A program made the position numbers and the translations under genes. Shown one piece after another: positions 1 through 64,000 of a DNA stretch of 64,000 bases. This DNA comes from Planctomycetota bacterium. Lineage in GTDB: Bacteria; Planctomycetota; UBA8108; SXIK01. Positions within the stretch are counted from its first letter, which is position 1. Every line of letters starts with the position of its first letter. The notes below the pieces were generated by a model. The model did not search any database. It was not told the origin of the DNA and worked only from the letters and a program-made list of their open reading frames with translations. The stretch covers positions 5,952,001 to 6,016,000 of the forward strand of contig CBDCXR010000004.1 in NCBI GenBank assembly GCA_965223845.1. The letters run 5' to 3'.

Positions 1-1
1 C

Positions 2-226
2 CTCTCGGGTGTACAAACCTGGTTGAGCGACACCGGATCCTTGCCGGCCGAACCGGCAAGTTTCGTATGGGGAATCTCGCCCGTCTTACTCTTCTTCTCG
101 CTCATCGCGAGCTCGATCGCCGTCTCTGGGGCGATGGGTCAACTCGACCGCCGGCTCTGGCCGATTCTCGAACCCATCGCGCTCCCGGTCTCCTCCTGGT
201 CGCTCGGCCTCGCATTCAGCCTGTAG
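2..226 (+). CDS. 3' end of a probable membrane protein (partial, runs off the left edge)
   Basis: Frame is open from base 2 to TAG at 226; hydrophobic segments (FVWGISPVLLFFSLIASSIAV, IALPVSSWSLGLAFSL); followed by a pyrimidine tract and a repeat element. Confidence 0.45.
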   Translation, partial: LSGVQTWLSDTGSLPAEPASFVWGISPVLLFFSLIASSIAVSGAMGQLDRRLWPILEPIALPVSSWSLGLAFSL

Positions 227-282
227 ACGCGATCGCTATCTCCCTACCCACCTCCATCTCTCCATCTCTCTATCTTCTCTGA

Positions 283-330
283 CCTTCGTCTTCCTTCGCG
301 GACCCCTTCGCGACCTTCGTGTGAAATCTC
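283..330. repeat. Dispersed REP-like repeat, copy 1 ((CTTCG)x4 orientation)
   Basis: ccttcgtcttccttcgcggaccccttcgcgaccttcgtgtgaaatctc matches copies at ~3590, 3718, 5789, 36461 and 36597; lies between convergent genes. Confidence 0.8.
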
Positions 331-361
331 TTTTCCCAGCTCTCTGGGTTCGCCCGAGCGC

Positions 362-1675
362 CTACCCGGCGACCAAGAGCTCCTTCGGCAGCTTCCACTC
401 CCCGCGGTACGGCCGGTGCAGCATCCGGTCGGCTTCCTGGTCGTCGACGAAGCGCTCCGTTTCCGGATTCCACCGGAGCTTCCGCCCGCAGCGAATCGCA
501 ATGTTTCCGAGGTGACACACCGAGGAGCTCCGGTGCCCGATCTCGACGTCGCAGATCGGGAGCTCGCGCGAGCGAAGGCACTCGAGCCAGTTCTTTTGGT
601 GATTCCGGCTGTCGTAGAGCTTCACGTCGCCCGGCTTCACCGGCGACTTAGCGATCTCGCCCGGGTCGCTGCTCAGGTGGCCGCGGTTGACGTGGATCTT
701 TCCCTTTTTGCCGATGAAGGTCGTGCCGCTCCGGATCCCCATCGCGCAGCGAAGTTTCACGCCGCCTGCGTAGGTGTAATCGACCGCGAAGTGCATCGGC
801 ACTTCGTACCAGCCCTCGGGGTGGAACTTCGCCTGCCCTTCGATTTCGACCGGGCCGGAGTTGTCCGCACCGAGACCCCACTGCGCGATGTCGAGGTGGT
901 GCGCGCCCCAGTTGGTGATCTGCCCGCCGGAGTACGCCCAGAAGAAACGGAAGTTGTAGTGAACTTCCTTCACGTTGTAGGGGCGGGCGGGAGCCGGCCC
1001 GAGCCAGAAGTCGTAGTCGAGGTGAGCGGGCGGTTCCGAATCCGCTACGGCTGGGCCCTTGAAGTTGACGCCGGGGATACCGACCTCGACGCGCTCGAGA
1101 TCGCCGATGTACCCGGAGCGGACGAGCTCGCAGGCGCGCCGGAAGTTATTCGCCGAGCGCTGCTGCGAACCGTTCTGCACGATGCGTTTGTACCGCCGGG
1201 CGGCGTTCACCATCGCGCGGCCTTCGGCGACGGTGAGCGTCATCGGCTTCTCGACGTAAACGTCCTTTCCGACTTCGCAGGCGTGGATCGACGGCAGCGC
1301 GTGCCAGTGGTCGGGCGTTCCGATCACGACCGCGTCGATGTCCTTCCGCTCGATGATCCGCCGGTAGTCGTTGTACGCGTCGGCCTTGCGATCGTCCGTC
1401 GAAGCGCTCTTCTGAGCTTTCGCACGGCGTTCGCCATCGACGTCGCAGACGGCGAGCGGAACGCATTCGGACATTCCCTTGAAGCCGCGGAGAAGTGAGC
1501 TTCCCCGCCCCCCGAGGCCGATGTGTCCGAGAGCGATGCGATCGTTCGCGCCGAGGACGCGTCCGGCGGAAACAAACGGTGCGGCGATCGCGACCGCCGC
1601 CGTGCCCGAGGTGCGCGCCAGAAAGCTCCGGCGAGAGAGGTTTCTACGATCGGTTTCGTTCGCGCTGCGAGACAT
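362..1675 (-). CDS. Gfo/Idh/MocA family oxidoreductase with Tat signal peptide
   Basis: Start at ATG 1675 (MSRSANETDRRNLSRRSFL, twin-arginine motif); IGLGGRG Rossmann motif, IGTPDHWH, DVYVEKP, WGAHHLD. Confidence 0.93.
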   Translation of the reverse strand: MSRSANETDRRNLSRRSFLARTSGTAAVAIAAPFVSAGRVLGANDRIALGHIGLGGRGSSLLRGFKGMSECVPLAVCDVDGERRAKAQKSASTDDRKADAYNDYRRIIERKDIDAVVIGTPDHWHALPSIHACEVGKDVYVEKPMTLTVAEGRAMVNAARRYKRIVQNGSQQRSANNFRRACELVRSGYIGDLERVEVGIPGVNFKGPAVADSEPPAHLDYDFWLGPAPARPYNVKEVHYNFRFFWAYSGGQITNWGAHHLDIAQWGLGADNSGPVEIEGQAKFHPEGWYEVPMHFAVDYTYAGGVKLRCAMGIRSGTTFIGKKGKIHVNRGHLSSDPGEIAKSPVKPGDVKLYDSRNHQKNWLECLRSRELPICDVEIGHRSSSVCHLGNIAIRCGRKLRWNPETERFVDDQEADRMLHRPYRGEWKLPKELLVAG

Positions 1676-1883
1676 GAGGCCTCCGGGGAAGATTCGGTTC
1701 GGCGTGGGGGCATCCGCGTCCGTCCGATGCCGCCCAGATCTTCGCAGTGTAGCAGACGCAGAGCTTCTGCGCGGTGCGCGTTTCGCGACTCGGAGAGCTC
1801 TCGCCGCGCCGGCGCGCGCATTTTCCGCTGGAGCCCGAACGAAATCCGAATCGCTAGCCGCGCAGGGAGCCGACGATGGGACG

Positions 1884-2558
1884 TCAGTCGCGTGGAGGCG
1901 CGCGTTCAGCGGCTTCTCCGGGCGAACGCGCGCGAGCGCGAAGCATGCGACCCGCGATCGTCCACAGGACAACCGGCAGCGCCGCGCTGAGCGCGACCGC
2001 GAGCAGCGGACGGTCTCGACCCGAAGCGCCGACCGCCGCGAACACGAAGCCGAGCGGCGCTGAGCCGCATGCGAGCGCGACGTAGAACCGCCGCGCGGGC
2101 ATGCGCGCGAGTCCGGCGAACGCGGCAACGACCTCGGGGAAAACGGGCAGCCAACGCGACAGAACGACCGCCCAGCCGCCCCCCGCCCGCGCGAAAAAAA
2201 TCTCGCTTCGCTCGAGGTCCCGCTTTCCGGCGATCCATTCAGCGGCGGGGCGTCCCAAGCGACGACAGACGCCGTACGCGACGGCGCCGGAGAGGATCGA
2301 ACCGCCCGCGGAAACTAGTCCGCCCACGACGAAGCCGTACACCGCACCGGTCGCAGCCATCACTGCCGTCCCGGGGATCGGAAGTGCAATGTCGGAGACG
2401 AGGAGAGCGATCGCCGCGCTCCACGCCCACGCACGGTTCTCTTCCATCCACGCAGCGGCGCTCTCGGTCGAAAACGCCGCCTCGAACGCCTCGCCCCAGA
2501 TCAGAAAGGGAACGACGACGAGTGCGGCGAGAACCAAGACGACGACGAGGAGACGCAT
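1884..2558 (-). CDS. TVP38/TMEM64 (VTT, DedA/SNARE-associated) membrane protein
   Basis: Several TM segments; 'LPIPGTAVMAATGAVYG', 'SRWLPVFPEVVAAFAGLARMP..RF' motifs; start at ATG 2558. Confidence 0.88.
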   Translation of the reverse strand: MRLLVVVLVLAALVVVPFLIWGEAFEAAFSTESAAAWMEENRAWAWSAAIALLVSDIALPIPGTAVMAATGAVYGFVVGGLVSAGGSILSGAVAYGVCRRLGRPAAEWIAGKRDLERSEIFFARAGGGWAVVLSRWLPVFPEVVAAFAGLARMPARRFYVALACGSAPLGFVFAAVGASGRDRPLLAVALSAALPVVLWTIAGRMLRARARSPGEAAERAPPRD

Positions 2559-2735
2559 TCGATCGAAATCCCGGAGAGAGGGGGACGAGCATTGTGGTGG
2601 ACGGAACCCGCCCCGCCCAGGCCTTTTCGTTCCGACGAGGGTGCGGCCCCGGTAAGATGGCTTCCCGTCGTATCCCCTTCTTCTCCGACGTGAAGAATTC
2701 GGCGGCTGTTCGCCGCGAGCATCGGATCTCGAAAC

Positions 2736-3569
2736 ATGCACGCAATTCGCACGCGACGCTGTATCGCGGGGTGGTCGTTCGGGGTTTTTCTAGTCCTCTC
2801 GGGCGTGACGATCATCGCGCAAGACCACTTTCGCGTCCCGGACGTCTTCGCAAGCGCCGGCGGCACGGCGACGTTCGACGTCGAGTGCGAGCACTCCGTC
2901 AGCTTGATCGCCTTCAGTGTGAGCCTCGCCTACGAGGCGGCAGACCTCACCGTCGAGGCGATCCGCCTCGGACCCGACGTCGCGACGTTCGAGTTCTTCA
3001 GGGGGTGGCACGACCCCGCGGCAGGGGAGATCGCGTACGGAGGAGTCTCTTCGCTCGACGGCGATGTGTCGGTGGCGCTATCGGCCGGAAACCACGTGGT
3101 GATGCAGGTCGATTTTCAGCTTCTGCCGGATGCGACGCTGCCATCGCCGCTCAGCTTCGTCGACGGGTTCGGCGACGATATTCCCGTGAACAATGTCTTC
3201 ACGAATCTCTCCGGGCGCTCCGTCATCCCCGAGTTCGAATCGGGCCTCGTTCACGAGACCATCGTCGATCAGCCGATGTTCCACCGCGCCGACGCGAACG
3301 CAGACGGCGGCTACGATCTCTCCGATCCGATCTTTCTTCTCAACTATCTGTTCGCCGAGCAGAACGAAGAGCCGCCGTGTCTCGAGGCGGCAGATGTGAA
3401 CAACAGCGGCGGGCTCGACATCTCCGATCCGATCGCGGCGCTCAACCATCTCTTCGGCTCGGGGGACGAACCACCGCCTCCGGGTCCACCGCCCGCGCCG
3501 TGCGGTGCCGATCCCGATCCGGTGGGGTCGCCGGGCGATTTGGGATGTCTGGCGTACGACGCTTGCTAG
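2736..3569 (+). CDS. Secreted protein with cohesin-like beta-sandwich and C-terminal dockerin-like domain
   Basis: Signal peptide; 'SLIAFSVSLAYE...GEIAYGG...VMQVDFQL...LSFVDG' cohesin-like pattern; 'FHRADANADGGYDLSDPIFLLNYLF...CLEAADVNNSGGLDISDPIAALNHLF' double EF-hand-like dockerin. Confidence 0.8.
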   Translation: MHAIRTRRCIAGWSFGVFLVLSGVTIIAQDHFRVPDVFASAGGTATFDVECEHSVSLIAFSVSLAYEAADLTVEAIRLGPDVATFEFFRGWHDPAAGEIAYGGVSSLDGDVSVALSAGNHVVMQVDFQLLPDATLPSPLSFVDGFGDDIPVNNVFTNLSGRSVIPEFESGLVHETIVDQPMFHRADANADGGYDLSDPIFLLNYLFAEQNEEPPCLEAADVNNSGGLDISDPIAALNHLFGSGDEPPPPGPPPAPCGADPDPVGSPGDLGCLAYDAC

Positions 3570-3589
3570 CGTGCGCGTGCTTGAGAGAA

Positions 3590-3760
3590 GAGATTCACAC
3601 GAAGGTCGCGAAGGGCCGCGAAGACAGACGAAGGAAAGAATATAGGAGAACGGGCGAGAGACATTCGGATTCGAACGTCGCGATGGATCTCTAAACCATC
3701 GATCCATTTCTCCTCTTTCTTCGTCTGTCTTCGCGGCCCTTCGCGATCTTCGTGTTCAAT
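3590..3760. repeat. Inverted pair of the dispersed REP-like repeat (copies 2 and 3)
   Basis: cacacgaaggtcgcgaagggccgcgaagacagacgaag (~3596-3633) and its near-perfect reverse complement cttcgtctgtcttcgcggcccttcgcgatcttcgtgtt (~3719-3756), separated by an AT-richer spacer. Confidence 0.85.
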
Positions 3761-3815
3761 TTTGATCCCCGAGATTCTCTAGAGATTCTCGGACGTTCAT
3801 CCGACTAGAAGGAGC

Positions 3816-4631
3816 ATGACGCCGCAGACATCCGAGGAATCTCAGCGCTCAGACCTCGCCGCCGGGAAGCGCCTCATCTTCGCGCTCACGACCGGTCGGA
3901 GCGGAACGGGTTACCTCGCGTCCGTGTTCCGTGAGCTTCCCGGTGTCCGCGCTGAACACGAGCCCGAGCCGAAGTTCAGCGACGTTTTGCGGGACATTCA
4001 GTCGGATCCCGAAGTCGCGCGGACCTTCTGGCTCGAGCGGAAGCTTCCGGCGATTCGCCGAGTCGCGGAGTCCATCTACATCGAGACGAGCCACTGCTTC
4101 TCGAAGGGCTTCCTCGACCCGCTCCTCGAGCTCGGAGTCGTCCCCGACGCGATTGTCCTTCGGCGGAGCCACCGCGCGGTGGCGTCGAGTCTCGCTCGGC
4201 TCGAGACAGTGCCCGGTCGGACGCCGCGCGGTGTTCGATTCCTCGTTGCGCCGACCGATCCCGGCGTCCTCGAGCTTCCGGATTGGGAGGAGCTCGACGA
4301 CTACCAACTCTGCTACTGGTACTGCCTCGAGATCGAGCGCCGCACGCGTGAGGCCGTCCACCGGATCGAATCACGCGGCGGTCGCGTCGCCGGAGTGGAG
4401 TTCGACGCACTGATTCGAGGTCCGGGATGGTCGAAGCTCGTCGCTGAGCTCGGCCTCCCCGCTCTTCGCGGTCTCGCGCGGTGGCGCGCCGCACTTCGTC
4501 GCCTCCGGCCCGTCAATCGAAAGCGCGCCGACAAGGAGCGCGCGGCGATTTTCCTCCCTGAAGATCTCGCCGAGCGCGAGCGCGTCGTCGAGGAGCGGGT
4601 CGGACGCTCGGAGCCGGTCGAGACGCAGTAG
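3816..4631 (+). CDS. Sulfotransferase-like P-loop protein
   Basis: 'LTTGRSGTGYL' resembles the 5'-PSB loop; 'EHEP' motif; 'LRRSHRAVASS' resembles the 3'-PB motif; GGAG RBS before the ATG. Confidence 0.65.
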   Translation: MTPQTSEESQRSDLAAGKRLIFALTTGRSGTGYLASVFRELPGVRAEHEPEPKFSDVLRDIQSDPEVARTFWLERKLPAIRRVAESIYIETSHCFSKGFLDPLLELGVVPDAIVLRRSHRAVASSLARLETVPGRTPRGVRFLVAPTDPGVLELPDWEELDDYQLCYWYCLEIERRTREAVHRIESRGGRVAGVEFDALIRGPGWSKLVAELGLPALRGLARWRAALRRLRPVNRKRADKERAAIFLPEDLAERERVVEERVGRSEPVETQ

Positions 4632-4719
4632 CTTCCGCTTCGGTTCGAGCTCGGGTCCTGGTACCCTCGTCGCCGAGGAAACGCGGGGCTCGCACGTTCG
4701 AATGGAGGGAATCGAGCCG

Positions 4720-5712
4720 ATGCGCACCGAGATTTCGATCGTCGTCGCTTTTACCTTCGCGACCAGCGTCGTCGCCGGAGAATGGTCCTTTCGCCGCGCC
4801 GACAACGAGTCGGCGCCGCGCACTCGACCGAAAGGAGTCGAAGCCCCTGTCGCAGGCGGCGAGCGGCTCTCCGGGCTCGAGCTCGTCCAGATCGCCTACT
4901 CGGAAGCTGCGCGAGAGAACGAGGTCCTCGTCGTTTGGCAGGAAGAGACCTCGATCTCGGGCCTCGAGCTCGAGGTGCTTCGGGGCGGAGCTCCCTTCGT
5001 TCGCGGCGTCTGCGAAGGCGGGCGCGATCGCCCGAACCTCTCGAGCGCGATCTTCGGTCTCAACTATCTCTTTGCGGACGGTCCCGAGCCGCCGTGCCCG
5101 ACCGCCTGCGACGCCGACGGCGACGGAAGCTTCAACGTCGCCGACATGGTCTACGTGCTCAACTTCCTCTTCGCGAGCGGCCCGGCTCCGGTCGGATGGC
5201 TCGGGAGCGAGCCTCGCTGCGAAGAGGCGATCCTCGAGGAGTGCGCGCAGCTCTCAGCGTGCACCCCACCGGCGAGCTTCAAGTTCGAGCTCGACGACAA
5301 CGGACAGGCCGGTCTCAACTTCGGCGTGATCACCGGCTTTCGCCCGGGGGATCACTTCATCCGCCTCGTCGACACCGAACGCGACCATACGATCGCTCTA
5401 CCGATCCGCGTCCTCCCCGAGGTGCCGTTCCCACCCGTCGAGGACCTGAAGTGCGTCGAGACGACGAACGATGCCGGTGCCTGCCTCTTCGCGCTCGAAT
5501 GGATCTCGCGCGCGCCGCTCCCCGATGTCCTCGGAATCTCGGTGAACGGCTTTCTCATCACGCCGCTCCTCGTCGAGGGCGCGAACCGGCTCGTGATCCC
5601 GAACCCACCGCCCGGATCGCTCACCATCCGCGCGCGAGGTGTGCTCACGGGACGCTTCGGTCAGTACCGCGGCCTCGGAACGAATGTGGACTGTCCGGCC
5701 GCGTGCGAGTGA
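4720..5712 (+). CDS. Secreted protein with internal dockerin-like domain and FN3/Ig-like segments
   Basis: Signal peptide MRTEISIVVAFTFATSVVA (alternative start 4702); 'FVRG...NLSSAIFGLNYLF...CPTACDADGDGSFNVADMVYVLNFLF'. Confidence 0.72.
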   Translation: MRTEISIVVAFTFATSVVAGEWSFRRADNESAPRTRPKGVEAPVAGGERLSGLELVQIAYSEAARENEVLVVWQEETSISGLELEVLRGGAPFVRGVCEGGRDRPNLSSAIFGLNYLFADGPEPPCPTACDADGDGSFNVADMVYVLNFLFASGPAPVGWLGSEPRCEEAILEECAQLSACTPPASFKFELDDNGQAGLNFGVITGFRPGDHFIRLVDTERDHTIALPIRVLPEVPFPPVEDLKCVETTNDAGACLFALEWISRAPLPDVLGISVNGFLITPLLVEGANRLVIPNPPPGSLTIRARGVLTGRFGQYRGLGTNVDCPAACE

Positions 5713-5788
5713 AACCGAATCGCGGCATCGCCACGCTGCCGGCTCACTCTCCACCCACCCCCTCTCTCCCTCTCTCCCTCTTTCTCTT

Positions 5789-5834
5789 CCCTTCGCCTTC
5801 TTTCGCGTCCCCTTCGTGCCCTTCGTGTTAGATC
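5789..5834. repeat. Dispersed REP-like repeat, copy 4 (diverged)
   Basis: cccttcgccttctttcgcgtccccttcgtgcccttcgtgttagatc, preceded by a CT tract; overlaps the stop codon of the HesA-like gene. Confidence 0.7.
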
Positions 5835-6622
5835 CCTCTTAGAGAATCCGCGGGCGCCCGAGCCCTCTCATCGCATACGAGACACCCTACCCGCCGCGAA
5901 ATCTTCAAGACCCGAAACCGCATCGACCGCAGATCGTACGTCACGAGCCGTGAGTAAAGCGGTTCACCGAATCCCGCGATCAGCTTGATCGCCTCCATCG
6001 CCCCGAGGCAGCCGACGCTTCCCGAAACCGCACCGAAGACCGGAAACTCTCTCTTCCACGCCGGCGGCTTCTCCGGATAGAGACAGGCGAGGCACGGCGT
6101 CTTCGGCGCGTGAAACGTCGTCACGTTCGCCTCGAGCTCGTACATCGCGCACTCGACGAGCGGTTTCCCCTGCCGCACCGTTTCGCGATTGAGAAGGAAC
6201 CGCTCCTCGAAGAGAGGTGCGCAGTCGACGACGAGATCGACGCCGTCGACGAGTCGTTCGACGTTCTCTTCGCTGACGTTCTCGTCGACCGCCTCGACGT
6301 CGAGCCGCGGATTGAGCTCGAGAAGTCGACGCTTCGCCGAGGCGACGCGCGATGTCCCGAGTCCTGCGTGAGTCATGAGAAGCTGACGATTGAGGTCGCT
6401 CGGCTTCACATTGCCGGCGTGAGCGAGGACGAGTTTTCCGACTCCCGCGGCGGCGAGCTCGTACGCGACGACGCTTCCGAGTCCTCCGCACCGCGATACG
6501 AGTACGGCGGCGTTCTTGAGGCGCTTCTGTCCTTCTCGTCCGAAGTCCGGCACCCACATCTGCCACTCGTAGGTCGCGCGCTCTTCTTCCGTGAGCTCGT
6601 CCGCGCGTCGTTCTCGAGTCAT
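5828..6622 (-). CDS. HesA/MoeB/ThiF family E1-like adenylyltransferase (HesA-like)
   Basis: 'GQKRLKNAAVLVSRCGGLG', 'SDLNRQLL', 'TPCLACLYPEKPPAWKREFPVFGAVSG', C-terminal CxxC (CLVC). Confidence 0.92.
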   Translation of the reverse strand: MTRERRADELTEEERATYEWQMWVPDFGREGQKRLKNAAVLVSRCGGLGSVVAYELAAAGVGKLVLAHAGNVKPSDLNRQLLMTHAGLGTSRVASAKRRLLELNPRLDVEAVDENVSEENVERLVDGVDLVVDCAPLFEERFLLNRETVRQGKPLVECAMYELEANVTTFHAPKTPCLACLYPEKPPAWKREFPVFGAVSGSVGCLGAMEAIKLIAGFGEPLYSRLVTYDLRSMRFRVLKISRRVGCLVCDERARAPADSLRGI

Positions 6623-6930
6623 TCGAGGCCCACCGAGCGCTCGTCGCCGCCGCAGCCGCCGGCGATCGGCGTTGCGATCGTGACCACCGCCCCGTCGCGA
6701 AGCGGCGCTGCCTGCGTCCAGAAGACCTGCTCGTCGTCGACGCAGAGAAGAATCGACGACGTCAGCGTGCCTTCGGGAGTGAGCAGAAACTCGGCCACGG
6801 CTCCGCCTTCCCGGTGGGCGATCGCTCGCACCGCGTCCTGTACGGTCGCACCGTCGGGAAGCTCGAGCGTCTCGCTCGCATGTCCGACGTTCTTCTTGAG
6901 CTGCGCGGAGTATTCGATGGTCACGTTCAC
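6619..6930 (-). CDS. MoaD/ThiS family sulfur-carrier (ubiquitin-like) protein with C-terminal extension
   Basis: 'MNVTIEYSAQLK...GATV...LRDGAVVTIATPIAGG' beta-grasp pattern; start and stop overlap both neighbouring genes. Confidence 0.88.
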   Translation of the reverse strand: MNVTIEYSAQLKKNVGHASETLELPDGATVQDAVRAIAHREGGAVAEFLLTPEGTLTSSILLCVDDEQVFWTQAAPLRDGAVVTIATPIAGGCGGDERSVGLE

Positions 6931-7643
6931 GACGGCTTTCCTTCGCTCTCGGCGGGACGGCGCGCGGCGATCGTCGCGTCGGAATCCTTCTTGGTCGCGC
7001 TGAGCTGGCGTTCGATCACGTTCCCGTCCCGGAACGTGAAGAAGCGATCGGCGAGCACTTCTGCCTCCTCGCGGTTGTGAGTCACGTGGAGCGCGGTCAC
7101 GCCGGTCTCGTTCTTGACCGACTGAAGGAGATGGTACATCTCCTCGCGCGTCTCGTCATCGAGAGCGCTCAAGGGTTCGTCGAGACAGAGAACGACGGGA
7201 CGCGCCGAGAGCGCCCGGCCGAGCGCAACGCGCTGGCGTTCTCCCCCACTGAGTCCGAACGGACGGCGCTTGAGCAGATGCTCGATCCCGAGAAGATGTG
7301 CGAGCTCGCGTACGCGCGCGTCGATCTTCGCTCGCGGCCACTTGCGGATCTCGAGGGCTAGCGCGAGGTGGTCGCGCACGTTCATCGACGAAAACAGCGC
7401 GCCGTCCTGCGGAACGTACCCGACCCCCCGCGACGCCGGTGGCAGCTTGGTCACGTCGCGTCCGGCGAGACGAATCGTTCCGGAATGGATGATCTTGAGT
7501 CCACACACGGCTTCGAGGATCGTCGTCTTCCCGCATCCGGTGCGCCCCATCAGCACGCCGTACTCGCCGGCTGGGACGGTGAAGGACACCCCGGAGAGAT
7601 CGAAGGCACCGAGGCGAATCGCGAGCCGGTCGATCTCGATCAT
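6927..7643 (-). CDS. modC: Molybdate/tungstate ABC transporter ATP-binding subunit
   Basis: Walker A GRTGCGKT, LSGGERQR signature, LDEP, HVTH; operonic with modA/modB. Confidence 0.88.
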   Translation of the reverse strand: MIEIDRLAIRLGAFDLSGVSFTVPAGEYGVLMGRTGCGKTTILEAVCGLKIIHSGTIRLAGRDVTKLPPASRGVGYVPQDGALFSSMNVRDHLALALEIRKWPRAKIDARVRELAHLLGIEHLLKRRPFGLSGGERQRVALGRALSARPVVLCLDEPLSALDDETREEMYHLLQSVKNETGVTALHVTHNREEAEVLADRFFTFRDGNVIERQLSATKKDSDATIAARRPAESEGKPS

Positions 7644-8536
7644 CGCGAGCCAGCCTCGACTCGCGCGCCGCGCCGCGTCTCGCGCTGACCGATGAGCGGG
7701 ATCGAATCGCCGCGGAGAAGCCGCACGAGTACGAGCACCGTGACCGCCGCGAGCACCATCAGAATCGATACTGCGACCGCCGCTTCGATGTTCCCGACGC
7801 TGAGCTCGAGAAACACGCTCGTCGGGAGGACTTCGGTGCGCATTCGCGTCGCGCCCGAGAAGATGAGGATCGGACCGAATTCACCGAGCGCGCGCGCCCA
7901 CGCGAGCGTTCCCGCGGTGAGGATCCCGCGGTACGCCTCCGGGATCACGACGCGCCAAAACGCTTGCGCGCGAGTGCAGCCGAGAGTGAGCGCGACCTGC
8001 TCCTGGCGCGGGTTGATCTGTTCGAACGTGACCCGCATCGTTCGCACCGCGAACGCGCACGCGACCATGAACTGCGCGAGGATGATGCTCGGAATCTCGT
8101 ACGTGATTCCGCCGGGAACCAGCGATTCGGCGAAATCTCCGACCGGAGTCTGAAAGAGGATGAGCAGGCTGAGCCCGATGACGAGAGGCGGGAGCACGAT
8201 CGGGATGTCGAGCACCGCGTCGACGACCGCCTTCCCGCGAAACTGCGTGCGGGAGAGAAGGTAGCCGATCGGCACTGCGACGAAGACGGAGAGGATCGCG
8301 CTCACACTGCAGGTGAGAAGGCTGAGCCGAATCGAGTACTGGATCTCCGGGCTCGTGAGTGCCTCGAGAAAATGATTCGGCGTCGTGAACGTGAGATCGG
8401 CGATGAGCATCGCGCCGATCATGAGGACGTAGAAGCCGCCGATCACCCAGAGCACGATGAGAAAATAGAGATCGGAGAAACGTCTCGCGCCGTTCGCTGC
8501 GCCGGTGGACGCCGTCTCGGTCTCGTCCTCGGTCAT
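7640..8536 (-). CDS. modB: Molybdate ABC transporter permease
   Basis: 'DIPIVLPPLVIGLSLL', 'WARALGEFG' ModB/CysT motifs. Confidence 0.9.
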   Translation of the reverse strand: MTEDETETASTGAANGARRFSDLYFLIVLWVIGGFYVLMIGAMLIADLTFTTPNHFLEALTSPEIQYSIRLSLLTCSVSAILSVFVAVPIGYLLSRTQFRGKAVVDAVLDIPIVLPPLVIGLSLLILFQTPVGDFAESLVPGGITYEIPSIILAQFMVACAFAVRTMRVTFEQINPRQEQVALTLGCTRAQAFWRVVIPEAYRGILTAGTLAWARALGEFGPILIFSGATRMRTEVLPTSVFLELSVGNIEAAVAVSILMVLAAVTVLVLVRLLRGDSIPLIGQRETRRGARVEAGSR

Positions 8537-10050
8537 TCGACGACATCCTCGCCCGGTGCGGACTCGCCGAGGCGCCAGCGGAACCCGGTCCGGCTGAATC
8601 GGTCGCGTGAATCGATCGAGCGGATCGCGTCGAGGAGACGCCCCATGAGGAACTTGTAGCGGCTCGAGCGACTGACGGCGATCGGCTGGATCGCCTTCGC
8701 TTCAGGGTGGTCGATGTCGACGATCGCCAGCTTCTCGGTCACACGCGACGTGTTCGCGCGGTAGACGATCGCGCCGTCGAGCGCACCGACGAGCATCTGA
8801 TCGACAAGGAGATCGGCCGTCGGCGTTTCCATGCGCACATTCGGATGGATGCGCTCGTAGAGGCCGGCTTCCCGGAGAAGCCGCACCGTGAGAGCGCCGA
8901 GGGCGCTCTGCTCCGGGTGGGCGAGCCCGAGCTTGAGATCCGGCCCGGCGAGAGCCGCGAGCGAGTTGAGACCACGCGGATTTCCTTTCGGCGCGAGGAT
9001 TACCATGTCGGTCTCGGCGATGTTCTCGGATGGTTCGAACAGATTCTCGACCTGCGCCATGAACGATACGTCGCACGAGAAGTACCCGTCCGGAAAGTTG
9101 TCCGTACCCGCGACCGCTTTCATGTCGGCGCTGAGGATGCCGCAGCCGTTGTACTTCGTCTTGATCTCGACTCCCTCGCGCGCCTTGAACTCTTCGATCG
9201 TTTGCTCGATCGCGAGCCGATTGACACCGCCCGAGTAGAAGACGAGCTCCGGCGTCGGGGTCCACGGGTCACCCTCGATCGTTTCGAAGCCGTGCTTAGT
9301 GAAGATCGGCGCGCCCTTCTCGGGCGCCTGGAGGTACCGAGCGAAACGGAGCGCGCTCGCCGAGTTCGGTGAGCTCACGAAAATACCGATCGTCACGTCG
9401 AGAGTCTCGCGGTCGAACATCGGAACGCGGACGGCCTCGACTTCGGGGTACTGATTCGCCGTCGCATCCCAGATGACTCCGGCGTCGACCGTGCCGATCT
9501 TTATGTCATTCGCGACGTCGTTCACGGTCGGCTTCGTCACCTTGATTCGAGCAGCGAGCCGTTCCCAGTCGCCGCTCGCCGTCAAGATGCGTTTTGTATG
9601 CTTGCCGACGGATGCGGCCTCGGGATTCGCGATCGCGACCACGACGTCCTCGCGCAGAAGATCGGCGACGCCCCGAATTCCCTTCGGATTGCCTTTCTTC
9701 ACGGCGATCACGGGACGCATGCGCGCGAGAGGAATCGCTTCCTTCACGATTCCGTGATCGCGGGCGAGCGCGATGTAGCTCGCGTCCGCGGCGAGATAGA
9801 GATCACCTTCGGGCTTCGCGCGAATGCGGCTGAGGAGAGCCCCCGAGCCGGCGAAATCGGTCCGGATCTCTACCGGGAATTCCTTTCGGTACTCCTCGAT
9901 CGCTTCCTCGACCGGGAGCGTCATGCCGGCTGCGCAGTAGAGAACGAGCGGCCGCGAGAGATCGACTGGATCGGGCTTCGGCCAAAAGAGAGCCGCGAGA
10001 AGAGCGACGACCACCGCGAGGGCGGCGAGAAAGAGGTGTTGGGCTTTCAT
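8533..10050 (-). CDS. modA: Molybdate ABC substrate-binding protein with two tandem ModA-like domains
   Basis: N-terminal anchor; domain 1 'LYCAAGM...FAGSGALL...DLYLAAD...VKKGNPKGI'; domain 2 'FYSGG...YNGCGIL...APKGNPRGL..LAHPEQSALG'; 505 aa, about twice a normal ModA. Confidence 0.88.
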   Translation of the reverse strand: MKAQHLFLAALAVVVALLAALFWPKPDPVDLSRPLVLYCAAGMTLPVEEAIEEYRKEFPVEIRTDFAGSGALLSRIRAKPEGDLYLAADASYIALARDHGIVKEAIPLARMRPVIAVKKGNPKGIRGVADLLREDVVVAIANPEAASVGKHTKRILTASGDWERLAARIKVTKPTVNDVANDIKIGTVDAGVIWDATANQYPEVEAVRVPMFDRETLDVTIGIFVSSPNSASALRFARYLQAPEKGAPIFTKHGFETIEGDPWTPTPELVFYSGGVNRLAIEQTIEEFKAREGVEIKTKYNGCGILSADMKAVAGTDNFPDGYFSCDVSFMAQVENLFEPSENIAETDMVILAPKGNPRGLNSLAALAGPDLKLGLAHPEQSALGALTVRLLREAGLYERIHPNVRMETPTADLLVDQMLVGALDGAIVYRANTSRVTEKLAIVDIDHPEAKAIQPIAVSRSSRYKFLMGRLLDAIRSIDSRDRFSRTGFRWRLGESAPGEDVVE

Positions 10051-10081
10051 CGTTTCGAAGACTGGAGGGATGGGGGTCGCG

Positions 10082-10774
10082 TCAAGCGCTCGAGTTCGCC
10101 GTCGAGCCGATGCGTCCGTCGACCATCTCGAGCGTGCGTCCGGCGAACGAGGCCGCGTGCGGATCGTGGGTGACGAGGAGTACGGCGCCGCCCTTCGCGG
10201 CGAACTGGCTCACGTGCTCGAGGACGATGTCCGCGTTCTCGCGGTCGAGGTTTCCGGTGGGCTCGTCGGCGAGGAGAAGCGCCGGTGATGCGAGGAGCGC
10301 TCTCGCGAGGGCCGTGCGCTGGCGCTCACCCGTGCTGAGCTTTGCGGGCACGTGTCGAGCCCGCTTCTCGAGGCCGAATCGAGCGAGGAGCTCGCGGGCG
10401 CGGTCTTTCGCCCCGGCGACGGGGTGGGCGAGCGTCGGCGCGAGCACGTTGTCGAGGACGGTCAGGTAAGGAATGAGGTGAAACTGCTGAAACACGAATC
10501 CGATCGTTTTCGCTCGGTGCGCGGCGCGCGCATCCGCGCTGAGAGCGTAGAGATCGACGCCCGCCACCTTCACCGTTCCGCTATCGACCGACTGGAGCCC
10601 GCCGGCGGCGAGAAGGAGCGTCGTCTTGCCGCATCCGCTCGCGCCCGTTACGGCGACGAACTCGCCGGCCTCTATGGCGACCGATACGTCGCGCAGGGCG
10701 TCGATGGCGCCGTCGGCACCTCGGAACGACTTCGAGATCTGATCGACGTCGAGAGCCATCGCTTCGTCGCTCAC
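10082..10774 (-). CDS. ABC transporter ATP-binding protein (LolD/MacB-like)
   Basis: GASGCGKT, 'IGFVFQQFHLIP', LSTGERQR, LLADEPTGNLD; GTG start overlaps the upstream stop (alternative ATG 10759). Confidence 0.9.
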   Translation of the reverse strand: MSDEAMALDVDQISKSFRGADGAIDALRDVSVAIEAGEFVAVTGASGCGKTTLLLAAGGLQSVDSGTVKVAGVDLYALSADARAAHRAKTIGFVFQQFHLIPYLTVLDNVLAPTLAHPVAGAKDRARELLARFGLEKRARHVPAKLSTGERQRTALARALLASPALLLADEPTGNLDRENADIVLEHVSQFAAKGGAVLLVTHDPHAASFAGRTLEMVDGRIGSTANSSA

Positions 10775-11985
10775 GCGTCGACGCCGCGCCCGCGGAAGAA
10801 CATCGCGCCCGCTACGATGAGGACGGCGACGAAGGCCGCCGCGTAGAGAGCCCAACGAACGAACGAATCAGCGACTTGCGTCACTGAGATCACCTTCGTT
10901 TCGGTTTGCTGGGCCGCAGACGGTGCGGAAGTCGTCTGCTCCTCGCTCGTCGCCGTCGCGACGGTCGACGCGGATCCTTCGACGCGCGGCGGCGCGGACT
11001 CGGGAGGCTCCTCGATGATGATTCTCTCGAGCGGGGTCCCCTTGATGCTCGGATCCGAGGCGAGACTCGCCCGGGCGAGGAGAGTCTTCCAGTCGACGCC
11101 CGTGAGGAGGTCGACCCCGGGGTTTTCTTCCTTCACTTGGCACGAGCACGGTCCTGTTACGAACGCCGCAGCATCGTCGATCGTGTCGCTGTTGATGCCC
11201 GCGCCGATGAGGCCGGGAAGCACGCGACCGCGACCGAAGACGGCGAACGCCATCGGTTCCTCGAACTCGAGGAGATCGTCTTCGCTGTGAAGAAGCGTCC
11301 GAACGAGAATCGCTTCCGCCGGATCCTTCCGCGACACGCGGAGTGTCGAGAACGCGAGGCGGAGCGGCGCGTCGACCGCGAGTCCCTCTTCACGCAAATC
11401 GTCGTCCTCGGCGAGCTGCTCGGGAAGCTTGAGGGTCAGCGTGAGGTGCTTGAGACGATCCTCGAGGCGCGCGTGAGCCGCGTCGTCCTTCTCCGTGTTC
11501 CCGCTTTCGAGCAACACCCACACCGCCGACTCGCCCGCCGCGAGTCGCTCGGCGATCGTCTGCCGCGCCGGCGAATCAAACCAGCCTGCCTCGGCGAGCT
11601 CGCCCGGCTTTGCGACGGCGAGCGTCTCGTCGGTGCGGAACCGAGGCGGAAACCGCAGGACGACCACCGGAGTTTCACCGGCACCGTGTTTCTCGTAGAC
11701 GGAAACCACCTCCGCGACGTCGCCTTCGCTCGTGAGGTCGACGCGGCGGACGGCGACGTTCGCGGCGCCCTCACCCGCATCCGAGAGCGCCCGAGCCTCG
11801 AGTGCCGCGACGGCAGCCTCGTCTTCCGCGGAAAGCGCACCGCGGTGAAACACGATCGCCTCGTACGGATCCGGCTCCCAGAACTGGAGGGAGTACCGAA
11901 ACACCGGAATCGAGCACGCGAGCGTGGGAATCGCTGCGAAGACGACGAGGGGTGCGGCTAGGGCTCGGAGGGCGAGTTTCAGCAT
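10771..11985 (-). CDS. Exported hypothetical protein with C-terminal membrane anchor
   Basis: Signal peptide, 'CSIPVFRYSLQFW', 'FVTGPCSCQVKEENPGVDLL' Cys motifs, C-terminal TM helix. Confidence 0.75.
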   Translation of the reverse strand: MLKLALRALAAPLVVFAAIPTLACSIPVFRYSLQFWEPDPYEAIVFHRGALSAEDEAAVAALEARALSDAGEGAANVAVRRVDLTSEGDVAEVVSVYEKHGAGETPVVVLRFPPRFRTDETLAVAKPGELAEAGWFDSPARQTIAERLAAGESAVWVLLESGNTEKDDAAHARLEDRLKHLTLTLKLPEQLAEDDDLREEGLAVDAPLRLAFSTLRVSRKDPAEAILVRTLLHSEDDLLEFEEPMAFAVFGRGRVLPGLIGAGINSDTIDDAAAFVTGPCSCQVKEENPGVDLLTGVDWKTLLARASLASDPSIKGTPLERIIIEEPPESAPPRVEGSASTVATATSEEQTTSAPSAAQQTETKVISVTQVADSFVRWALYAAAFVAVLIVAGAMFFRGRGVDA

Positions 11986-12120
11986 GACGGGATGATGACC
12001 GGAGATGCGCGGAATCGCGACTCGAGATCGGAGCCAATCGCGTCATGTTCGCCGATGGTGTGGGCGGGGACAAGGGCGGGCTCTGCCCCTGTACCCGTTT
12101 CCGCCTCTTCTCCTCGCACA

Positions 12121-12333
12121 CGTTCCCGCTCCCGCTCCCGTTCCCGTTCCGGACGGGCCCGTGTGCCGTGCACTGTTGGAGCACGGTAGCGTCCTGGCGC
12201 ACGGGAAGCCTATACACTACGCGTCCTTCTCGCTTTGCTCAGGCATGACGGGCGAGCGGAGCGGCGCCGAAGTGATCGTTGCTCGCGTTAGCGTCTGTTC
12301 GGGAACGGGAACGGGAACGGGAGCGGGCGGAGG
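12121..12333. repeat. Inverted hexamer arrays (GTTCCC/GCTCCC)n ... (GGGAAC/GGGAGC)n with internal hairpins
   Basis: cgttcccgctcccgctcccgttcccgttcc at 12121-12150 and gggaacgggaacgggaacgggagcggg at 12301-12327; nested stem cccgtgtgcc...ggcgcacggg at ~12158-12205. Confidence 0.7.
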
Positions 12334-12337
12334 GAAT

Positions 12338-12391
12338 GTCGCCCGCCTGAGCCCGGCGGACCAGTTCTTCTGTAGAACTGTTCTGAGTCAT
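12338..12391 (-). pseudogene. Possible 5' remnant of an ECF (sigma-70 family) sigma factor gene
   Basis: Encodes MTQNSSTEELVRRAQAGD, like the ECF N-terminus 'xEELVRRAQAGD', then runs into the hexamer array. Confidence 0.4.
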
Positions 12392-12570
12392 AGCGTCGAC
12401 CGTCATCATCGAGGCTATTCCACCCGGGACTGAAAGGTTGCGGGTGAATTCTGACTCGAGCCGCGCTGAGGGGAGACTCCGCGCGGATGTCCGTCGCACA
12501 GGCTCCCCCTCTCGACGGCCCGGGCCGCGCAATATAGAGATCTCGCCGCAACTCACCGAGATCCTCGCGC

Positions 12571-15500
12571 CTACTCGCGGCAATCGAGCTCGTCGGCGGT
12601 CTCGTCGACGCCCGGATCGGGGTACGGCGCCGGCGGGGCGGGACCCGTGCCGAAAAGATGCAGGAGCGCGAAGATTGCGTCGGTGATGAGTATCCGGCCG
12701 TCGTCATCGCTATCGAGTGCGTCGAAGCACACGGGTCGAGCGGTCCCGGCGAACAGAAAGTTAAGAGTAAAGATCGAATCCGTGATGTTCAGGCTTCCGC
12801 TTCGATCCGCATCGCCGCGAATGAACTCGACGGTAGGACGTCCACTGCCGAAGAGAACGTGGACGCTGCCGTCCGCGGAGGCGACGAGCACATCGCCGAA
12901 GCCGTCCGCATCCCAGTCGAAACCGCCTTCGGCGAGAAACGCTCTTACGAAGACGGGGACCGCTCGCCCCTTCGGGTCGCGAAGATCGACGTGAGCGGTC
13001 GCGGGATCGTAGAAATCTTCTCTCCCGAGAACGATGTAGCCGTGCTCACCCCGGCCAGCGATGAAAAGGTCATGGAAGCCGTCGCCGTCGAAATCGCCGG
13101 CCGGACACATCACGGCGCCGACGCGTTCGAGCATGTGGGGACTTTCGACCTCGACGACCCCGGACGCGCGTGGATAAGGGGCAAAATCTGGTCCACCGAG
13201 ATCTCGGTACCTGGACTCCATGAACGGAAATCTCTCCGCATCGAAAGCGTTTTCGAGGACGGCCTCGTGATCGAATACGAAGACGCGCCCCGAGCGTGGA
13301 AAGCGCGTGCACGCGGTGATGTCGTCCTGATAGAACGCGAGATCGACGTCTCCGTCGCCGTCGATGTCCCCGGCGGACGACGCCCAGAAATCAGAGCCGG
13401 ATAAGAGCGAGCTCCCGGAGATCAGCAAGCCGAAACGGCCGTGAAGAAACGTGCTGTCGACGCGGACTTCCTGTGGCTGGTCGATGAACTCGCCGAGCGA
13501 AATGGTCATCGCGGCACCGGCCACGGCCTCTCCTCGTCCGCCGGTGAGTATCTCGAGAGATCCGTCGCCGTCGAAATCTCCCGCCGGGAGTACGAAGTCG
13601 GAGGGTGGAAGGCTCGCCTTACCAGCCCGAGACCGAATCCGGCTCCCTAGCTCGAGCTCGACCACGGACTCGATGCGGATTTCGGGTGGATACGCTTCGC
13701 GTCCCGCGACCAGGAAGAGCGATGTTCCACCGTCGAGTCGAGCGCTCACGACGATTTCGTCCCGGTCGTCCCCGTCGACATCCGCGATGATCGAGAATCC
13801 ATTGTCGAGCCACGATCGCGATGCCTCGGAGAAGATTCGCACCGAACCTTCGTCACCGGCGAGATTCGGTCCAGATTCGAACTCTTTCCGGCCGAACACG
13901 ATGCGCCATTCCCGCGTTTCTCCCTCGGCGCCGATGATGAAATCGTCGTAGCCGTCCCCGTTGACGTCGCCACCCGAACGCACGGATCCAAAGTCGAGGC
14001 CCCGGTAGTAGTGCCAGTCCTCGTCGGGAGTGAGGACGACGGCGGCGGGACTCTCGAGAGATGCGAGCGGCGTGTCGACTCCGCGAGCACCCGGGCCGAA
14101 GATGAGATGGAGCGCGAAATTCGAGTCGCTCTCGTCCGGATTGTTCCCCGGCGTCCACACCCCCGCCGCGAGATCGACGTGCCCGTCGCCATTGAAATCA
14201 CCATGCGCGATGCCGAGGCTGCGCGTTTCGAATTCCGGTGCCGCGAAGAACGAGCGCGTCTGCGGGTCGCCGCTTCCCACCGAGAGGCTGCGATCGGTCG
14301 GAGCGAGGTACAGGTACGTCGTGCCGCCCTCTGATTCTCCCGCGGCCGTCCGGACCGTCACCGCCGCTCCGATCGGAGACGCTGCGGGCGGTGCCTCGAC
14401 GACCATGATCCCTTCGCCGAGTGCCGTCACGAGGCCCGCTTCGCGATTCCCGATCTCGACGATCGCGGTCTCATCGAATCCGCGACCAACGACGATCAAT
14501 GGCTCGCCACCGAGGGAGGATCCTCCCCGGGGGAGTACGGTGCTGACGTGCGGTGCTTCGGGCGGTGCGACTAGCGCGTTACCTGGAATGATGACGGCGC
14601 GGTAGTCAGCGTCGAACGGCGTCGTGTCGCCGTCGCAGTCGACTTCGCGCGAGAGCACCACCAGATCTTGCCCGAGTTCGCGATCGAGCGAGGCCGCGTG
14701 AACCGCGAGCCCGAAATGCGCTTGTGCCTCGAACCCGTCGATCTGGATACCGAGGCCGCGCGTCGCGATCTCGTTGAGCGAAAAACTCGAGCCAAGGTTT
14801 CGCTCGGAGCTGCCGCGAAGAAGAAACGCGGCTCCGCCGGACGCGATCGCCGCCGGCGTCGTGAGACGTACGTGACGCCTCGGCGCACCGAAGACGAGAT
14901 CGTCGAATCCGTCGCCGTCGACATCGCGACCGCTTCCGAAGTAGAGCTTCGGGGTCGCTCCCGCAAGTGTGTCGTCGCCGGGACGAAATCGCGCCTCTCG
15001 CATGCGGAAGCCGAGGTCGGACGATCTGAACTCCTCGAACTCCAAGCTTGTCGGAAAGTCCGATCGTGGCCGTCCGAAGACGATGTGACACCAACCGGAA
15101 TCCCCGAGAGGTAGACCGAAGAGGACGAAATCGCCGAACCCATCGCCATCGAGATCGCCCGCGCGCGCGACGTCCTCGTAACCCGAAAAGCGCATGGCGC
15201 CCTCGGGTAGATCGGTTTCGTCCTCGTCGTTGTAGCGGTCGAACTCCAGGAGTTCGGCGAACTCCGTGCGACCCAGAACAACGAACACCCGATTGCGCCG
15301 ATTCTGACCGCGGATGGCGCTCAGGGTGACGATTCCGAGATCGCCGAGATCGTCGCCGTCGACATCGCCGAGGGGGACCACGCTTCGAATCGACGCCGGT
15401 TCGGTCTGTTCGATCGCGTGCGCGATGACCACGCCGGGAACTTCGAGTCCGATCTGTTGGAGCTCGATGAGCGGCGGAAGATCCGGCGAACCGAAGAGGA

Positions 15501-16776
15501 TGAAGCATCGCTTCCGAAAGAGGTCGCCTTCGCACAGGCAAACCTCCCCGCGACCATCGCCGTTCATGTCTGGGATCAAGGAGATCTGCTGAGAAAACGG
15601 CGGCGACAGCAAGCCGCTGTCGTCGACGATGACCGAGCCGCGAACCTCCTCGCCGATCATCGCGGGCTCGATCTCCGGAGGAAGGGGATCGTCCGGTCCA
15701 CCCGCGAGCACGAGGAGCACGGCGGCGCCTCCGAAGTCCGGTTCGAGACCGGTTCCGACGAGGAAGTCGGGCTGGAGATCGCCGTCGACGTCCACCCCGC
15801 CGGCCGAGTACACGGGTGAGGACGTCGCGCGTAGCGGGGGCGGAGGCACTGGAACGGAGCTCGTCCGAAGGCTGGCGAGACGATCTCGTCCGAACGGGTC
15901 GAGTGTTCCGCGAACGGACCGTCCACCGCGAAGCACGATGACGAGATCCTCGCGTCCGAGAGCGAGGTCGCGCGGTTGGTAGCGAACGAGAAGCTCTTCG
16001 AAGCCGTCCCCGTCGATGTCACCCGCGGGTGCGACCGCGGCGATGCGGAGCGAATCGGTTCCCTCGATCGTCGAAATCAGGTCGGAGAAACTCTCGCGGC
16101 TGAATCGCTCGGGCGGAGGTGGGCGCGGCGCCGGCGGAAGCGGCGGTCCGCGAACCTCGATCCCGCCGGCGACGGATTCGGTCGGGAGCGCCCCGATCTC
16201 CGGCACGTGAACTCGATTGCTGAGCGGAACGCTCAGTCCGGTCTTGGGGTCGCGCCATCCAGCTCCGTCGACGAGGGAAACTTGCGCCGTTCCATCGCTC
16301 GCGTCGGACCTCACTTGGAAAGACAGCTCGAGAACCTCGGTTTCGACACCGATGGGGAGAGTGACCGGCGCGAGCTCATCGGTGAAGAGCGCGCGCACAA
16401 CCATGCTCCCTTCGGTCACGCCGGACTCGTCCGGTTCGTCATCGCGGTTGTCGGTACGTTCGACGGCCAGGAACCAACCTTCTTCCGCGCGAAATCTCGG
16501 TGCGAATCCGAGCCCGATGAGTCGAGTCTCATCGAAGTCGATCGAGAGGTCGAACCCCGCGACCGGCTCGCCGGGCTCGATCGTCAGTAGGAGCGACACC
16601 ACTTCCCGCGGCGCTGCCGCGGTCGTGTCGATCCGAATCAACGCGGCTGGATCCTGACCGGAGAGGGGGGCGGGAAGGAGCGCACCGAGGAACGGGGTGA
16701 CGGCGACGAGGGCCAAGCGCGAGACCGCATCGAGGACACGAGGGCTTCGGGATCTGCGGTTCTGAAGAACGATCAT
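12571..16776 (-). CDS. Large secreted protein: cohesin-like domain, two integrin-alpha (FG-GAP) propellers, IPT/TIG and C-terminal dockerin
   Basis: About 14 'GD.DGDG..D' FG-GAP repeats in two groups of 7 separated by IPT/TIG ('PHVSTVLPRGGSSLGG'); 'FIRGDADRSGSLNITDSIFTLNFLF...DSDDDGRILITD' dockerin; start chosen at ATG 16776. Confidence 0.85.
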   Translation of the reverse strand: MIVLQNRRSRSPRVLDAVSRLALVAVTPFLGALLPAPLSGQDPAALIRIDTTAAAPREVVSLLLTIEPGEPVAGFDLSIDFDETRLIGLGFAPRFRAEEGWFLAVERTDNRDDEPDESGVTEGSMVVRALFTDELAPVTLPIGVETEVLELSFQVRSDASDGTAQVSLVDGAGWRDPKTGLSVPLSNRVHVPEIGALPTESVAGGIEVRGPPLPPAPRPPPPERFSRESFSDLISTIEGTDSLRIAAVAPAGDIDGDGFEELLVRYQPRDLALGREDLVIVLRGGRSVRGTLDPFGRDRLASLRTSSVPVPPPPLRATSSPVYSAGGVDVDGDLQPDFLVGTGLEPDFGGAAVLLVLAGGPDDPLPPEIEPAMIGEEVRGSVIVDDSGLLSPPFSQQISLIPDMNGDGRGEVCLCEGDLFRKRCFILFGSPDLPPLIELQQIGLEVPGVVIAHAIEQTEPASIRSVVPLGDVDGDDLGDLGIVTLSAIRGQNRRNRVFVVLGRTEFAELLEFDRYNDEDETDLPEGAMRFSGYEDVARAGDLDGDGFGDFVLFGLPLGDSGWCHIVFGRPRSDFPTSLEFEEFRSSDLGFRMREARFRPGDDTLAGATPKLYFGSGRDVDGDGFDDLVFGAPRRHVRLTTPAAIASGGAAFLLRGSSERNLGSSFSLNEIATRGLGIQIDGFEAQAHFGLAVHAASLDRELGQDLVVLSREVDCDGDTTPFDADYRAVIIPGNALVAPPEAPHVSTVLPRGGSSLGGEPLIVVGRGFDETAIVEIGNREAGLVTALGEGIMVVEAPPAASPIGAAVTVRTAAGESEGGTTYLYLAPTDRSLSVGSGDPQTRSFFAAPEFETRSLGIAHGDFNGDGHVDLAAGVWTPGNNPDESDSNFALHLIFGPGARGVDTPLASLESPAAVVLTPDEDWHYYRGLDFGSVRSGGDVNGDGYDDFIIGAEGETREWRIVFGRKEFESGPNLAGDEGSVRIFSEASRSWLDNGFSIIADVDGDDRDEIVVSARLDGGTSLFLVAGREAYPPEIRIESVVELELGSRIRSRAGKASLPPSDFVLPAGDFDGDGSLEILTGGRGEAVAGAAMTISLGEFIDQPQEVRVDSTFLHGRFGLLISGSSLLSGSDFWASSAGDIDGDGDVDLAFYQDDITACTRFPRSGRVFVFDHEAVLENAFDAERFPFMESRYRDLGGPDFAPYPRASGVVEVESPHMLERVGAVMCPAGDFDGDGFHDLFIAGRGEHGYIVLGREDFYDPATAHVDLRDPKGRAVPVFVRAFLAEGGFDWDADGFGDVLVASADGSVHVLFGSGRPTVEFIRGDADRSGSLNITDSIFTLNFLFAGTARPVCFDALDSDDDGRILITDAIFALLHLFGTGPAPPAPYPDPGVDETADELDCRE

Positions 16777-17018
16777 TTGCGAGTGGAGAACAAGAGGCGA
16801 GGGCCGAAGGAGCGTGAAGCGAGACCGCAAATCCTCTTCGATGGTGATCGTTTCGGAACGCCGTCCCGCCGATGATGAGGTGCGCGGCGAAATGCGTTCC
16901 TGCGTTCCACCGTAGCGCGTGGACCGAGGCCGCGCATCATCGGAGTTCGCCGCAGAGGCGATGCGTTCTGACGGAGTCCGCCCGATCCGGCAAAGCGGTT
17001 CGGCTCTCCGGGCGCGAC

Positions 17019-17738
17019 TCAATCGTTCGCGGGCAACCGGAGCACGCTCGTCTGTCGTCTTCCCGTCGAGCCGCGCGAACCGCCCGGAGCCGCCAGCCCC
17101 GGCGCCTTCTTCGCAACTCCTCGAACAACGATGACCGAATCCGCCTCCGCGAGGTCAGGGAGGTCGCGCGGGATGGCGAACCGATCGAGAACGTCCCGCG
17201 GCGTCATCACGGAGAGCTCGAGCGAAGGAAGACTCTCGACCTCGATGTCCGTCGCGTTCGCCGAGTCGAGAGCCGCGTGGAGAGTGCGAAGGCGCGCGGC
17301 CGAACGACCCGCCGGGACGCCGAATCCGCCGAGACGCTTCGTCATGTCGGGGAGGTAGGTCGCAACGCGAAGCACGCCGTCGCCGGAAACGAATACGAAT
17401 CCGAACCCACCGGAATCGAGATCCAGGTGATCGACGAGATTCGTGCCGCTCAGGCGCTTCGCGAGGGACACGATCTCTTCGACGAGAGTTTCCTTCGCCG
17501 CGGGAGTTTCGAGAAACCATCGGACGGCGCGGCGTTCGGCCGCCCGGAGCGCGCTCGTGTCCTCGATCACCTCGAGCAGATGCTTCGGCTCGCGCACGAG
17601 GCGTTCGCGAAATCGATACTCGACGAGTCCTTCCCGTAGACCGAGCGTCGCCGCGATCCCGATCGCGGATGCGCCCGCGAGCCACGTGAGGATGCGCCGC
17701 ATCCGCCGGCGGGGGCGAGAGTGCGACTCCGTGTTCAC
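17019..17738 (-). CDS. Hypothetical membrane-anchored protein
   Basis: Basic N-terminus plus TM helix; GTG start overlaps the stop of the upstream esterase. Confidence 0.55.
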   Translation of the reverse strand: MNTESHSRPRRRMRRILTWLAGASAIGIAATLGLREGLVEYRFRERLVREPKHLLEVIEDTSALRAAERRAVRWFLETPAAKETLVEEIVSLAKRLSGTNLVDHLDLDSGGFGFVFVSGDGVLRVATYLPDMTKRLGGFGVPAGRSAARLRTLHAALDSANATDIEVESLPSLELSVMTPRDVLDRFAIPRDLPDLAEADSVIVVRGVAKKAPGLAAPGGSRGSTGRRQTSVLRLPAND

Positions 17739-18913
17739 CGAGCCCCTTCGGGCGCGACCCCGGGCGATGGTTTTGCGCTCGTCTCGGCGGGCGGTTTCAG
17801 ATGCTCGTCGAAGAACGCGTCGACGAGCTCATCGATCTCCGCCCGGCGACGCCAACCGTGCCCGCCGCCCTCGACGACGCGGAGAGTGCTCTTCACACCG
17901 GCCTTCGTGAGCGCTTCGTGGAGGAGCTCGCTCTGGCCGAGCGGAACGATGAAGTCCTCGTCGCCGTGGACGATGAGGAACGGCGGATCGTCCTCGCTCA
18001 CGTAGGTGATCGGATTCGCCTTCCGAGCGAGATCCGGATGTTCCTGGATCGGCGCTCCCACGAGCTGCGACTCGGGTGAGTTCGGAGCGTCGTGGTCGAT
18101 CCGCCCTCGCTCGCCCGCCTGTGCGTTCATCTTGAGGAAGTCCGTCGGCCCGAAGAAGTTGCAGACCGCCTGAACGCGCGCCGGTGGCGCGTTCTCTCCG
18201 GGTGTTCCGCTGAGCGACTCGACGCCACCGCTCGTTCCGAGCAGCGCGACGAGGTGACCGCCCGCCGACGAGCCCCACGCGCCGATCCGATCGGGATCGA
18301 GGCGGTACTCCTTCGCGTGCGCGCGGATCCAGCGCACGGCGTCTTTCACGTCCTCGATCTGCGCGGGGAACTTCGCCGTTTGGCTCAGGCGATAAGCGAT
18401 GCTCGCAACCGCGTAGCCTCGCTTCACGAAGCGAAGCGCGGGCGTCGAGCCCTTGTTTCCGTTTCGCCACGCGCCGCCGTGCACCCAGAGGATGACGGGA
18501 AGGGGCTCCGCGCTCGAGCGCTCCTTCGGCAGATAGAGATCGAGGCGGAGCGAGAGCTTGCCGGCGCGCTTGTATTCGATGTCGCGCTCGACCTTGACGC
18601 CGTCGAGCGCGACGCTGCTCGCCGTTCCGACGCGTCGTTCCCTGAGAGCGCGCCGGCGGCGGAAGAGGATATCCTCCTCGAGCTCGACGTAACCGTTCGA
18701 GTTCCGGTCGATCCGATTGAAGTTCGCGCGCAGTCGCTCGGGAAACTCGCTCTTGTTGAGCTTCCCGTCCCCGTTCTTGTCGTGCTCGGCGAAAAACTCC
18801 TCGGCTGCGCGAACCGGATCCGGGTTCGGGCCGACGGGGCGGCGTTTGTCCTGGGCACGCGCGGGGATCGCGCAGACGAAGAGAAACGAAACGAGGAGGA
18901 CGATCTTGCTCAC
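17735..18913 (-). CDS. Secreted alpha/beta hydrolase (BD-FAE-like esterase) with EF-hand pair
   Basis: Signal peptide from GTG 18913; 'DKNGDGKLNKSE', 'DRNSNGYVELEE'; HGGAW, GSSAGG, HGDED, GGGH catalytic motifs. Confidence 0.9.
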   Translation of the reverse strand: MSKIVLLVSFLFVCAIPARAQDKRRPVGPNPDPVRAAEEFFAEHDKNGDGKLNKSEFPERLRANFNRIDRNSNGYVELEEDILFRRRRALRERRVGTASSVALDGVKVERDIEYKRAGKLSLRLDLYLPKERSSAEPLPVILWVHGGAWRNGNKGSTPALRFVKRGYAVASIAYRLSQTAKFPAQIEDVKDAVRWIRAHAKEYRLDPDRIGAWGSSAGGHLVALLGTSGGVESLSGTPGENAPPARVQAVCNFFGPTDFLKMNAQAGERGRIDHDAPNSPESQLVGAPIQEHPDLARKANPITYVSEDDPPFLIVHGDEDFIVPLGQSELLHEALTKAGVKSTLRVVEGGGHGWRRRAEIDELVDAFFDEHLKPPAETSAKPSPGVAPEGAR

Positions 18914-19044
18914 GGTCGCTGCTCTCACTTGAGGGCCGACGCTCGGGTCTCGACTCAGAAGACGGAGTACCGCCAGCTCGTGTTTGCTCGGAATCCGAAT
19001 CCGCCCGCACGCGACGGCTGCCCGCCACCCGAGCTCACTACTCG

Positions 19045-22000
19045 TTATCGGCAAGCGCTCGGACAACCCGCAATGCGCACACAGCTTCGACCGAGAACGT
19101 GCGGAGCCCCGCGACGGAAGAGATAGTTCAGCATCGCGATCGCGTCCGCGATGTTCACGCTCGCGTCCCCGTCCGCGTCGAGGAGCTCTCGATTTCCTTC
19201 GCTCGCGATGCCGCGATCGCCGCAGGGAAGATCCGCCGGCGAACCTCGGAAGAGATGCCCGAGGATCTGGATCGGATCGGTCACCGTGAGTCTTCCGTCC
19301 TGGTCGATGTCCCCCGCGAGCTGGAGGCCCCCGGTTGCGTCCTCGGCGACCGTGTTCCGCGCGCCCGGCGTGCCGCCGTCCGTCGTCGAAGACGCCCAGT
19401 TGAGGGGCTCGTTGCTGTACGCGTGAGCGCCGATGCGCTCGAGGCTCGGACCCGCGCCGTCGGGCTCGACCGGCCACGGGTCGGTGTCGTTGTATCGGAC
19501 CGCGTCGATCTCTTCGGCCTGATCGAGCTCCGCGATCGGCGCGAGGAGTCGAAGGCGTTCGCCGCGGTTCTCGAGCGCACCCGCATAGGGACCGACGACC
19601 ACCGCGCCGTCGGGGACGCCGAACTCTGCGCGAAACTCATCCGGCGCCATCGGCGCGACCACGAGATAACCCTCGCTCGGGATCTCGGCGCCTTCCGGAA
19701 AGACGAACGGGCCGTCGTCCGATGGACTCGATATGCCGCGGATCTCCCAGCCCGCGAGCGAGCGCGGATCGGACCGAGGATTGTAGAGCTCGATAAACTC
19801 GACGCCGGCCGCGTCGACGGGGTGGTAGTGGATTTCGTTGATCGCGACGAGCGGAGCGCGGGGGTCGCCATTTGCTCCGCCGAGACTGCTCGACTCGAGG
19901 ACGACCGACTCGAGCCCGAGGCTCGTCTCGTAGCGACCGTAGGAAACGTCGGCCGAGAGGCCGAGCTCGAGCGCGGTGATCTCGGTTCCGGCGAGATTGC
20001 TGAGATAAACCGTCGGCTCGGCGGGGTCGAGCTCGAAGATCGTGCTCTCGCCGTTGGCTGGGTTCTCCTCGAGCACGAAAAACTCTCCGGGCGCGAGGCG
20101 AACCTGGAACGACACGGACTGAAGGGTGGACGCATCCGAACGGTCCGTACTCACGAACCAATCGTGCTGGATTCCCACGGTCGATGGCCCGAGGTTGACG
20201 ATCTCGATCGCATCCACGGCGAGCCTTCCGTTCATTCTCACTTCGGAAATCGCGAGCTGATCGAAGGACGGCTCTGCACCGAGAGCGCCCGGCGAGCCGC
20301 CGCGCTCCGAGCTCGCGCGCCAGGCGCGTGGATCGTCGGGGACGAACTCTCCGCCCATGTAGATGAGCGACGAGCCGAAACCGTCCGCCGCGAGCGGCCA
20401 AAAGCCATCGTCGTCGTACTCGACGCTGAAGATCGTGACGCCCGTCTCGTCCTTGATCGTGAGCTTCTCGCCGCCGTTTGCGAGTCCGCCTTCGAATACG
20501 CCGAACGGCTCGACGTCCGGATACGCCGCACGAAAGGCTTGCTCGTTCGCGACGAGGACGAGCCGCTCGCCGCTCGCGAGAAAGTCTCCCTCGGAAAACT
20601 CGAACGTGAGCCCGCTCGTAAATCGAAGTCCCGCGAGGTCGGCGGTCGAGTCGCCGGTATGAAGGAGCTCGACGAACTCTAGTTCGCCGCCCTCGGCCGG
20701 GCGGTAGTGGATCTCCGAGATCACGAGCCCGTCGGGGCTCGAGCTCGGCACCGTGTAGATCGCTTCTCGGAGCGCGCTCCAAGACTCCCCATCGAGCGTC
20801 CGCGCCTTGAGGATCGTATACGCCGTGATCGGGATGGCACTCGTGTACGCCATCGCGCTCGCCGACGCCGCTCCCGCAAACGCCTCGCGCGGATCGGATC
20901 CGTCGAGCGTGTAGAGGATTTGACCCTCCTGGCCGTTCGGAAGGGACAGCTCGACCGCGGTGCCCGCGTCGACCTCGCCCGCATCGACGCTCGCGATCGG
21001 CGCTCCCGTGCGCGAGTAGACGCGGATGTTGCGGAACTGACCGAGTACGGCGTTCGAGCGTGCGGGGAAGTGGGAATTGAGGAGACGATTCCGTTCGCGC
21101 GTCCAATCGAGCATGCCGTACGGTCGAGCCTGGCGATAGTCGCCCCAGCGGGCCGATTCGAGGATCACGACGGGTTCGAGCTGCTCCGCGCGCGTCTCCC
21201 AGCGCGCCGCGGCGGCCTGCGGTGTGAGCGTTCCTCCAGGAGAAAAATGCTTCTCCACGCGGTCGCCGAACGCGACCTGGAACTCCGGGTGCGCGCGGAG
21301 GCGCGTCCAGATCTGTCCGGGCGAGTTCCCCTCCGACACACCGGTCCGATTCGCGGTATTCCCTTCGAGGATGCGCTCGGCGTCCCAGCTGAAGAAGAAC
21401 CACTTCGCGCCCTCTTGGCGCCGCCGCGCCGAGTACCAATTGTGACTCGGCCAGTCAGCGTTCGCGCCGTAGAAGTTCATGATCATGTAGTCGACGAAGT
21501 TGACGAGGTCGAGCTGATCGAAGAGCGCGTTGTAACCCTCCGGGGTCGACACGTTCGCGGCCGCGGCGAGGAGCTCGCGCCACGCGAGAGTGTCGCCGTT
21601 CACGGGCTGCGCGGAGTTGAGCGCATCCCACTCGTCCTTCGAGCCGCCGAGATAATCCGCGGCAAAGGGCGCACTCGGCCGCTCGACGAGGTTGTAGACA
21701 CCCCAGAAGAGTCCGTTGACGAAGAGGTTCACGTAGCGACCGTGCGGCGATGCCTGTCCCATGTCGCGCATCGTGTCGCGCGCCCACTGATCGCGGATCA
21801 TGCTCGCGCGGCCGCGCTGCCCGCCGTCGTTGTGGATCCAGGAGTTGTTGTAGTTCGCGCGCAGAATCAGCGTGTCGAAGGAGTCGAGCTCCGAGTCTTC
21901 GAATACGCGCCGGCGAAGCCGAGTCGGACCGTACGCGCCCTTGAAAAGAAAGCGGAAGCTGTGCTTCGGCGAGCGGCTGAAGATCCGGCTCGCCCCGCCG

Positions 22001-23967
22001 TGGATGCGAAGGCCGCAGTTGATCTGAAAGCTGCCGTCCCCGTCCGGCGCCGCGACACCCTCGGGATAGATCCACTCGGCGGAGGCCGGTCGCTCCCAGC
22101 GGACTCCCTCGGCTTCCGAGTTCGGGTAGATCCCCTGTGAGCCGAAGATATGGTTCACGTCACCGACGATCGAGATCGCGGGAATCGAGCGGAAGCCGGC
22201 TTCGACGAGTGCGGGGTTGTCATCGGCTCCGACGACATCCGGGTCCATCGCATAGTCGGCGTTCCCCGATCCCCAGCGAGCCGGAAAACCCGCCGGGCGC
22301 GGCGGCTGTGACCCGATGAGCGCGGGAAAGAGATACGTCTGCGTGATGACGCGCGACGGCAGGTATTTGTCGCGGTACGCCGCCGCGCGAACCGTGACGA
22401 CCGCGCGCGCCGCCGATCCCTCGATGGCGATCGGTCCCGCGTACTCTTCACCGCGCTCGGGAAGGGGCTCGCTGCCGTCGAGCGAGTAGAAGATCTTCGC
22501 CTCGGGCGTCGGCGTCGAGAGCTCCAGCTCGAAGCCTTCGGAGAAGAATCCGTGCTCGACGCTGAAGATCGGATCTTCGACGAAGCTCGCGAGTACGGAT
22601 TCGGGGGGATTCACTTCGCCCGGCGTCGGATCGAAGAAGTAGCCGACGCTTCCGTCCGTCGCGACGCCGTAGGAGTGGTCGGGACGCTGCGCGGGGTAAT
22701 CTTCGAAGAACGAAACCGCGGCGCGCGGGATCTCCGGTGGATAGAGATAGACCGAATCGCCCGAGCGATTCAGCTTGAAGCTCGCGTGAAATTCGCCCTC
22801 CTCGACGCGATCCTTCGCCGAAGCGAACACGACGAGTCGCTCGCCCGGTGCGAGGACGTGCCCGGGAAAGACCCACGCCGATGGGTCGTCCGCGTCGTCC
22901 GACAGCGACCAACCCGCGAGATCGATCGGCTGATCGCCGTAGTTCTCGATCTCCACCCAATCGGGCGTGTCGCGGTCGGCGTCGATGATCCCGGATCCGT
23001 TCGCCGCGAGGAACTCGCTGATGCGAAGAGTCGGTGGCGGCGCGTCGGGATCGACGGAGTAGGTCCAAGTGCCGCCGGCGAAGGCGTTCGGCTCCTCGGC
23101 GCGATCGAAGATCGCTTGATCGGCGCTCCAGCGCACAGTCGCTTCGCCCGGGGCGGCCGGTTCGGCGAGGCGGAATCGGTAGGGTCCGGCTTCCGCGCCG
23201 CGAACCTCGATGGCCGGAGCGCCGTTGACGACGAGCGAGTTCGCCGTGACGCCCGTGACCGACTCGCTAAACACGACTTCGATCTCTTCGAGGCGCCTCA
23301 CCGTGGCGCCTGCGGGAGGAAGCAGGCTCGCGACGGCCGGAGGACTCCGGTCAGGCCCGAAAGGATCGATGAGCTCGAGGTCGAACTTCATGTCGTTGCT
23401 CGTTCGCGACGCGTTGAGCGCGTGAACCGCGACGACATTTCGGCCCGCACGGATGAACTCGCGAGGGCTCGTCAGCGGGAACGGCTCGTATTCCCCCGAC
23501 TCGTGCCCTCGCTGTGCGCGCGTGTCGAAGGGCTCCGGAGCCCCGATCTCGCCCCGTGCGTTCGCGCGCACGACCTCGACGCCGTTCAGATACACGATGA
23601 ATCCGTCGTCGAAGTCTGCGAGGAAGTGGAGCTCGGTCACTTCACTCGGATCGGCGATCTCGAACTCTCTCCGGAGATAGAACGTCGTGTAGTTCCCGCG
23701 CATCGGCGGCTCGCGTTCACTGAGGTCCGTCCCGTAGGGCGGATCACCGAAACCGAACGGCGCCGGCGCGAGCTCCCAGTCGGCGTCGTTGAACTCTGCG
23801 GCGGCCCATCCGAGCGCCTCCTCCGACGGTTCGGCGACACCCGGGAGGAATCGCCACTCGGAGCCCGCCTCCACGAAGACCGTGTTTTCGGCGCGAAGGT
23901 ACACGTTCGGCGCGAAGAGGACGTAGAGGAGAACGAGCGGCGCCGCGCACCGTTTCGAGAAACACAT
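19045..23967 (-). CDS. CotH kinase family protein with lamin-tail domains, chitobiase/FN3-associated domains and C-terminal dockerin (paralogue A)
   Basis: LTD 'LRISEFLAAN...DWVEIEN'; 'YSLDGSEP'; CotH motifs 'KHSFRF', 'GVYNLVER', 'NADWPSHNW', 'WDAE'; dockerin 'GDIDQDGRLTVTDPI..L..LF'. Confidence 0.88.
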   Translation of the reverse strand: MCFSKRCAAPLVLLYVLFAPNVYLRAENTVFVEAGSEWRFLPGVAEPSEEALGWAAAEFNDADWELAPAPFGFGDPPYGTDLSEREPPMRGNYTTFYLRREFEIADPSEVTELHFLADFDDGFIVYLNGVEVVRANARGEIGAPEPFDTRAQRGHESGEYEPFPLTSPREFIRAGRNVVAVHALNASRTSNDMKFDLELIDPFGPDRSPPAVASLLPPAGATVRRLEEIEVVFSESVTGVTANSLVVNGAPAIEVRGAEAGPYRFRLAEPAAPGEATVRWSADQAIFDRAEEPNAFAGGTWTYSVDPDAPPPTLRISEFLAANGSGIIDADRDTPDWVEIENYGDQPIDLAGWSLSDDADDPSAWVFPGHVLAPGERLVVFASAKDRVEEGEFHASFKLNRSGDSVYLYPPEIPRAAVSFFEDYPAQRPDHSYGVATDGSVGYFFDPTPGEVNPPESVLASFVEDPIFSVEHGFFSEGFELELSTPTPEAKIFYSLDGSEPLPERGEEYAGPIAIEGSAARAVVTVRAAAYRDKYLPSRVITQTYLFPALIGSQPPRPAGFPARWGSGNADYAMDPDVVGADDNPALVEAGFRSIPAISIVGDVNHIFGSQGIYPNSEAEGVRWERPASAEWIYPEGVAAPDGDGSFQINCGLRIHGGASRIFSRSPKHSFRFLFKGAYGPTRLRRRVFEDSELDSFDTLILRANYNNSWIHNDGGQRGRASMIRDQWARDTMRDMGQASPHGRYVNLFVNGLFWGVYNLVERPSAPFAADYLGGSKDEWDALNSAQPVNGDTLAWRELLAAAANVSTPEGYNALFDQLDLVNFVDYMIMNFYGANADWPSHNWYSARRRQEGAKWFFFSWDAERILEGNTANRTGVSEGNSPGQIWTRLRAHPEFQVAFGDRVEKHFSPGGTLTPQAAAARWETRAEQLEPVVILESARWGDYRQARPYGMLDWTRERNRLLNSHFPARSNAVLGQFRNIRVYSRTGAPIASVDAGEVDAGTAVELSLPNGQEGQILYTLDGSDPREAFAGAASASAMAYTSAIPITAYTILKARTLDGESWSALREAIYTVPSSSPDGLVISEIHYRPAEGGELEFVELLHTGDSTADLAGLRFTSGLTFEFSEGDFLASGERLVLVANEQAFRAAYPDVEPFGVFEGGLANGGEKLTIKDETGVTIFSVEYDDDGFWPLAADGFGSSLIYMGGEFVPDDPRAWRASSERGGSPGALGAEPSFDQLAISEVRMNGRLAVDAIEIVNLGPSTVGIQHDWFVSTDRSDASTLQSVSFQVRLAPGEFFVLEENPANGESTIFELDPAEPTVYLSNLAGTEITALELGLSADVSYGRYETSLGLESVVLESSSLGGANGDPRAPLVAINEIHYHPVDAAGVEFIELYNPRSDPRSLAGWEIRGISSPSDDGPFVFPEGAEIPSEGYLVVAPMAPDEFRAEFGVPDGAVVVGPYAGALENRGERLRLLAPIAELDQAEEIDAVRYNDTDPWPVEPDGAGPSLERIGAHAYSNEPLNWASSTTDGGTPGARNTVAEDATGGLQLAGDIDQDGRLTVTDPIQILGHLFRGSPADLPCGDRGIASEGNRELLDADGDASVNIADAIAMLNYLFRRGAPHVLGRSCVRIAGCPSACR

Positions 23968-24044
23968 GGCGAAGGGACTCCGCGGAAACGACCCTGGTGA
24001 TGAACGAGCGAAACGAGGAATCACGGAACAGAACGAGAGCGCGC

Positions 24045-27000
24045 TCAACGCACGCAGACGTCGGGACAGCCCGGCAGTTGGACGCATTCGCGCCCGAGCA
24101 CGTGGGACGCTCCGTCGCGGAAGATGTAGTTGAGGAGCGCGACGGCGTCGGCGACATTGACGGACGCGTCACCGTTTACGTCGATGAGCATCCGATTGCC
24201 CTCGTCGTTGATGGTTCCGCCTTCGCACGGAAGCTCCGCCGGGCTGCCGCGGAAGAGATGGCCGAGAATCAGGATCGGGTCCGTGACGCTGAAACGTCCG
24301 TCCTGACTGAGGTCGCCGGGAAGCTGAAGCCCACCCTCACCCGTTTCGGACGCCGAGTTCTTGGCGCCGGGAGTTCCACCGATCGCCATCGACGCCGCCC
24401 AGGACAGAGCTTCGCTCCCGTATCGCCCCGCCGAGATGCGCTCGAGCGTCGCGCCGGTGCCGTCGGCTTCGAGCGGCCAGGGCTCGCGATCGTTGAAGCG
24501 AACCGCGTCGACGAGAACGACGGGGAGCTCGCCCGCCGCGGCGGGGCGAAGGAGTCGAATCCGCTCACCTTGATTGTCGAGCGCGCCGCCGAACGGTCCG
24601 ACGACGGTCGCGCCGTTCGCGTCGAAGTCGTTCGGGTCGACGTTGACCACGACGAGGTAACCGCCGGCGGAGATCTCCGCGCCGGCGGGGAAAATGAACG
24701 CATCGCCTATCGGTGACGAGATTCCCGCGATGCGCCAGCCGGCGAGATCGACCACGTTCCGTCCGGGGTTGAAGAGCTCGATGAACTCCGGTTCTCCGTC
24801 GAGCGGGTGGTATTGGATCTCGTTGATGGCGATCTCGGGCGGTGCGGGAAGTGGATTCTCCTCGCCGATGCTCGGCGTCATGAGGGCGAGCTCCAATCGC
24901 GAGCTCGTCTCGTGCTGGCCGAAAGAGCGTTCGAACGGCGCACCGGGGTATGTGAGGCCGGTGACGAAACCGGTGAGCTCACCGGCGTCGGCCGAGGCGA
25001 GGTACACCGCGCCGCCGAGCGGTGAGACATCGAACGCCTTCACCGGGATGTCGACCGCGAGGATCTCTCCCGGCGCGATCGAGCCGGAGATCTGATAGTG
25101 CAGGAGCGATTCGGCGCTCGTCGCATCATCGCTCAGGAACCAGCCCGTGAGGTCGACGCGAGTCGAGCCTTCGTTGACGAGCTCGATCAAGTCTTGGTGC
25201 GGTGCGACTTCGTTGATGGCGATTCGTCCGATGCTCCGCGCCGGATCGACGGCGCCCGGCGAGCCCCCGACGTTCGTGCTCGCGCGCCACGCCCGCGGGT
25301 CGTCGGGATTCATCTCCGGATCCGCGAGAACGAGTGAGTAGCCGAAGCCGTCGGCCCCGATCTCCCAGAAGTTCCCGTCGTTGTAGTCGACGGAGACGAT
25401 CGTCGCGCCGGAGCCGTCCTTGATCGTGACCTTTTCGCCGCCGCCGTCGAGCGCTCCGCTGTACTGCGCGAACACCGGCACATCGGGATAGAGCTCCGCG
25501 AAGGCCTCGGCGTTTTCGGCGAGAACGAGATACTCGCCGGGGCCGATCGCATCGCCCGCCGCGAATTCGAGCCGGATTCCGCTCGTGAACTCGAGCTCCG
25601 CGAGATCGATCGTCCGCTCGGACGGGTTGTGGATCTCGAGAAAGTCGTATTCGTCCCCTGCCGCCGAGTTGTACATGATTTCGGTGATCTCGAGCGTCGC
25701 GGGGCTGGAACCCTCGATCGTAAAGATCGCTTCTCGGAGCGCGCTCCATTCCGCCCCGTCGAGCGTGCGCGCCTTGACGTGGGTGAAGTCGTCGATCGCG
25801 ATCGGTCCGGCGTACTCCATCGCGCTGGGGGAGAGTTCGTTCGTCCCGAAGACGCGCGGATCACTCCCGTCGAGCGTGTAATGAACGGGGAGTACGGCGT
25901 CGTCGGGAAGCGACATCGTGAGCTGGAAACCCGCCTCGACCTCGCCGCCGGGCGCGTTCAGCTCCGGCGCAGGTATGGCGGGATAGAACCGGCGGCTGCG
26001 AAGCTGATTGAGCACGGTTCGCGTGCGCACCGGAAAATAGGTGCGGAGGAGCCTCGTGAGCTCGCGCTCCCAATCGGCGCGGACGTAGGTCTGCGCGCGA
26101 CGGTTGTCACCCCAGCGTGCGTACTCGAGAAGGATCAGCGAGTTGATCTCCTCGATCCGCCGCATGTAGATCTCGGCGGCGCGGTTCCGCGCCGGATTCT
26201 CGGGATCCCATTCCGGCGCTTCCGGGTCGACGTAGAGCGCACCGCCGGGGGAGACGTGGCGCTGAACGCGATCGGCGTAGATCTGCTTGAACTCGGCGTT
26301 ACGCATGAGCGATTGAAAGACCTCGGTCGGCCCGCCCGAGTCGCTTCGCGAAAGGTTGTTTTCGCCCGGGGACTTGAGAACGTGCTCGGCATCCCAGTTG
26401 TGGAACAGCCACTTGCCGCCGTCGCGGGCTCGCGTCGCGTACCAGTTCTGGTGCGCCCAGTCGGTGTTCCCCGCCCAGTGATTGAAGATCATGTAGTCCG
26501 CAAAGAGCGGGAGATCGATGATCTCGGCCGCGGCGAGGAACGAATCCAGGTTGTCGCCCCTCACGGCACGTGAGCGCGCGAGAAGCTCGCCGTACGCGCG
26601 GGCGTCGCCGTCGACGACATTCGATGACTGATGGCGCATCGCGTCGTACTCGTCCTTCGATCCACCTCGATTCTCGGCCGCCCAGGACGCGTCGGCGCGC
26701 TCGTGGATGCCGTAGAGTCCCCAGTGAACGCCGTTCAGGTAGAGATTGACGAAGACTCCGCGCGGCGCGTGTCCACCGGTCTCGATCTGGAGATCGGAGA
26801 TGTACTGATCGCGCACGTACTGAGACTGGATGCGCTGTCCGTGGTCCGGGTGATTGAGCGTCAGATTGAGGCCGGCGTCGAGCACGAGTGTGTCGAAGCG
26901 ATCGACGTCGTAGTCCGGATAGAGGGGGAACTCGAGCTTCGAGGCGCCGTAATCGCCCTTGAAGAGAAGCCGCATCGAGACCTTTCGCGACTTCCAATCG

Positions 27001-28964
27001 CGCGTGCTGCTTCCGCCCTGCGCACGGATGCCGCAGTCGACCTGCGTGTGGCGGCCGTCCGGAAAGATGAATTCCGCGGAGACCGGGCGCTCCCAGCGCA
27101 CTCCCGCCTGACTCGGGTTCGCATAAAAGCCCGTCCGTGCGTCGAAGATGTTCGCCATGTCGGAGACGATGGAGAGCGTCGGCACGTTCTTGACCGCGTC
27201 CTCCGCCATCGTCGGATCCGATTCGATCACGTCCGGGTCGAGCTCGTAGTCCGCTTGCTGCGTCCCCCAGCGAATCGGGAAGCCTTCCGGGTCCCTCGTC
27301 TGGAGGAGAACCTCGCGCGGAAAAATGTAGCTGTGCGTGATCGTGCGCGAGGGGAGCAGATCGGCCGCGAGAGCGAGCGCGCGCACCGCTACGAGTCCGC
27401 GGCCGCCGGTCGGCGTGATTTCGGTCGGCCCCGAATAGAGATCGCTTTCGGCGGTGGGCTCGCTGCCGTCGGTCGTGAAGCGGATCTCGGCGCCCGCCGT
27501 CGCGCTCGCGAGCTCGAGCGTGAACGCTTCGGTGTAGACGCCACGCTCGACGCTGAACTCGGGGTCGGCGGTGAAGCCGGCGAACGGCATCGCGCCCGAG
27601 TTCGTCTCGCCGGGAGTCGGATCGGCGAAGTAAGCCGAATCGCCCTTGTCTGTCGCCCCGTACGAAAAATCGAAGCGCTGTTCGGGATACGCGGGAACCC
27701 AATCGACGAGATCGCGGGGAAACTCAGCGCTGTAGAGCGCGATCTCTTCTCCCTGAAGGCCGAGCTTGAAGCTCGCGTGGAGCGTACCGTCTTCCGATTG
27801 ACGGTCTTTTCCCGAGGCGAAGACGATGACGTGCTCATTCGGGCCGACGACGACGCTCGGGAACACCCACTTCGACGGGCGGCTCGTGTCGTCGGTGAGC
27901 GACCAGCCGATGAGATCGACCGCGACGGTGGATTCGTTTGCGATCTCGATCCAGTCCTCCTCGTCGCCGTCGTCGTCCTGAAGACCGGTCCCGTTCGCGG
28001 CGAGGAACTCGGTGATGACGAGATTGGGGAGCGGCGCGTCGGGATCGAAGTTCGCCGTCCAGCTTCCGCCCCCAAACGAATTTTGCGCCGGTGCGAGATC
28101 GACGATGCCGTGGTCGGCGCGCCACGAGAACTCGATCGGGCCGGGATCGGGCGTGCGAAAGAGAAACTCGTATTCCGTTCCGCCGCCGTTCAGGGCCAGC
28201 GCGGGAGTGCCTTCGATGAGGAGATCCTCCGCGTCGACTCCGGCGACCGGTTCATTGAAGACGACTTCGGCGCGCGTCAGCTTGCGCACCGTGCTGCCGC
28301 CGGCGGGCGTCGTGCGGACGATCTCGGGCGGGAGAAGATCCGGGCCGAACGGATCGAAGAGCTCGAGGTCGAACTTGAGGTCGCTGCTTCCGAGCGACAC
28401 GTTGAACATCTGTACCGCAACGACGTTTTCGCCGGTGACGAGAAAGTCCTTTGGGTTCTCCACCTCCATGTCCTCGATCGCCGTCGGCGAGTGACTTCGC
28501 TCGGCGGTTTCGTTAAAGGGGAGCTCGCCATCGGGAACGTTCGCGCGCAGGGCTTCCTTCCCGTTCAGCCACAGGATGAAACCGTCGTCGAACGTCACTC
28601 GCGCGTGAAACTCGACGAGCGCGTCCGCGTCGGGGACCGTGAACTTCCGCCGAAGAAAGAGTGTCGAATAGTTGCCGCGCATCGGCGGCTCGAGCTCGCT
28701 CAGATCCGTCGCGTAGGGCGGATTCCGTCCGTAGCCGAAGGGCGCGTCGCCAGTGCTCCATTCGGCGTCGCTGAACTCGCTCTTACGCCAAGCCGTTGCG
28801 TCGGGTGAAGACGCTTCGGCGAGGCCGGGGAGGTAGCGCCACTCGCTCTCGCCCGGGAGGAAGACGACCTCGGCGGAGTAAGACGGTGATGTGACGAAGA
28901 GGGCGACGACGGACCACACGAACGCCGCCGCGGTCCTGCGCGACCGACGCGAAGCTCTCACCAT
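24045..28964 (-). CDS. CotH kinase family protein with lamin-tail domains, chitobiase/FN3-associated domains and C-terminal dockerin (paralogue B)
   Basis: Same domain order as paralogue A; 'NTDWAHQNW', 'WDAEH', 'GDLSQDGRFSVTDPI'; start at ATG 28964. Confidence 0.88.
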   Translation of the reverse strand: MVRASRRSRRTAAAFVWSVVALFVTSPSYSAEVVFLPGESEWRYLPGLAEASSPDATAWRKSEFSDAEWSTGDAPFGYGRNPPYATDLSELEPPMRGNYSTLFLRRKFTVPDADALVEFHARVTFDDGFILWLNGKEALRANVPDGELPFNETAERSHSPTAIEDMEVENPKDFLVTGENVVAVQMFNVSLGSSDLKFDLELFDPFGPDLLPPEIVRTTPAGGSTVRKLTRAEVVFNEPVAGVDAEDLLIEGTPALALNGGGTEYEFLFRTPDPGPIEFSWRADHGIVDLAPAQNSFGGGSWTANFDPDAPLPNLVITEFLAANGTGLQDDDGDEEDWIEIANESTVAVDLIGWSLTDDTSRPSKWVFPSVVVGPNEHVIVFASGKDRQSEDGTLHASFKLGLQGEEIALYSAEFPRDLVDWVPAYPEQRFDFSYGATDKGDSAYFADPTPGETNSGAMPFAGFTADPEFSVERGVYTEAFTLELASATAGAEIRFTTDGSEPTAESDLYSGPTEITPTGGRGLVAVRALALAADLLPSRTITHSYIFPREVLLQTRDPEGFPIRWGTQQADYELDPDVIESDPTMAEDAVKNVPTLSIVSDMANIFDARTGFYANPSQAGVRWERPVSAEFIFPDGRHTQVDCGIRAQGGSSTRDWKSRKVSMRLLFKGDYGASKLEFPLYPDYDVDRFDTLVLDAGLNLTLNHPDHGQRIQSQYVRDQYISDLQIETGGHAPRGVFVNLYLNGVHWGLYGIHERADASWAAENRGGSKDEYDAMRHQSSNVVDGDARAYGELLARSRAVRGDNLDSFLAAAEIIDLPLFADYMIFNHWAGNTDWAHQNWYATRARDGGKWLFHNWDAEHVLKSPGENNLSRSDSGGPTEVFQSLMRNAEFKQIYADRVQRHVSPGGALYVDPEAPEWDPENPARNRAAEIYMRRIEEINSLILLEYARWGDNRRAQTYVRADWERELTRLLRTYFPVRTRTVLNQLRSRRFYPAIPAPELNAPGGEVEAGFQLTMSLPDDAVLPVHYTLDGSDPRVFGTNELSPSAMEYAGPIAIDDFTHVKARTLDGAEWSALREAIFTIEGSSPATLEITEIMYNSAAGDEYDFLEIHNPSERTIDLAELEFTSGIRLEFAAGDAIGPGEYLVLAENAEAFAELYPDVPVFAQYSGALDGGGEKVTIKDGSGATIVSVDYNDGNFWEIGADGFGYSLVLADPEMNPDDPRAWRASTNVGGSPGAVDPARSIGRIAINEVAPHQDLIELVNEGSTRVDLTGWFLSDDATSAESLLHYQISGSIAPGEILAVDIPVKAFDVSPLGGAVYLASADAGELTGFVTGLTYPGAPFERSFGQHETSSRLELALMTPSIGEENPLPAPPEIAINEIQYHPLDGEPEFIELFNPGRNVVDLAGWRIAGISSPIGDAFIFPAGAEISAGGYLVVVNVDPNDFDANGATVVGPFGGALDNQGERIRLLRPAAAGELPVVLVDAVRFNDREPWPLEADGTGATLERISAGRYGSEALSWAASMAIGGTPGAKNSASETGEGGLQLPGDLSQDGRFSVTDPILILGHLFRGSPAELPCEGGTINDEGNRMLIDVNGDASVNVADAVALLNYIFRDGASHVLGRECVQLPGCPDVCVR

Positions 28965-29364
28965 GATTCCCTTCCCCCGCGACCCGTGAGGTCGCGCCAT
29001 CCGCCGCCGAACGCGGCGATCAGATCGACTGGTTGCGAGACCGAACCTCGAGCGTTCCGCCGCGTGGCCGAACGCCGAGCACGCTTGGTGCATAGACGGG
29101 GCGGATCTCGATCTCGGACATCGCCCGCGATCGGGACTTGTTCAGCTCGACCGTCTGCGCACTTCGGCTCCCAATTGTATGGGCGGGAAAGCGGCCCCCG
29201 AAGGGAAATGGGGCCGGTGTACGCGGGTTTGGCGGGGGGGAGCGAAGCTTTCTGGCCTCGCTCCCCGGCGAGCGCCGCGATCACAGCCTGGTATGATCTC
29301 CGCAGTTGCCGCGACCTCGAAGCCTTCGGTCGCGGATTGCCGGCGGCGTCGAGCTACGAGTTCT

Positions 29365-29949
29365 ATGTTTCGCGATGAAGAGAACAAACTCGTGGGGAAC
29401 GCGGCCGAGAGCGAAGAGGCGGCGCGCGACGACGTAGAGACCGAGTCGTCGGGTGCGGCGCCGAACGTCGCGCATCCCGTGGTGTGGATCGCGCTCGGCG
29501 CGGTGATCGGATACGCCTTCGACCTCGTCACGCGTGTTCTCTTGTCCCCGGTCCTCGCGATCGCGTGGCTCGACAATACCATCGGTCCCGATGCCGCGAC
29601 CTTCCTCGGCGTCGTGATTTCTATCTTTCTTCTTCTCGTCTTTGCGTTTGCGTTCCTCCACGGACTCTTGTGTTTGGGGCGTCGCCGCGTCCAGGCAATT
29701 GGAGCTTGGATCTCCGGTCGCATCGCGGTTTGCGTCGTCGTCCTCGTAGTTCTGGGTCTCGCCCTACGGGGCGTTCGGTCGCTCATGGTCACGAGAATCC
29801 TTCGTCAGGCGAATTCGGATTCGTTCATCGCCTTGAGCGGCGTCCTTACGTGGATCGCCATGATTGGATATCCCGTCCTTCTGCTGATCGTTTTCACCAA
29901 GGTCTACCGCCGCCACTCCGAGCCCGACAGCGGATGGGAATCGGAGTGA
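29365..29949 (+). CDS. Hypothetical membrane protein (about 4 TM)
   Basis: Four hydrophobic segments after an acidic N-terminus; start uncertain. Confidence 0.6.
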   Translation: MFRDEENKLVGNAAESEEAARDDVETESSGAAPNVAHPVVWIALGAVIGYAFDLVTRVLLSPVLAIAWLDNTIGPDAATFLGVVISIFLLLVFAFAFLHGLLCLGRRRVQAIGAWISGRIAVCVVVLVVLGLALRGVRSLMVTRILRQANSDSFIALSGVLTWIAMIGYPVLLLIVFTKVYRRHSEPDSGWESE

Positions 29950-30063
29950 ACTTCACCCGGCTCCTCGGGATTCGACCGCGCGCGTTCGACTTCGAGAACG
30001 GCCGGGGAGTAGAATCCGGCCGGGGCGCGTTTTCGACGGCCGACCAGAGACGAGGAGGTTCCC

Positions 30064-33000
30064 GTGAGAACGACCGCGCTTCGAAGCTGGTGCATCGCAT
30101 CTGTCGTGATCGGTTCGATGGGATCGGCGTATCCACAGGACCCGATTCAGTGCTCGGGAAGCGGGACGCACCAATTGACGCTCGAAGGGAGTACCGACGG
30201 CTACTCGTTCTCGGAGGACTACCTCTACGTCTACGGGCCGACGAGTGCGGAGGTCATGATCGAAGTTCGCACGACGCTGGACATGCTCTCTGGTGTCAGC
30301 GCTCTCGATGGCTGGTCGTTCGCGGTCGAGCACGTCGAGAGCGATCCGACGTTCGGGCACTACGGCGGCGAGATATCGTTCACTCACGGGACGATCGACG
30401 GAACCGACACCGAGAACTTCGACAATCCAGCGCTCACCGAATCTCGCATCGGGTTCGATGGCTATACCCAAGGGGTCATGGTCGACGCGGGTGCCCAGCC
30501 CTCCGGTTCCAGCCTGTTCGTGTCGCGTGCGTGCTACAAGATCCGCATGCCGCAGGTGAGCGGAATGTACATTGTCGACCTCCAGTTCTCGAACGACGTC
30601 CCCGGATCCGAGTGTACCGTTGTTGAAAACGGCGCGGCGGTCGATCCATGCGTGAACGATTTACAATTGATTCTCTACGTCGGGTACGGAGGGAGTTACT
30701 GCGCACCGGGGTACGGTTGCTACTGCTCGCCGTACACGTCGACTCCCACTGGAGCGCCGATTCAGCTCCAGGCACCGGCCGTCCCGGTTTCTCCTCGGTT
30801 CGTCCGTGGAGACGCGAACGATAGTGGGCAGGTCGATCTCAGCGACGGCGTGTTTATTCTCCACTACCTGTACCTGGGCGACGACGCGCCCATCTGTGCG
30901 GACGCCGCAGACGCCGATGACAACGGCAACATCGGGATCACCGACCCCATCTACCTGTTCAACCACCTGTTTCTCGGCGGTCCGCCGTTCCCCGCGCCCC
31001 ATGCAGAATGCGGCTGCGACCTAACTCCCGATGAGGTCTCCTGTGCCGACGGGCACGCCCAGTGCGCGGATCCGTCTCCCGTGGTCACCTTTCCGGAGTC
31101 GATCGTCAGCGACCAGCCGTTCGAGATCGAGGTTTCCTTGGGTGAAGAAGAGCCCGAACCGGTTTTGGTGAGCGTTTCTGCTGTCCCGGTTGGATCACCG
31201 CTCAACGGAGAACTCAAAGGGACGACCAAGCGATGGGTCGAAGGCAGCGGACCCCACTTCCTCGCGAACCTGATCTACGGGCCAGTCGAATCGATCAAGC
31301 TTCAGGTGTCTTGGTGTGAAACGATGATCGAGTCCGATTCGATCCCGTGCGTCACGGCCGTCGAGCCAGACGACCGGGGACGAGCGGCGGAGAGCGGGGT
31401 GATCGACCCCGTGATGTTCCAATTCCGTGACGACGGCATGCTCGAATTCCGGAGCGGACAGTTCAAGTGGAAGATCGAGGATGCGAGTGCTGCCGACTGC
31501 GTCGACGTCGATGTGGAATGCGGAGTCAACGATGGGAGCTCGTGCGTACTCGAAGAGAATGAGGTGACGTTCAACAGCTCGTCTGTCACCGTGCCGCTGA
31601 GCGTATTAAATGGAGCCGACCTTGGAGTTTTGCACCGCGTGACGGGGCGGTTTTGCGATACGGGCTCCCAGGCAACCTACCCGATCATGCTCGGCGATTC
31701 GGTCGACCAGCTTGTCGTAACGCTGAAAACCGGTCGTGAGGGCGCCGTCTACACCGACGATCTCACGGAGTACTTCGGTAACGCCTACGAGAGTTTTGTC
31801 TGTCTACCCGAGGATCTCCCGCCGGGAGTCTCGCTGGTCGAATCGGGAGCGGACAGAGGCAAGCTCACCGGCACACCGGAACGTCCCGGGTACTACCGGA
31901 TGTCGATCTTCGGTGTCGATACAGATGGCGGCACTCACATCGCGCGGATCGCCGCCGCCCTCGCGGTATTTAGTCCTCGCGATGAGGAGATCGAGCCGGG
32001 ACAGGTGTTTGGCACTGCGGATCCTGGTCCGAATCTCGTGTCGCTCGAGATTCCGGATCCCAATGACCCTGCCGACGACCGCGGCAGTTTTGTCAATTCT
32101 TGGTCAGGAGTCGAGTGCGACACAAAGTTCCTTTTCTACTATCCGAGCGATATCGCTGATTCTCGGAGGCTGCCCGCTATTTGCTTTCTACATCTGTGTT
32201 GTCGAGTAGAGGGGTCATACGACGAATACCGTCAGGTTCTGGGTGGAGTCGCAGAGCAGGGCTTTATCGTTGTCAGTGTGAACAAAGAAAGCAACGGGCT
32301 CTGGTTCCCTGGTCATTGTAATCCTGGACAGGCGCAGTCATGCGAGGACTCCGGGATTCTCGCGCAGCTCGGGTATGGTCGAGCTTCGGGCTTTCAGGAA
32401 GCGGCTTGGACGCGGCTCGAAGAATTGAATCGTGATCCGAGCTCAGCCCTGTTTGGACGCGTCGATTCGGACAACGTGTTCTTTGCCGGTCATTCCCGCG
32501 GTGGAGCGACCACGTGGTTGAATTCGGTTTTCCTCGCCGATCGAATCCGGGGGATTATCCCGATCATGCCCACCGATCCGCGCCGAGAGGTTTGCCTTGT
32601 ACCGAATCACCTGCCACCGGATTGGTTCCCTCCGCTGCCGACCCTTGCGATCAGCGCAGAACGAGACGTCGATGCCACGTTCGCCCAGCCAGACGGAATG
32701 GTCGAAACGGCCCTCGAATCCGGAGGTGCCCGAACTCACGTGACACTCTACGGGGCGAAACACACCTACATGCTGGACGAACGAGTCGGCGAAAGCGAGC
32801 GTCCGTGTTTAAATGATGGAACCCCCTTGCTTGCGAATCGAGTCTCGATCTCACGCGAGGAGGAGCACAAGCGAATTCGCCATTGGATAGTCGCGTTTCT
32901 TAATCGACAAGCGCTCGGAGATCTCCGGCTTGAAGGGCAACTCTATTTGAACGAGCAGTCATTGAATCCGGACGCAGGAACGAGTCAGCACGCCGTGTAC

Positions 33001-33774
33001 GGTCGTCGCGATTTGTGTGTCGGTGAGACTTTGCTCGTTGATGATCATGAAAACGAAGATTCGGGCGAGAACCGGCTCGGCGGCTCCAACGTACTCGGGG
33101 GTTCGCTGGCATGCGACTGTCAACAGTGCGCGGCGTGTTCTGGGGAATCGGACAGCTACCACACCGGCGGAAACGGCAAGCATCTCGTACTTGCCTTTTC
33201 AGACGCGATGCTGGGGACTCACACGTGGGAGACGCCGCCGGGATCGTCTGAGGACGTCGAACGATTTCAATATCTAACGTTTCGGCTTCGACAATTCGAG
33301 ACCGGGTCGGGAAGACCCGATCCTGCGAACGACTTGCCGAATTGGGGACCCTACGGGATTGGGACGGTTCACTGGGACGACTGGATCAGTTCCTTCAAGA
33401 TCGTCCTCGTCGGCGGGCCTCCAGAAAACTCAGTGGGCTCGTTCGATCTCGTTCCCCATTTTCCTGTGCCCAATCCGTGCCAATTGACCGCGGCGTCGCA
33501 GAACTGCTTCGACGATCCAGATATGGACTGTCCGGATGCAAACTCGTGTCTCGACGGCGGTATCCCCGCAAATTGCGGAAGTGGGACTCAGCAGCGGTTC
33601 CACGGATTCTCGATTCCACTTATGGAGTTCGTCGGTGGGAATGACGACGACCCTTTGTTTGGTCTCAACGAGATCACGGCCGTACGTTTCGAGATCACGC
33701 CCAAAGATGACTCGGAATTTGCGCTATCCCTTGCCGACATGCGGATCGCAGTCGACGACGTTCGATTCGAGTGA
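30064..33774 (+). CDS. Secreted multidomain protein: cohesin-like, dockerin, Ig-like and chlorophyllase/cutinase-like alpha/beta hydrolase
   Basis: GGAGG RBS, signal peptide; 'FVRGDANDSGQVDLSD' dockerin; 'LPPGVSL...KLTGTP' putative Ig; 'GFIVVSVN', 'GHSRGG', 'AERD', 'GAKH' triad candidates. Confidence 0.82.
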   Translation: MRTTALRSWCIASVVIGSMGSAYPQDPIQCSGSGTHQLTLEGSTDGYSFSEDYLYVYGPTSAEVMIEVRTTLDMLSGVSALDGWSFAVEHVESDPTFGHYGGEISFTHGTIDGTDTENFDNPALTESRIGFDGYTQGVMVDAGAQPSGSSLFVSRACYKIRMPQVSGMYIVDLQFSNDVPGSECTVVENGAAVDPCVNDLQLILYVGYGGSYCAPGYGCYCSPYTSTPTGAPIQLQAPAVPVSPRFVRGDANDSGQVDLSDGVFILHYLYLGDDAPICADAADADDNGNIGITDPIYLFNHLFLGGPPFPAPHAECGCDLTPDEVSCADGHAQCADPSPVVTFPESIVSDQPFEIEVSLGEEEPEPVLVSVSAVPVGSPLNGELKGTTKRWVEGSGPHFLANLIYGPVESIKLQVSWCETMIESDSIPCVTAVEPDDRGRAAESGVIDPVMFQFRDDGMLEFRSGQFKWKIEDASAADCVDVDVECGVNDGSSCVLEENEVTFNSSSVTVPLSVLNGADLGVLHRVTGRFCDTGSQATYPIMLGDSVDQLVVTLKTGREGAVYTDDLTEYFGNAYESFVCLPEDLPPGVSLVESGADRGKLTGTPERPGYYRMSIFGVDTDGGTHIARIAAALAVFSPRDEEIEPGQVFGTADPGPNLVSLEIPDPNDPADDRGSFVNSWSGVECDTKFLFYYPSDIADSRRLPAICFLHLCCRVEGSYDEYRQVLGGVAEQGFIVVSVNKESNGLWFPGHCNPGQAQSCEDSGILAQLGYGRASGFQEAAWTRLEELNRDPSSALFGRVDSDNVFFAGHSRGGATTWLNSVFLADRIRGIIPIMPTDPRREVCLVPNHLPPDWFPPLPTLAISAERDVDATFAQPDGMVETALESGGARTHVTLYGAKHTYMLDERVGESERPCLNDGTPLLANRVSISREEEHKRIRHWIVAFLNRQALGDLRLEGQLYLNEQSLNPDAGTSQHAVYGRRDLCVGETLLVDDHENEDSGENRLGGSNVLGGSLACDCQQCAACSGESDSYHTGGNGKHLVLAFSDAMLGTHTWETPPGSSEDVERFQYLTFRLRQFETGSGRPDPANDLPNWGPYGIGTVHWDDWISSFKIVLVGGPPENSVGSFDLVPHFPVPNPCQLTAASQNCFDDPDMDCPDANSCLDGGIPANCGSGTQQRFHGFSIPLMEFVGGNDDDPLFGLNEITAVRFEITPKDDSEFALSLADMRIAVDDVRFE

Positions 33775-34069
33775 CGAAATCTCCTGCCCTTTCGCTTCGG
33801 GCGGCGTCGTGCCAGATCGTTTTCGAGATCCGAGGTCGACCGGGATCCCGGATGATCTCACCCGCCGCGGAACTTTCTTCCCGCCCCGGCCTTTACGCGG
33901 AGGGCAGCCTCGCCGAATCTGGTGAGGAACTGGGTTAGGCTCAACCATGGGTGCCTTGCGGATGGCGACCGGATGATCCGGCGCGACTCTGCCGAGGCAT
34001 CGCGATCACATCGCCTCGAGGGTCTCGCGTGGGGACGCGTCGGCGGTGGTGGAACGATAGGAGGCCAGG

Positions 34070-34738
34070 ATGGGACTTACTTTGGGGTTCAACGAACGGC
34101 GCGTGCTCGGGACCCTGATCGAAAAGGCGTTCACGACTCCGCAGCAGTGTCCGCTCACGCTCAACAGCCTCGTCAACGGCTGCAATCAGAAGAGCTGCCG
34201 CGATCCGATGTCGTACCTCGACGAGTCGGAGATCTTCGACGCGCTCGAGAACCTCCGCGAAGCGGGTTTCGCCGTCCTCGTTCGTTCGAGTGGATCGCAG
34301 GTCGATCGCTGGAAGCAGAAGGTCGGCGAGGCGCTCGAGCTCGAATCGCGCGAGGTCGCCGTTCTCGCCGAGCTTCTTCTTCGAGGACCGCAAACGGACG
34401 GCGAGATCCGCCAGCGCGCGAGTCGCATGGTGAAGATCGGGAGCCTCGACGACGTCGGCGAAGCGCTGAACGCGCTCGCGAGCCACGATCCCCCGCTCGC
34501 CGCCTGTCTCACTCCGGGGCGGAAGCGCGGCGTCAAGTACGGCCACACTCTCTATCCCGAGGGTGAGGCGCCCGAGATCGAGGAGAGTTCGGCCGAGACT
34601 CCCGCTGCGCCGCGACGGACGGCGGCAGCGTCGCCCGCCGTGGCCGAGAAGCTCGAAGCGCTCGAGGAAACGGTCGACGGCCTTCGGCGCGAGCTCGCGG
34701 AGCTCACGGAGCGCGTCGCGCGCCTCGAAGGCGGGTAA
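34070..34738 (+). CDS. DUF480 (YceH-like) protein
   Basis: 'ERRVLGTLIEK..TTP..PLTLNSL..GCNQKS.RDP', 'LLLRGPQT.GE', C-terminal coiled coil; GGAGG RBS. Confidence 0.9.
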   Translation: MGLTLGFNERRVLGTLIEKAFTTPQQCPLTLNSLVNGCNQKSCRDPMSYLDESEIFDALENLREAGFAVLVRSSGSQVDRWKQKVGEALELESREVAVLAELLLRGPQTDGEIRQRASRMVKIGSLDDVGEALNALASHDPPLAACLTPGRKRGVKYGHTLYPEGEAPEIEESSAETPAAPRRTAAASPAVAEKLEALEETVDGLRRELAELTERVARLEGG

Positions 34739-34763
34739 GCGATCACGCGCGATCCGATGCGAG

Positions 34764-35579
34764 TCACGCTGCGTGGATCTCACGCCGCGAAAATATCCAC
34801 GCGCCGATCGCGGTGAAGCCGGCTCCGCAGCCGGTGAGTGCCGCGAAATGTCCCCACGGCCATTCGCCGCCGTGGAGGACGTAGACCGGACGGTAGTAGC
34901 TGAGAAAGCTGAGGAACCCGAGCCGCGACGCCGGTTCCCACATCTCCGCGAGGAAGCTGATCAGAAACGAGCCGACGATCGCGACGAGCACGACACCCAT
35001 CACCTTGACGCGCTGGTTCGAGACGGCCGAGCACGCGACCGTGAGACCTGCCACCGCCCCGAGGACGAAGAAGAGGTTCATCGCGACGCCCGCGATGGTG
35101 CCGAGCGGCGGAAGGTCGTTCCCCGAGAGCGCGACGCCGGCGAGAAAACCACCGGCGGTGCACGCGACGAGGAGCGCCGCCGACCCGCACCAAACGATGA
35201 GCTCCGCAAGAAGAATCATCGCGCGGGACGCTGGAAGCGTAAGGAGAAGATCCGCGGTACCGCGGTCGACCTCTCCGGCGGGAACGCGCGACAGCTGGAT
35301 CGCGACGTGCGCGAATGAAAGCGTGAGCACGATCGGATGCGCCCACGGGAGAACCAGGAGAAGATCGACGCCGTCGTCCGCGGCGATGTTGACTCCCATG
35401 AGCGCACTCATCAGCGCGCGGACAAACGGGATCTTTGTGATCGTCGCAACGATCGAATCGTCTTGGAAGAAGGGGAGCACGTAGGTCAGGAGAAGCTCGA
35501 CGCCGATGAGGCCGGCGCCGAGGAGGAGTGTCGTCCGCCAGGTTTCTCGGACGGCTTTTTCGACGAGCCCGCGGAGCAT
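34764..35579 (-). CDS. ABC-2 type transporter permease
   Basis: Multiple TM segments; 'AGEVDRGTADLLLTLPASR' motif; ATG overlaps the ATPase stop. Confidence 0.88.
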   Translation of the reverse strand: MLRGLVEKAVRETWRTTLLLGAGLIGVELLLTYVLPFFQDDSIVATITKIPFVRALMSALMGVNIAADDGVDLLLVLPWAHPIVLTLSFAHVAIQLSRVPAGEVDRGTADLLLTLPASRAMILLAELIVWCGSAALLVACTAGGFLAGVALSGNDLPPLGTIAGVAMNLFFVLGAVAGLTVACSAVSNQRVKVMGVVLVAIVGSFLISFLAEMWEPASRLGFLSFLSYYRPVYVLHGGEWPWGHFAALTGCGAGFTAIGAWIFSRREIHAA

Positions 35580-36469
35580 CAGCGGTAGTACTCCTGAAAG
35601 ACGGTCTCTAGATCCGGCGGCGAGATCGACACGTCGCCGATCGCGCCTCGGTCGACACTCCGGATCCACTCGAGGAGGGCGGACGCGTCGCCGTGGAACG
35701 CGAGGCGCCACACGGATTCCCGTCGTGAGGTGACCTCGACGCTCGGCGGAAGGGAGTCGTCATCCGCCGTTGACTCGCCCCGCCACGTGACGACCGCCTC
35801 GCGCCGCGCGCGCGTGCGGAGTTCTTCGATCGTCGACTCGGCGACCGTGCGCCCTTCCTTGAGGATCACGACGCGCTCGCACACGCGTTCGACCTCGCTC
35901 AGGGTGTGGCTGGAGAAGAGCACGGTCGCGCCGGCGTCGGCTCGCTCTCGAAGAAGTGCCTTCAGCGCTTCCTGAACGAGGGGATCGAGACCCGACGTCG
36001 GCTCATCCAGAATGAGAAGCCGCGGCGAGTGAGCGAGGGCAAGCACGAGCCCGAGCTTCTGCCGCGTGCCGCGCGACATCCGTCCGGCCGGAAGCGTAGG
36101 GTCGAGGCCAAGCCGCTCGGCGAGCGAAAGCCCGACCGAGCGAAGGTCGCGCCCGCGGATCCGGCCGAACATTCCGAGAGCGACCTCGGCGGACAGCCGC
36201 GGATAGAGGCGCAAATCACCGGGGAGATAGCCGATCTCGTTTCGGACCCCGGGGCCGTGTTCCTTCGCGCGACGACCAAAGAGTCGCACGTCGCCCGACG
36301 ACGCCTTGAGGAGCCCGAGAACCACCCGAAGCGCGGTCGTCTTCCCCGCACCGTTCGGCCCGAGAAACCCGACGATCTCCCCTTCGCCGAGCGAAATCGA
36401 CAAGCCGTCGAGCGCGAGGTGGCGGCCGTAGTACTTCGTTAGGTTTTGTGTCTCGAGAAGGAGATTCAC
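35579..36469 (-). CDS. ABC-2 type transporter ATP-binding protein
   Basis: GPNGAGKTT, 'MSRGTRQKLG', ILDEPTSGLDP, SSH. Confidence 0.92.
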   Translation of the reverse strand: MNLLLETQNLTKYYGRHLALDGLSISLGEGEIVGFLGPNGAGKTTALRVVLGLLKASSGDVRLFGRRAKEHGPGVRNEIGYLPGDLRLYPRLSAEVALGMFGRIRGRDLRSVGLSLAERLGLDPTLPAGRMSRGTRQKLGLVLALAHSPRLLILDEPTSGLDPLVQEALKALLRERADAGATVLFSSHTLSEVERVCERVVILKEGRTVAESTIEELRTRARREAVVTWRGESTADDDSLPPSVEVTSRRESVWRLAFHGDASALLEWIRSVDRGAIGDVSISPPDLETVFQEYYR

Positions 36470-36632
36470 ACGAAGAGCGCGAAGGACCGCGAAGAAAGAC
36501 GAAGGAAGAAGGGGGAGTAAATCAGACGTGTAGAAAAAGCGAGCGCGAAGCTCCCTCGCCCAATTAGCTAACTAAATCTCTATCTATCTCTTTCTCCCCC
36601 TTCGTCTTCCTTCGCGCTCTCCGTGTTCAATC
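36461..36632. repeat. Inverted pair of the dispersed REP-like repeat (copies 5 and 6)
   Basis: gagattcacacgaagagcgcgaaggaccgcgaagaaagacgaagg (36461-36505) and cccttcgtcttccttcgcgctctccgtgttcaatc (~36598-36632), with an AT-rich spacer. Confidence 0.82.
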
Positions 36633-38252
36633 TGCTAGAAGAGGAAGCTCAAGACAAGCCGCCTCCTTGTCCGTCCGAATGAGAAGATACGGCGCCGCAA
36701 GCGCGGGAGGGTTCCACATCTTGTCGTCGAGACCGATCACGCGGATCAACTCGCGGTATTCGTCGGGATTCGGCTCGATGAGCGCGATCTCACCGGTCGT
36801 TTCCACCGTCGCGATGATCAAATCGGAAGTCGCGATGAGCTGGCCGTGCCCGATCCGTCCGGCTTTCCAGCGCCGCTCGCCCGTCGCCGGATCGAGGCAG
36901 ACCATAATCCCGTCGTCGAGACCGTAGACGTAACCGTCGAGCTCGAAGAAGTTCGAGAACTTCGCCTTGAGGCTCTTCGTCTTCCAGATCGCCTTCGACG
37001 TGAGCGAGCCGTCCGCGGCCGCCGCGATTTCGAAGAGCGCGCAGCCGATTCCATAACCGGCCGAGACGAGGACGCGATCGGAACCGATCGGCACGGGCTG
37101 CGCGACTTTCGGCCGAGAACCGGGCCAATCCTCACGCCAGAGCACGCGACCGGTATCCGGTGCGTGGGCGGCCACCGAGCGGCCGTTGAGGACGAGGATC
37201 TGCGGAACGCCCGCGACCGTGTGGAGGCTCGGCGAGCTGTAACCGTAGCTCGCGTCCCCCTCGCTCCAGCGCGGCTCCCCGCTCTCGCGATCGAACGCGA
37301 GGAGCGAGCTACCGCTGCCGGCGACCGTCACGATGCAGAGATCGTCCGTGAGAAGTGGCGAACTGCTGAGACCCCACTCGGGGACCATCGATTCCTTGTC
37401 CGGTGCGATGTCACGCGACCACACGGGTTGTCCGGATTCGAGCTCGAGACAGCTCAGCCGTCCGAGCGAACCGAGTGTGTAGACGCGGTCGCCCGAGATC
37501 GTCGGTGTCGCGCGCGGTCCGATTCCGCCGAGCACGGTCTCGTATCGACCTGCATCGGAGTGTGACCAGAGCGGGTCACCGGTCGTGAGCGCGTAGGCGG
37601 TGACGAGTTCGTTCTCGCCGCGCTGTTCCTGCGTGACCGCGATGTCTCCCGCGACGGCGAACCCGGACCAGCCGGATCCGATCTTGCGGCGCCAGACGAC
37701 GATCGGCGGCTCTTCCCTCCAGTTGCGCGCGATCTCGATCCAGCGGGCCTTCCCGTCCCGGTTGTCGCCGAGAAACTGTCGCCAATCGCTCCGCACGCGA
37801 GGCGGAGGCACCGGGGCCGACGAGGTATCCGGCGGAAGCGGGGTCGCCTCGAGTGCGCGGTCGGGCTTCTTCGCGAACCGCCATCCGATGATCGGGACCA
37901 TGTCCCCGGTCACTTGCTCGATGCGAAAGAGCGTCGCGCTTCCGCCGATGACGATGATTGCGCCGATCGCGATCCCCACGCGCGTTCGCCGCCGAAGCGG
38001 CGAGAGGAGTACGCACCAGATGAGAAACAGCGCTCCTCCCACGAGCGCGGATGCCAACGAAAGGAGCACTTTCATCTGCCGATCGGTGTCCCAGAACAGC
38101 CACGCCCAGGCGAGAAGAAGTGCGAGCGCGAAGAGGAGGGCGAGCGGGATCGCATTGACGAACGCGCGAACGAGAAGCCGGCTCGCGCTCGGCGGGCGCG
38201 GTGAGGCCGAGCCGCTCGACGCGGGCGTTCCTTGCGACGATGGATCGTTCAC
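36627..38252 (-). CDS. PQQ-binding-like beta-propeller protein (BamB-like repeats) with N-terminal TM helices
   Basis: 'DWRQFLGDNRDG', 'GPRATPTI', 'SSSPLL', 'YSSP', 'WNPPALA'. Confidence 0.88.
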   Translation of the reverse strand: MNDPSSQGTPASSGSASPRPPSASRLLVRAFVNAIPLALLFALALLLAWAWLFWDTDRQMKVLLSLASALVGGALFLIWCVLLSPLRRRTRVGIAIGAIIVIGGSATLFRIEQVTGDMVPIIGWRFAKKPDRALEATPLPPDTSSAPVPPPRVRSDWRQFLGDNRDGKARWIEIARNWREEPPIVVWRRKIGSGWSGFAVAGDIAVTQEQRGENELVTAYALTTGDPLWSHSDAGRYETVLGGIGPRATPTISGDRVYTLGSLGRLSCLELESGQPVWSRDIAPDKESMVPEWGLSSSPLLTDDLCIVTVAGSGSSLLAFDRESGEPRWSEGDASYGYSSPSLHTVAGVPQILVLNGRSVAAHAPDTGRVLWREDWPGSRPKVAQPVPIGSDRVLVSAGYGIGCALFEIAAAADGSLTSKAIWKTKSLKAKFSNFFELDGYVYGLDDGIMVCLDPATGERRWKAGRIGHGQLIATSDLIIATVETTGEIALIEPNPDEYRELIRVIGLDDKMWNPPALAAPYLLIRTDKEAACLELPLLAD

Positions 38253-38291
38253 GCGATTCTCCTTCGCGGCGATTTCGGGCGAGTCGCCACG

Positions 38292-40859
38292 CTACTCCTT
38301 GTCGCCGCCGAGGATGCCGTCGAGAACTCCCTTGACGCCATCGGGGCCGAGAACACCGCCCGATTTCTTGTCGCCGTCTTTCGAGGCATCGTTTTCGGCA
38401 CCCGGAAGTCGAAGCTTCGGAACCGCTTCGCCGATTGCCGATTCGAGCGCTCCTCTGAGGTCGAGCTTGTCGAGCTTCGCGTCGAACGCGAGCTTCGGCG
38501 CGGTGAGGCTCCCCTGGAGACGAAGCGGTAAGGTCTCCATGCCGAGGACCTTTCGTGCCTGCGAGAAGATCGCGCGCGCTTTCTTGTCGCCGATCGCGCT
38601 CTCGACGGCGGAGAGCTCGACGGCGTAGTCGATGCGTCCATCGAGCCACGTCGCCCCGCGAAGGGCGAGCCCCTGAATCGAGCCGCCTTCCTTCGACTGA
38701 ACAAAGAGCTTTCCGGCGTCGATCTTTCCCGAACCGATGCTGAATTCCGAGCCGAGTTGCTCGAGACGTACCGAGGAGAGGTCCGCCTTGAGAAGCGCGG
38801 CGAGCTCCGTGAAGAGCTTCGAGCCGCTGATCGTCGCGTCGCCGATGTTCAGCGCACCGCTTCCCTTGAGCGCCGAGGTGAGGTCCGCAAGCTCGAATCC
38901 CTGTCCTTCCAGCTGGAGTGCGCCGTCGAGAAAACCGCCGAGCGCCGCGCCCTCCCCGTCGAGCGAGAGCATCGGGAGAATGAACGAGAGGAGCGGAGTC
39001 ATTTCGTAATTCGCGGCGACGCGCGCGAGCGACGCGTCCACCTTGAATCCCGTCTTCGGCGTCGTCGTATCGAGCGAGACTTCCTTTGCGGCGAGCTCGC
39101 CGCCGTTGATCGCCGCCTTCGCGTTGGTGACGACGAAGCGCCCGCGATCCGCCGCAAGCGCGCTCTCGATGTCTCCGATGGAGATTCCGTACGACCGGAC
39201 GCCGCCTTCGACTTCGAGTCGACTCGAGAGAGTCGTCGCCTCGACGATCGGCTTCTCGCCGCCGAGAACCGTGTCGAGAACGAGCCCTGAGAGCGTCGCT
39301 CGGGTTCCGGGTTTCACGGAGACGTTCGCCGGGACGATTCCGGTTTCCTCGATTCCAGCCGGGACAACGAGTCCGGCCGAGCCGGCGAGCTTCACACGAT
39401 TGGCTTCGCCTTCGGCGGCTGCGCTTCCCGTCGCGTCGAGCTGAATGTGCTTTCCCGCGAGCGTGAGCTTCGGGATCTCGATTTCGCGCGGGCTCGCGCC
39501 GAGGCGAATCTCGACTCGCCCCGTGAGCGAAGGCTCATCGATGACGATGGGTTTCTTCGGCGCCGGGGGCTCTTCGGTCTGGGTTTCCGCGGCGGGGGAA
39601 TCCCCTTCCTCCGCCGCGTCTGCCGGCGCTTCCGCGAGCGTGTGCTCGATTCGCCCGCCGTCGAGCGCGAGATCGACGTCGATGGCGAGCCCCGCGAGCG
39701 CGGCTTCAGCGTCGGCGAGGATCGCGTCGAGAGAGGTCGGACCTTCGACGACGACGGTGCCGTGAAAGTCCCCCGCGACGCTCGTCGTCGGCAGAGCATC
39801 GCGAAGCGCTCCGACGGCGCTCGTAAGAGCGCCCAGGTCGGCGTGGTAGGGAATCTTTACGGCGAGTCCCTTCTCGCTCGACGGCTTGACGGGAAGATCG
39901 AACTCGATCCCCTTCCAGCCGATGTAACCCGCGTCGAGAGTCGATTCGGCGTGCACGACTCCGTTCTCGGTCCGGACGGAGAACTCCCCGTCGATCGGGC
40001 GGTCGGGCGGCGTGACGTTCGCGAGCTTCTCGATCAGCGCGGCGAGCGGCCGCAGGTCGACGCCCTTCGCGGCGCCCTTCGCTTCGAGCTGGAGCGCCTC
40101 GAGCGGCGCACCGACGACGAGCTCACGGACGAGAATGTCGGCGGTGAGGGTGCCTGGAGCACCTCCACCGGCCGAGAGCGCCGCCGCGAATTTCGCCGTC
40201 GCGTTCGCATCCTTCACTTCGAAGCTCGTCTCGATCCCGTCGATTCGAGACGACGTCCCGAGTTCGTCGTCGACGTAGTCGATCCGGCCACCGGTTACTC
40301 GAAGCACGATCGGGCGCGGCGTCTTCAGCTCGACTTTCTTTTCCTCGCTCGTCGGCGGGCTCGGCTGGGGTGCCGGAGGCTGGGGCCCCGATCCGGTCTC
40401 GCTTCGCTTGACGATCTCTTCGAAGTTGAAGGTTCCGTCCTTCCGTTTGTGAAGGCGCGCGACGGGACGCGAGACTTCGACTTCCACCGGGTCGCTTCCG
40501 AAAACGAGGTTCCAGAGGCTGTTCTTTACCGTGAGGCCCTCGAGCTCGACGACGTTCTCCTCCGGAGGGAAGCCCGGCGGCGGGCCGATCGAGAGCTTCT
40601 CCACCTTCTGCTCGCTCGTCCAGGCGAACTGGGTCGCTTCGATCGCGAGTTCGGCGTTGAGCGATTCGTTGATCGAGCCGACAACTCCCGCGCGCATCGA
40701 CGAGACGACCGTTGGCGCGAGAGAGATCCCGATTCCCACGAGGATGAGCAGCAAGACGCAGAGCCAGACGAGAGCGCGTAGCCAACGACGACGACGGCGC
40801 TTCGGCGGCGCGGGGGTCTGCTCTTCGGACTGAAACTCAACGGGCTCGGTGGAACTCAT
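38292..40859 (-). CDS. AsmA-like (bridge-like lipid transfer) family protein
   Basis: N-terminal TM, 'KRKDGTFNFEEI', beta-rich body, C-terminal 'LPLRLQGSLTAPK'; GGAGG RBS. Confidence 0.75.
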   Translation of the reverse strand: MSSTEPVEFQSEEQTPAPPKRRRRRWLRALVWLCVLLLILVGIGISLAPTVVSSMRAGVVGSINESLNAELAIEATQFAWTSEQKVEKLSIGPPPGFPPEENVVELEGLTVKNSLWNLVFGSDPVEVEVSRPVARLHKRKDGTFNFEEIVKRSETGSGPQPPAPQPSPPTSEEKKVELKTPRPIVLRVTGGRIDYVDDELGTSSRIDGIETSFEVKDANATAKFAAALSAGGGAPGTLTADILVRELVVGAPLEALQLEAKGAAKGVDLRPLAALIEKLANVTPPDRPIDGEFSVRTENGVVHAESTLDAGYIGWKGIEFDLPVKPSSEKGLAVKIPYHADLGALTSAVGALRDALPTTSVAGDFHGTVVVEGPTSLDAILADAEAALAGLAIDVDLALDGGRIEHTLAEAPADAAEEGDSPAAETQTEEPPAPKKPIVIDEPSLTGRVEIRLGASPREIEIPKLTLAGKHIQLDATGSAAAEGEANRVKLAGSAGLVVPAGIEETGIVPANVSVKPGTRATLSGLVLDTVLGGEKPIVEATTLSSRLEVEGGVRSYGISIGDIESALAADRGRFVVTNAKAAINGGELAAKEVSLDTTTPKTGFKVDASLARVAANYEMTPLLSFILPMLSLDGEGAALGGFLDGALQLEGQGFELADLTSALKGSGALNIGDATISGSKLFTELAALLKADLSSVRLEQLGSEFSIGSGKIDAGKLFVQSKEGGSIQGLALRGATWLDGRIDYAVELSAVESAIGDKKARAIFSQARKVLGMETLPLRLQGSLTAPKLAFDAKLDKLDLRGALESAIGEAVPKLRLPGAENDASKDGDKKSGGVLGPDGVKGVLDGILGGDKE

Positions 40860-41281
40860 GTGTGGCCTCCTCTGAAGTGTCGTGCGAGCGCGCCGCCCGC
40901 CGTCGCGGGTGAGTCCTCGCCGACGGCTCCAGGATCCTCGCAGCTCGTCCGATCGATCGCAAGCCGGAGGAGTCGGTGCTCGTGATCGGGAAATCCCGGA
41001 CGAAGACGCCGTGGCGGGCGGAGTGTCGAGCCGATTCCGCGAAGCACGGCGAGATCAGAAGCGCCCGAGGGGCTACGACCTCCTGATCGCCGTATCCTGC
41101 TTAGAGCGCTAGTGCGCGCCGACGGTCTTACTGCACGGAAAGGTCAGTCAGCCCGAAAACTCGCTGCGGTACCGATCCGACGGACGACCCTCTCGCCGAG
41201 TGTGTGGAGTCGCCGAACCCATGCTGAAACGGGCGGACCTTTCCGCGAACTTCGCGTCCGTCAAAAACGTCCGCACCCAAC

Positions 41282-42421
41282 TCAACAAGCCAGCCGCCGC
41301 CTGAGGTACCGCCGCGCCGGCAGCTCGAAGAGATGATACGCCATCGCCGCGAACACGATCGCCGCGAGGACGAAGCCCGCCAGAAGGAGCGACGCCGCCT
41401 CCGTCCCGAGCCCCGTTCCGAACGGCTCGTTGTAGATGCGCCGCCAACCCTGCCACGGCACCCAGTAGACGAGCCAGTGCGTCATATAGAGCGCGTAGGA
41501 GATGTCTCCGAGGTAGGTGAGCGGACGGCAATTGAACCAGCGCATGAGGCGTCCGGAGATGCTCGCTCCCGAAAGCACGAGAAGCCCGGCGAACAGCACC
41601 GAGATGGCGTCGTGCGTGTCGTAGTGAAGCGTGACGAGAAAGCCGAGGAATGCGAAGACGAAGCTCGCCGGCGATCCTGCGAGACGCCGTGCCGCCGGAG
41701 TGAGCCAGAGCTCGTAGAGAACGAGTCCGAAGAGGCACTCCGCGACGCAGCGGATTTGACCGGGGATGCCGCCGTGATCTAGTCCCTTGTCGTAGTTCGC
41801 GTAGACGAAGGAGAGCGACCAGGCGACGACGACGATCACGGCCGCGCGCACGAGCCAGCTCGTTCGGTGGACAAACGAAAAGAGCATCGGCACGACGAGA
41901 TACGTGAGCCACTCCGCTCCGATCGACCACGAAGGCTGATTCCAGTACGCCATGTCCTTCAGCGACTGAAGGAGGAAGAGGTACGGGACGAACCATTCGG
42001 CGGGATAGCGTCCGACGAATCCCTCCGTGCGGAGGAGCTGAAGCGCGAAGAACACCCACATCATCAGAAAATGAAGCGGGTAGATGCGCGCGAGTCGGGC
42101 GAGGAGGAATTTGAAGTAGCCGTAGGCGCCGACGCCGCGAGCGAATCGCTCTCGGTAGACGTGAGCGAGGACGAACCCGCTCAAAACGAAAAAGAAATCG
42201 ACCCAGAGCCAACCGCGAAAGAGGAGCTGTGTCCGCTTGTCGATCGCTTCGCCGACCTGTGGGAGCAGAAGGTATCCCAGGTGGTAGACCGTCACGTACA
42301 CCGCGGCGATCCCCCGTAGTGGGGTGAGCGTCGGGATGAACGTCACCCCCGTCGACGTCCCGGGCGGCGGCTTCACGCCGTCGGCGCTCTCCGACAGCGC
42401 TCGCGATGATCCCTCTCCCAT
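41282..42421 (-). CDS. Acyltransferase family 3 (OafA/AT3) membrane acyltransferase
   Basis: 'LTPLRGIAA..V..YH', 'VDFFFVLSGF', 'RLARIYPL', 'WSIGAEW', 'LGDISYALYMTH', 'YHLFELP'. Confidence 0.92.
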   Translation of the reverse strand: MGEGSSRALSESADGVKPPPGTSTGVTFIPTLTPLRGIAAVYVTVYHLGYLLLPQVGEAIDKRTQLLFRGWLWVDFFFVLSGFVLAHVYRERFARGVGAYGYFKFLLARLARIYPLHFLMMWVFFALQLLRTEGFVGRYPAEWFVPYLFLLQSLKDMAYWNQPSWSIGAEWLTYLVVPMLFSFVHRTSWLVRAAVIVVVAWSLSFVYANYDKGLDHGGIPGQIRCVAECLFGLVLYELWLTPAARRLAGSPASFVFAFLGFLVTLHYDTHDAISVLFAGLLVLSGASISGRLMRWFNCRPLTYLGDISYALYMTHWLVYWVPWQGWRRIYNEPFGTGLGTEAASLLLAGFVLAAIVFAAMAYHLFELPARRYLRRRLAC

Positions 42422-42619
42422 GACTCACGCTCCGGATGCCCGCGACTCCGCGGCGGACGAGACGACGACGTCGCCTCGAGCTCTCCCGCCGCTATCCCTC
42501 CACCCGCTTCGCTGTTCTCGCTTCTCTCTCCACTTCGCCCTTCGACGTGGATCTCCTCTTCGACCTCGCAGGAGAGCTCCAGCCGATATGTGACGCGTCC
42601 ACGAACTCGTCGCGCCGAG

Positions 42620-45600
42620 CTAGACCCGAGCCGCACCCGTCGAGGCCCGGGTCGCCTCCGTTTTGCAATCGGCGCAATCACATTCGCCGTTCTTCTTCGA
42701 GCAGGCCGCAGCGATCACTCGCCTGAGCTGACGCGCGAGCGTCTCGACGACCGGCTCGAGCACCGCGCCGTCGTGATCGCCCGGCCGCGCGGGCAGCTCG
42801 TGGACTTCGAGGTCGGCGATGTACTTCTTCCAGCCGTTGTCTTCATGGACGAAACGCTTCTTGCTGTCGATCCTGCGGCCGTCTCCGAGCTCGCCGGCGA
42901 TGTCGAGCGGAGGACGGAAGAGCGCGACGCGCCCGGAATACGGATCGGGCTCGTACTCGGCCATCGCGCGGAAGGTCGCATCGTAGATCGCCTCCGAACG
43001 GTAGGACGCCGGGTCGGAGCTCGGCTTCGGCTCACGCCGGAGGCGCCACTCGACCCAGCGCTTCCCGGTCTCGAAGATGTGCCGAACGCCGCGCGACTTC
43101 ACGCGGTCGCGGTGGAGCTTCAGACGGTCGCCGAGGCGAAGACGCTCCCCGGTTCGGGGGACGAGCGTGTCGAGGAACACGAGGAGCTCGACCGTCTGAC
43201 CTTCTCGCTGAAGCTGCTGCGCCATCTCGTAAGCGATGATTCCACCGGAGCAGAATCCGCCGAGGATGTACGGTCCTTCCGGCTGTACTTCGCGCACCTC
43301 GCGAAGGTAGTCAGCGGCCATCTCTTCGAACGACTCGTGAGGGTTGTCGTCGCCGAGGAGGCCGCGCGCCTGAATCCCGTAGAACGGCCGTCGCTCGCCC
43401 ACCCGGACCGCGAGCTGACGCAAATTGAGGACGTTTCCGTAGGCGCCGGCGACGACGAAGATCGGTGTGCCCGAGCCTTCACGCGGCGTCGACATCGGAA
43501 CGACGTAGCGTCGGCGCGCCGGCTCCGTGGCCTTTCCCCCGCACGCTTCGTCCGCGCTCTTGAGATCGCGTCGCAACCGCGCAGCGAGGCTCTCGATCGT
43601 CGGCGCGTCGAAGAGCGTCGCGAGCGGGTATTCGAGCCCGAACTCGGAATTGATCATCGTCATCAGCCGAACGGCGACGAGAGAGTGACCCCCGACGCTG
43701 AAGAAGTCATCGCGCACGCTGAACGCGCCGGTGCCGATGCACTCCTCCCAGAACTCGCTCAGGCGAACCTCGAGCTCGTCGCGCGGTGCGACCCACCGTG
43801 AGTCTCCGGTCGGTATCTCGGCGTTGAGGTCGTACATCGAGACGGCCATCCCGCTCGCGGCCGAGCGGCGGAAGCTGTGCTGGAGAGTGCGCAGGAGGCT
43901 AGCGGCAAGCTCGTCCGAACACTCGTCCACCGCGGGCGCCTCGATCGCGACCGATTGCGGCCGGGCTGCCGCCCACGCGTCGAGGAACGCGGCCGCCGCC
44001 GCCGAGTCGACCTGCGGTTCGAGCGCGCCGAACGGATCCTCTCGAAGCGACACGACGAAGTCGAGCTCTCCGCTCTCGAAGAGCGACTCGACGACGAGCG
44101 CGCCGTGGATTTGCGCGGTGAACACGGCCTCGACGTCGCGGTCCGTTTTTCCTAGAAGCCTTCCGGGGCGAGTGATCGCGTCGTTGTGGATCACGCCGCG
44201 CACCGCGCGGGACTCCGCGAGAAGTCGCTCGCGGAGAGAGCGCATCTCCGCGACGTCGGAGACCACGCCCGAGATCACCGACACGGTGGATCCGAGCGTC
44301 TCGATGCGCTCGATCGCGGCTTCACGCTCGTCGCTCCACTCATCGCGAGGGGCGACCGGCTCGTGTGAGAGCAAGACCGCGTGCACCGGGGCCGTGCGGG
44401 CGAGCGCTTCGGCGGCGAGGAGACCGGAGGGTGAGAGTCCGTCCGTGATCATGTACGACGCGCCCGCCACGACCGGCACGTCGTCTCGGCGTGCGAGCTC
44501 ATTCGCCGGGAGCGGAACGTAGCGACGGACCCACCGGCGACCGCCACTCAGGGCGACGCTCTCCGCCGTGGGATGGCAGAGCTCGGCGAGGAGCGCGTCG
44601 ACGATGTCTTCGCCCACTTGAGCACCCGAGAGATCGACGCTCGCGAACGCGAAGTTCTCGAGGAGGCGCGGAACGACGCGCGCGACGCCGAGAGCCGTCG
44701 CCTTCTCGGGATGGGTTCGCCGTGCGGACGCCCCTCCGACGTCCGAGTGCATGTCGCTCGAGACGATCAGGGTCTCGAGCGACCGGTCCGGCGAACGCCT
44801 CGCCATCGCCTGCGTGAGCGCGAGGAGGCTGTAAAACCCGTGTTCTTGATTCCGCTGGAAGAAACTCGAGCCCGGCCGGCAGGTCTCCTCGTCCGTCACG
44901 AGCCAGCAGTGAACGACGCGTGACGCTTCGAATCCACGGCGAGCGAGCGAGGCGAGGAGCCGATCGTACTCCTCCCGACCGAGTGAGGGATTGAGCCAGT
45001 ACTCTTCCGGCGAGAGCTCGACGAACGAATCTCCGGCGGAAACCGTCACCACACGGGCTCCTTCCGTACGGAGCGCCGCTGCGAGCTCCGCTCCGATCCC
45101 GGCTTCGTCGGCGAAGACGAGCCAGTCGCCGAGGAGCGAGATCGATCGATCGACGGCGCGTAGTTCCGACTCGACCCACTCGACGCGCTGAACCCACTCG
45201 CGCGGATCCGAACGTCGTGCGGGCGTCGTGGCCGGACGCGCCCTACTCTGCGTCGGCGCGGGCAGTCGCGCGCGGTCGATCTTCCCGTTCGGCGTGAGTG
45301 GGAGTTCCTCGAGCGCGACGAAGTGCTGCGGCACCATGTAGTACGGCAAACGACTGCGAAGAAGCTCTCGGAGCTCGTCGCGCGGCGGCTCGGCATCGTC
45401 CGCCGGAACGTAGTACGCGACGAGACGCTGGTCGCCCTCGCGATCTTCGCGGACCGAGGCCACCGCCGAATGAACTCTCGGGTGCTCGCGGAGAAGTCCT
45501 TCGATCTCGCCGAGCTCGACCCGGAAGCCGCGGATCTTCACCTGGTCGTCGGCGCGGTGGAGCCACTGAAGGAGTCCGTCGCCGTGGAAGCGTGCGATGT

Positions 45601-48325
45601 CGCCCGTTCGGTACATGCGCGCGTTCGGCTCGTTCGCGAACGGGTCCTCGACGAAGCGCGCCGCCGTGAGGTCGGGTTGGCCGTGGTATCCCCGCGCGAC
45701 ACCCGCGCCGCCGATGTAGAGCTCGCCCGGAACGCCGGCCGGAACCGGCTCTCCCGCCTCGTCGAGGATGTAGAGACGGGTGTTCGCGATCGGTCGACCG
45801 GCGACGACGAGAGCGTCACCCGAAGAGAGGCGCTGACACGTCGACCAGACGGTTGTCTCGGTCGGCCCGTAGAGGTTCCACACTTCGTCGGAATGCGCAG
45901 TGAGCTCGTGCGCGAGATCGACAGCCAAGGCCTCCCCTCCGGAGAGGACGCGAAGCGGCGTCGCGGGCCAACCGGCGTCGACGATCATGCGCCAGGTCAC
46001 CGGTGTGGCCTGAAGCGTCGTGATCTCGTGCTGCTCGATCAAGTGGAGGATGGTTCGTCCGTCCATCGCCGAAGCACTGTCGGCGACGACGGAGCGCGCA
46101 CCGACCCAGACGGGAAGGAAGAGCTCGAGCGCCGCGATATCGAACGAAATCGTCGTGAGCGCGAGGAGGCGATCCTCCGGCCCCAAGCCGGGCTCCTCGG
46201 CCATGCTGTCGAGAAAGTTCGCGAGGTTCGCGTGCGTCACCTCGACGCCCTTTGGTTTCCCGGTCGAGCCGGAGGTGTAGATGATGTAGGCGACATCGTC
46301 GCCGTCGATCCGGAGATCGCCCGGGAGGGGAGGATCGTTCGCACCCTCGCTCGGGGCTCGGTCGATGCACAGGGTCTTCGCGGCCGTCGCGGGGAGGGCG
46401 CTCTCGAGCGTCGTGCTCGTGACGACGAGCGTGGCACCCGAGCTCTCGAGGATGGCGCGCTGGCGTTCGGCCGGGTACTGCGGGTCGATCGGCACGTAGG
46501 CCGCGCCCGCCGTGAGGACTCCTAGGAGCGCGGCGGGGAGGTCGATTCCGCGCTCGAGGCAAACTGCGACGATGCCGTGCGGCGCAACTCCACTCGCTGC
46601 GATGCGGCGTGCGATGACGTCGACGCGCTCGCCGAACTCGCGGTAGGTGAACGCTCCGTCGTGCGCCTCGAAGGCGACGGCGTCCGGGGTGGCGGCGATG
46701 CGCTCGCGGATGCGGGCGGGAACGGACACCTCCGGAATCTCGCGCGCGGTTTCATTCCAGGCGACGACGACTTCGTGTCGTTCCGCGTCGGAGAGTCGCA
46801 GCGCATCGCACAGCGGTCGGTCGGGCGCTTCGACGAGCGCCTCGAGAACGTCGCGGAACTGCGCGAGGAGCCGCCGCGCGGTTACGGGACTGAAGAGATC
46901 CGTGCTGTAGTCGAGCGCGAGGGTCCAGTCGTCGACCTGCGCCTTGATGACGAAGTGGAGATCTGTCTGGGAGGACCCCATCGGCACGTTGAACTGAGTG
47001 AGCTCGACCGGCCCGAACGAGCGGGGCCGCGCCGACGCGTCCTGGTAGAGGAACATCACCTGAAAGAGCGGGTTCCGGCTCCGGTCGCGCGCGACGCTCA
47101 GCTCCTCGACGAGCTGCTCGAAGGGAAGCGACTGGTGTGTAAACGCGTCGAGCGAGTTTTCGCGGACGACTCGGACGAGCTCGCGAAAGCTCATGTCTGC
47201 GCGCAGCTCGCTCCGGGTGACGAGCATGTTGACGAAGTATCCGATGAGCGGCTCGATCTCCGGTCGGGTGGTGTTCTCGATCGGACAGCCGACCGCCAGG
47301 TCGGTCTGACCCGTCAGCCGGTGCATGAACGCCTTCACCGCGGCGAGGACGGTCATGTAGAGAGTCGCCTTCTCCGAGCGGCCGAGCTCGATCAACTTCG
47401 CGACGAGGGCATCCGGAATCGGAAGCAGCTCGGAGGTTCCGCGGTAGCTGATCGCCGCGGGACGCGGCAAGTCGGTCGGCAGCTCGAGAAACGGGACGCC
47501 GTCGCCGAGCTTCTCGCGCCAGAAATCGATATCGGCGCGCAGTGCATCGTCGCGAAGCAGGTCGCGCTCCCACGCAGCGAAGTCGGCGTACTGAACCTCG
47601 AGTGCCGGGAGCTCGGCGTCTCGATCGGCGATGTCGGCTTCGTAGAGTTGCGCGAGCTCCGCGAGCGCGATGTCGAACGACCACGCGTCCCAGACGATGT
47701 GATGCGGGAGGATGAGGATCGCGTGCTCTTCGTCGTCGAGTTGATAGAGAACGAAGCGCACGAGGCGATCGCTCGCGAGATCGAACGGTTGATGCACCTC
47801 GGCTTGGATTCGCTCGGCGAGCTCGCGCTCGCGCTCTTCCCGCGTACCCGTGCGCAAATCGTAGAGCGGTACGTCGACGTCGACCTCGTCGTGGATGACG
47901 AGCACCGGCTCACCGTTCTGCGTGAGGAAGTTCGTTCGCAGCGTCTCGTGGCGAGCGAAGATCGCAGCGATCGCGCGGCGGAGCGCCTCGACATCGAGCG
48001 GGCCGCGGAGGTGCCAGCCCCCGGGGATGTTGTGCAGCGGGCAACCCGGTTGCAGCTGCTCGAGGAACCACGCTCGTTGCTGCGAGAACGAAAGCGGAAG
48101 CGGACCGCTCCGTTCGCGGCGCGCGATCGGCGGAAGCGATTGCGATGCTTCCTCGGTCTCGGTCCGCTTGAAGAACGCGAGGAACTCGTCGCGACGCTCA
48201 CGAATCCTCGCGATGAGCTGCGGGTCCGCGGAGCCCCGTGGCGCATTGCAGATCAGTCGACCGGATTCGACGCGGAGCTCGATCCCGGCCTCTCTGAGCT
48301 CAGAGAGAAACTCGTAGATTCTCAA
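42620..48325 (-). CDS. NRPS: TubC-type N-terminal docking domain, C, A (Gly-like), degenerate KR, T, thioesterase
   Basis: C 'HHIVWDAWS'; A 'YTSGSTGKPKG', 'YGPTETTVWS', 'NGKIDR'; KR-like region; T 'GGHSL'; TE 'GGFCSGG' and 'PGDHD'; TTG start overlaps the upstream TGA. Confidence 0.92.
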   Translation of the reverse strand: MRIYEFLSELREAGIELRVESGRLICNAPRGSADPQLIARIRERRDEFLAFFKRTETEEASQSLPPIARRERSGPLPLSFSQQRAWFLEQLQPGCPLHNIPGGWHLRGPLDVEALRRAIAAIFARHETLRTNFLTQNGEPVLVIHDEVDVDVPLYDLRTGTREERERELAERIQAEVHQPFDLASDRLVRFVLYQLDDEEHAILILPHHIVWDAWSFDIALAELAQLYEADIADRDAELPALEVQYADFAAWERDLLRDDALRADIDFWREKLGDGVPFLELPTDLPRPAAISYRGTSELLPIPDALVAKLIELGRSEKATLYMTVLAAVKAFMHRLTGQTDLAVGCPIENTTRPEIEPLIGYFVNMLVTRSELRADMSFRELVRVVRENSLDAFTHQSLPFEQLVEELSVARDRSRNPLFQVMFLYQDASARPRSFGPVELTQFNVPMGSSQTDLHFVIKAQVDDWTLALDYSTDLFSPVTARRLLAQFRDVLEALVEAPDRPLCDALRLSDAERHEVVVAWNETAREIPEVSVPARIRERIAATPDAVAFEAHDGAFTYREFGERVDVIARRIAASGVAPHGIVAVCLERGIDLPAALLGVLTAGAAYVPIDPQYPAERQRAILESSGATLVVTSTTLESALPATAAKTLCIDRAPSEGANDPPLPGDLRIDGDDVAYIIYTSGSTGKPKGVEVTHANLANFLDSMAEEPGLGPEDRLLALTTISFDIAALELFLPVWVGARSVVADSASAMDGRTILHLIEQHEITTLQATPVTWRMIVDAGWPATPLRVLSGGEALAVDLAHELTAHSDEVWNLYGPTETTVWSTCQRLSSGDALVVAGRPIANTRLYILDEAGEPVPAGVPGELYIGGAGVARGYHGQPDLTAARFVEDPFANEPNARMYRTGDIARFHGDGLLQWLHRADDQVKIRGFRVELGEIEGLLREHPRVHSAVASVREDREGDQRLVAYYVPADDAEPPRDELRELLRSRLPYYMVPQHFVALEELPLTPNGKIDRARLPAPTQSRARPATTPARRSDPREWVQRVEWVESELRAVDRSISLLGDWLVFADEAGIGAELAAALRTEGARVVTVSAGDSFVELSPEEYWLNPSLGREEYDRLLASLARRGFEASRVVHCWLVTDEETCRPGSSFFQRNQEHGFYSLLALTQAMARRSPDRSLETLIVSSDMHSDVGGASARRTHPEKATALGVARVVPRLLENFAFASVDLSGAQVGEDIVDALLAELCHPTAESVALSGGRRWVRRYVPLPANELARRDDVPVVAGASYMITDGLSPSGLLAAEALARTAPVHAVLLSHEPVAPRDEWSDEREAAIERIETLGSTVSVISGVVSDVAEMRSLRERLLAESRAVRGVIHNDAITRPGRLLGKTDRDVEAVFTAQIHGALVVESLFESGELDFVVSLREDPFGALEPQVDSAAAAAFLDAWAAARPQSVAIEAPAVDECSDELAASLLRTLQHSFRRSAASGMAVSMYDLNAEIPTGDSRWVAPRDELEVRLSEFWEECIGTGAFSVRDDFFSVGGHSLVAVRLMTMINSEFGLEYPLATLFDAPTIESLAARLRRDLKSADEACGGKATEPARRRYVVPMSTPREGSGTPIFVVAGAYGNVLNLRQLAVRVGERRPFYGIQARGLLGDDNPHESFEEMAADYLREVREVQPEGPYILGGFCSGGIIAYEMAQQLQREGQTVELLVFLDTLVPRTGERLRLGDRLKLHRDRVKSRGVRHIFETGKRWVEWRLRREPKPSSDPASYRSEAIYDATFRAMAEYEPDPYSGRVALFRPPLDIAGELGDGRRIDSKKRFVHEDNGWKKYIADLEVHELPARPGDHDGAVLEPVVETLARQLRRVIAAACSKKNGECDCADCKTEATRASTGAARV

Positions 48326-51300
48326 ATCTCGATGTCCTCACGCCCGTCGTCCGCGGTTCCACCCGCGGACGCGCCCACGTACCGCTGCGCCTCGATGTAT
48401 TCGGCCAGCCCACGAATCGTCGGATCGACGAAAAACCCTCGCAGTTGCAGATCGACGTGAAACTCTTCGCGCGCCTTGGCGAGCATTCGCGCCGCGACGA
48501 GTGAGTGTCCGCCGAGGTCGAAGAAGTCCGCCCGCACGCTCACGCGCTCGAGGCGCAGTGTTTCGCTCCAGAGCTGCGCGAGATACGACTCGACCTCGCC
48601 CGCCGCCGGCGCGTACGTCTCGACGATGATCGAGGCGCCGTCCGGCGGCGGCAGCGCGCGGCGGTCGACCTTCCCGTTCGGCGTGCGCGGCACTTCGTCG
48701 AGCTCGACAAAGTGCTGCGGCACCATGTACTCGGGGAGACGCGCGCGAACGAAGGCTCGCAATTCTCCGAGATCGAGCGAATCGTGCTCCCAGCGAACGT
48801 AGGCGACCAGGCGGTGGTCGCCGGACTCGCCCTCCCACACCGAGGCGACCGCCTCGGCGACGCCTCCGAACGCGGCGAGCGCGCTCTCGACTTCACCGAG
48901 CTCGATGCGGAAGCCTCGGACCTTGACCTGGTCGTCGACGCGGCGGAGGCACTCGATCGCTCCGCTCGACGTGACGCGCGCGAGGTCGCCGGTCCGGTAG
49001 AGTCGATCTCCGTCGCGGAAGGGATGCTCGACGAACTTCTCCGAGGTGAGCTCGTCGCGACCGAGGTAACCGCGTGCGAGGCCGGTGCCGCCGATGTAGA
49101 GCTCGCCGACCGCGCCGACGGGAAGGAGCTCCCTCGCATCGTCGAGGACGAAGAGCTCGGTGTTCGCGATCGGTCGACCGACGAGAACTCGGTCGTCGGA
49201 AGGATGGACGCGATGACAGGAAGACCAGACCGTGGTCTCCGTCGGCCCATACATATTCCACACCTCCTCCGAACGCTCGCCAAACTGCCGCGCGAGGTCC
49301 TCGGGGAGACGTTCACCGCCGCAGAGAACCTTGAGGGGGACTTCTCGTGTCCACCCCGCTTCGATGAGAAGTCGCCAGGTGACTGGCGTCGCTTGGAGGA
49401 CCGTCGCGCCCGTCGTGCGAATGAGCCGCAGCAGCTCGGCGCCGTCGGCGGCCGTTTCGCTCGGCACTAGAATACACTTCGCTCCAACGAAGAGCGGAAG
49501 GAAAAGCTCGAGCGCGGCGATGTCGAACGAGATCGTCGTGACCGCCGCGAGTCCATCGATCGGACGAAGTCCGGGCTCGCGCGCCATGCTGGCGAGGAAG
49601 TTGACGAGGCTCCGGTGCGTGATCTGAACGCCCTTCGGCTTTCCCGTCGAACCGGACGTATAAATGACGTACGCAAGATGTTCGGGGCCGGTCGTCGGTT
49701 CGAGGTCCGAGGCGTCCGCGTCTCCGATCACGTTCGCTTCGAGATCGAGACAGACGACGCGCGCACTGCCCTTCGGCAGATCCGCCGCGATGCTCGAATG
49801 CGAGAGCACGACGCTCGCCCGCGAATCTTCGAGCATGAACTCGATGCGTGCGGCGGGAAAATCCGGGTCGAGGGGAACGTAAGCCCCGCCGGCCTTGTGA
49901 ATCGCGAGGAGCGCGATGACGAGATCCGGTCCGCGCTCGAGGTGAACGCCGATCAGATCTTCCGCACCGACTCCGATCGAGCGCAGGTAGCGCGCGAGTC
50001 GGTTCGCCTCGGCGTTCAGCTCGCGGTACGTCCAGCTCGACTCTCCGAAGACGACAGCGGTCGCGTTCGGCGTCTTCGTCGCCTGCTCGGCGATCACGCG
50101 CTGGAGGCAGCCGTCGGGGAATTCGGCGGTCGTCCGATTGAGCTCCGTCTCGAGGTGGTCCCGCTGATCGGCGGTGAGGACGGGAAGGCGCCGCACTTCG
50201 GTCTCGGGCGTGCGCACCGCGCTTTCGAGCAAGCACTCGAAGTGGCTGAGCCAGCGGCGGATCGTCGCTTCGTCGTAGAGATCGGTATTGAAATCGAGGT
50301 CGACGGTGAGGCTTCCCTGACCCTCGTTCAGGTTGACGAACATGTCGAAGTGCGCCGCGCCCTTCGGGTTCTCATGAATCGACGCGCTGAGTCCACTGAA
50401 CCCGCTTCCCGGCACGTCGCGGTCGACGTTGAAGATCACCTCGATGAGCGGCAGTCGACTCGGATCGCGTTTGACGGCGATCTCTTCGAGCAGGCGACCG
50501 AACGCGACGTCCTGGTTCTCGTACATGTCGAGCACCTTCGACTGCACTTCGTCGAGGAGGGTCGCAAACGTCGCCCCGCGGGGGAACTTCATGCGAACCG
50601 GCACCAGATTGACGCAGTGCCCGATCATGTTCTGCTCGCCGGCGAGCGCTTGGCCGGCCGTCGGGATGCCGACGACGAGATCGTCCTGGCCGGTGAGCCG
50701 GTGGAGAAGCGCACCGTACGTGGCGAGGAGTGCCGCGAAGAGTGTCACGCCGCGCTCTCCGGCGAAGGCCTTGAACGACTCGTACACGTCTTGATCGAAC
50801 TGATGGTGGATCGATGAACCGCCGTTTGTGCGCACACGAGGCCGGATTCGATCGGTCGGGAGGTCGAGGGGCGGTGGAACGCTCGCGAACTCGTTTTTCC
50901 AGAAGCGAATGATCTCGTCGCCCGCCTCGCTCGCGCGCCGTTCCTCTTCCTCGATCGCATAGCGGAGAAACGAGCCTGCGTCGGGAAGGAGCGCCGGACG
51001 ATTCTCGACCGAGCTCGAGTAGAGGACGCTCACCTCGTCCACGAACACGCCTGCTGACCAGCCGTCGAAGACGATATGGTGGGACGTGCCGATGAGGTGG
51101 TGCGTCGTCGCGTCGAGCTTGACGACGTGGAGCCGGAGGAGCGGCCCCGCCTCGAGATCGAACGGCGTTCGCCCCTCGTGGTCGTAGATCCGGCGGAGCT
51201 CTTCTTTCTTCTTCGAGCGTGAACAGCCGGAGAGATCGGTCCACTCCCACTCGGGTGTCTCGGAAAGAACGAGCCGCTGGGACGGACCATCGCTGCTGAA

Positions 51301-54300
51301 GCGCAGCGAAAACCCTTCGTGCCGCTCGACCGTCTGCCGGATCGCGTCGCGAAGGGCGTCGACGTCGAGCTTGCCCCGCAGCTTGAGCGTAAACGACTCG
51401 TTGTACGCGCAGGAGGCGTCGTCCCCCATTTGCGATGCGAACCAGATCTCGCGCTGCCCGTCCGTGAGAGGAAACGATCCGACGGGAACGTCGACGACGA
51501 GCTCGCTCTCCGGAAGAAATCCACCGGCTTGCATCTCGAGCACGCTCTCCTCGATCGCCGCTTGCACGCGCGCAATCTCCTCGCTCGTGTGCTGCGTCGA
51601 GAAGAAGCAGTTCTGCCCGATCTCGCGGATGTAGATCCCGCGCTCGATCAGGTGGTAGACGAGGATCGGGCCGATCGGGAGGTCGCTCGGAAGGTCGAAG
51701 CGGAACCACGAGCTGAACTGACGGATGCGAATTGGTACGCGTCGCGACTCGAAGAAGAGATTGAGCTCGCGCGCGAAGCGTGTCGTGCGCGCATTCACGC
51801 CCTCCTGGAGCTTCGGACCTTCGGTTTCGAGGTGCTCGAGCACCGCGCCCGCGGCCGCGAGGGCGAGCGGATGGCGGACGAACGTCCCGGCGAAGAACGT
51901 CATGTCGGCCTCCGGCGCGGAGTCGTCGCCGTAGTTCCACATGCCGCCGTCGAGCGCATCCATGTATTTCGCGCTCCCGGCGACGACTCCGATCGGGAGC
52001 CCGCCGCCGATCACCTTCCCGTAGGTTGCGAGGTCGCCGCGGATGCCGAAGAGAGCCTGCGCGCCGCCGGGGTGCACGCGGAATCCGGTGATGACCTCGT
52101 CGAAGATCATCGCCGTTCCACTCTCTTCGGTGAGCTGACGCACCGCGCGGAGGAACTCAACCGGACGGTTCTCCGGGTGGCGACTCTGAATCGGCTCCAC
52201 CAGCACCGCCGCCAGCTCGCCCGCGTGCGCTCGGAGCACCTCGAGACTTTCCGGCGCCCCGTAGTCGAGGATCATCGCCGCGTTCACCGCTTGCTGCACG
52301 ATTCCCGGTGCCGCGGGCAGGGTCTGAAGGTTCCCACGCACCACCTGTGAGCGACCGAGCACTTCGTCGAAGACGCCGTGGTAGTCACCGGCGAAGTACG
52401 CGATGCGATCGCGTCCCGTCACCGTTCGCGCCATGCGAAGAGCCGCGGTGACGGCTTCCGAGCCGGTATTGCAGAACGACACTCGCTCCATCCCGGTGAG
52501 CCGCGCGAGGCGCTCGGCGACCGGCCCGGCGAGCTCGTGCTGCGGTCCGATCTCCATCCCTCGCTCGAGCTGTGCGCGAATCGCCGCCTCGACGTAATCG
52601 GGCGAGTGCCCGAGGTAGTTGACGCCGAATCCCATGGTGATGTCGATGTACTCGTTGCCATCGACGTCCCAGAGGCGCGAACCCTTCGAGCGCTCGGTGA
52701 CGATCTGGTAGACGAGCTCCTTCCACGCGCCGCGGAAGCCCGCGACCGATCGCGGATCGGACTGAACGGGCCGATAGCGCGCGGCGGCGGCTTTCGATCC
52801 GGCGGTCTTTTCGCTGACGCGATGGACGAGCGCGTCGAGATGCTGCTGTTGGCGCGAAGTGAGTCCGCCGTCGGCACCGCGCGCGACCGGCGCGTAGGGG
52901 CCGAAGCGTCCCTTCGTCGACTCGGTGTCGCCTCGCGCGCCGAGCTTCGCCTGCGCGACGGGGCGCCGGAGATCCTCGGGCTCGAGATCGCCCGTCGAGC
53001 GAGCGCTTTGCGCGCGCAGACCGGCAAGTTCCGACTGGATCGTCTGGAGCTGTGCCGCGATGCGATCGACGGGATCGCCCCCCTCGCTCGGCGCGATCGG
53101 GGGAGCGGCGGCCGGAGGCGCGCTCGACGCCGCCGGTGCGGGCGTCGTGGCAACCGGGGCCGGCGCCGCGAACGCGTCTGCGGGGAGGCGTTCGTCGTAG
53201 TATTCGGCGAGCGCTTCGATCGACGTCACGTCTTCGAGAAGCTGGCGGAACTTGATTCGCTCGCCGAGCTGCTGACCGAGCTCGGCGCTCGCCTGCGTGA
53301 GGAAGAGCGAATCGAGTCCCATTTCGAGGAACGTCGTCTCGCGATCGTCCTCGCCGATCTCGATGCCGGAGAGGTCGTAGAAGATCTCGCGGATGCGACT
53401 CGCGATCCGGTCCTTTCGGCTGCCGGGATCCTCCGCTTCGGTCGGAGCGGCGGCGGGAGGGACCGCGGCGTCCGCGGTGAGCTCAGAGCTCGAAACCGCG
53501 GTGACGCCCGAGGGGGTAGCGCGCGTCGGGTCCCCGAGCGGGGGCGGGTCGATCCAGTGCCGTTCGCGGGCGAACGCGTAGCCGGGAAGCTCGACGCGGC
53601 GGCGCCCTTCTTCGGCGTAGAACTTCTCCCAATCGACTGCGACGCCGTTCGTCCACAAGCGACCGACCGCGTCGAGGATCGATGCGAGTGCGTCGCCGGC
53701 ATCCTTCGGATGCGCACACGACGAAACGACGCTCGGACGTCTGCCGTCGAACGAGTGCTGGAGCGCGGAGTTGGACAGCGTGCGCGAAGGTCCGACCTCG
53801 AGAAACACGCGACCCTCCTCGCGTGCGACCTCGGACAGCGCGGCGCTGAAGCGCACCGGACGGCGGAGTTGCTGTGCCCAGTAGCTCGGATCGGTCGCCT
53901 CGGAGTCGGTGAGCCACCTTCCGGTGAGCGTCGAGAGAATGGGGCGCGAGGGCGCACGCCGCTCGACGCCGGCGACGATGGCGGTGAACGGCGCGACGAC
54001 CGGCTCCATCATCTCCGAGTGGAACGCGTGCGACGTGTGGAGCGGGATCGTCTCGAGCTTGTCGGCGCTCAAGCGTTTCTCGAACGCCTGAATCGCCTCC
54101 GGCGAGCCGCTCACGATCGAGACCTGCGGCGCGTTCGCGGCGGCGAGCGCAACGCCGTCACCGAGATAAGGCGCAACATCCTCTTCGCTGAGCCGAACGG
54201 CGCGCATGTGACCCGCGGGCATCGACTGCATGAGGCGCGCGCGCTCGGCGAGAACGCGGAGGGCGTCGTCGAACGTGAACACTCCGGCGAGGCACGCCGC

Positions 54301-56226
54301 GGTGTACTCGCCGACACTGTGACCGATCATCACCTCCGGCGTGAATCCCCAGCTTTCCCACAGCTCTGCGAGTGCGTATTCGATGACGAAGAGGGCCGGC
54401 TGCGTGACGCTCGTCTGCGTGAGAGTCTTCGCGGCGCTCTTTCGCTCGTCTTCGCTTCCCGTCGGGTAGAGCACGCTCCGGAGATCGAGATCGAGGATCG
54501 GCCGGAGTCCCTCACAGCCGCGATCGACTGCGTCGCGGAAGACGCGCTCCGACTCGTAGAGCGCGCGACACATATCCACGTGCTGCGCGCCTTGTCCCGG
54601 GAAGAGGTAGACGAGCGAACGATCGCCGTCGGGCGCGGTCTGCTTGACGCGGCGACTCTTCTCCCGCAGCGCCGCGTGCGCGTCGGCGGCGTCCGCCGCG
54701 ACTACGAATAGACGCTCGGAGAATTCTTCGCGGCCGACGGCGAGCGTGTACGCCGCGTCGGGAAGTTCGGGGGCGCCGTCGCGACCGAACGCCTCGGCGA
54801 GCTCTGCGGCACTTCGTTCGAGCGCCTCCGTCGTTTTCGCCGAGAGCGGAACGAGCTCGAGCCGCCGGGCCGAGAGCGCCGGACGCGGTGCCGGCGCTTC
54901 CTCGAGTACGACGTGGACATTGGTTCCCCCGACGCCGAACGAGCTCACTCCCGCGCGGCGAGGAACTCCCTCGGGCGGAGTCCAAGCGCGGTGCTTCTCG
55001 ACCGGATAGAACGGGCTCGACGCGAAGTCGATCTCGGGGTTCGGCGCGGTGTAGTGGAGCGTTGCGGGGATCTCTCCGTGCTGGAGTGCGAGCACGGTCT
55101 TGATGAGGCCCGCGACGCCGGCGGCCGCATCGAGGTGGCCGATGTTGCTCTTCACCGAGCCGAGCCCGCAGTACTGCTCTCGATCCGTTTTCGCACGGAA
55201 CGCCTTCGTGAGGCCCGCGACTTCGATGGGATCGCCGAGCGGAGTCGCCGTACCGTGGCCTTCGACGTAGGTGATCGTCTCGGGGTCGACGCCCGCGACG
55301 CTCTGCGCGAGGGCGATCACCTCCGCCTGACCATCGACCGACGGGGCCGGGTAGCTCACCTTGAGCGCGCCGTCGTTGTTCGTGCCCCAGCCGCGGATCA
55401 CCGCGAGGATGCGATCGCCGCTCGCGATCGCGTCTTCTAGCCGGCGGAGGACGACGACTCCGACGCCGCTCGAAAAGACGGTCCCGCACGCGTTCTCATC
55501 GAAGGGGCGACAGTGCCCGTCGGGCGAGAGCATGCCGCCTTCCTGAGAGATGTATCCCTTCTCCTGCGGAAAGGAGATGCAAACGCCTCCGGCGAGGCAG
55601 AGATCGCACTCGAAGTTGACGAGGCTGCTGCAGCCCATCGCGACCGCGACGAGCGACGTCGAGCACGCGGTCTGGACGTTGACCGACGGACCCTTCAGGT
55701 TGAACTTGAAGCTCGTCCGTGTCGGCAGGTAGTCCTTGTCGTTGCTGATGATGTTTTGGAACGCGTCGACCGACCGAAACCGCACCAGTCGTTCGATGTA
55801 CTCGCGATCCCGGCACAGGTTGTAGAGGAGGTACGAGTTGATGTAGCTCCCGGCGTACACGCCGATCGAGCCCCGGAACTTGCTCGGCGCGTGACCGGCG
55901 TTCTCGAGCGCGTGCCACGCGGTCTCGAGCCACACGCGCTGCTGGGGGTCGAGCACCGCGGCTTCCCGCGGGCTGAAGCCGAAGAATCCGGCGTCGAACT
56001 TGTCGACGTCCGCGAGGATCCCGCGCGCCCGTACGTAGCTCGGATCGTTCTGGATGCGTTCGAAGTCGAGCTCCACACCGCGGAGCTGGTCGTCGGAGAG
56101 ACGGTGGAGGCTCTCCCTGCCGGCAGCGAGGTTCTGCCAGAACTCGGCGATATTCCGAGCGTCTGGGAACCGCCCCGCCATGCCGACGATGGCGACCCCT
56201 TCGAGGTCTTGCGCGCCTGTCTGCAT
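48322..56226 (-). CDS. Hybrid PKS-NRPS: KS-AT-ACP-class III aminotransferase-C-A (Gly-like)-PCP
   Basis: KS 'TACSTS', 'EGHGT', 'NIGH'; AT 'GHSVG', 'HAFH' (malonyl-type); ACP 'GLDSL'; aminotransferase 'FDEVITGFR', 'TYGKVIGGG'; C 'HHIVFDGWS'; A core motifs; PCP 'GGHSL'. Confidence 0.95.
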   Translation of the reverse strand: MQTGAQDLEGVAIVGMAGRFPDARNIAEFWQNLAAGRESLHRLSDDQLRGVELDFERIQNDPSYVRARGILADVDKFDAGFFGFSPREAAVLDPQQRVWLETAWHALENAGHAPSKFRGSIGVYAGSYINSYLLYNLCRDREYIERLVRFRSVDAFQNIISNDKDYLPTRTSFKFNLKGPSVNVQTACSTSLVAVAMGCSSLVNFECDLCLAGGVCISFPQEKGYISQEGGMLSPDGHCRPFDENACGTVFSSGVGVVVLRRLEDAIASGDRILAVIRGWGTNNDGALKVSYPAPSVDGQAEVIALAQSVAGVDPETITYVEGHGTATPLGDPIEVAGLTKAFRAKTDREQYCGLGSVKSNIGHLDAAAGVAGLIKTVLALQHGEIPATLHYTAPNPEIDFASSPFYPVEKHRAWTPPEGVPRRAGVSSFGVGGTNVHVVLEEAPAPRPALSARRLELVPLSAKTTEALERSAAELAEAFGRDGAPELPDAAYTLAVGREEFSERLFVVAADAADAHAALREKSRRVKQTAPDGDRSLVYLFPGQGAQHVDMCRALYESERVFRDAVDRGCEGLRPILDLDLRSVLYPTGSEDERKSAAKTLTQTSVTQPALFVIEYALAELWESWGFTPEVMIGHSVGEYTAACLAGVFTFDDALRVLAERARLMQSMPAGHMRAVRLSEEDVAPYLGDGVALAAANAPQVSIVSGSPEAIQAFEKRLSADKLETIPLHTSHAFHSEMMEPVVAPFTAIVAGVERRAPSRPILSTLTGRWLTDSEATDPSYWAQQLRRPVRFSAALSEVAREEGRVFLEVGPSRTLSNSALQHSFDGRRPSVVSSCAHPKDAGDALASILDAVGRLWTNGVAVDWEKFYAEEGRRRVELPGYAFARERHWIDPPPLGDPTRATPSGVTAVSSSELTADAAVPPAAAPTEAEDPGSRKDRIASRIREIFYDLSGIEIGEDDRETTFLEMGLDSLFLTQASAELGQQLGERIKFRQLLEDVTSIEALAEYYDERLPADAFAAPAPVATTPAPAASSAPPAAAPPIAPSEGGDPVDRIAAQLQTIQSELAGLRAQSARSTGDLEPEDLRRPVAQAKLGARGDTESTKGRFGPYAPVARGADGGLTSRQQQHLDALVHRVSEKTAGSKAAAARYRPVQSDPRSVAGFRGAWKELVYQIVTERSKGSRLWDVDGNEYIDITMGFGVNYLGHSPDYVEAAIRAQLERGMEIGPQHELAGPVAERLARLTGMERVSFCNTGSEAVTAALRMARTVTGRDRIAYFAGDYHGVFDEVLGRSQVVRGNLQTLPAAPGIVQQAVNAAMILDYGAPESLEVLRAHAGELAAVLVEPIQSRHPENRPVEFLRAVRQLTEESGTAMIFDEVITGFRVHPGGAQALFGIRGDLATYGKVIGGGLPIGVVAGSAKYMDALDGGMWNYGDDSAPEADMTFFAGTFVRHPLALAAAGAVLEHLETEGPKLQEGVNARTTRFARELNLFFESRRVPIRIRQFSSWFRFDLPSDLPIGPILVYHLIERGIYIREIGQNCFFSTQHTSEEIARVQAAIEESVLEMQAGGFLPESELVVDVPVGSFPLTDGQREIWFASQMGDDASCAYNESFTLKLRGKLDVDALRDAIRQTVERHEGFSLRFSSDGPSQRLVLSETPEWEWTDLSGCSRSKKKEELRRIYDHEGRTPFDLEAGPLLRLHVVKLDATTHHLIGTSHHIVFDGWSAGVFVDEVSVLYSSSVENRPALLPDAGSFLRYAIEEEERRASEAGDEIIRFWKNEFASVPPPLDLPTDRIRPRVRTNGGSSIHHQFDQDVYESFKAFAGERGVTLFAALLATYGALLHRLTGQDDLVVGIPTAGQALAGEQNMIGHCVNLVPVRMKFPRGATFATLLDEVQSKVLDMYENQDVAFGRLLEEIAVKRDPSRLPLIEVIFNVDRDVPGSGFSGLSASIHENPKGAAHFDMFVNLNEGQGSLTVDLDFNTDLYDEATIRRWLSHFECLLESAVRTPETEVRRLPVLTADQRDHLETELNRTTAEFPDGCLQRVIAEQATKTPNATAVVFGESSWTYRELNAEANRLARYLRSIGVGAEDLIGVHLERGPDLVIALLAIHKAGGAYVPLDPDFPAARIEFMLEDSRASVVLSHSSIAADLPKGSARVVCLDLEANVIGDADASDLEPTTGPEHLAYVIYTSGSTGKPKGVQITHRSLVNFLASMAREPGLRPIDGLAAVTTISFDIAALELFLPLFVGAKCILVPSETAADGAELLRLIRTTGATVLQATPVTWRLLIEAGWTREVPLKVLCGGERLPEDLARQFGERSEEVWNMYGPTETTVWSSCHRVHPSDDRVLVGRPIANTELFVLDDARELLPVGAVGELYIGGTGLARGYLGRDELTSEKFVEHPFRDGDRLYRTGDLARVTSSGAIECLRRVDDQVKVRGFRIELGEVESALAAFGGVAEAVASVWEGESGDHRLVAYVRWEHDSLDLGELRAFVRARLPEYMVPQHFVELDEVPRTPNGKVDRRALPPPDGASIIVETYAPAAGEVESYLAQLWSETLRLERVSVRADFFDLGGHSLVAARMLAKAREEFHVDLQLRGFFVDPTIRGLAEYIEAQRYVGASAGGTADDGREDIEI

Positions 56227-57079
56227 AGATACTAGCTCGTGCCCGGCGTTTCGCGTCGAAGCGGCGGCCGCCGATACGACGAAAAAACGCTGATCTTCCG
56301 TTGACGACCCGCGAAGCGGGAAGGTGCTGTGACATCCCCGGGGGACGCGTCACCGCCGAGATGTAACGCACGATTCGGATTCGCCGAGCGCGCGCCCATC
56401 GTTACGGAAGTTCGGTTCCTGGTTAGGGTATGCCGCCAAAGTATAGCTGCCGCGCCGTCACGGGAGCAAACCGGCGCGCGCTGAGGTCGTTCGGTGATGC
56501 CGGAGCGTCCGAGAACGCGCTCAGATCGTCCGAAAAGCGGAGCTCTCGCCGGCGTACTCGGACGCTTCGCGCGGGAGCGAGGCGAGCCGACGGGCTCGCG
56601 AGCGTGGCACCAATCGCATGGGCCATGCGCCGGCGCAGACCACCAGAGTGCGGTCGATGCGTCGAAACATCGAACGTGCGCGCGCGACGAGACGGATATC
56701 GCCACCAACTGTCTTCGGCCCCTGCGTTGCGTTACCCCTGGTTCCTTCGTCCCGGCTCGCGCCGAAGCCACGTCGCGAACGAACACTCGAAACGAGGGCC
56801 CGCGATCGCCGCACCCGGCGAAGCCGTTCCGACGGCAAGAGCCCGGAGCGCTGCCGGCGTCGCATCCTGCAGCACAGTCGAACTGTCCTGCGGCTGCCGA
56901 ACCGAGTCCACCGACTGCCCGATCTGTCACGTCCCGTCACAGATCGGTGCCGGAAGAAACATCCACCGTCCGAACCCAAACTTCGCGAGGCATTGTACTG
57001 AGCGCCCCGGAGCGATGAAAGACGCCGGCGAACTCGCTCTCTACGATCGAGGGCGATTTTTTTGTTGCGAAGTCGCGTT

Positions 57080-58261
57080 CTACTGCCGCCGGTCGATGAA
57101 CGCCGGCAGCGCACTCGCCGCATCGGGATGGTACTCGCCGGCACGGAAACCGAGGAGCTCGAGCACCGTCGCGGCGACGCTGCTCAGGTAGACCGTCGGC
57201 GCGCGTTTCGCCTCACCGATGTCCGGCGTGTCGGGACCGATCACGGCGATCCAGATGTCTTCGGCGCCGTCGACGCGCTCGCCGTGATCGGTCCAGTCGG
57301 CGCCGGTCCGGCCGCGGCCGTGGTCGGTGGTGATGATGAGCGTCGTCTGATCCCGGTACGCGTCGAGGCTCTGAAGGAGCGTCCACAGGTCGCGCAGGGT
57401 GTCGTCGAAGATCTTCGCCGCCAAGAGCACCCGATCGTAGCGCCGCTGATGCGCCCAGTCGTCGGTCTCGCCGAGCGCGAGGTAGAGAAACCGCGGCTGG
57501 TACCGCCGGATGTACCCGAGCGCGAGGCCGGCCGTCACCGTGTCGTGCCGGACGGTGTCCCACGGCGTCATCATCGTGAACTGAATCTCGTTCAGCCGCG
57601 CCATCTCGGGATCGCAGTATGCGGGCTCCAATCGTTCGTAGCCGGCGTTCGAGAGGATCCCCTCCTCGCGCGAGGTCACGATGTAGTCGAAGACATCCCA
57701 CGAGGCGAAGGACGCGACCCCGTTCGCGCCGATGCGATCCGCGACGTAGTCGAGGATGGTCGGCACGCGGATCCGCACGCGGTCGTTGCTCGTGACGTCG
57801 GGCTGAGGTCGTCCGGTGAGAAGCTCGGCGTAGCCGGGAAAAGAGAAGCGGAGCGGGTTGCGGAGGAGCGCCTGGCTCCCGAGCTCTCGATTGCCGAACA
57901 CCGCGCCTTGGGGCGCGAGGAACGACCAGAAGAAGGGGAGGAGGGCGCGGCGCCGAGCATGCGGCGTCGAACGCCAGTAGCGCTCGCGAATCGCGGCTTC
58001 GCTCTCGATCCCCGACGCGTCCTTGTTCGCGAGAAGAAGCGGATCGACGCCACGAAAAAGCTCGTCTGCGCGGAGGCCGTCGACGGTGATGAGGATGACG
58101 TTCTTCGTCGCGAGAGCGGCGGGACGCGCCGCGGCGGGCTCCGCGCGCGCGGGATTGCTGCGAGCGCCGATGAGGACGAGCGCGAGTGAGACGAGGAGCA
58201 TGGCGCCGAGCCCGCGCCGAACTTCATTCGTCGCGAAGAGCGCCGTTCGTAGATGGGTCAT
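57080..58261 (-). CDS. Secreted alkaline phosphatase/phosphodiesterase superfamily protein
   Basis: Signal peptide; 'NVILITVDGLR', 'SFPGY.E.LTG', 'ETDDWAH', 'IITTDHGRG' metal-binding motifs. Confidence 0.85.
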   Translation of the reverse strand: MTHLRTALFATNEVRRGLGAMLLVSLALVLIGARSNPARAEPAAARPAALATKNVILITVDGLRADELFRGVDPLLLANKDASGIESEAAIRERYWRSTPHARRRALLPFFWSFLAPQGAVFGNRELGSQALLRNPLRFSFPGYAELLTGRPQPDVTSNDRVRIRVPTILDYVADRIGANGVASFASWDVFDYIVTSREEGILSNAGYERLEPAYCDPEMARLNEIQFTMMTPWDTVRHDTVTAGLALGYIRRYQPRFLYLALGETDDWAHQRRYDRVLLAAKIFDDTLRDLWTLLQSLDAYRDQTTLIITTDHGRGRTGADWTDHGERVDGAEDIWIAVIGPDTPDIGEAKRAPTVYLSSVAATVLELLGFRAGEYHPDAASALPAFIDRRQ

Positions 58262-58338
58262 GTTCGGTTTCGCGTTTTTCGCTACACGTGCAGCCCGTCG
58301 AGTTCCGATCGCCAACATTCCGTCGAGCTTCGGGTTGG

Positions 58339-59175
58339 TCAGCGGGCCCAGAGGAGTGGGTAGACCTTCTTTACGGAGCGGCGGTCGAGGACGACAACTG
58401 CTCTCGCCGTAAATACGCCGAGCGGATCACGCTTTCCGTCTCCCGCGCGTTTCTCTGCGACGCTCGGCGGCAGCTCGGAGAGATCCTCGAGCTCGTTCGC
58501 TCGCACCTCGATGTAGCTGCGGCTTCGCAGCTTCTTCCGCTCGATCTCGAGACGATGGAGCACGGGCGCTCCTTTCTCGAGGGTGACGCGATGGTCGGTG
58601 CGATCGAACTTGACGAGAAGGCCTCCACCCGCCTTCACGGCGGTCCCGTCACACCACTTGTGTCCGGGGAGCTTCGTATGCTTCGACTTCGGGTTTCGCA
58701 CGCTGTGATCGTCGATAAAACCCGTGAGGACGACGTGCGCGTTTTGGATTTGCGCGTCCTTCCGTCCGCGCCCTTGTCCTCGTCGATCGGGCACGTCGCG
58801 CACGATCGGACGGCCGAAGATCATGACGCGCGACGAATCCTCGATCTTCTCGACGGGGATGCGAACGTCCGCCGTGAGCTCGGTCTCGTCCGTGACTCGG
58901 AGGTAGGCCTTCACCTTCTTCCGCCTGCCCTTCTTGTCCTTGACGTGGTGGGTGAACTCGAAGAAATCGGTTCCCTTGACCGCTTTGCCGAGCTGTCCCC
59001 ACGTGTCGAGGTCGAACTTCCGCGTGGGAATCTCGTCGCGGTCGGCGCGCCGACCGCGTCGCTTTCGTCGCTCGGTGTCTTGCCCGATCGAGTCGACCGC
59101 TACCACGGCCACGAGTACCATGGCGAGTGCGATCACGCGCCGTGCGTTCCGCTGGGTGAGCGCTCTATCGAACAT
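58339..59175 (-). CDS. Hypothetical secreted basic protein
   Basis: Signal peptide from ATG 59175 (GGAG RBS upstream); Lys/Arg-rich beta-strand body. Confidence 0.65.
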   Translation of the reverse strand: MFDRALTQRNARRVIALAMVLVAVVAVDSIGQDTERRKRRGRRADRDEIPTRKFDLDTWGQLGKAVKGTDFFEFTHHVKDKKGRRKKVKAYLRVTDETELTADVRIPVEKIEDSSRVMIFGRPIVRDVPDRRGQGRGRKDAQIQNAHVVLTGFIDDHSVRNPKSKHTKLPGHKWCDGTAVKAGGGLLVKFDRTDHRVTLEKGAPVLHRLEIERKKLRSRSYIEVRANELEDLSELPPSVAEKRAGDGKRDPLGVFTARAVVVLDRRSVKKVYPLLWAR

Positions 59176-59303
59176 GTCATCGGTCTCCTGCCGTCGCGAT
59201 CGGTGGACGCCGGAGGCGTCGAGCGATGCCCCCCTCGAGTCGAGCTCGAGACACGGTTCGGGGATGGCGGACCATCTTACCCCGAAGAGTCGACGACCCT
59301 CCC

Positions 59304-60170
59304 ATGAATGCCCCGCGCGAACTCGACTCCGCCCTTGCACGCGCGGCGAAACTTCTGCGGGCGGCCTCCTCGCTCGTCGTCGGTGCGGGTGCCGGAATGG
59401 GCGTCGACTCGGGGCTCCCGGATTTTCGCGGGACCGCCGGCTTCTGGCGAGCCTACCCACCCCTCGCGCGGCTCGGGCTCCGCTTCGAGGAATCCGCGAA
59501 TCCCGCGCTGTTCGAGCGGGATGTCCGGCTCGGATGGGGGTTCTACGGCCACCGTCTTCTCCTCTACCGCCGGATCGAGCCCCACGCGGGATTCCGCGCG
59601 ATCCTCGATTGTGCGGGCGCGCTCGACCTTCCTTGGTTCGTCGTGACGTCCAATGTCGACGGTCACTTCGTTCGCGCGGGCTTCGCGCCGGAGAGAGTGT
59701 GCGAAGTACACGGGTCGATCCATCACGCGCAGTGTTTTCGTCCCTGTGGCCGCCGTATCTGGACGAACGAAGCATCGCTCGCGGTCGACGAGGACACGCT
59801 TCGACTGACGGGCGAGATCCCGACTTGCCCCGACTGCGGTGGAATCGCGCGGCCGAACATCCTCATGTTCGGAGACGCTGGGTGGCTCGCCGACCGCACC
59901 GATGAGCAGGCAGAGCGCTACCGCCGCTTCCTCGAGGGGGAGGCTGGGCCACGTCCCCTCTTCCTCGAGATCGGTGCCGGAACTGCCGTGCCGACCATCC
60001 GGTGCGAAGCGCAGCGGATCGCGCGCCTCGGCGGAACGGTGGTTCGCCTCAATCTGCGCGAAGCGGAGATCGCGGCGCCCCACCTCGCCGTCGAGTGCGG
60101 CGCGGAGGCAGCCTTGCTCGCGCTCGGGAGTCTGATTGCGCCCCAAGCGCGCGATCACTCGTCCTCGTAG
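59304..60170 (+). CDS. Sir2/sirtuin family NAD-dependent deacylase
   Basis: 'GAGAGMGVDSGLPDFRG', 'TSNVDGHF', 'EVHGS', Zn cysteines CFRPC/CPDC, 'RPNILMFGD'. Confidence 0.92.
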   Translation: MNAPRELDSALARAAKLLRAASSLVVGAGAGMGVDSGLPDFRGTAGFWRAYPPLARLGLRFEESANPALFERDVRLGWGFYGHRLLLYRRIEPHAGFRAILDCAGALDLPWFVVTSNVDGHFVRAGFAPERVCEVHGSIHHAQCFRPCGRRIWTNEASLAVDEDTLRLTGEIPTCPDCGGIARPNILMFGDAGWLADRTDEQAERYRRFLEGEAGPRPLFLEIGAGTAVPTIRCEAQRIARLGGTVVRLNLREAEIAAPHLAVECGAEAALLALGSLIAPQARDHSSS

Positions 60171-60751
60171 AGCTCCCCGAGCCGAAGCAGCTTCGAGCTC
60201 AGCTTGAGTTTCGCCCGCCGCGTCGCAGCGAGATGGATACGGAAGCGGACCTTCTGCGCCGACTTGAAGAGCTCGATCATCCCGCCGCGCTTACAGAAGA
60301 GCTCCTGGTCGGAAACGGTGAGCACGGAAGCGTCGATCGCCGCGCGCACGACCTCGGTCACCGCGGGGCGAAACGCTCCACCGACGTAGACGACGTGGCA
60401 CGACTCGATCTCGTCGGTCGTCTTCAAGCGGACGACCTCGATGGACCGGCCGCGCGCCTTCTTGCCACCGGTCGCCTGCTCGAGCGCCGCGAACACCGCC
60501 GGGTCGTCGAGCACGCCGATCACGATCGGCTTGCCTTCGCGGGGACGGCGCTCCTCGGGCCACTCCACGTACTTCACGAAACGGTAGACGAACGCCGCTT
60601 TGACCCGCTGCTCGAGCTTGATCTTCGGCTTGCGCTCGGTCTGCGCGAACGCGACCGCACCCAAGCCCAAGCCCACGAGGCTCGTGAGCAGCAGGAGCGT
60701 CCGCGAGAGCGGCGGTCGGTCGACTCTGGCTAGTGTGAATGGCGGACGCAT
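60155..60751 (-). CDS. YfiR family (DUF4154) periplasmic protein
   Basis: 'VKAAFVYRFVKYVEWP', 'CHVVYV', 'VLTVSD...F..RGGMI', 'LKLSSKLLRL'. Confidence 0.9.
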   Translation of the reverse strand: MRPPFTLARVDRPPLSRTLLLLTSLVGLGLGAVAFAQTERKPKIKLEQRVKAAFVYRFVKYVEWPEERRPREGKPIVIGVLDDPAVFAALEQATGGKKARGRSIEVVRLKTTDEIESCHVVYVGGAFRPAVTEVVRAAIDASVLTVSDQELFCKRGGMIELFKSAQKVRFRIHLAATRRAKLKLSSKLLRLGELYEDE

Positions 60752-60757
60752 CGTGCC

Positions 60758-62851
60758 TCAGAACGCCCAACTGGCCTGCGCGTACACCGCCCGCTCGACT
60801 TCGCTACGGACGCCGAACAGATCACCGTTCCACTCCGGGTGACGATCGTCGAGGAGATTCTGGCCTACGACACTGAGCTCGAAGTTTTCGAGCGGCCGCC
60901 ACGCGAGACGGACGTCGAGGCGAAAGTAGCTCGGTACGTTCCGGTCGGTGATCTGATCGACGTAGTAGAGGCTGACGTCGAAATCGACCTCGCCGGGAAG
61001 GGTGAGTTCGGATCGAATCGACGCCGTGTGACGGGGATAAAGACGCTCGGGTTCTTGGACGCCCCCGCTGATCCCAGACTTCTTCTGGAGCCGCGCCCGG
61101 CTCCAGCCGGCGGTGCCGACGACGCGCCAACGATCGGTAGCGCGCCACTGGGCGACGGCTTCGACTCCGAACATGTCGCCGCGGAAGGCATTGTCGAAGT
61201 GCGACCCGAGTTGAACTCGCGGCGGCGTCCCGCCCGGAAGCGCGACGGGTGCTTCTCCCCGCGTGGCGATGAAGTCGTCGTAGGCGTGAACGTACGCCGT
61301 GAGATCGACGACGAGATCCTCGAGGAGCTCTGAACGCCAGCCGGCTTCGACGGCGAGCAGATCTTCTGCATCGATGCTCCCCGGCGTCGGATTCACGATG
61401 ATCTCGTTCAGCCCGAGCGGAGGACCGGGCACCGCTGCGATCCGGAGGAAGCTGAGATCATCGTTGACTCGCGAGGGGGTGCGCACCGCGCGGGAGACCG
61501 AGAGCCAGAGCGCCTGCGAGTCGACCGGCTTCCAAAGAAGGCGCGCGCTCGGCTGCACCTCGAGTCCGGTGAAGTCGTTGTACTCGAGCTTCGACCCGAG
61601 TGTGAGCGCTAGGTGCTCGCGCACGAGGGAGATCTCGTCCTGCGCGAACGCACTCAGAATGTCATACGTCTCGCTCGGAGATTTCAGGGTGAAGTTCAGC
61701 GAGCCCGGCACGCGGTCGTGTTGGAGGCGGTATCCCGCACCCGCGACAATGTCGTGCCGGTCGAGACCGGTCCAGCGGTGCTGAAGCGTCACGTCGAACG
61801 TATCGAGAACCGCGTTCGAGATCGGACCTTCGCGGTCGGTGCGGTAGTAGTAGGACTGAACGGTGAGTTCGGATGTTTCCGAAAGCCGGCGCGACCAGCG
61901 CGCGAGGAGATTGCCGATCCTCTGGGGGTCCTCCGTGTCGATCACGCGACCGAACGGCGCCGTGAGCAGCGGCTGAAACTCGCGCGACTGCACTCGGGCG
62001 TAGCCGAGATCGCCTTGAACGGTGACCAGATCCTCGGTCGTCGGCTCCCAGTCGAGGCGAAACCCGAGATGGCCGGCGTACCAGCCGTCGTGCGCGCGAT
62101 CGTCGTTCGCGTCGACGAAGTCGTCGTGGATGAAATAGCGACCGAAGACGCGGACGAACGCGTTCTCGGCGAGGCGATGGCCGTAGCGCCCGCTGAAGTC
62201 GCCCATGCGTTCCGACCCACCGCCGGCCTGGACGAACACCCCCTGCGTATCGCGCGCGTGCCGCGTGATCACGTTGATGACGCCGTTGACGGCGTTCGCG
62301 CCCCAGAGCGTGCCGCCCGGACCACGCACGACCTCGACGCGCTCGACGTCCTCGAGAAGAACGTCTTGAAGGTCCCAGATCACGCCGGAAAAGATCGGCG
62401 TGTAGACCGCCCGGCCGTCGATGAGAACGAGGAGCTGCGTCGCGAAGCGCGAATTGAACCCACGCGCGGCAATCGCCCATTTATTCGCGTCGAGGTGGGC
62501 GACGTGCATGCCCGGGACGAGACGGAGAAGCTCGGGGAGCGAGCGAAGTCCCGACCGGCGGATGTCCTCGCGCGTGATGACGAACACCGCCGCCGGGGTA
62601 TCGGATACGCGCTGAGAGCGTCCCGCCACGATCCCGACTTCGACTTCCATGAGGTCGTCTAGATCGAGGTCGAACACGTCCTCGCCGTCGACGAGCCCCG
62701 CGTCGACCTCGCCCGAGACGGTGAGGTCACCCGAGGCGGAGATCGACTGAGCGCTGTCGTCAGCCAAGGATGACACCGCCGATGCGATGACGACACCGGC
62801 GATGGCGCACCAAGTTCGCGCGCGCGCGAATCGTTCATTCAACCGACGCAT
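60758..62851 (-). CDS. TonB-dependent outer-membrane receptor
   Basis: '[17 protein letters not shown]', 'LLVLIDGR', '[28 protein letters not shown]', C-terminal aromatic residue (WAF). Confidence 0.93.
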
Positions 62852-64000
62852 CGGAGACTCCTTTCGCGACGCGCGAGGGCGGATTCGGGCGCGGTCGGAG
62901 TTCTGTGCTAGTGCCCCGAATCAGCCCCTTCAACTCATCGACGACTTGGGTCAACGCGGCCGCTCGCTGCTGGAGCTCGGTCGCGAGGACCGCGGATTCC
63001 TTGGTTCCGCGCGCGTACGATTCCCCGACGGCGTCGATCTGAGCGATCGAGCGGCCCAGGCTGTCGATGCTCTGGGCCTGCGCCTGGCTCGAGTCGCTGA
63101 TGCCGTCGACGAGCACGCCGGTCTTCTCGGCGTTCGCCGTGATCTCGGCGAGGGCAACGGAGGTTGTACGCGCGATCTCTGCTCCTTTGGCAACGCTCTC
63201 GACCGCCTTCTGGATGAGTGCGGCCGAGCTCTGCGCCGCCTCGCCCGCGCTGTTGGCGAGAGCGCGAACCTCCTCCGCGACGACCGCGAACCCGCGGCCG
63301 TGCTCCCCCGCCCGCGCCGCCTCGACCGCGGCGTTGAGTGCGAGGAGATTCGTTTGGAATGCAATTTCCTCGATGGATTCGATGACGCGCGAGGTCTCGC
63401 CGGCGGCTTCGCGGATGCGCTGAAGCGAAGCGTTCAGCTCCTCCATCCACTTCGCTCCCTCGTCGACCGAATCGAGCGTGCGCGCCATCAGGTTCTCGGC
63501 TTCGGTCGCTCGCTTCGTGTTCTTCTGCGACCGTCCGGCGATGTCGCTCGCGATCGCGGTGGTCCGTTGCATCGCCGAAGATTGGCGTTCGGCTCCACCG
63601 GCGAGCTCGCGACTGGAGGTCGTCATCTTCTCGGACACGCCGGAGGTGTGACTCGCAGTCTCGGTGAGGTTCTGAATCGCCGATTCGAGCGGCGCTCCGA
63701 TCGAGCGCGCGACGCAAATCCCCACGACGACCGCTATCACGAAGGAGAGAAGCCCGACGACGATTTGGAGGTAGCGCTGACGAGTGACGAAGCGCGAGCC
63801 GTTCGCCGCGGCGTCGGAGGCGTCGCGACTAGCTGCGCGGGTATCGCGGAGGAACTCTCGATCGAGCTCGGCGAGGAGGGCGACGGATGCCACCGTGGCC
63901 TCCTGGAAACTCGCCCCGGTCGAGAGGAAGTGGCGGCGGTTCTCTGCCATGGCGTCCACCGCTCGACGAAGCTTCGTCGTCGAGGAGCGGATCCGAGTCG
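62835..64000 (-). CDS. Methyl-accepting chemotaxis protein (partial, 5' end beyond window)
   Basis: TM helix then '[37 protein letters not shown]' signalling hairpin. Confidence 0.92.

Follow-up and report, generated by a model that had tools for sequence, protein, structure and literature searches.

What does a short thiotemplate assembly line make when the gene behind it encodes a membrane acyltransferase, and does the product end up on the cell envelope or leave the cell as a free metabolite? The window (the whole 64-kb stretch of DNA analyzed here) carries at 41282-56226, on the minus strand, three co-oriented genes encoding a hybrid PKS-NRPS, an NRPS with a thioesterase (TE), and a stand-alone AT3 acyltransferase. 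Their ends are identical to those given in the initial annotation, and its domain order (KS-AT-ACP-AMT-C-A-PCP, docking-C-A-KR*-T-TE, and AT3) was reproduced by Pfam. Gene 1 (P0001, 48322..56226, 2634 aa) is followed by gene 2 (P0002, 42620..48325, 1901 aa), which has a TTG start and overlaps the stop of gene 1 by 4 bases, and then, after a purine-rich spacer of 198 bases (42422..42619), by gene 3 (P0003, 41282..42421, 379 aa). Terminator-like sites were about as frequent as in shuffled sequence (7 found, 6.7 expected), none of the 7 lies in the spacer, and a promoter scan gave no signal over shuffles. The frames of 2634 and 1901 codons are uninterrupted by stops, third-position GC of the unit (0.82-0.83) is like that of the adjoining genes, and all catalytic motifs checked in the KS, AT, ACP, aminotransferase, C, A, T, and TE domains are intact.

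Gene 1 combines, in a single protein and by Pfam, a KS-AT-ACP module, a class III aminotransferase, and a condensation domain, which is the MycA/McyE-type arrangement, followed by an adenylation domain with a Gly-type pocket and a carrier; NCBIfam was also used for this assignment. The KS (55051..56202, minus strand as for all domains below, residues 9-392, E 1.5e-67) has its active site in C188, H324, and H364, which are invariant columns in the alignment of gene 1, and the AT (53770..54612, residues 539-819, E 6e-52) carries the motifs GHSVGE and HAFH, which we take to mean malonyl-CoA specificity. The ACP is the second of two PP-binding stretches (53182..53394, about residues 945-1015), with its phosphopantetheine serine, Ser973, in GLDSL and with G970, D972, S973, and L974 invariant. 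In the in-line aminotransferase (51607..52710, residues 1173-1540, Aminotran_3 E 4.5e-53), the PLP-binding lysine K1404 and many nearby residues are likewise invariant. Condensation domain 1 (50152..51474, residues 1585-2025, E 6e-89) has the motif HHIVFDG, and it is followed by adenylation domain 1 (48670..50091, residues 2046-2519, AMP-binding E 2e-92) and T domain 1 (48394..48585, residues 2548-2611). The pockets of the two adenylation domains, DILQLGMVWK in gene 1 and DILQLGLVWK in gene 2, were first read by eye and have now been re-derived from the translations and by alignment; both presumably stand for Gly, as in published specificity-code tables. The chemistry proposed earlier, malonyl extension, beta-transamination, and then two Gly-type modules, holds. 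Homologues with the same architecture (n=21) share 45-52% identity with gene 1. No module stands upstream of the KS, and the 64-kb window has no amino-acid loading module, fused or directly upstream, and upstream no fatty-acyl loader (acyl ligase/FAAL plus ACP).

Gene 2 opens with a TubC_N-type docking domain (48167..48319, residues 3-53, PF18563 E 9e-12), condensation domain 2 (46772..48100, residues 76-518, HHIVWDA), and adenylation domain 2 (45281..46708, residues 540-1015, AMP-binding). Between this adenylation domain and its carrier lies a ketoreductase (KR) with its structural subdomain, psiKR (43955..45118, residues 1070-1457; Beta-ketacyl_N at 1070-1191 and KR at 1289-1457, E 1.2e-17). 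Compared with 120 PKS relatives, the KR retains 48 of 72 strongly conserved columns, and the cofactor and catalytic ones are gone: other residues (D1295/S1298, H1321, V1354, Q1405, E1429/P1431, S1441, and A1445) stand in place of the cofactor-loop Gly and of the conserved Arg, Asp, Lys, Ser, Tyr, and Asn, so the domain is catalytically dead. Carrier domain 2 (43574..43729, residues 1533-1584, PP-binding) is PKS-ACP-like by ancestry, and the TE (42686..43465, residues 1621-1880) has its Pfam match at 1621-1728. As a separate observation, a carrier that stands some 500 residues of dead KR away from its adenylation domain might load poorly.

The rear half of gene 2 has a different ancestry from the front. 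Its psiKR-KR shares 34-37% identity with that of a PKS family of about 2150 aa, and its T-TE is closer to the ACP-TE of that family (45-48% identity) than to the T-TE of the aminotransferase-hybrid family (31-36%). The rear comes from this KS-AT-KR-DH-ACP-TE family, which makes gene 2 chimeric, with an NRPS front and a PKS rear. The C-A pair stands where the PKS family has KS-AT, the DH of the parent family is absent, and none of the KS, AT, or DH domains is found in gene 2. The genome's own copy of the parent PKS lies within an exosortase/EPS locus, and its orthologue in G005 adjoins AT3, GT1, and Bac_transf genes; a recent intragenomic copy as the source of the rear was ruled out, since identity to the genome's own PKS is 46%. 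In the TE, alignment places a nucleophilic Cys1692 where the family has Ser, with Asp1719 and His1851 retained, and the motif reads GGFCSGG where 116 of 120 PKS-family rows have GGFSGGG. A Cys-type TE is also present in some relatives.

Relatives of the line are encoded at no fewer than 574 loci (of 594 candidate stretches in one-genome-per-species contigs), and domain maps and flanks are given here for the best 80 of these. In tblastn with the 80 loci, residues ~1-2630 of gene 1 are covered at 41-54% identity. The canonical layout in their domain maps is an A-T loader, then KS-AT-ACP-AMT-C-A(Gly)-T, then C-(A)-T-TE; the upstream loader is present in most of the 80, most loci have a DILQLG..WK-type pocket in the adenylation domain that follows the aminotransferase, and a KR between A and T occurs in 0 of 80. 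The loaders are NRPS-type A-T genes with amino-acid pockets, at 37-45% identity to the adenylation domains of this unit, and for that reason a lipopeptide reading, with a FAAL-ACP loader and a beta-amino fatty acid, was rejected. Members come from Verrucomicrobiota, Acidobacteriota, Planctomycetota, Pseudomonadota (also Bradyrhizobium), Cyanobacteriota, Chloroflexota, Kiritimatiellota, and Entotheonella. The nearest relative in a quick aminotransferase tree is L034 (61% identity, support 96), whose locus has neither EPS genes nor an AT3. Genes for Cupin_8-like and CmlA_N hydroxylases recur in the family and adjoin AT3 genes in L130, L058, and L066. The unit is thus best described, on sequence comparison, as a chimeric variant of a very large, chemically uncharacterized family, for which a full-text search of journals outside subscription found no named product.

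Within its own lineage, the unit is an island. Among 60 related genomes, none has a homologue of the AT3 (E 1e-10) and none has the aminotransferase hybrid, three matches spanning the C domain only at 31-35% identity, and homologues of the genes that flank the unit (AsmA-like, PQQ-propeller, and metalloenzyme) do occur in relatives. Its borders, which would enclose the three genes, were set by presence and absence, because the nearest genomes are too diverged and rearranged for synteny. The statement that the unit has no exporter is correct for the three genes, but a DrrA/NodI-like ABC ATPase and an ABC-2 permease are encoded 5 kb downstream on the same strand. The downstream AsmA-like, PQQ-propeller, and ABC-2 genes were considered as members of the unit and left out, as only generic ABC ATPases occur near the 80 related lines and the AsmA and PQQ homologues lie elsewhere in relatives. 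An rRNA operon behind the low-GC stretch at 29-34 kb was also considered, and Rfam gave no match. The window contains no glycosyltransferase, Wzx, Wzz, or Wza genes; EPS-type regions are found elsewhere in the genome, at 1.32-1.37, 3.92, 6.29-6.32, and 7.20-7.23 Mb. The genome also encodes a PPTase and, 1.24 Mb away (G000 C4:4749858-4751708), an orphan protein with a truncated C domain, a Thr-like A domain, and a T domain that resembles the first module of the family.

The only Pfam domain in gene 3 is Acyl_transf_3 (PF01757, 89.4 bits against a cut-off of 31, E 3e-25). The protein has multiple hydrophobic segments and retains 48 of the 51 columns in which at least 85% of 119 homologues agree, including R36, H47, D75, S81, R109, R112, E170, S308, and H315; all of these except H47 and H315 are also invariant in a second AT3 alignment. 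The fused periplasmic SGNH domain of the OafA/OatA subtype is absent from its 379 aa by Pfam. The closest database relative is at 39% identity, and at 77 of 80 loci of this AT3's subfamily there is no NRPS nearby. At the best 80 loci related to the line, an AT3 gene lies on the same strand in 8 and none lies within 10 kb in 72. Where present, AT3 genes can stand directly after C-T-TE (L036 and L039) or among glycosyltransferase genes, and the two best metagenomic relatives of gene 3 (L125 and L130) lie between two halves of such a line, with no EPS genes within reach. Gene 3 appears to go with the line, as no other gene of the 7.9-Mb genome passes the cut-off for PF01757, as it is missing together with the line from the 60 relatives, and as AT3 genes recur at related loci. 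The expectation that one AT3 would be conserved beside orthologous lines was not borne out: the AT3s beside related lines belong to at least three unrelated clades with 22-31% identity to gene 3, which rules out orthology with them or with the AT3 beside the G005 PKS, and L034 has no AT3. A FastTree of the AT3 set gave no firm placement of gene 3.

The evidence for an envelope destination comes from the flanks of the family. By number of loci, the flank families are Wzz/GNVR (28), Bac_transf (23), GT1 (20), Poly_export (15), GT2 (12), flippases (9 and 7), and UDP-Glc dehydrogenase (6). Among the 35 related loci whose flanks reach 6 kb or more on each side, two or more EPS classes occur at 19, one or more at 26, and none at 9, against 24 of 1568 30-kb windows (1.5%) in a control that is this genome only, the counted loci being kin and also the source from which the classes were drawn up. 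As the family often lies within Wzx/Wzy-type loci, the idea of envelope decoration put forward in the initial annotation is partly supported at the family level, with 19 of 35 loci among Wzx/Wzz/Wza/glycosyltransferase genes, but the window itself has no polysaccharide genes.

Our preferred reading, which we hold tentatively and at somewhat less than an even chance, is that the island is a horizontally acquired, intact thiotemplate unit that makes a short amine-rich peptide for a lipid-linked sugar or polysaccharide route, with the AT3 as an accessory. The KS would receive an aminoacyl or acyl starter in trans, and the orphan C-A(Thr-like)-T protein is a candidate donor, although both starter and loader are guesses. 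The starter would be extended by malonate, the beta-keto group transaminated, and two glycines added, after which the Cys-type TE would take the short, amine-rich peptide off the line, either hydrolytically or by passing it to an acceptor amine or hydroxyl. The peptide could then join a lipid-linked sugar or a polysaccharide on its way out of the cell, as it may in much of the family; one of the remote EPS loci of the genome would have to supply that route in trans, as in the proposal for carenaemin discussed below, and the AT3 would act at the membrane as an acyl-CoA-dependent O-acyltransferase on the product or on its sugar conjugate, not as the unloader of the line. The broader claim is unlikely in our estimate: that compact aminotransferase lines in more than 10 phyla attach short amine-rich peptides covalently to lipid-linked sugars or exported polysaccharides, with the TE or an AT3 as transferase, so that the surface glycans would form a class tailored by NRPSs, and that in this genome the EPS locus and the loader act from a distance, in trans.

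The strongest competitor, possible though somewhat doubtful, is a freely secreted beta-amino peptide that the TE hydrolyzes or cyclizes, that the AT3 O-acylates for tailoring or self-protection, and that the DrrA-like ABC-2 system exports, with no glycan involved. AT3 enzymes are known to O-acylate products in some antibiotic pathways. The lack of EPS genes in the 64-kb window fits this explanation, as do L034 and the AT3-containing L125 and L130, which are stand-alone clusters with no EPS genes in reach, and the hydroxylases beside AT3 genes in L130, L058, and L066 suit a hydroxylation of the peptide followed by O-acylation. This unit, however, encodes no hydroxylase, and a Gly-Gly product would carry a hydroxyl only if the starter supplied one. 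A free peptide would also leave the strong enrichment of the family in Wzx/Wzy loci to be explained otherwise. The co-oriented ABC exporter counts in its favor, but the two genes that part it from the island have homologues elsewhere in relatives. On the exporter as such, we note that its position 5 kb downstream would suit a freely secreted metabolite equally well, which counts against the glycan reading.

The initial annotation had proposed a Dlt-like model, which now seems improbable, in which the AT3 accepts a beta-aminoacyl-Gly-Gly group from its carrier and delivers it through the membrane to a polymer or lipid of the envelope. In its favor are the position of the AT3 gene, which follows the TE gene immediately and in the same orientation, its being the genome's only AT3 and absent along with the line from relatives, and the arrangements in L036/L039 and L125/L130. 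The pantetheine arm of a carrier also resembles that of CoA, and a route from a carrier thioester to a membrane acyltransferase, there an MBOAT, is known from teichoic acid D-alanylation. Against it, the terminal TE of the line has all of Cys, Asp, and His in place, and therefore unloading does not need the AT3, whose role as off-loader is unsupported for this reason. To our knowledge, the donors of AT3 enzymes are acyl-CoAs. Gene 3 moreover has no SGNH partner domain, the AT3s beside related lines are scattered over unrelated clades, and 72 of 80 related lines have none within 10 kb.

That the unit is a decaying fragment of a larger cluster, having lost its loader, glycan genes, and KR/DH function and making nothing, as the missing loader in cis (present in most relatives), the dead KR, the deleted DH, and the family-type first module stranded 1.24 Mb away might suggest, is very unlikely in view of the long open frames, the intact motifs from KS through TE, the third-position GC shared with adjoining genes, the 48 of 51 conserved AT3 positions retained, and the loaderless, KS-first hybrid that is described as working in Collimonas in the part of the carenaemin report consulted (PMC8313283).

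As a natural chimera the unit is a singleton, with an NRPS front fused to the dead-KR/ACP/TE rear of an EPS-locus PKS, which makes it a ready example of module recombination across PKS and NRPS families. It belongs to hundreds of compact conserved lines, and more than half of those with good flanks lie within polysaccharide export loci. If their peptides reach surface glycans, bacteria that abound in soil and water would have a way of decorating glycans that is new to science, and genome-mining tools should then read such clusters as envelope chemistry, not antibiotics. Culturable family members exist, among them Acidicapsa dinghuensis 4GSKX (L077), Haloferula sp. BvORR071 (L025), and Bradyrhizobium sp. 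STM 3843 (L083), whose lines lie within EPS loci, and the glycan question is therefore testable.

Several characterized systems resemble parts of this unit. In MycA/ItuA (iturin/mycosubtilin) and McyE (microcystin), KS-AT-ACP leads to an in-line class III aminotransferase and then to a C domain, and a beta-keto group is converted to a beta-amino group. Gene 1 has the same order, and the same carrier-bound conversion would be expected; those systems, however, load a fatty or polyketide acyl group, whereas this unit has no loader, its relatives have amino-acid A-T loaders, and it is only two NRPS modules long. The A-KR-T modules of cereulide, valinomycin, and cryptophycin (CrpD) synthesis reduce alpha-keto acids. 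Gene 2 likewise has a KR-fold insert between A and T, in the order C-A-KR-T-TE, but its KR has neither the cofactor loop nor the catalytic residues (Lys, Ser, Tyr, and Asn), and its A pocket keeps Asp235 and reads as an amino-acid (Gly) one. The AT3 family includes O-acyltransferases of surface glycans and antibiotics, such as OafA/OatA, ExoZ/ExoH, GumF/G, and the macrolide O-acyltransferases; gene 3 shares with them the PF01757 domain and the conserved Arg, His, Asp, Ser, and Glu, but has no SGNH domain. The Dlt system shares the concept: an adenylation enzyme places an aminoacyl group on a carrier protein, from which a membrane acyltransferase hands it to a polymer of the envelope. That system uses an MBOAT and a free small carrier and has no TE, whereas this unit has an AT3, in-line carriers, and a TE.

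WcbR and RkpA are single-module type I PKSs encoded among capsule and polysaccharide genes, according to the sections of the source used (PMC3908369). Set beside them by that description, gene 2 has a rear from a single-module PKS family that may be WcbR/RkpA-like and that is represented in this genome by a copy within an exosortase/EPS locus, but gene 2 lacks KS, AT, and DH and its KR is dead. The carenaemin (cpl) line of Collimonas arenae Cal35 is also a hybrid, its first protein beginning with KS/AT and an aminotransferase with no known loader, and its cluster was horizontally acquired, as far as the same partial text on carenaemin goes (PMC8313283). Compared by description, cpl differs from this unit in its five core genes, its Gln-, Ser-, and Leu-like A pockets, a second PKS module, and a pyruvyl transferase, and the excerpted report mentions no AT3 (PMC8313283). 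Production of carenaemin needs a separate Wzy-type sugar-repeat locus on the chromosome, and its authors propose, in the part of the report drawn on here, that a lipid-linked sugar unit receives the peptide core before the conjugate is flipped (PMC8313283).

The three minus-strand reading frames of the unit agree exactly with the coordinates in the initial annotation, and both adenylation pockets that it had read, DILQLGMVWK and DILQLGLVWK, were re-derived from translations and alignment; following published specificity-code tables, we take both to denote glycine. By Pfam, gene 1 (48322-56226, 2634 aa) carries KS (residues 9-392), AT (539-819), a first carrier between AT and Aminotran_3 (1173-1540), Condensation (1585-2025), AMP-binding (2046-2519) and a second carrier (2548-2611). 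Gene 2 (42620-48325, 1901 aa), which starts at a TTG with a 4-base overlap with the upstream stop, encodes TubC_N docking (3-53), Condensation (76-518), AMP-binding (540-1015), Beta-ketacyl_N (1070-1191), KR (1289-1457), PP-binding (1533-1584) and Thioesterase (1621-1728) domains, while gene 3 (41282-42421, 379 aa; AT3) has Acyl_transf_3 as its sole Pfam domain. E-values of 1e-12 to 1e-93 mean that chance matches are no concern for these domains, and an NCBIfam search of the three proteins gave nothing more specific than Pfam. Translations and alignments placed the KS Cys/His/His residues, the AT motifs GHSVGE/HAFH and the aminotransferase lysine K1404 in gene 1, along with both carrier serines and the C-domain histidines.

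The KR of gene 2 keeps 48 of the 72 columns that are at least 95% conserved in 120 PKS relatives, with losses in the cofactor loop (D1295, S1298) and at H1321 and V1354, and replaced catalytic positions (Q1405, E1429/P1431, S1441, A1445); it is dead. The TE retains Asp1719 and His1851, and Cys1692 replaces the serine of GGFSGGG found in 116 of 120 PKS relatives. No other protein with the C-A-KR-T-TE build was found in a collection of 5.8 billion proteins. The best 120 matches to the rear part are PKS proteins or fragments of ~1,150-2,700 aa, mostly ~2,150 aa; residues 1040-1456 align to the psiKR-KR (34-37% identity) and residues 1505-1875 to the ACP-TE (45-48%) of a KS-AT-KR-DH-ACP-TE family, the DH between KR and ACP being missing from gene 2, and the aminotransferase family's T-TE is less similar (31-36%). 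Judged by these alignments, gene 2 is a chimera with a rear end of PKS ancestry. The PKS of that family in the genome itself (2172 aa, ACP-TE 46% identical to that of gene 2) lies outside the window at C4:1328000-1375000 (L099-L101), in an exosortase (EpsH) polysaccharide locus with UDP-glucose dehydrogenase, GT2, GT1, WecG, sugar kinase, nucleotidyltransferase, polysaccharide deacetylase and Bac_transf genes, flanked by the deacetylase on one side and SIS/Bac_transf genes on the other. Its single-module order, KS-AT-psiKR-KR-DH-ACP-TE, is unusual. By the names in protein matches, the ~2150-aa family occurs commonly among Planctomycetota, roseobacters and Myxococcota; at E 1e-80 it was matched in 6 of 151 sampled genomes of the phylum, this one included. 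In the related genome G005, genes for a 470-aa protein and an AT3 come after the orthologue in the same orientation, and GT1 and Bac_transf genes are close by.

Among 60 related genomes, AT3 had no match at E 1e-10 and the aminotransferase-C hybrid was absent from all, three matches (31-35% identity) spanning the C domain only. Downstream of AT3 come a 422-base non-coding gap and then, on the same strand, genes for an AsmA/DUF748-like protein (38292-40859), a PQQ_2 beta-propeller (36627-38252), a DrrA/NodI-like ABC ATPase (35579-36469) and an ABC-2 permease; upstream, ~850 bases without a recognisable gene precede a metalloenzyme/phosphodiesterase-like gene. The AsmA-like gene has homologues in four of five relatives (3/3 of the same family), the propeller in 5/5 and the metalloenzyme-like gene in 2/5, all at other genomic places. 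Since the unit's genes are absent from relatives and the flanking genes are present, we regard the island as made up of the three genes, which base composition does not mark off from their surroundings. The propeller family is much expanded in the lineage (10-27 matches per genome in G001-G007). Elsewhere in the window, two adjacent giant paralogues of 1707 and 1698 aa (19045-29141, minus strand) combine Lamin-tail domains, CHB_HEX_C/Fn3_assoc and a CotH kinase-like domain; their neighbours are an FG-GAP protein of 1527 aa and an EF-hand/BD-FAE esterase. A 1236-aa ORF (30064-33774, plus strand) without Pfam or NCBIfam match occupies the only low-GC stretch (0.58-0.61), which had no Rfam match.

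Relatives of the aminotransferase-C region of gene 1 number in the thousands in the 5.8-billion-protein collection, many of them sharing its KS-AT-ACP-AMT-C-A-T build, and scanning one genome per species gave at least 574 loci, the best 80 of which were studied in detail. In domain maps of these 80, the canonical layout is an A-T loader, separate or fused, then KS-AT-ACP-AMT-C-A-T, ending in C-A-T-TE, C-T-TE or C-C-T-TE. Loaders belong to the NRPS type and have amino-acid pockets, so the family's starter is an amino acid and not a fatty acid. Most loci have a DILQLG..WK-type pocket after the aminotransferase, and two consecutive Gly-type modules occur in the window's line, L085 and L078. The window's line differs from the family in having no loader, a dead KR between A and T (KR matches in none of the best 80 loci), a Cys-TE and a rear end derived from PKSs. 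In a quick IQ-TREE tree of the aminotransferase domain (76 rows) it falls beside L034 from a Chloroflexota MAG (support 96, 61% identity), followed by Entotheonella L080. Many lines (L033, L049, L051, L027, L053 and others) end in C-T-TE or C-C-T-TE, their last module lacking an A domain, so that its carrier is loaded by another A domain or never. One 2970-aa protein (L043:9881-18799, in a MAG labelled Janthinobacterium lividum) reads A(Pro-like pocket)-T-KS-AT-ACP-AMT-C-T-TE and has a near relative in L088, an Armatimonadales MAG.

The family is tied to polysaccharide loci. We clustered 873 flanking ORFs of the best 80 loci and named representatives by Pfam; recurrent neighbours were Wzz/GNVR (28 loci), a protein with weak likeness to Cupin_8 (26 loci, 45 copies), Bac_transf (23), GT1 (20), PPTase (19), Poly_export (15), a PAF-AH/PETase-like hydrolase (14), GT2 (12), hexapeptide transferases (9), flippases (9 and 7), UDP-Glc dehydrogenase (6) and a CmlA-type hydroxylase (6), in many loci forming one string with the line on one strand. 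A 333-aa protein without Pfam match also stands beside lines in 6 loci; it, the Cupin_8-like or the PAF-AH-like protein (examples of these families are L077:19829-20815, L077:20844-22304 and L049:22465-23463) could be the family's missing hydroxylase or transferase. Counting Wzz, Bac_transf, Wza, Wzx, GT1 and GT2 as exopolysaccharide (EPS) classes, 19 of the 35 loci flanked by 6 kb or more on each side had two or more, 26 at least one and 9 none (33 and 47 of all 80 had at least two and at least one), against 24 of 1568 30-kb windows of the Planctomycetota genome marked by the same queries, a comparison in which the classes were defined from the very loci counted, those loci are related to one another and a single genome served as control.

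No EPS-class genes were found in the 64-kb window and the genome's EPS-type regions are far from it; a sugar or polysaccharide route would here need to act in trans, and loading may as well. A lone 926-aa protein (C4:4749858-4751708, 1.24 Mb from the unit), whose gene adjoins a carbamoyltransferase gene, comprises a C-domain tail, an A domain whose pocket is Thr-like and a T domain; the A domain shares 53-55% identity with those of the first modules in family lines L067, L061, L047 and L085, and the protein is a candidate trans loader. No further aminotransferase hybrid was found genome-wide, and the single PPTase gene (the only PF01648 PPTase) lies outside the window. It follows the gene for a 1577-aa protein (C4:5169078-5174590; L098:6079-11600) with a formyltransferase, an A domain into which a luciferase-like monooxygenase is inserted, and a T domain; ahead of that gene, in the opposite orientation, is a PQQ_2 propeller gene.

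No other protein of the 7.9-Mb genome than AT3 matches PF01757 above cut-off; its best relative in the 5.8-billion-protein collection is 39% identical, and with 48 of 51 conserved columns kept in an alignment of homologues it looks functional. Several findings favour a link between AT3 and such lines. An HMM built from 120 homologues matched in 8 of the 80 family loci, always on the line's strand: directly after C-T-TE in L036 and L039, as in the window, and otherwise among GT genes or ahead of a flippase. Of 579 relatives from a metagenome scan with the AT3 alignment, 80 were kept. In L125 and L130, which gave the two lowest E-values (AT3s 84% identical to each other), AT3 separates the KS-AT-ACP-AMT part of a family line from its C-A-T part, with no EPS genes found in reach; in L135, C-A(Gly-like)-T-TE, a protein of 859 aa, Bac_transf and AT3 are all encoded on a single strand. 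Against a link, the other 72 of the 80 family lines, the nearest relative L034 included, lack an AT3 in reach, and 77 of the 80 AT3-subfamily loci have no NRPS in reach. Moreover, the AT3s next to related lines share 22-31% identity with that of the window and form several clades, among which the tree gives it no firm place.

Drawing on established thiotemplate logic and the domains present, we tentatively propose that a starter would be placed on the KS, extended with malonyl, beta-transaminated, lengthened by Gly and a second Gly, and released by the TE, the Gly-Gly product going to glycan export in trans much as family products may, from their gene context, feed a sugar-lipid or polysaccharide export route. 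A free secreted metabolite is somewhat less probable: the lack of EPS classes in the window would fit it, and the family's frequent location among polysaccharide genes speaks against it. The initial annotation had AT3 moving a beta-aminoacyl-Gly-Gly thioester onto an envelope polymer or lipid: the link to polysaccharides is partly borne out at family level, but off-loading by AT3 is improbable. As the line has a release domain to itself and the AT3s found next to its relatives are interchangeable, AT3 is best read as a putative accessory O-acyltransferase. A dead remnant, which the dead KR would fit and the other, intact catalytic residues speak against, is likewise improbable.

The family-level tie to polysaccharide loci is a more interesting result than the unit itself and is testable in culturable members. 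No named product for the family was found in the literature searched, and two published systems offer parallels. WcbR/RkpA are described as type I PKSs of capsule clusters (PMC3908369). In Collimonas, the first cpl protein opens with KS/AT and an aminotransferase, without a known loader, and product formation needs a separate Wzy-type sugar-repeat locus; its authors propose that the peptide core is joined to a lipid-linked sugar unit and then flipped (PMC8313283).
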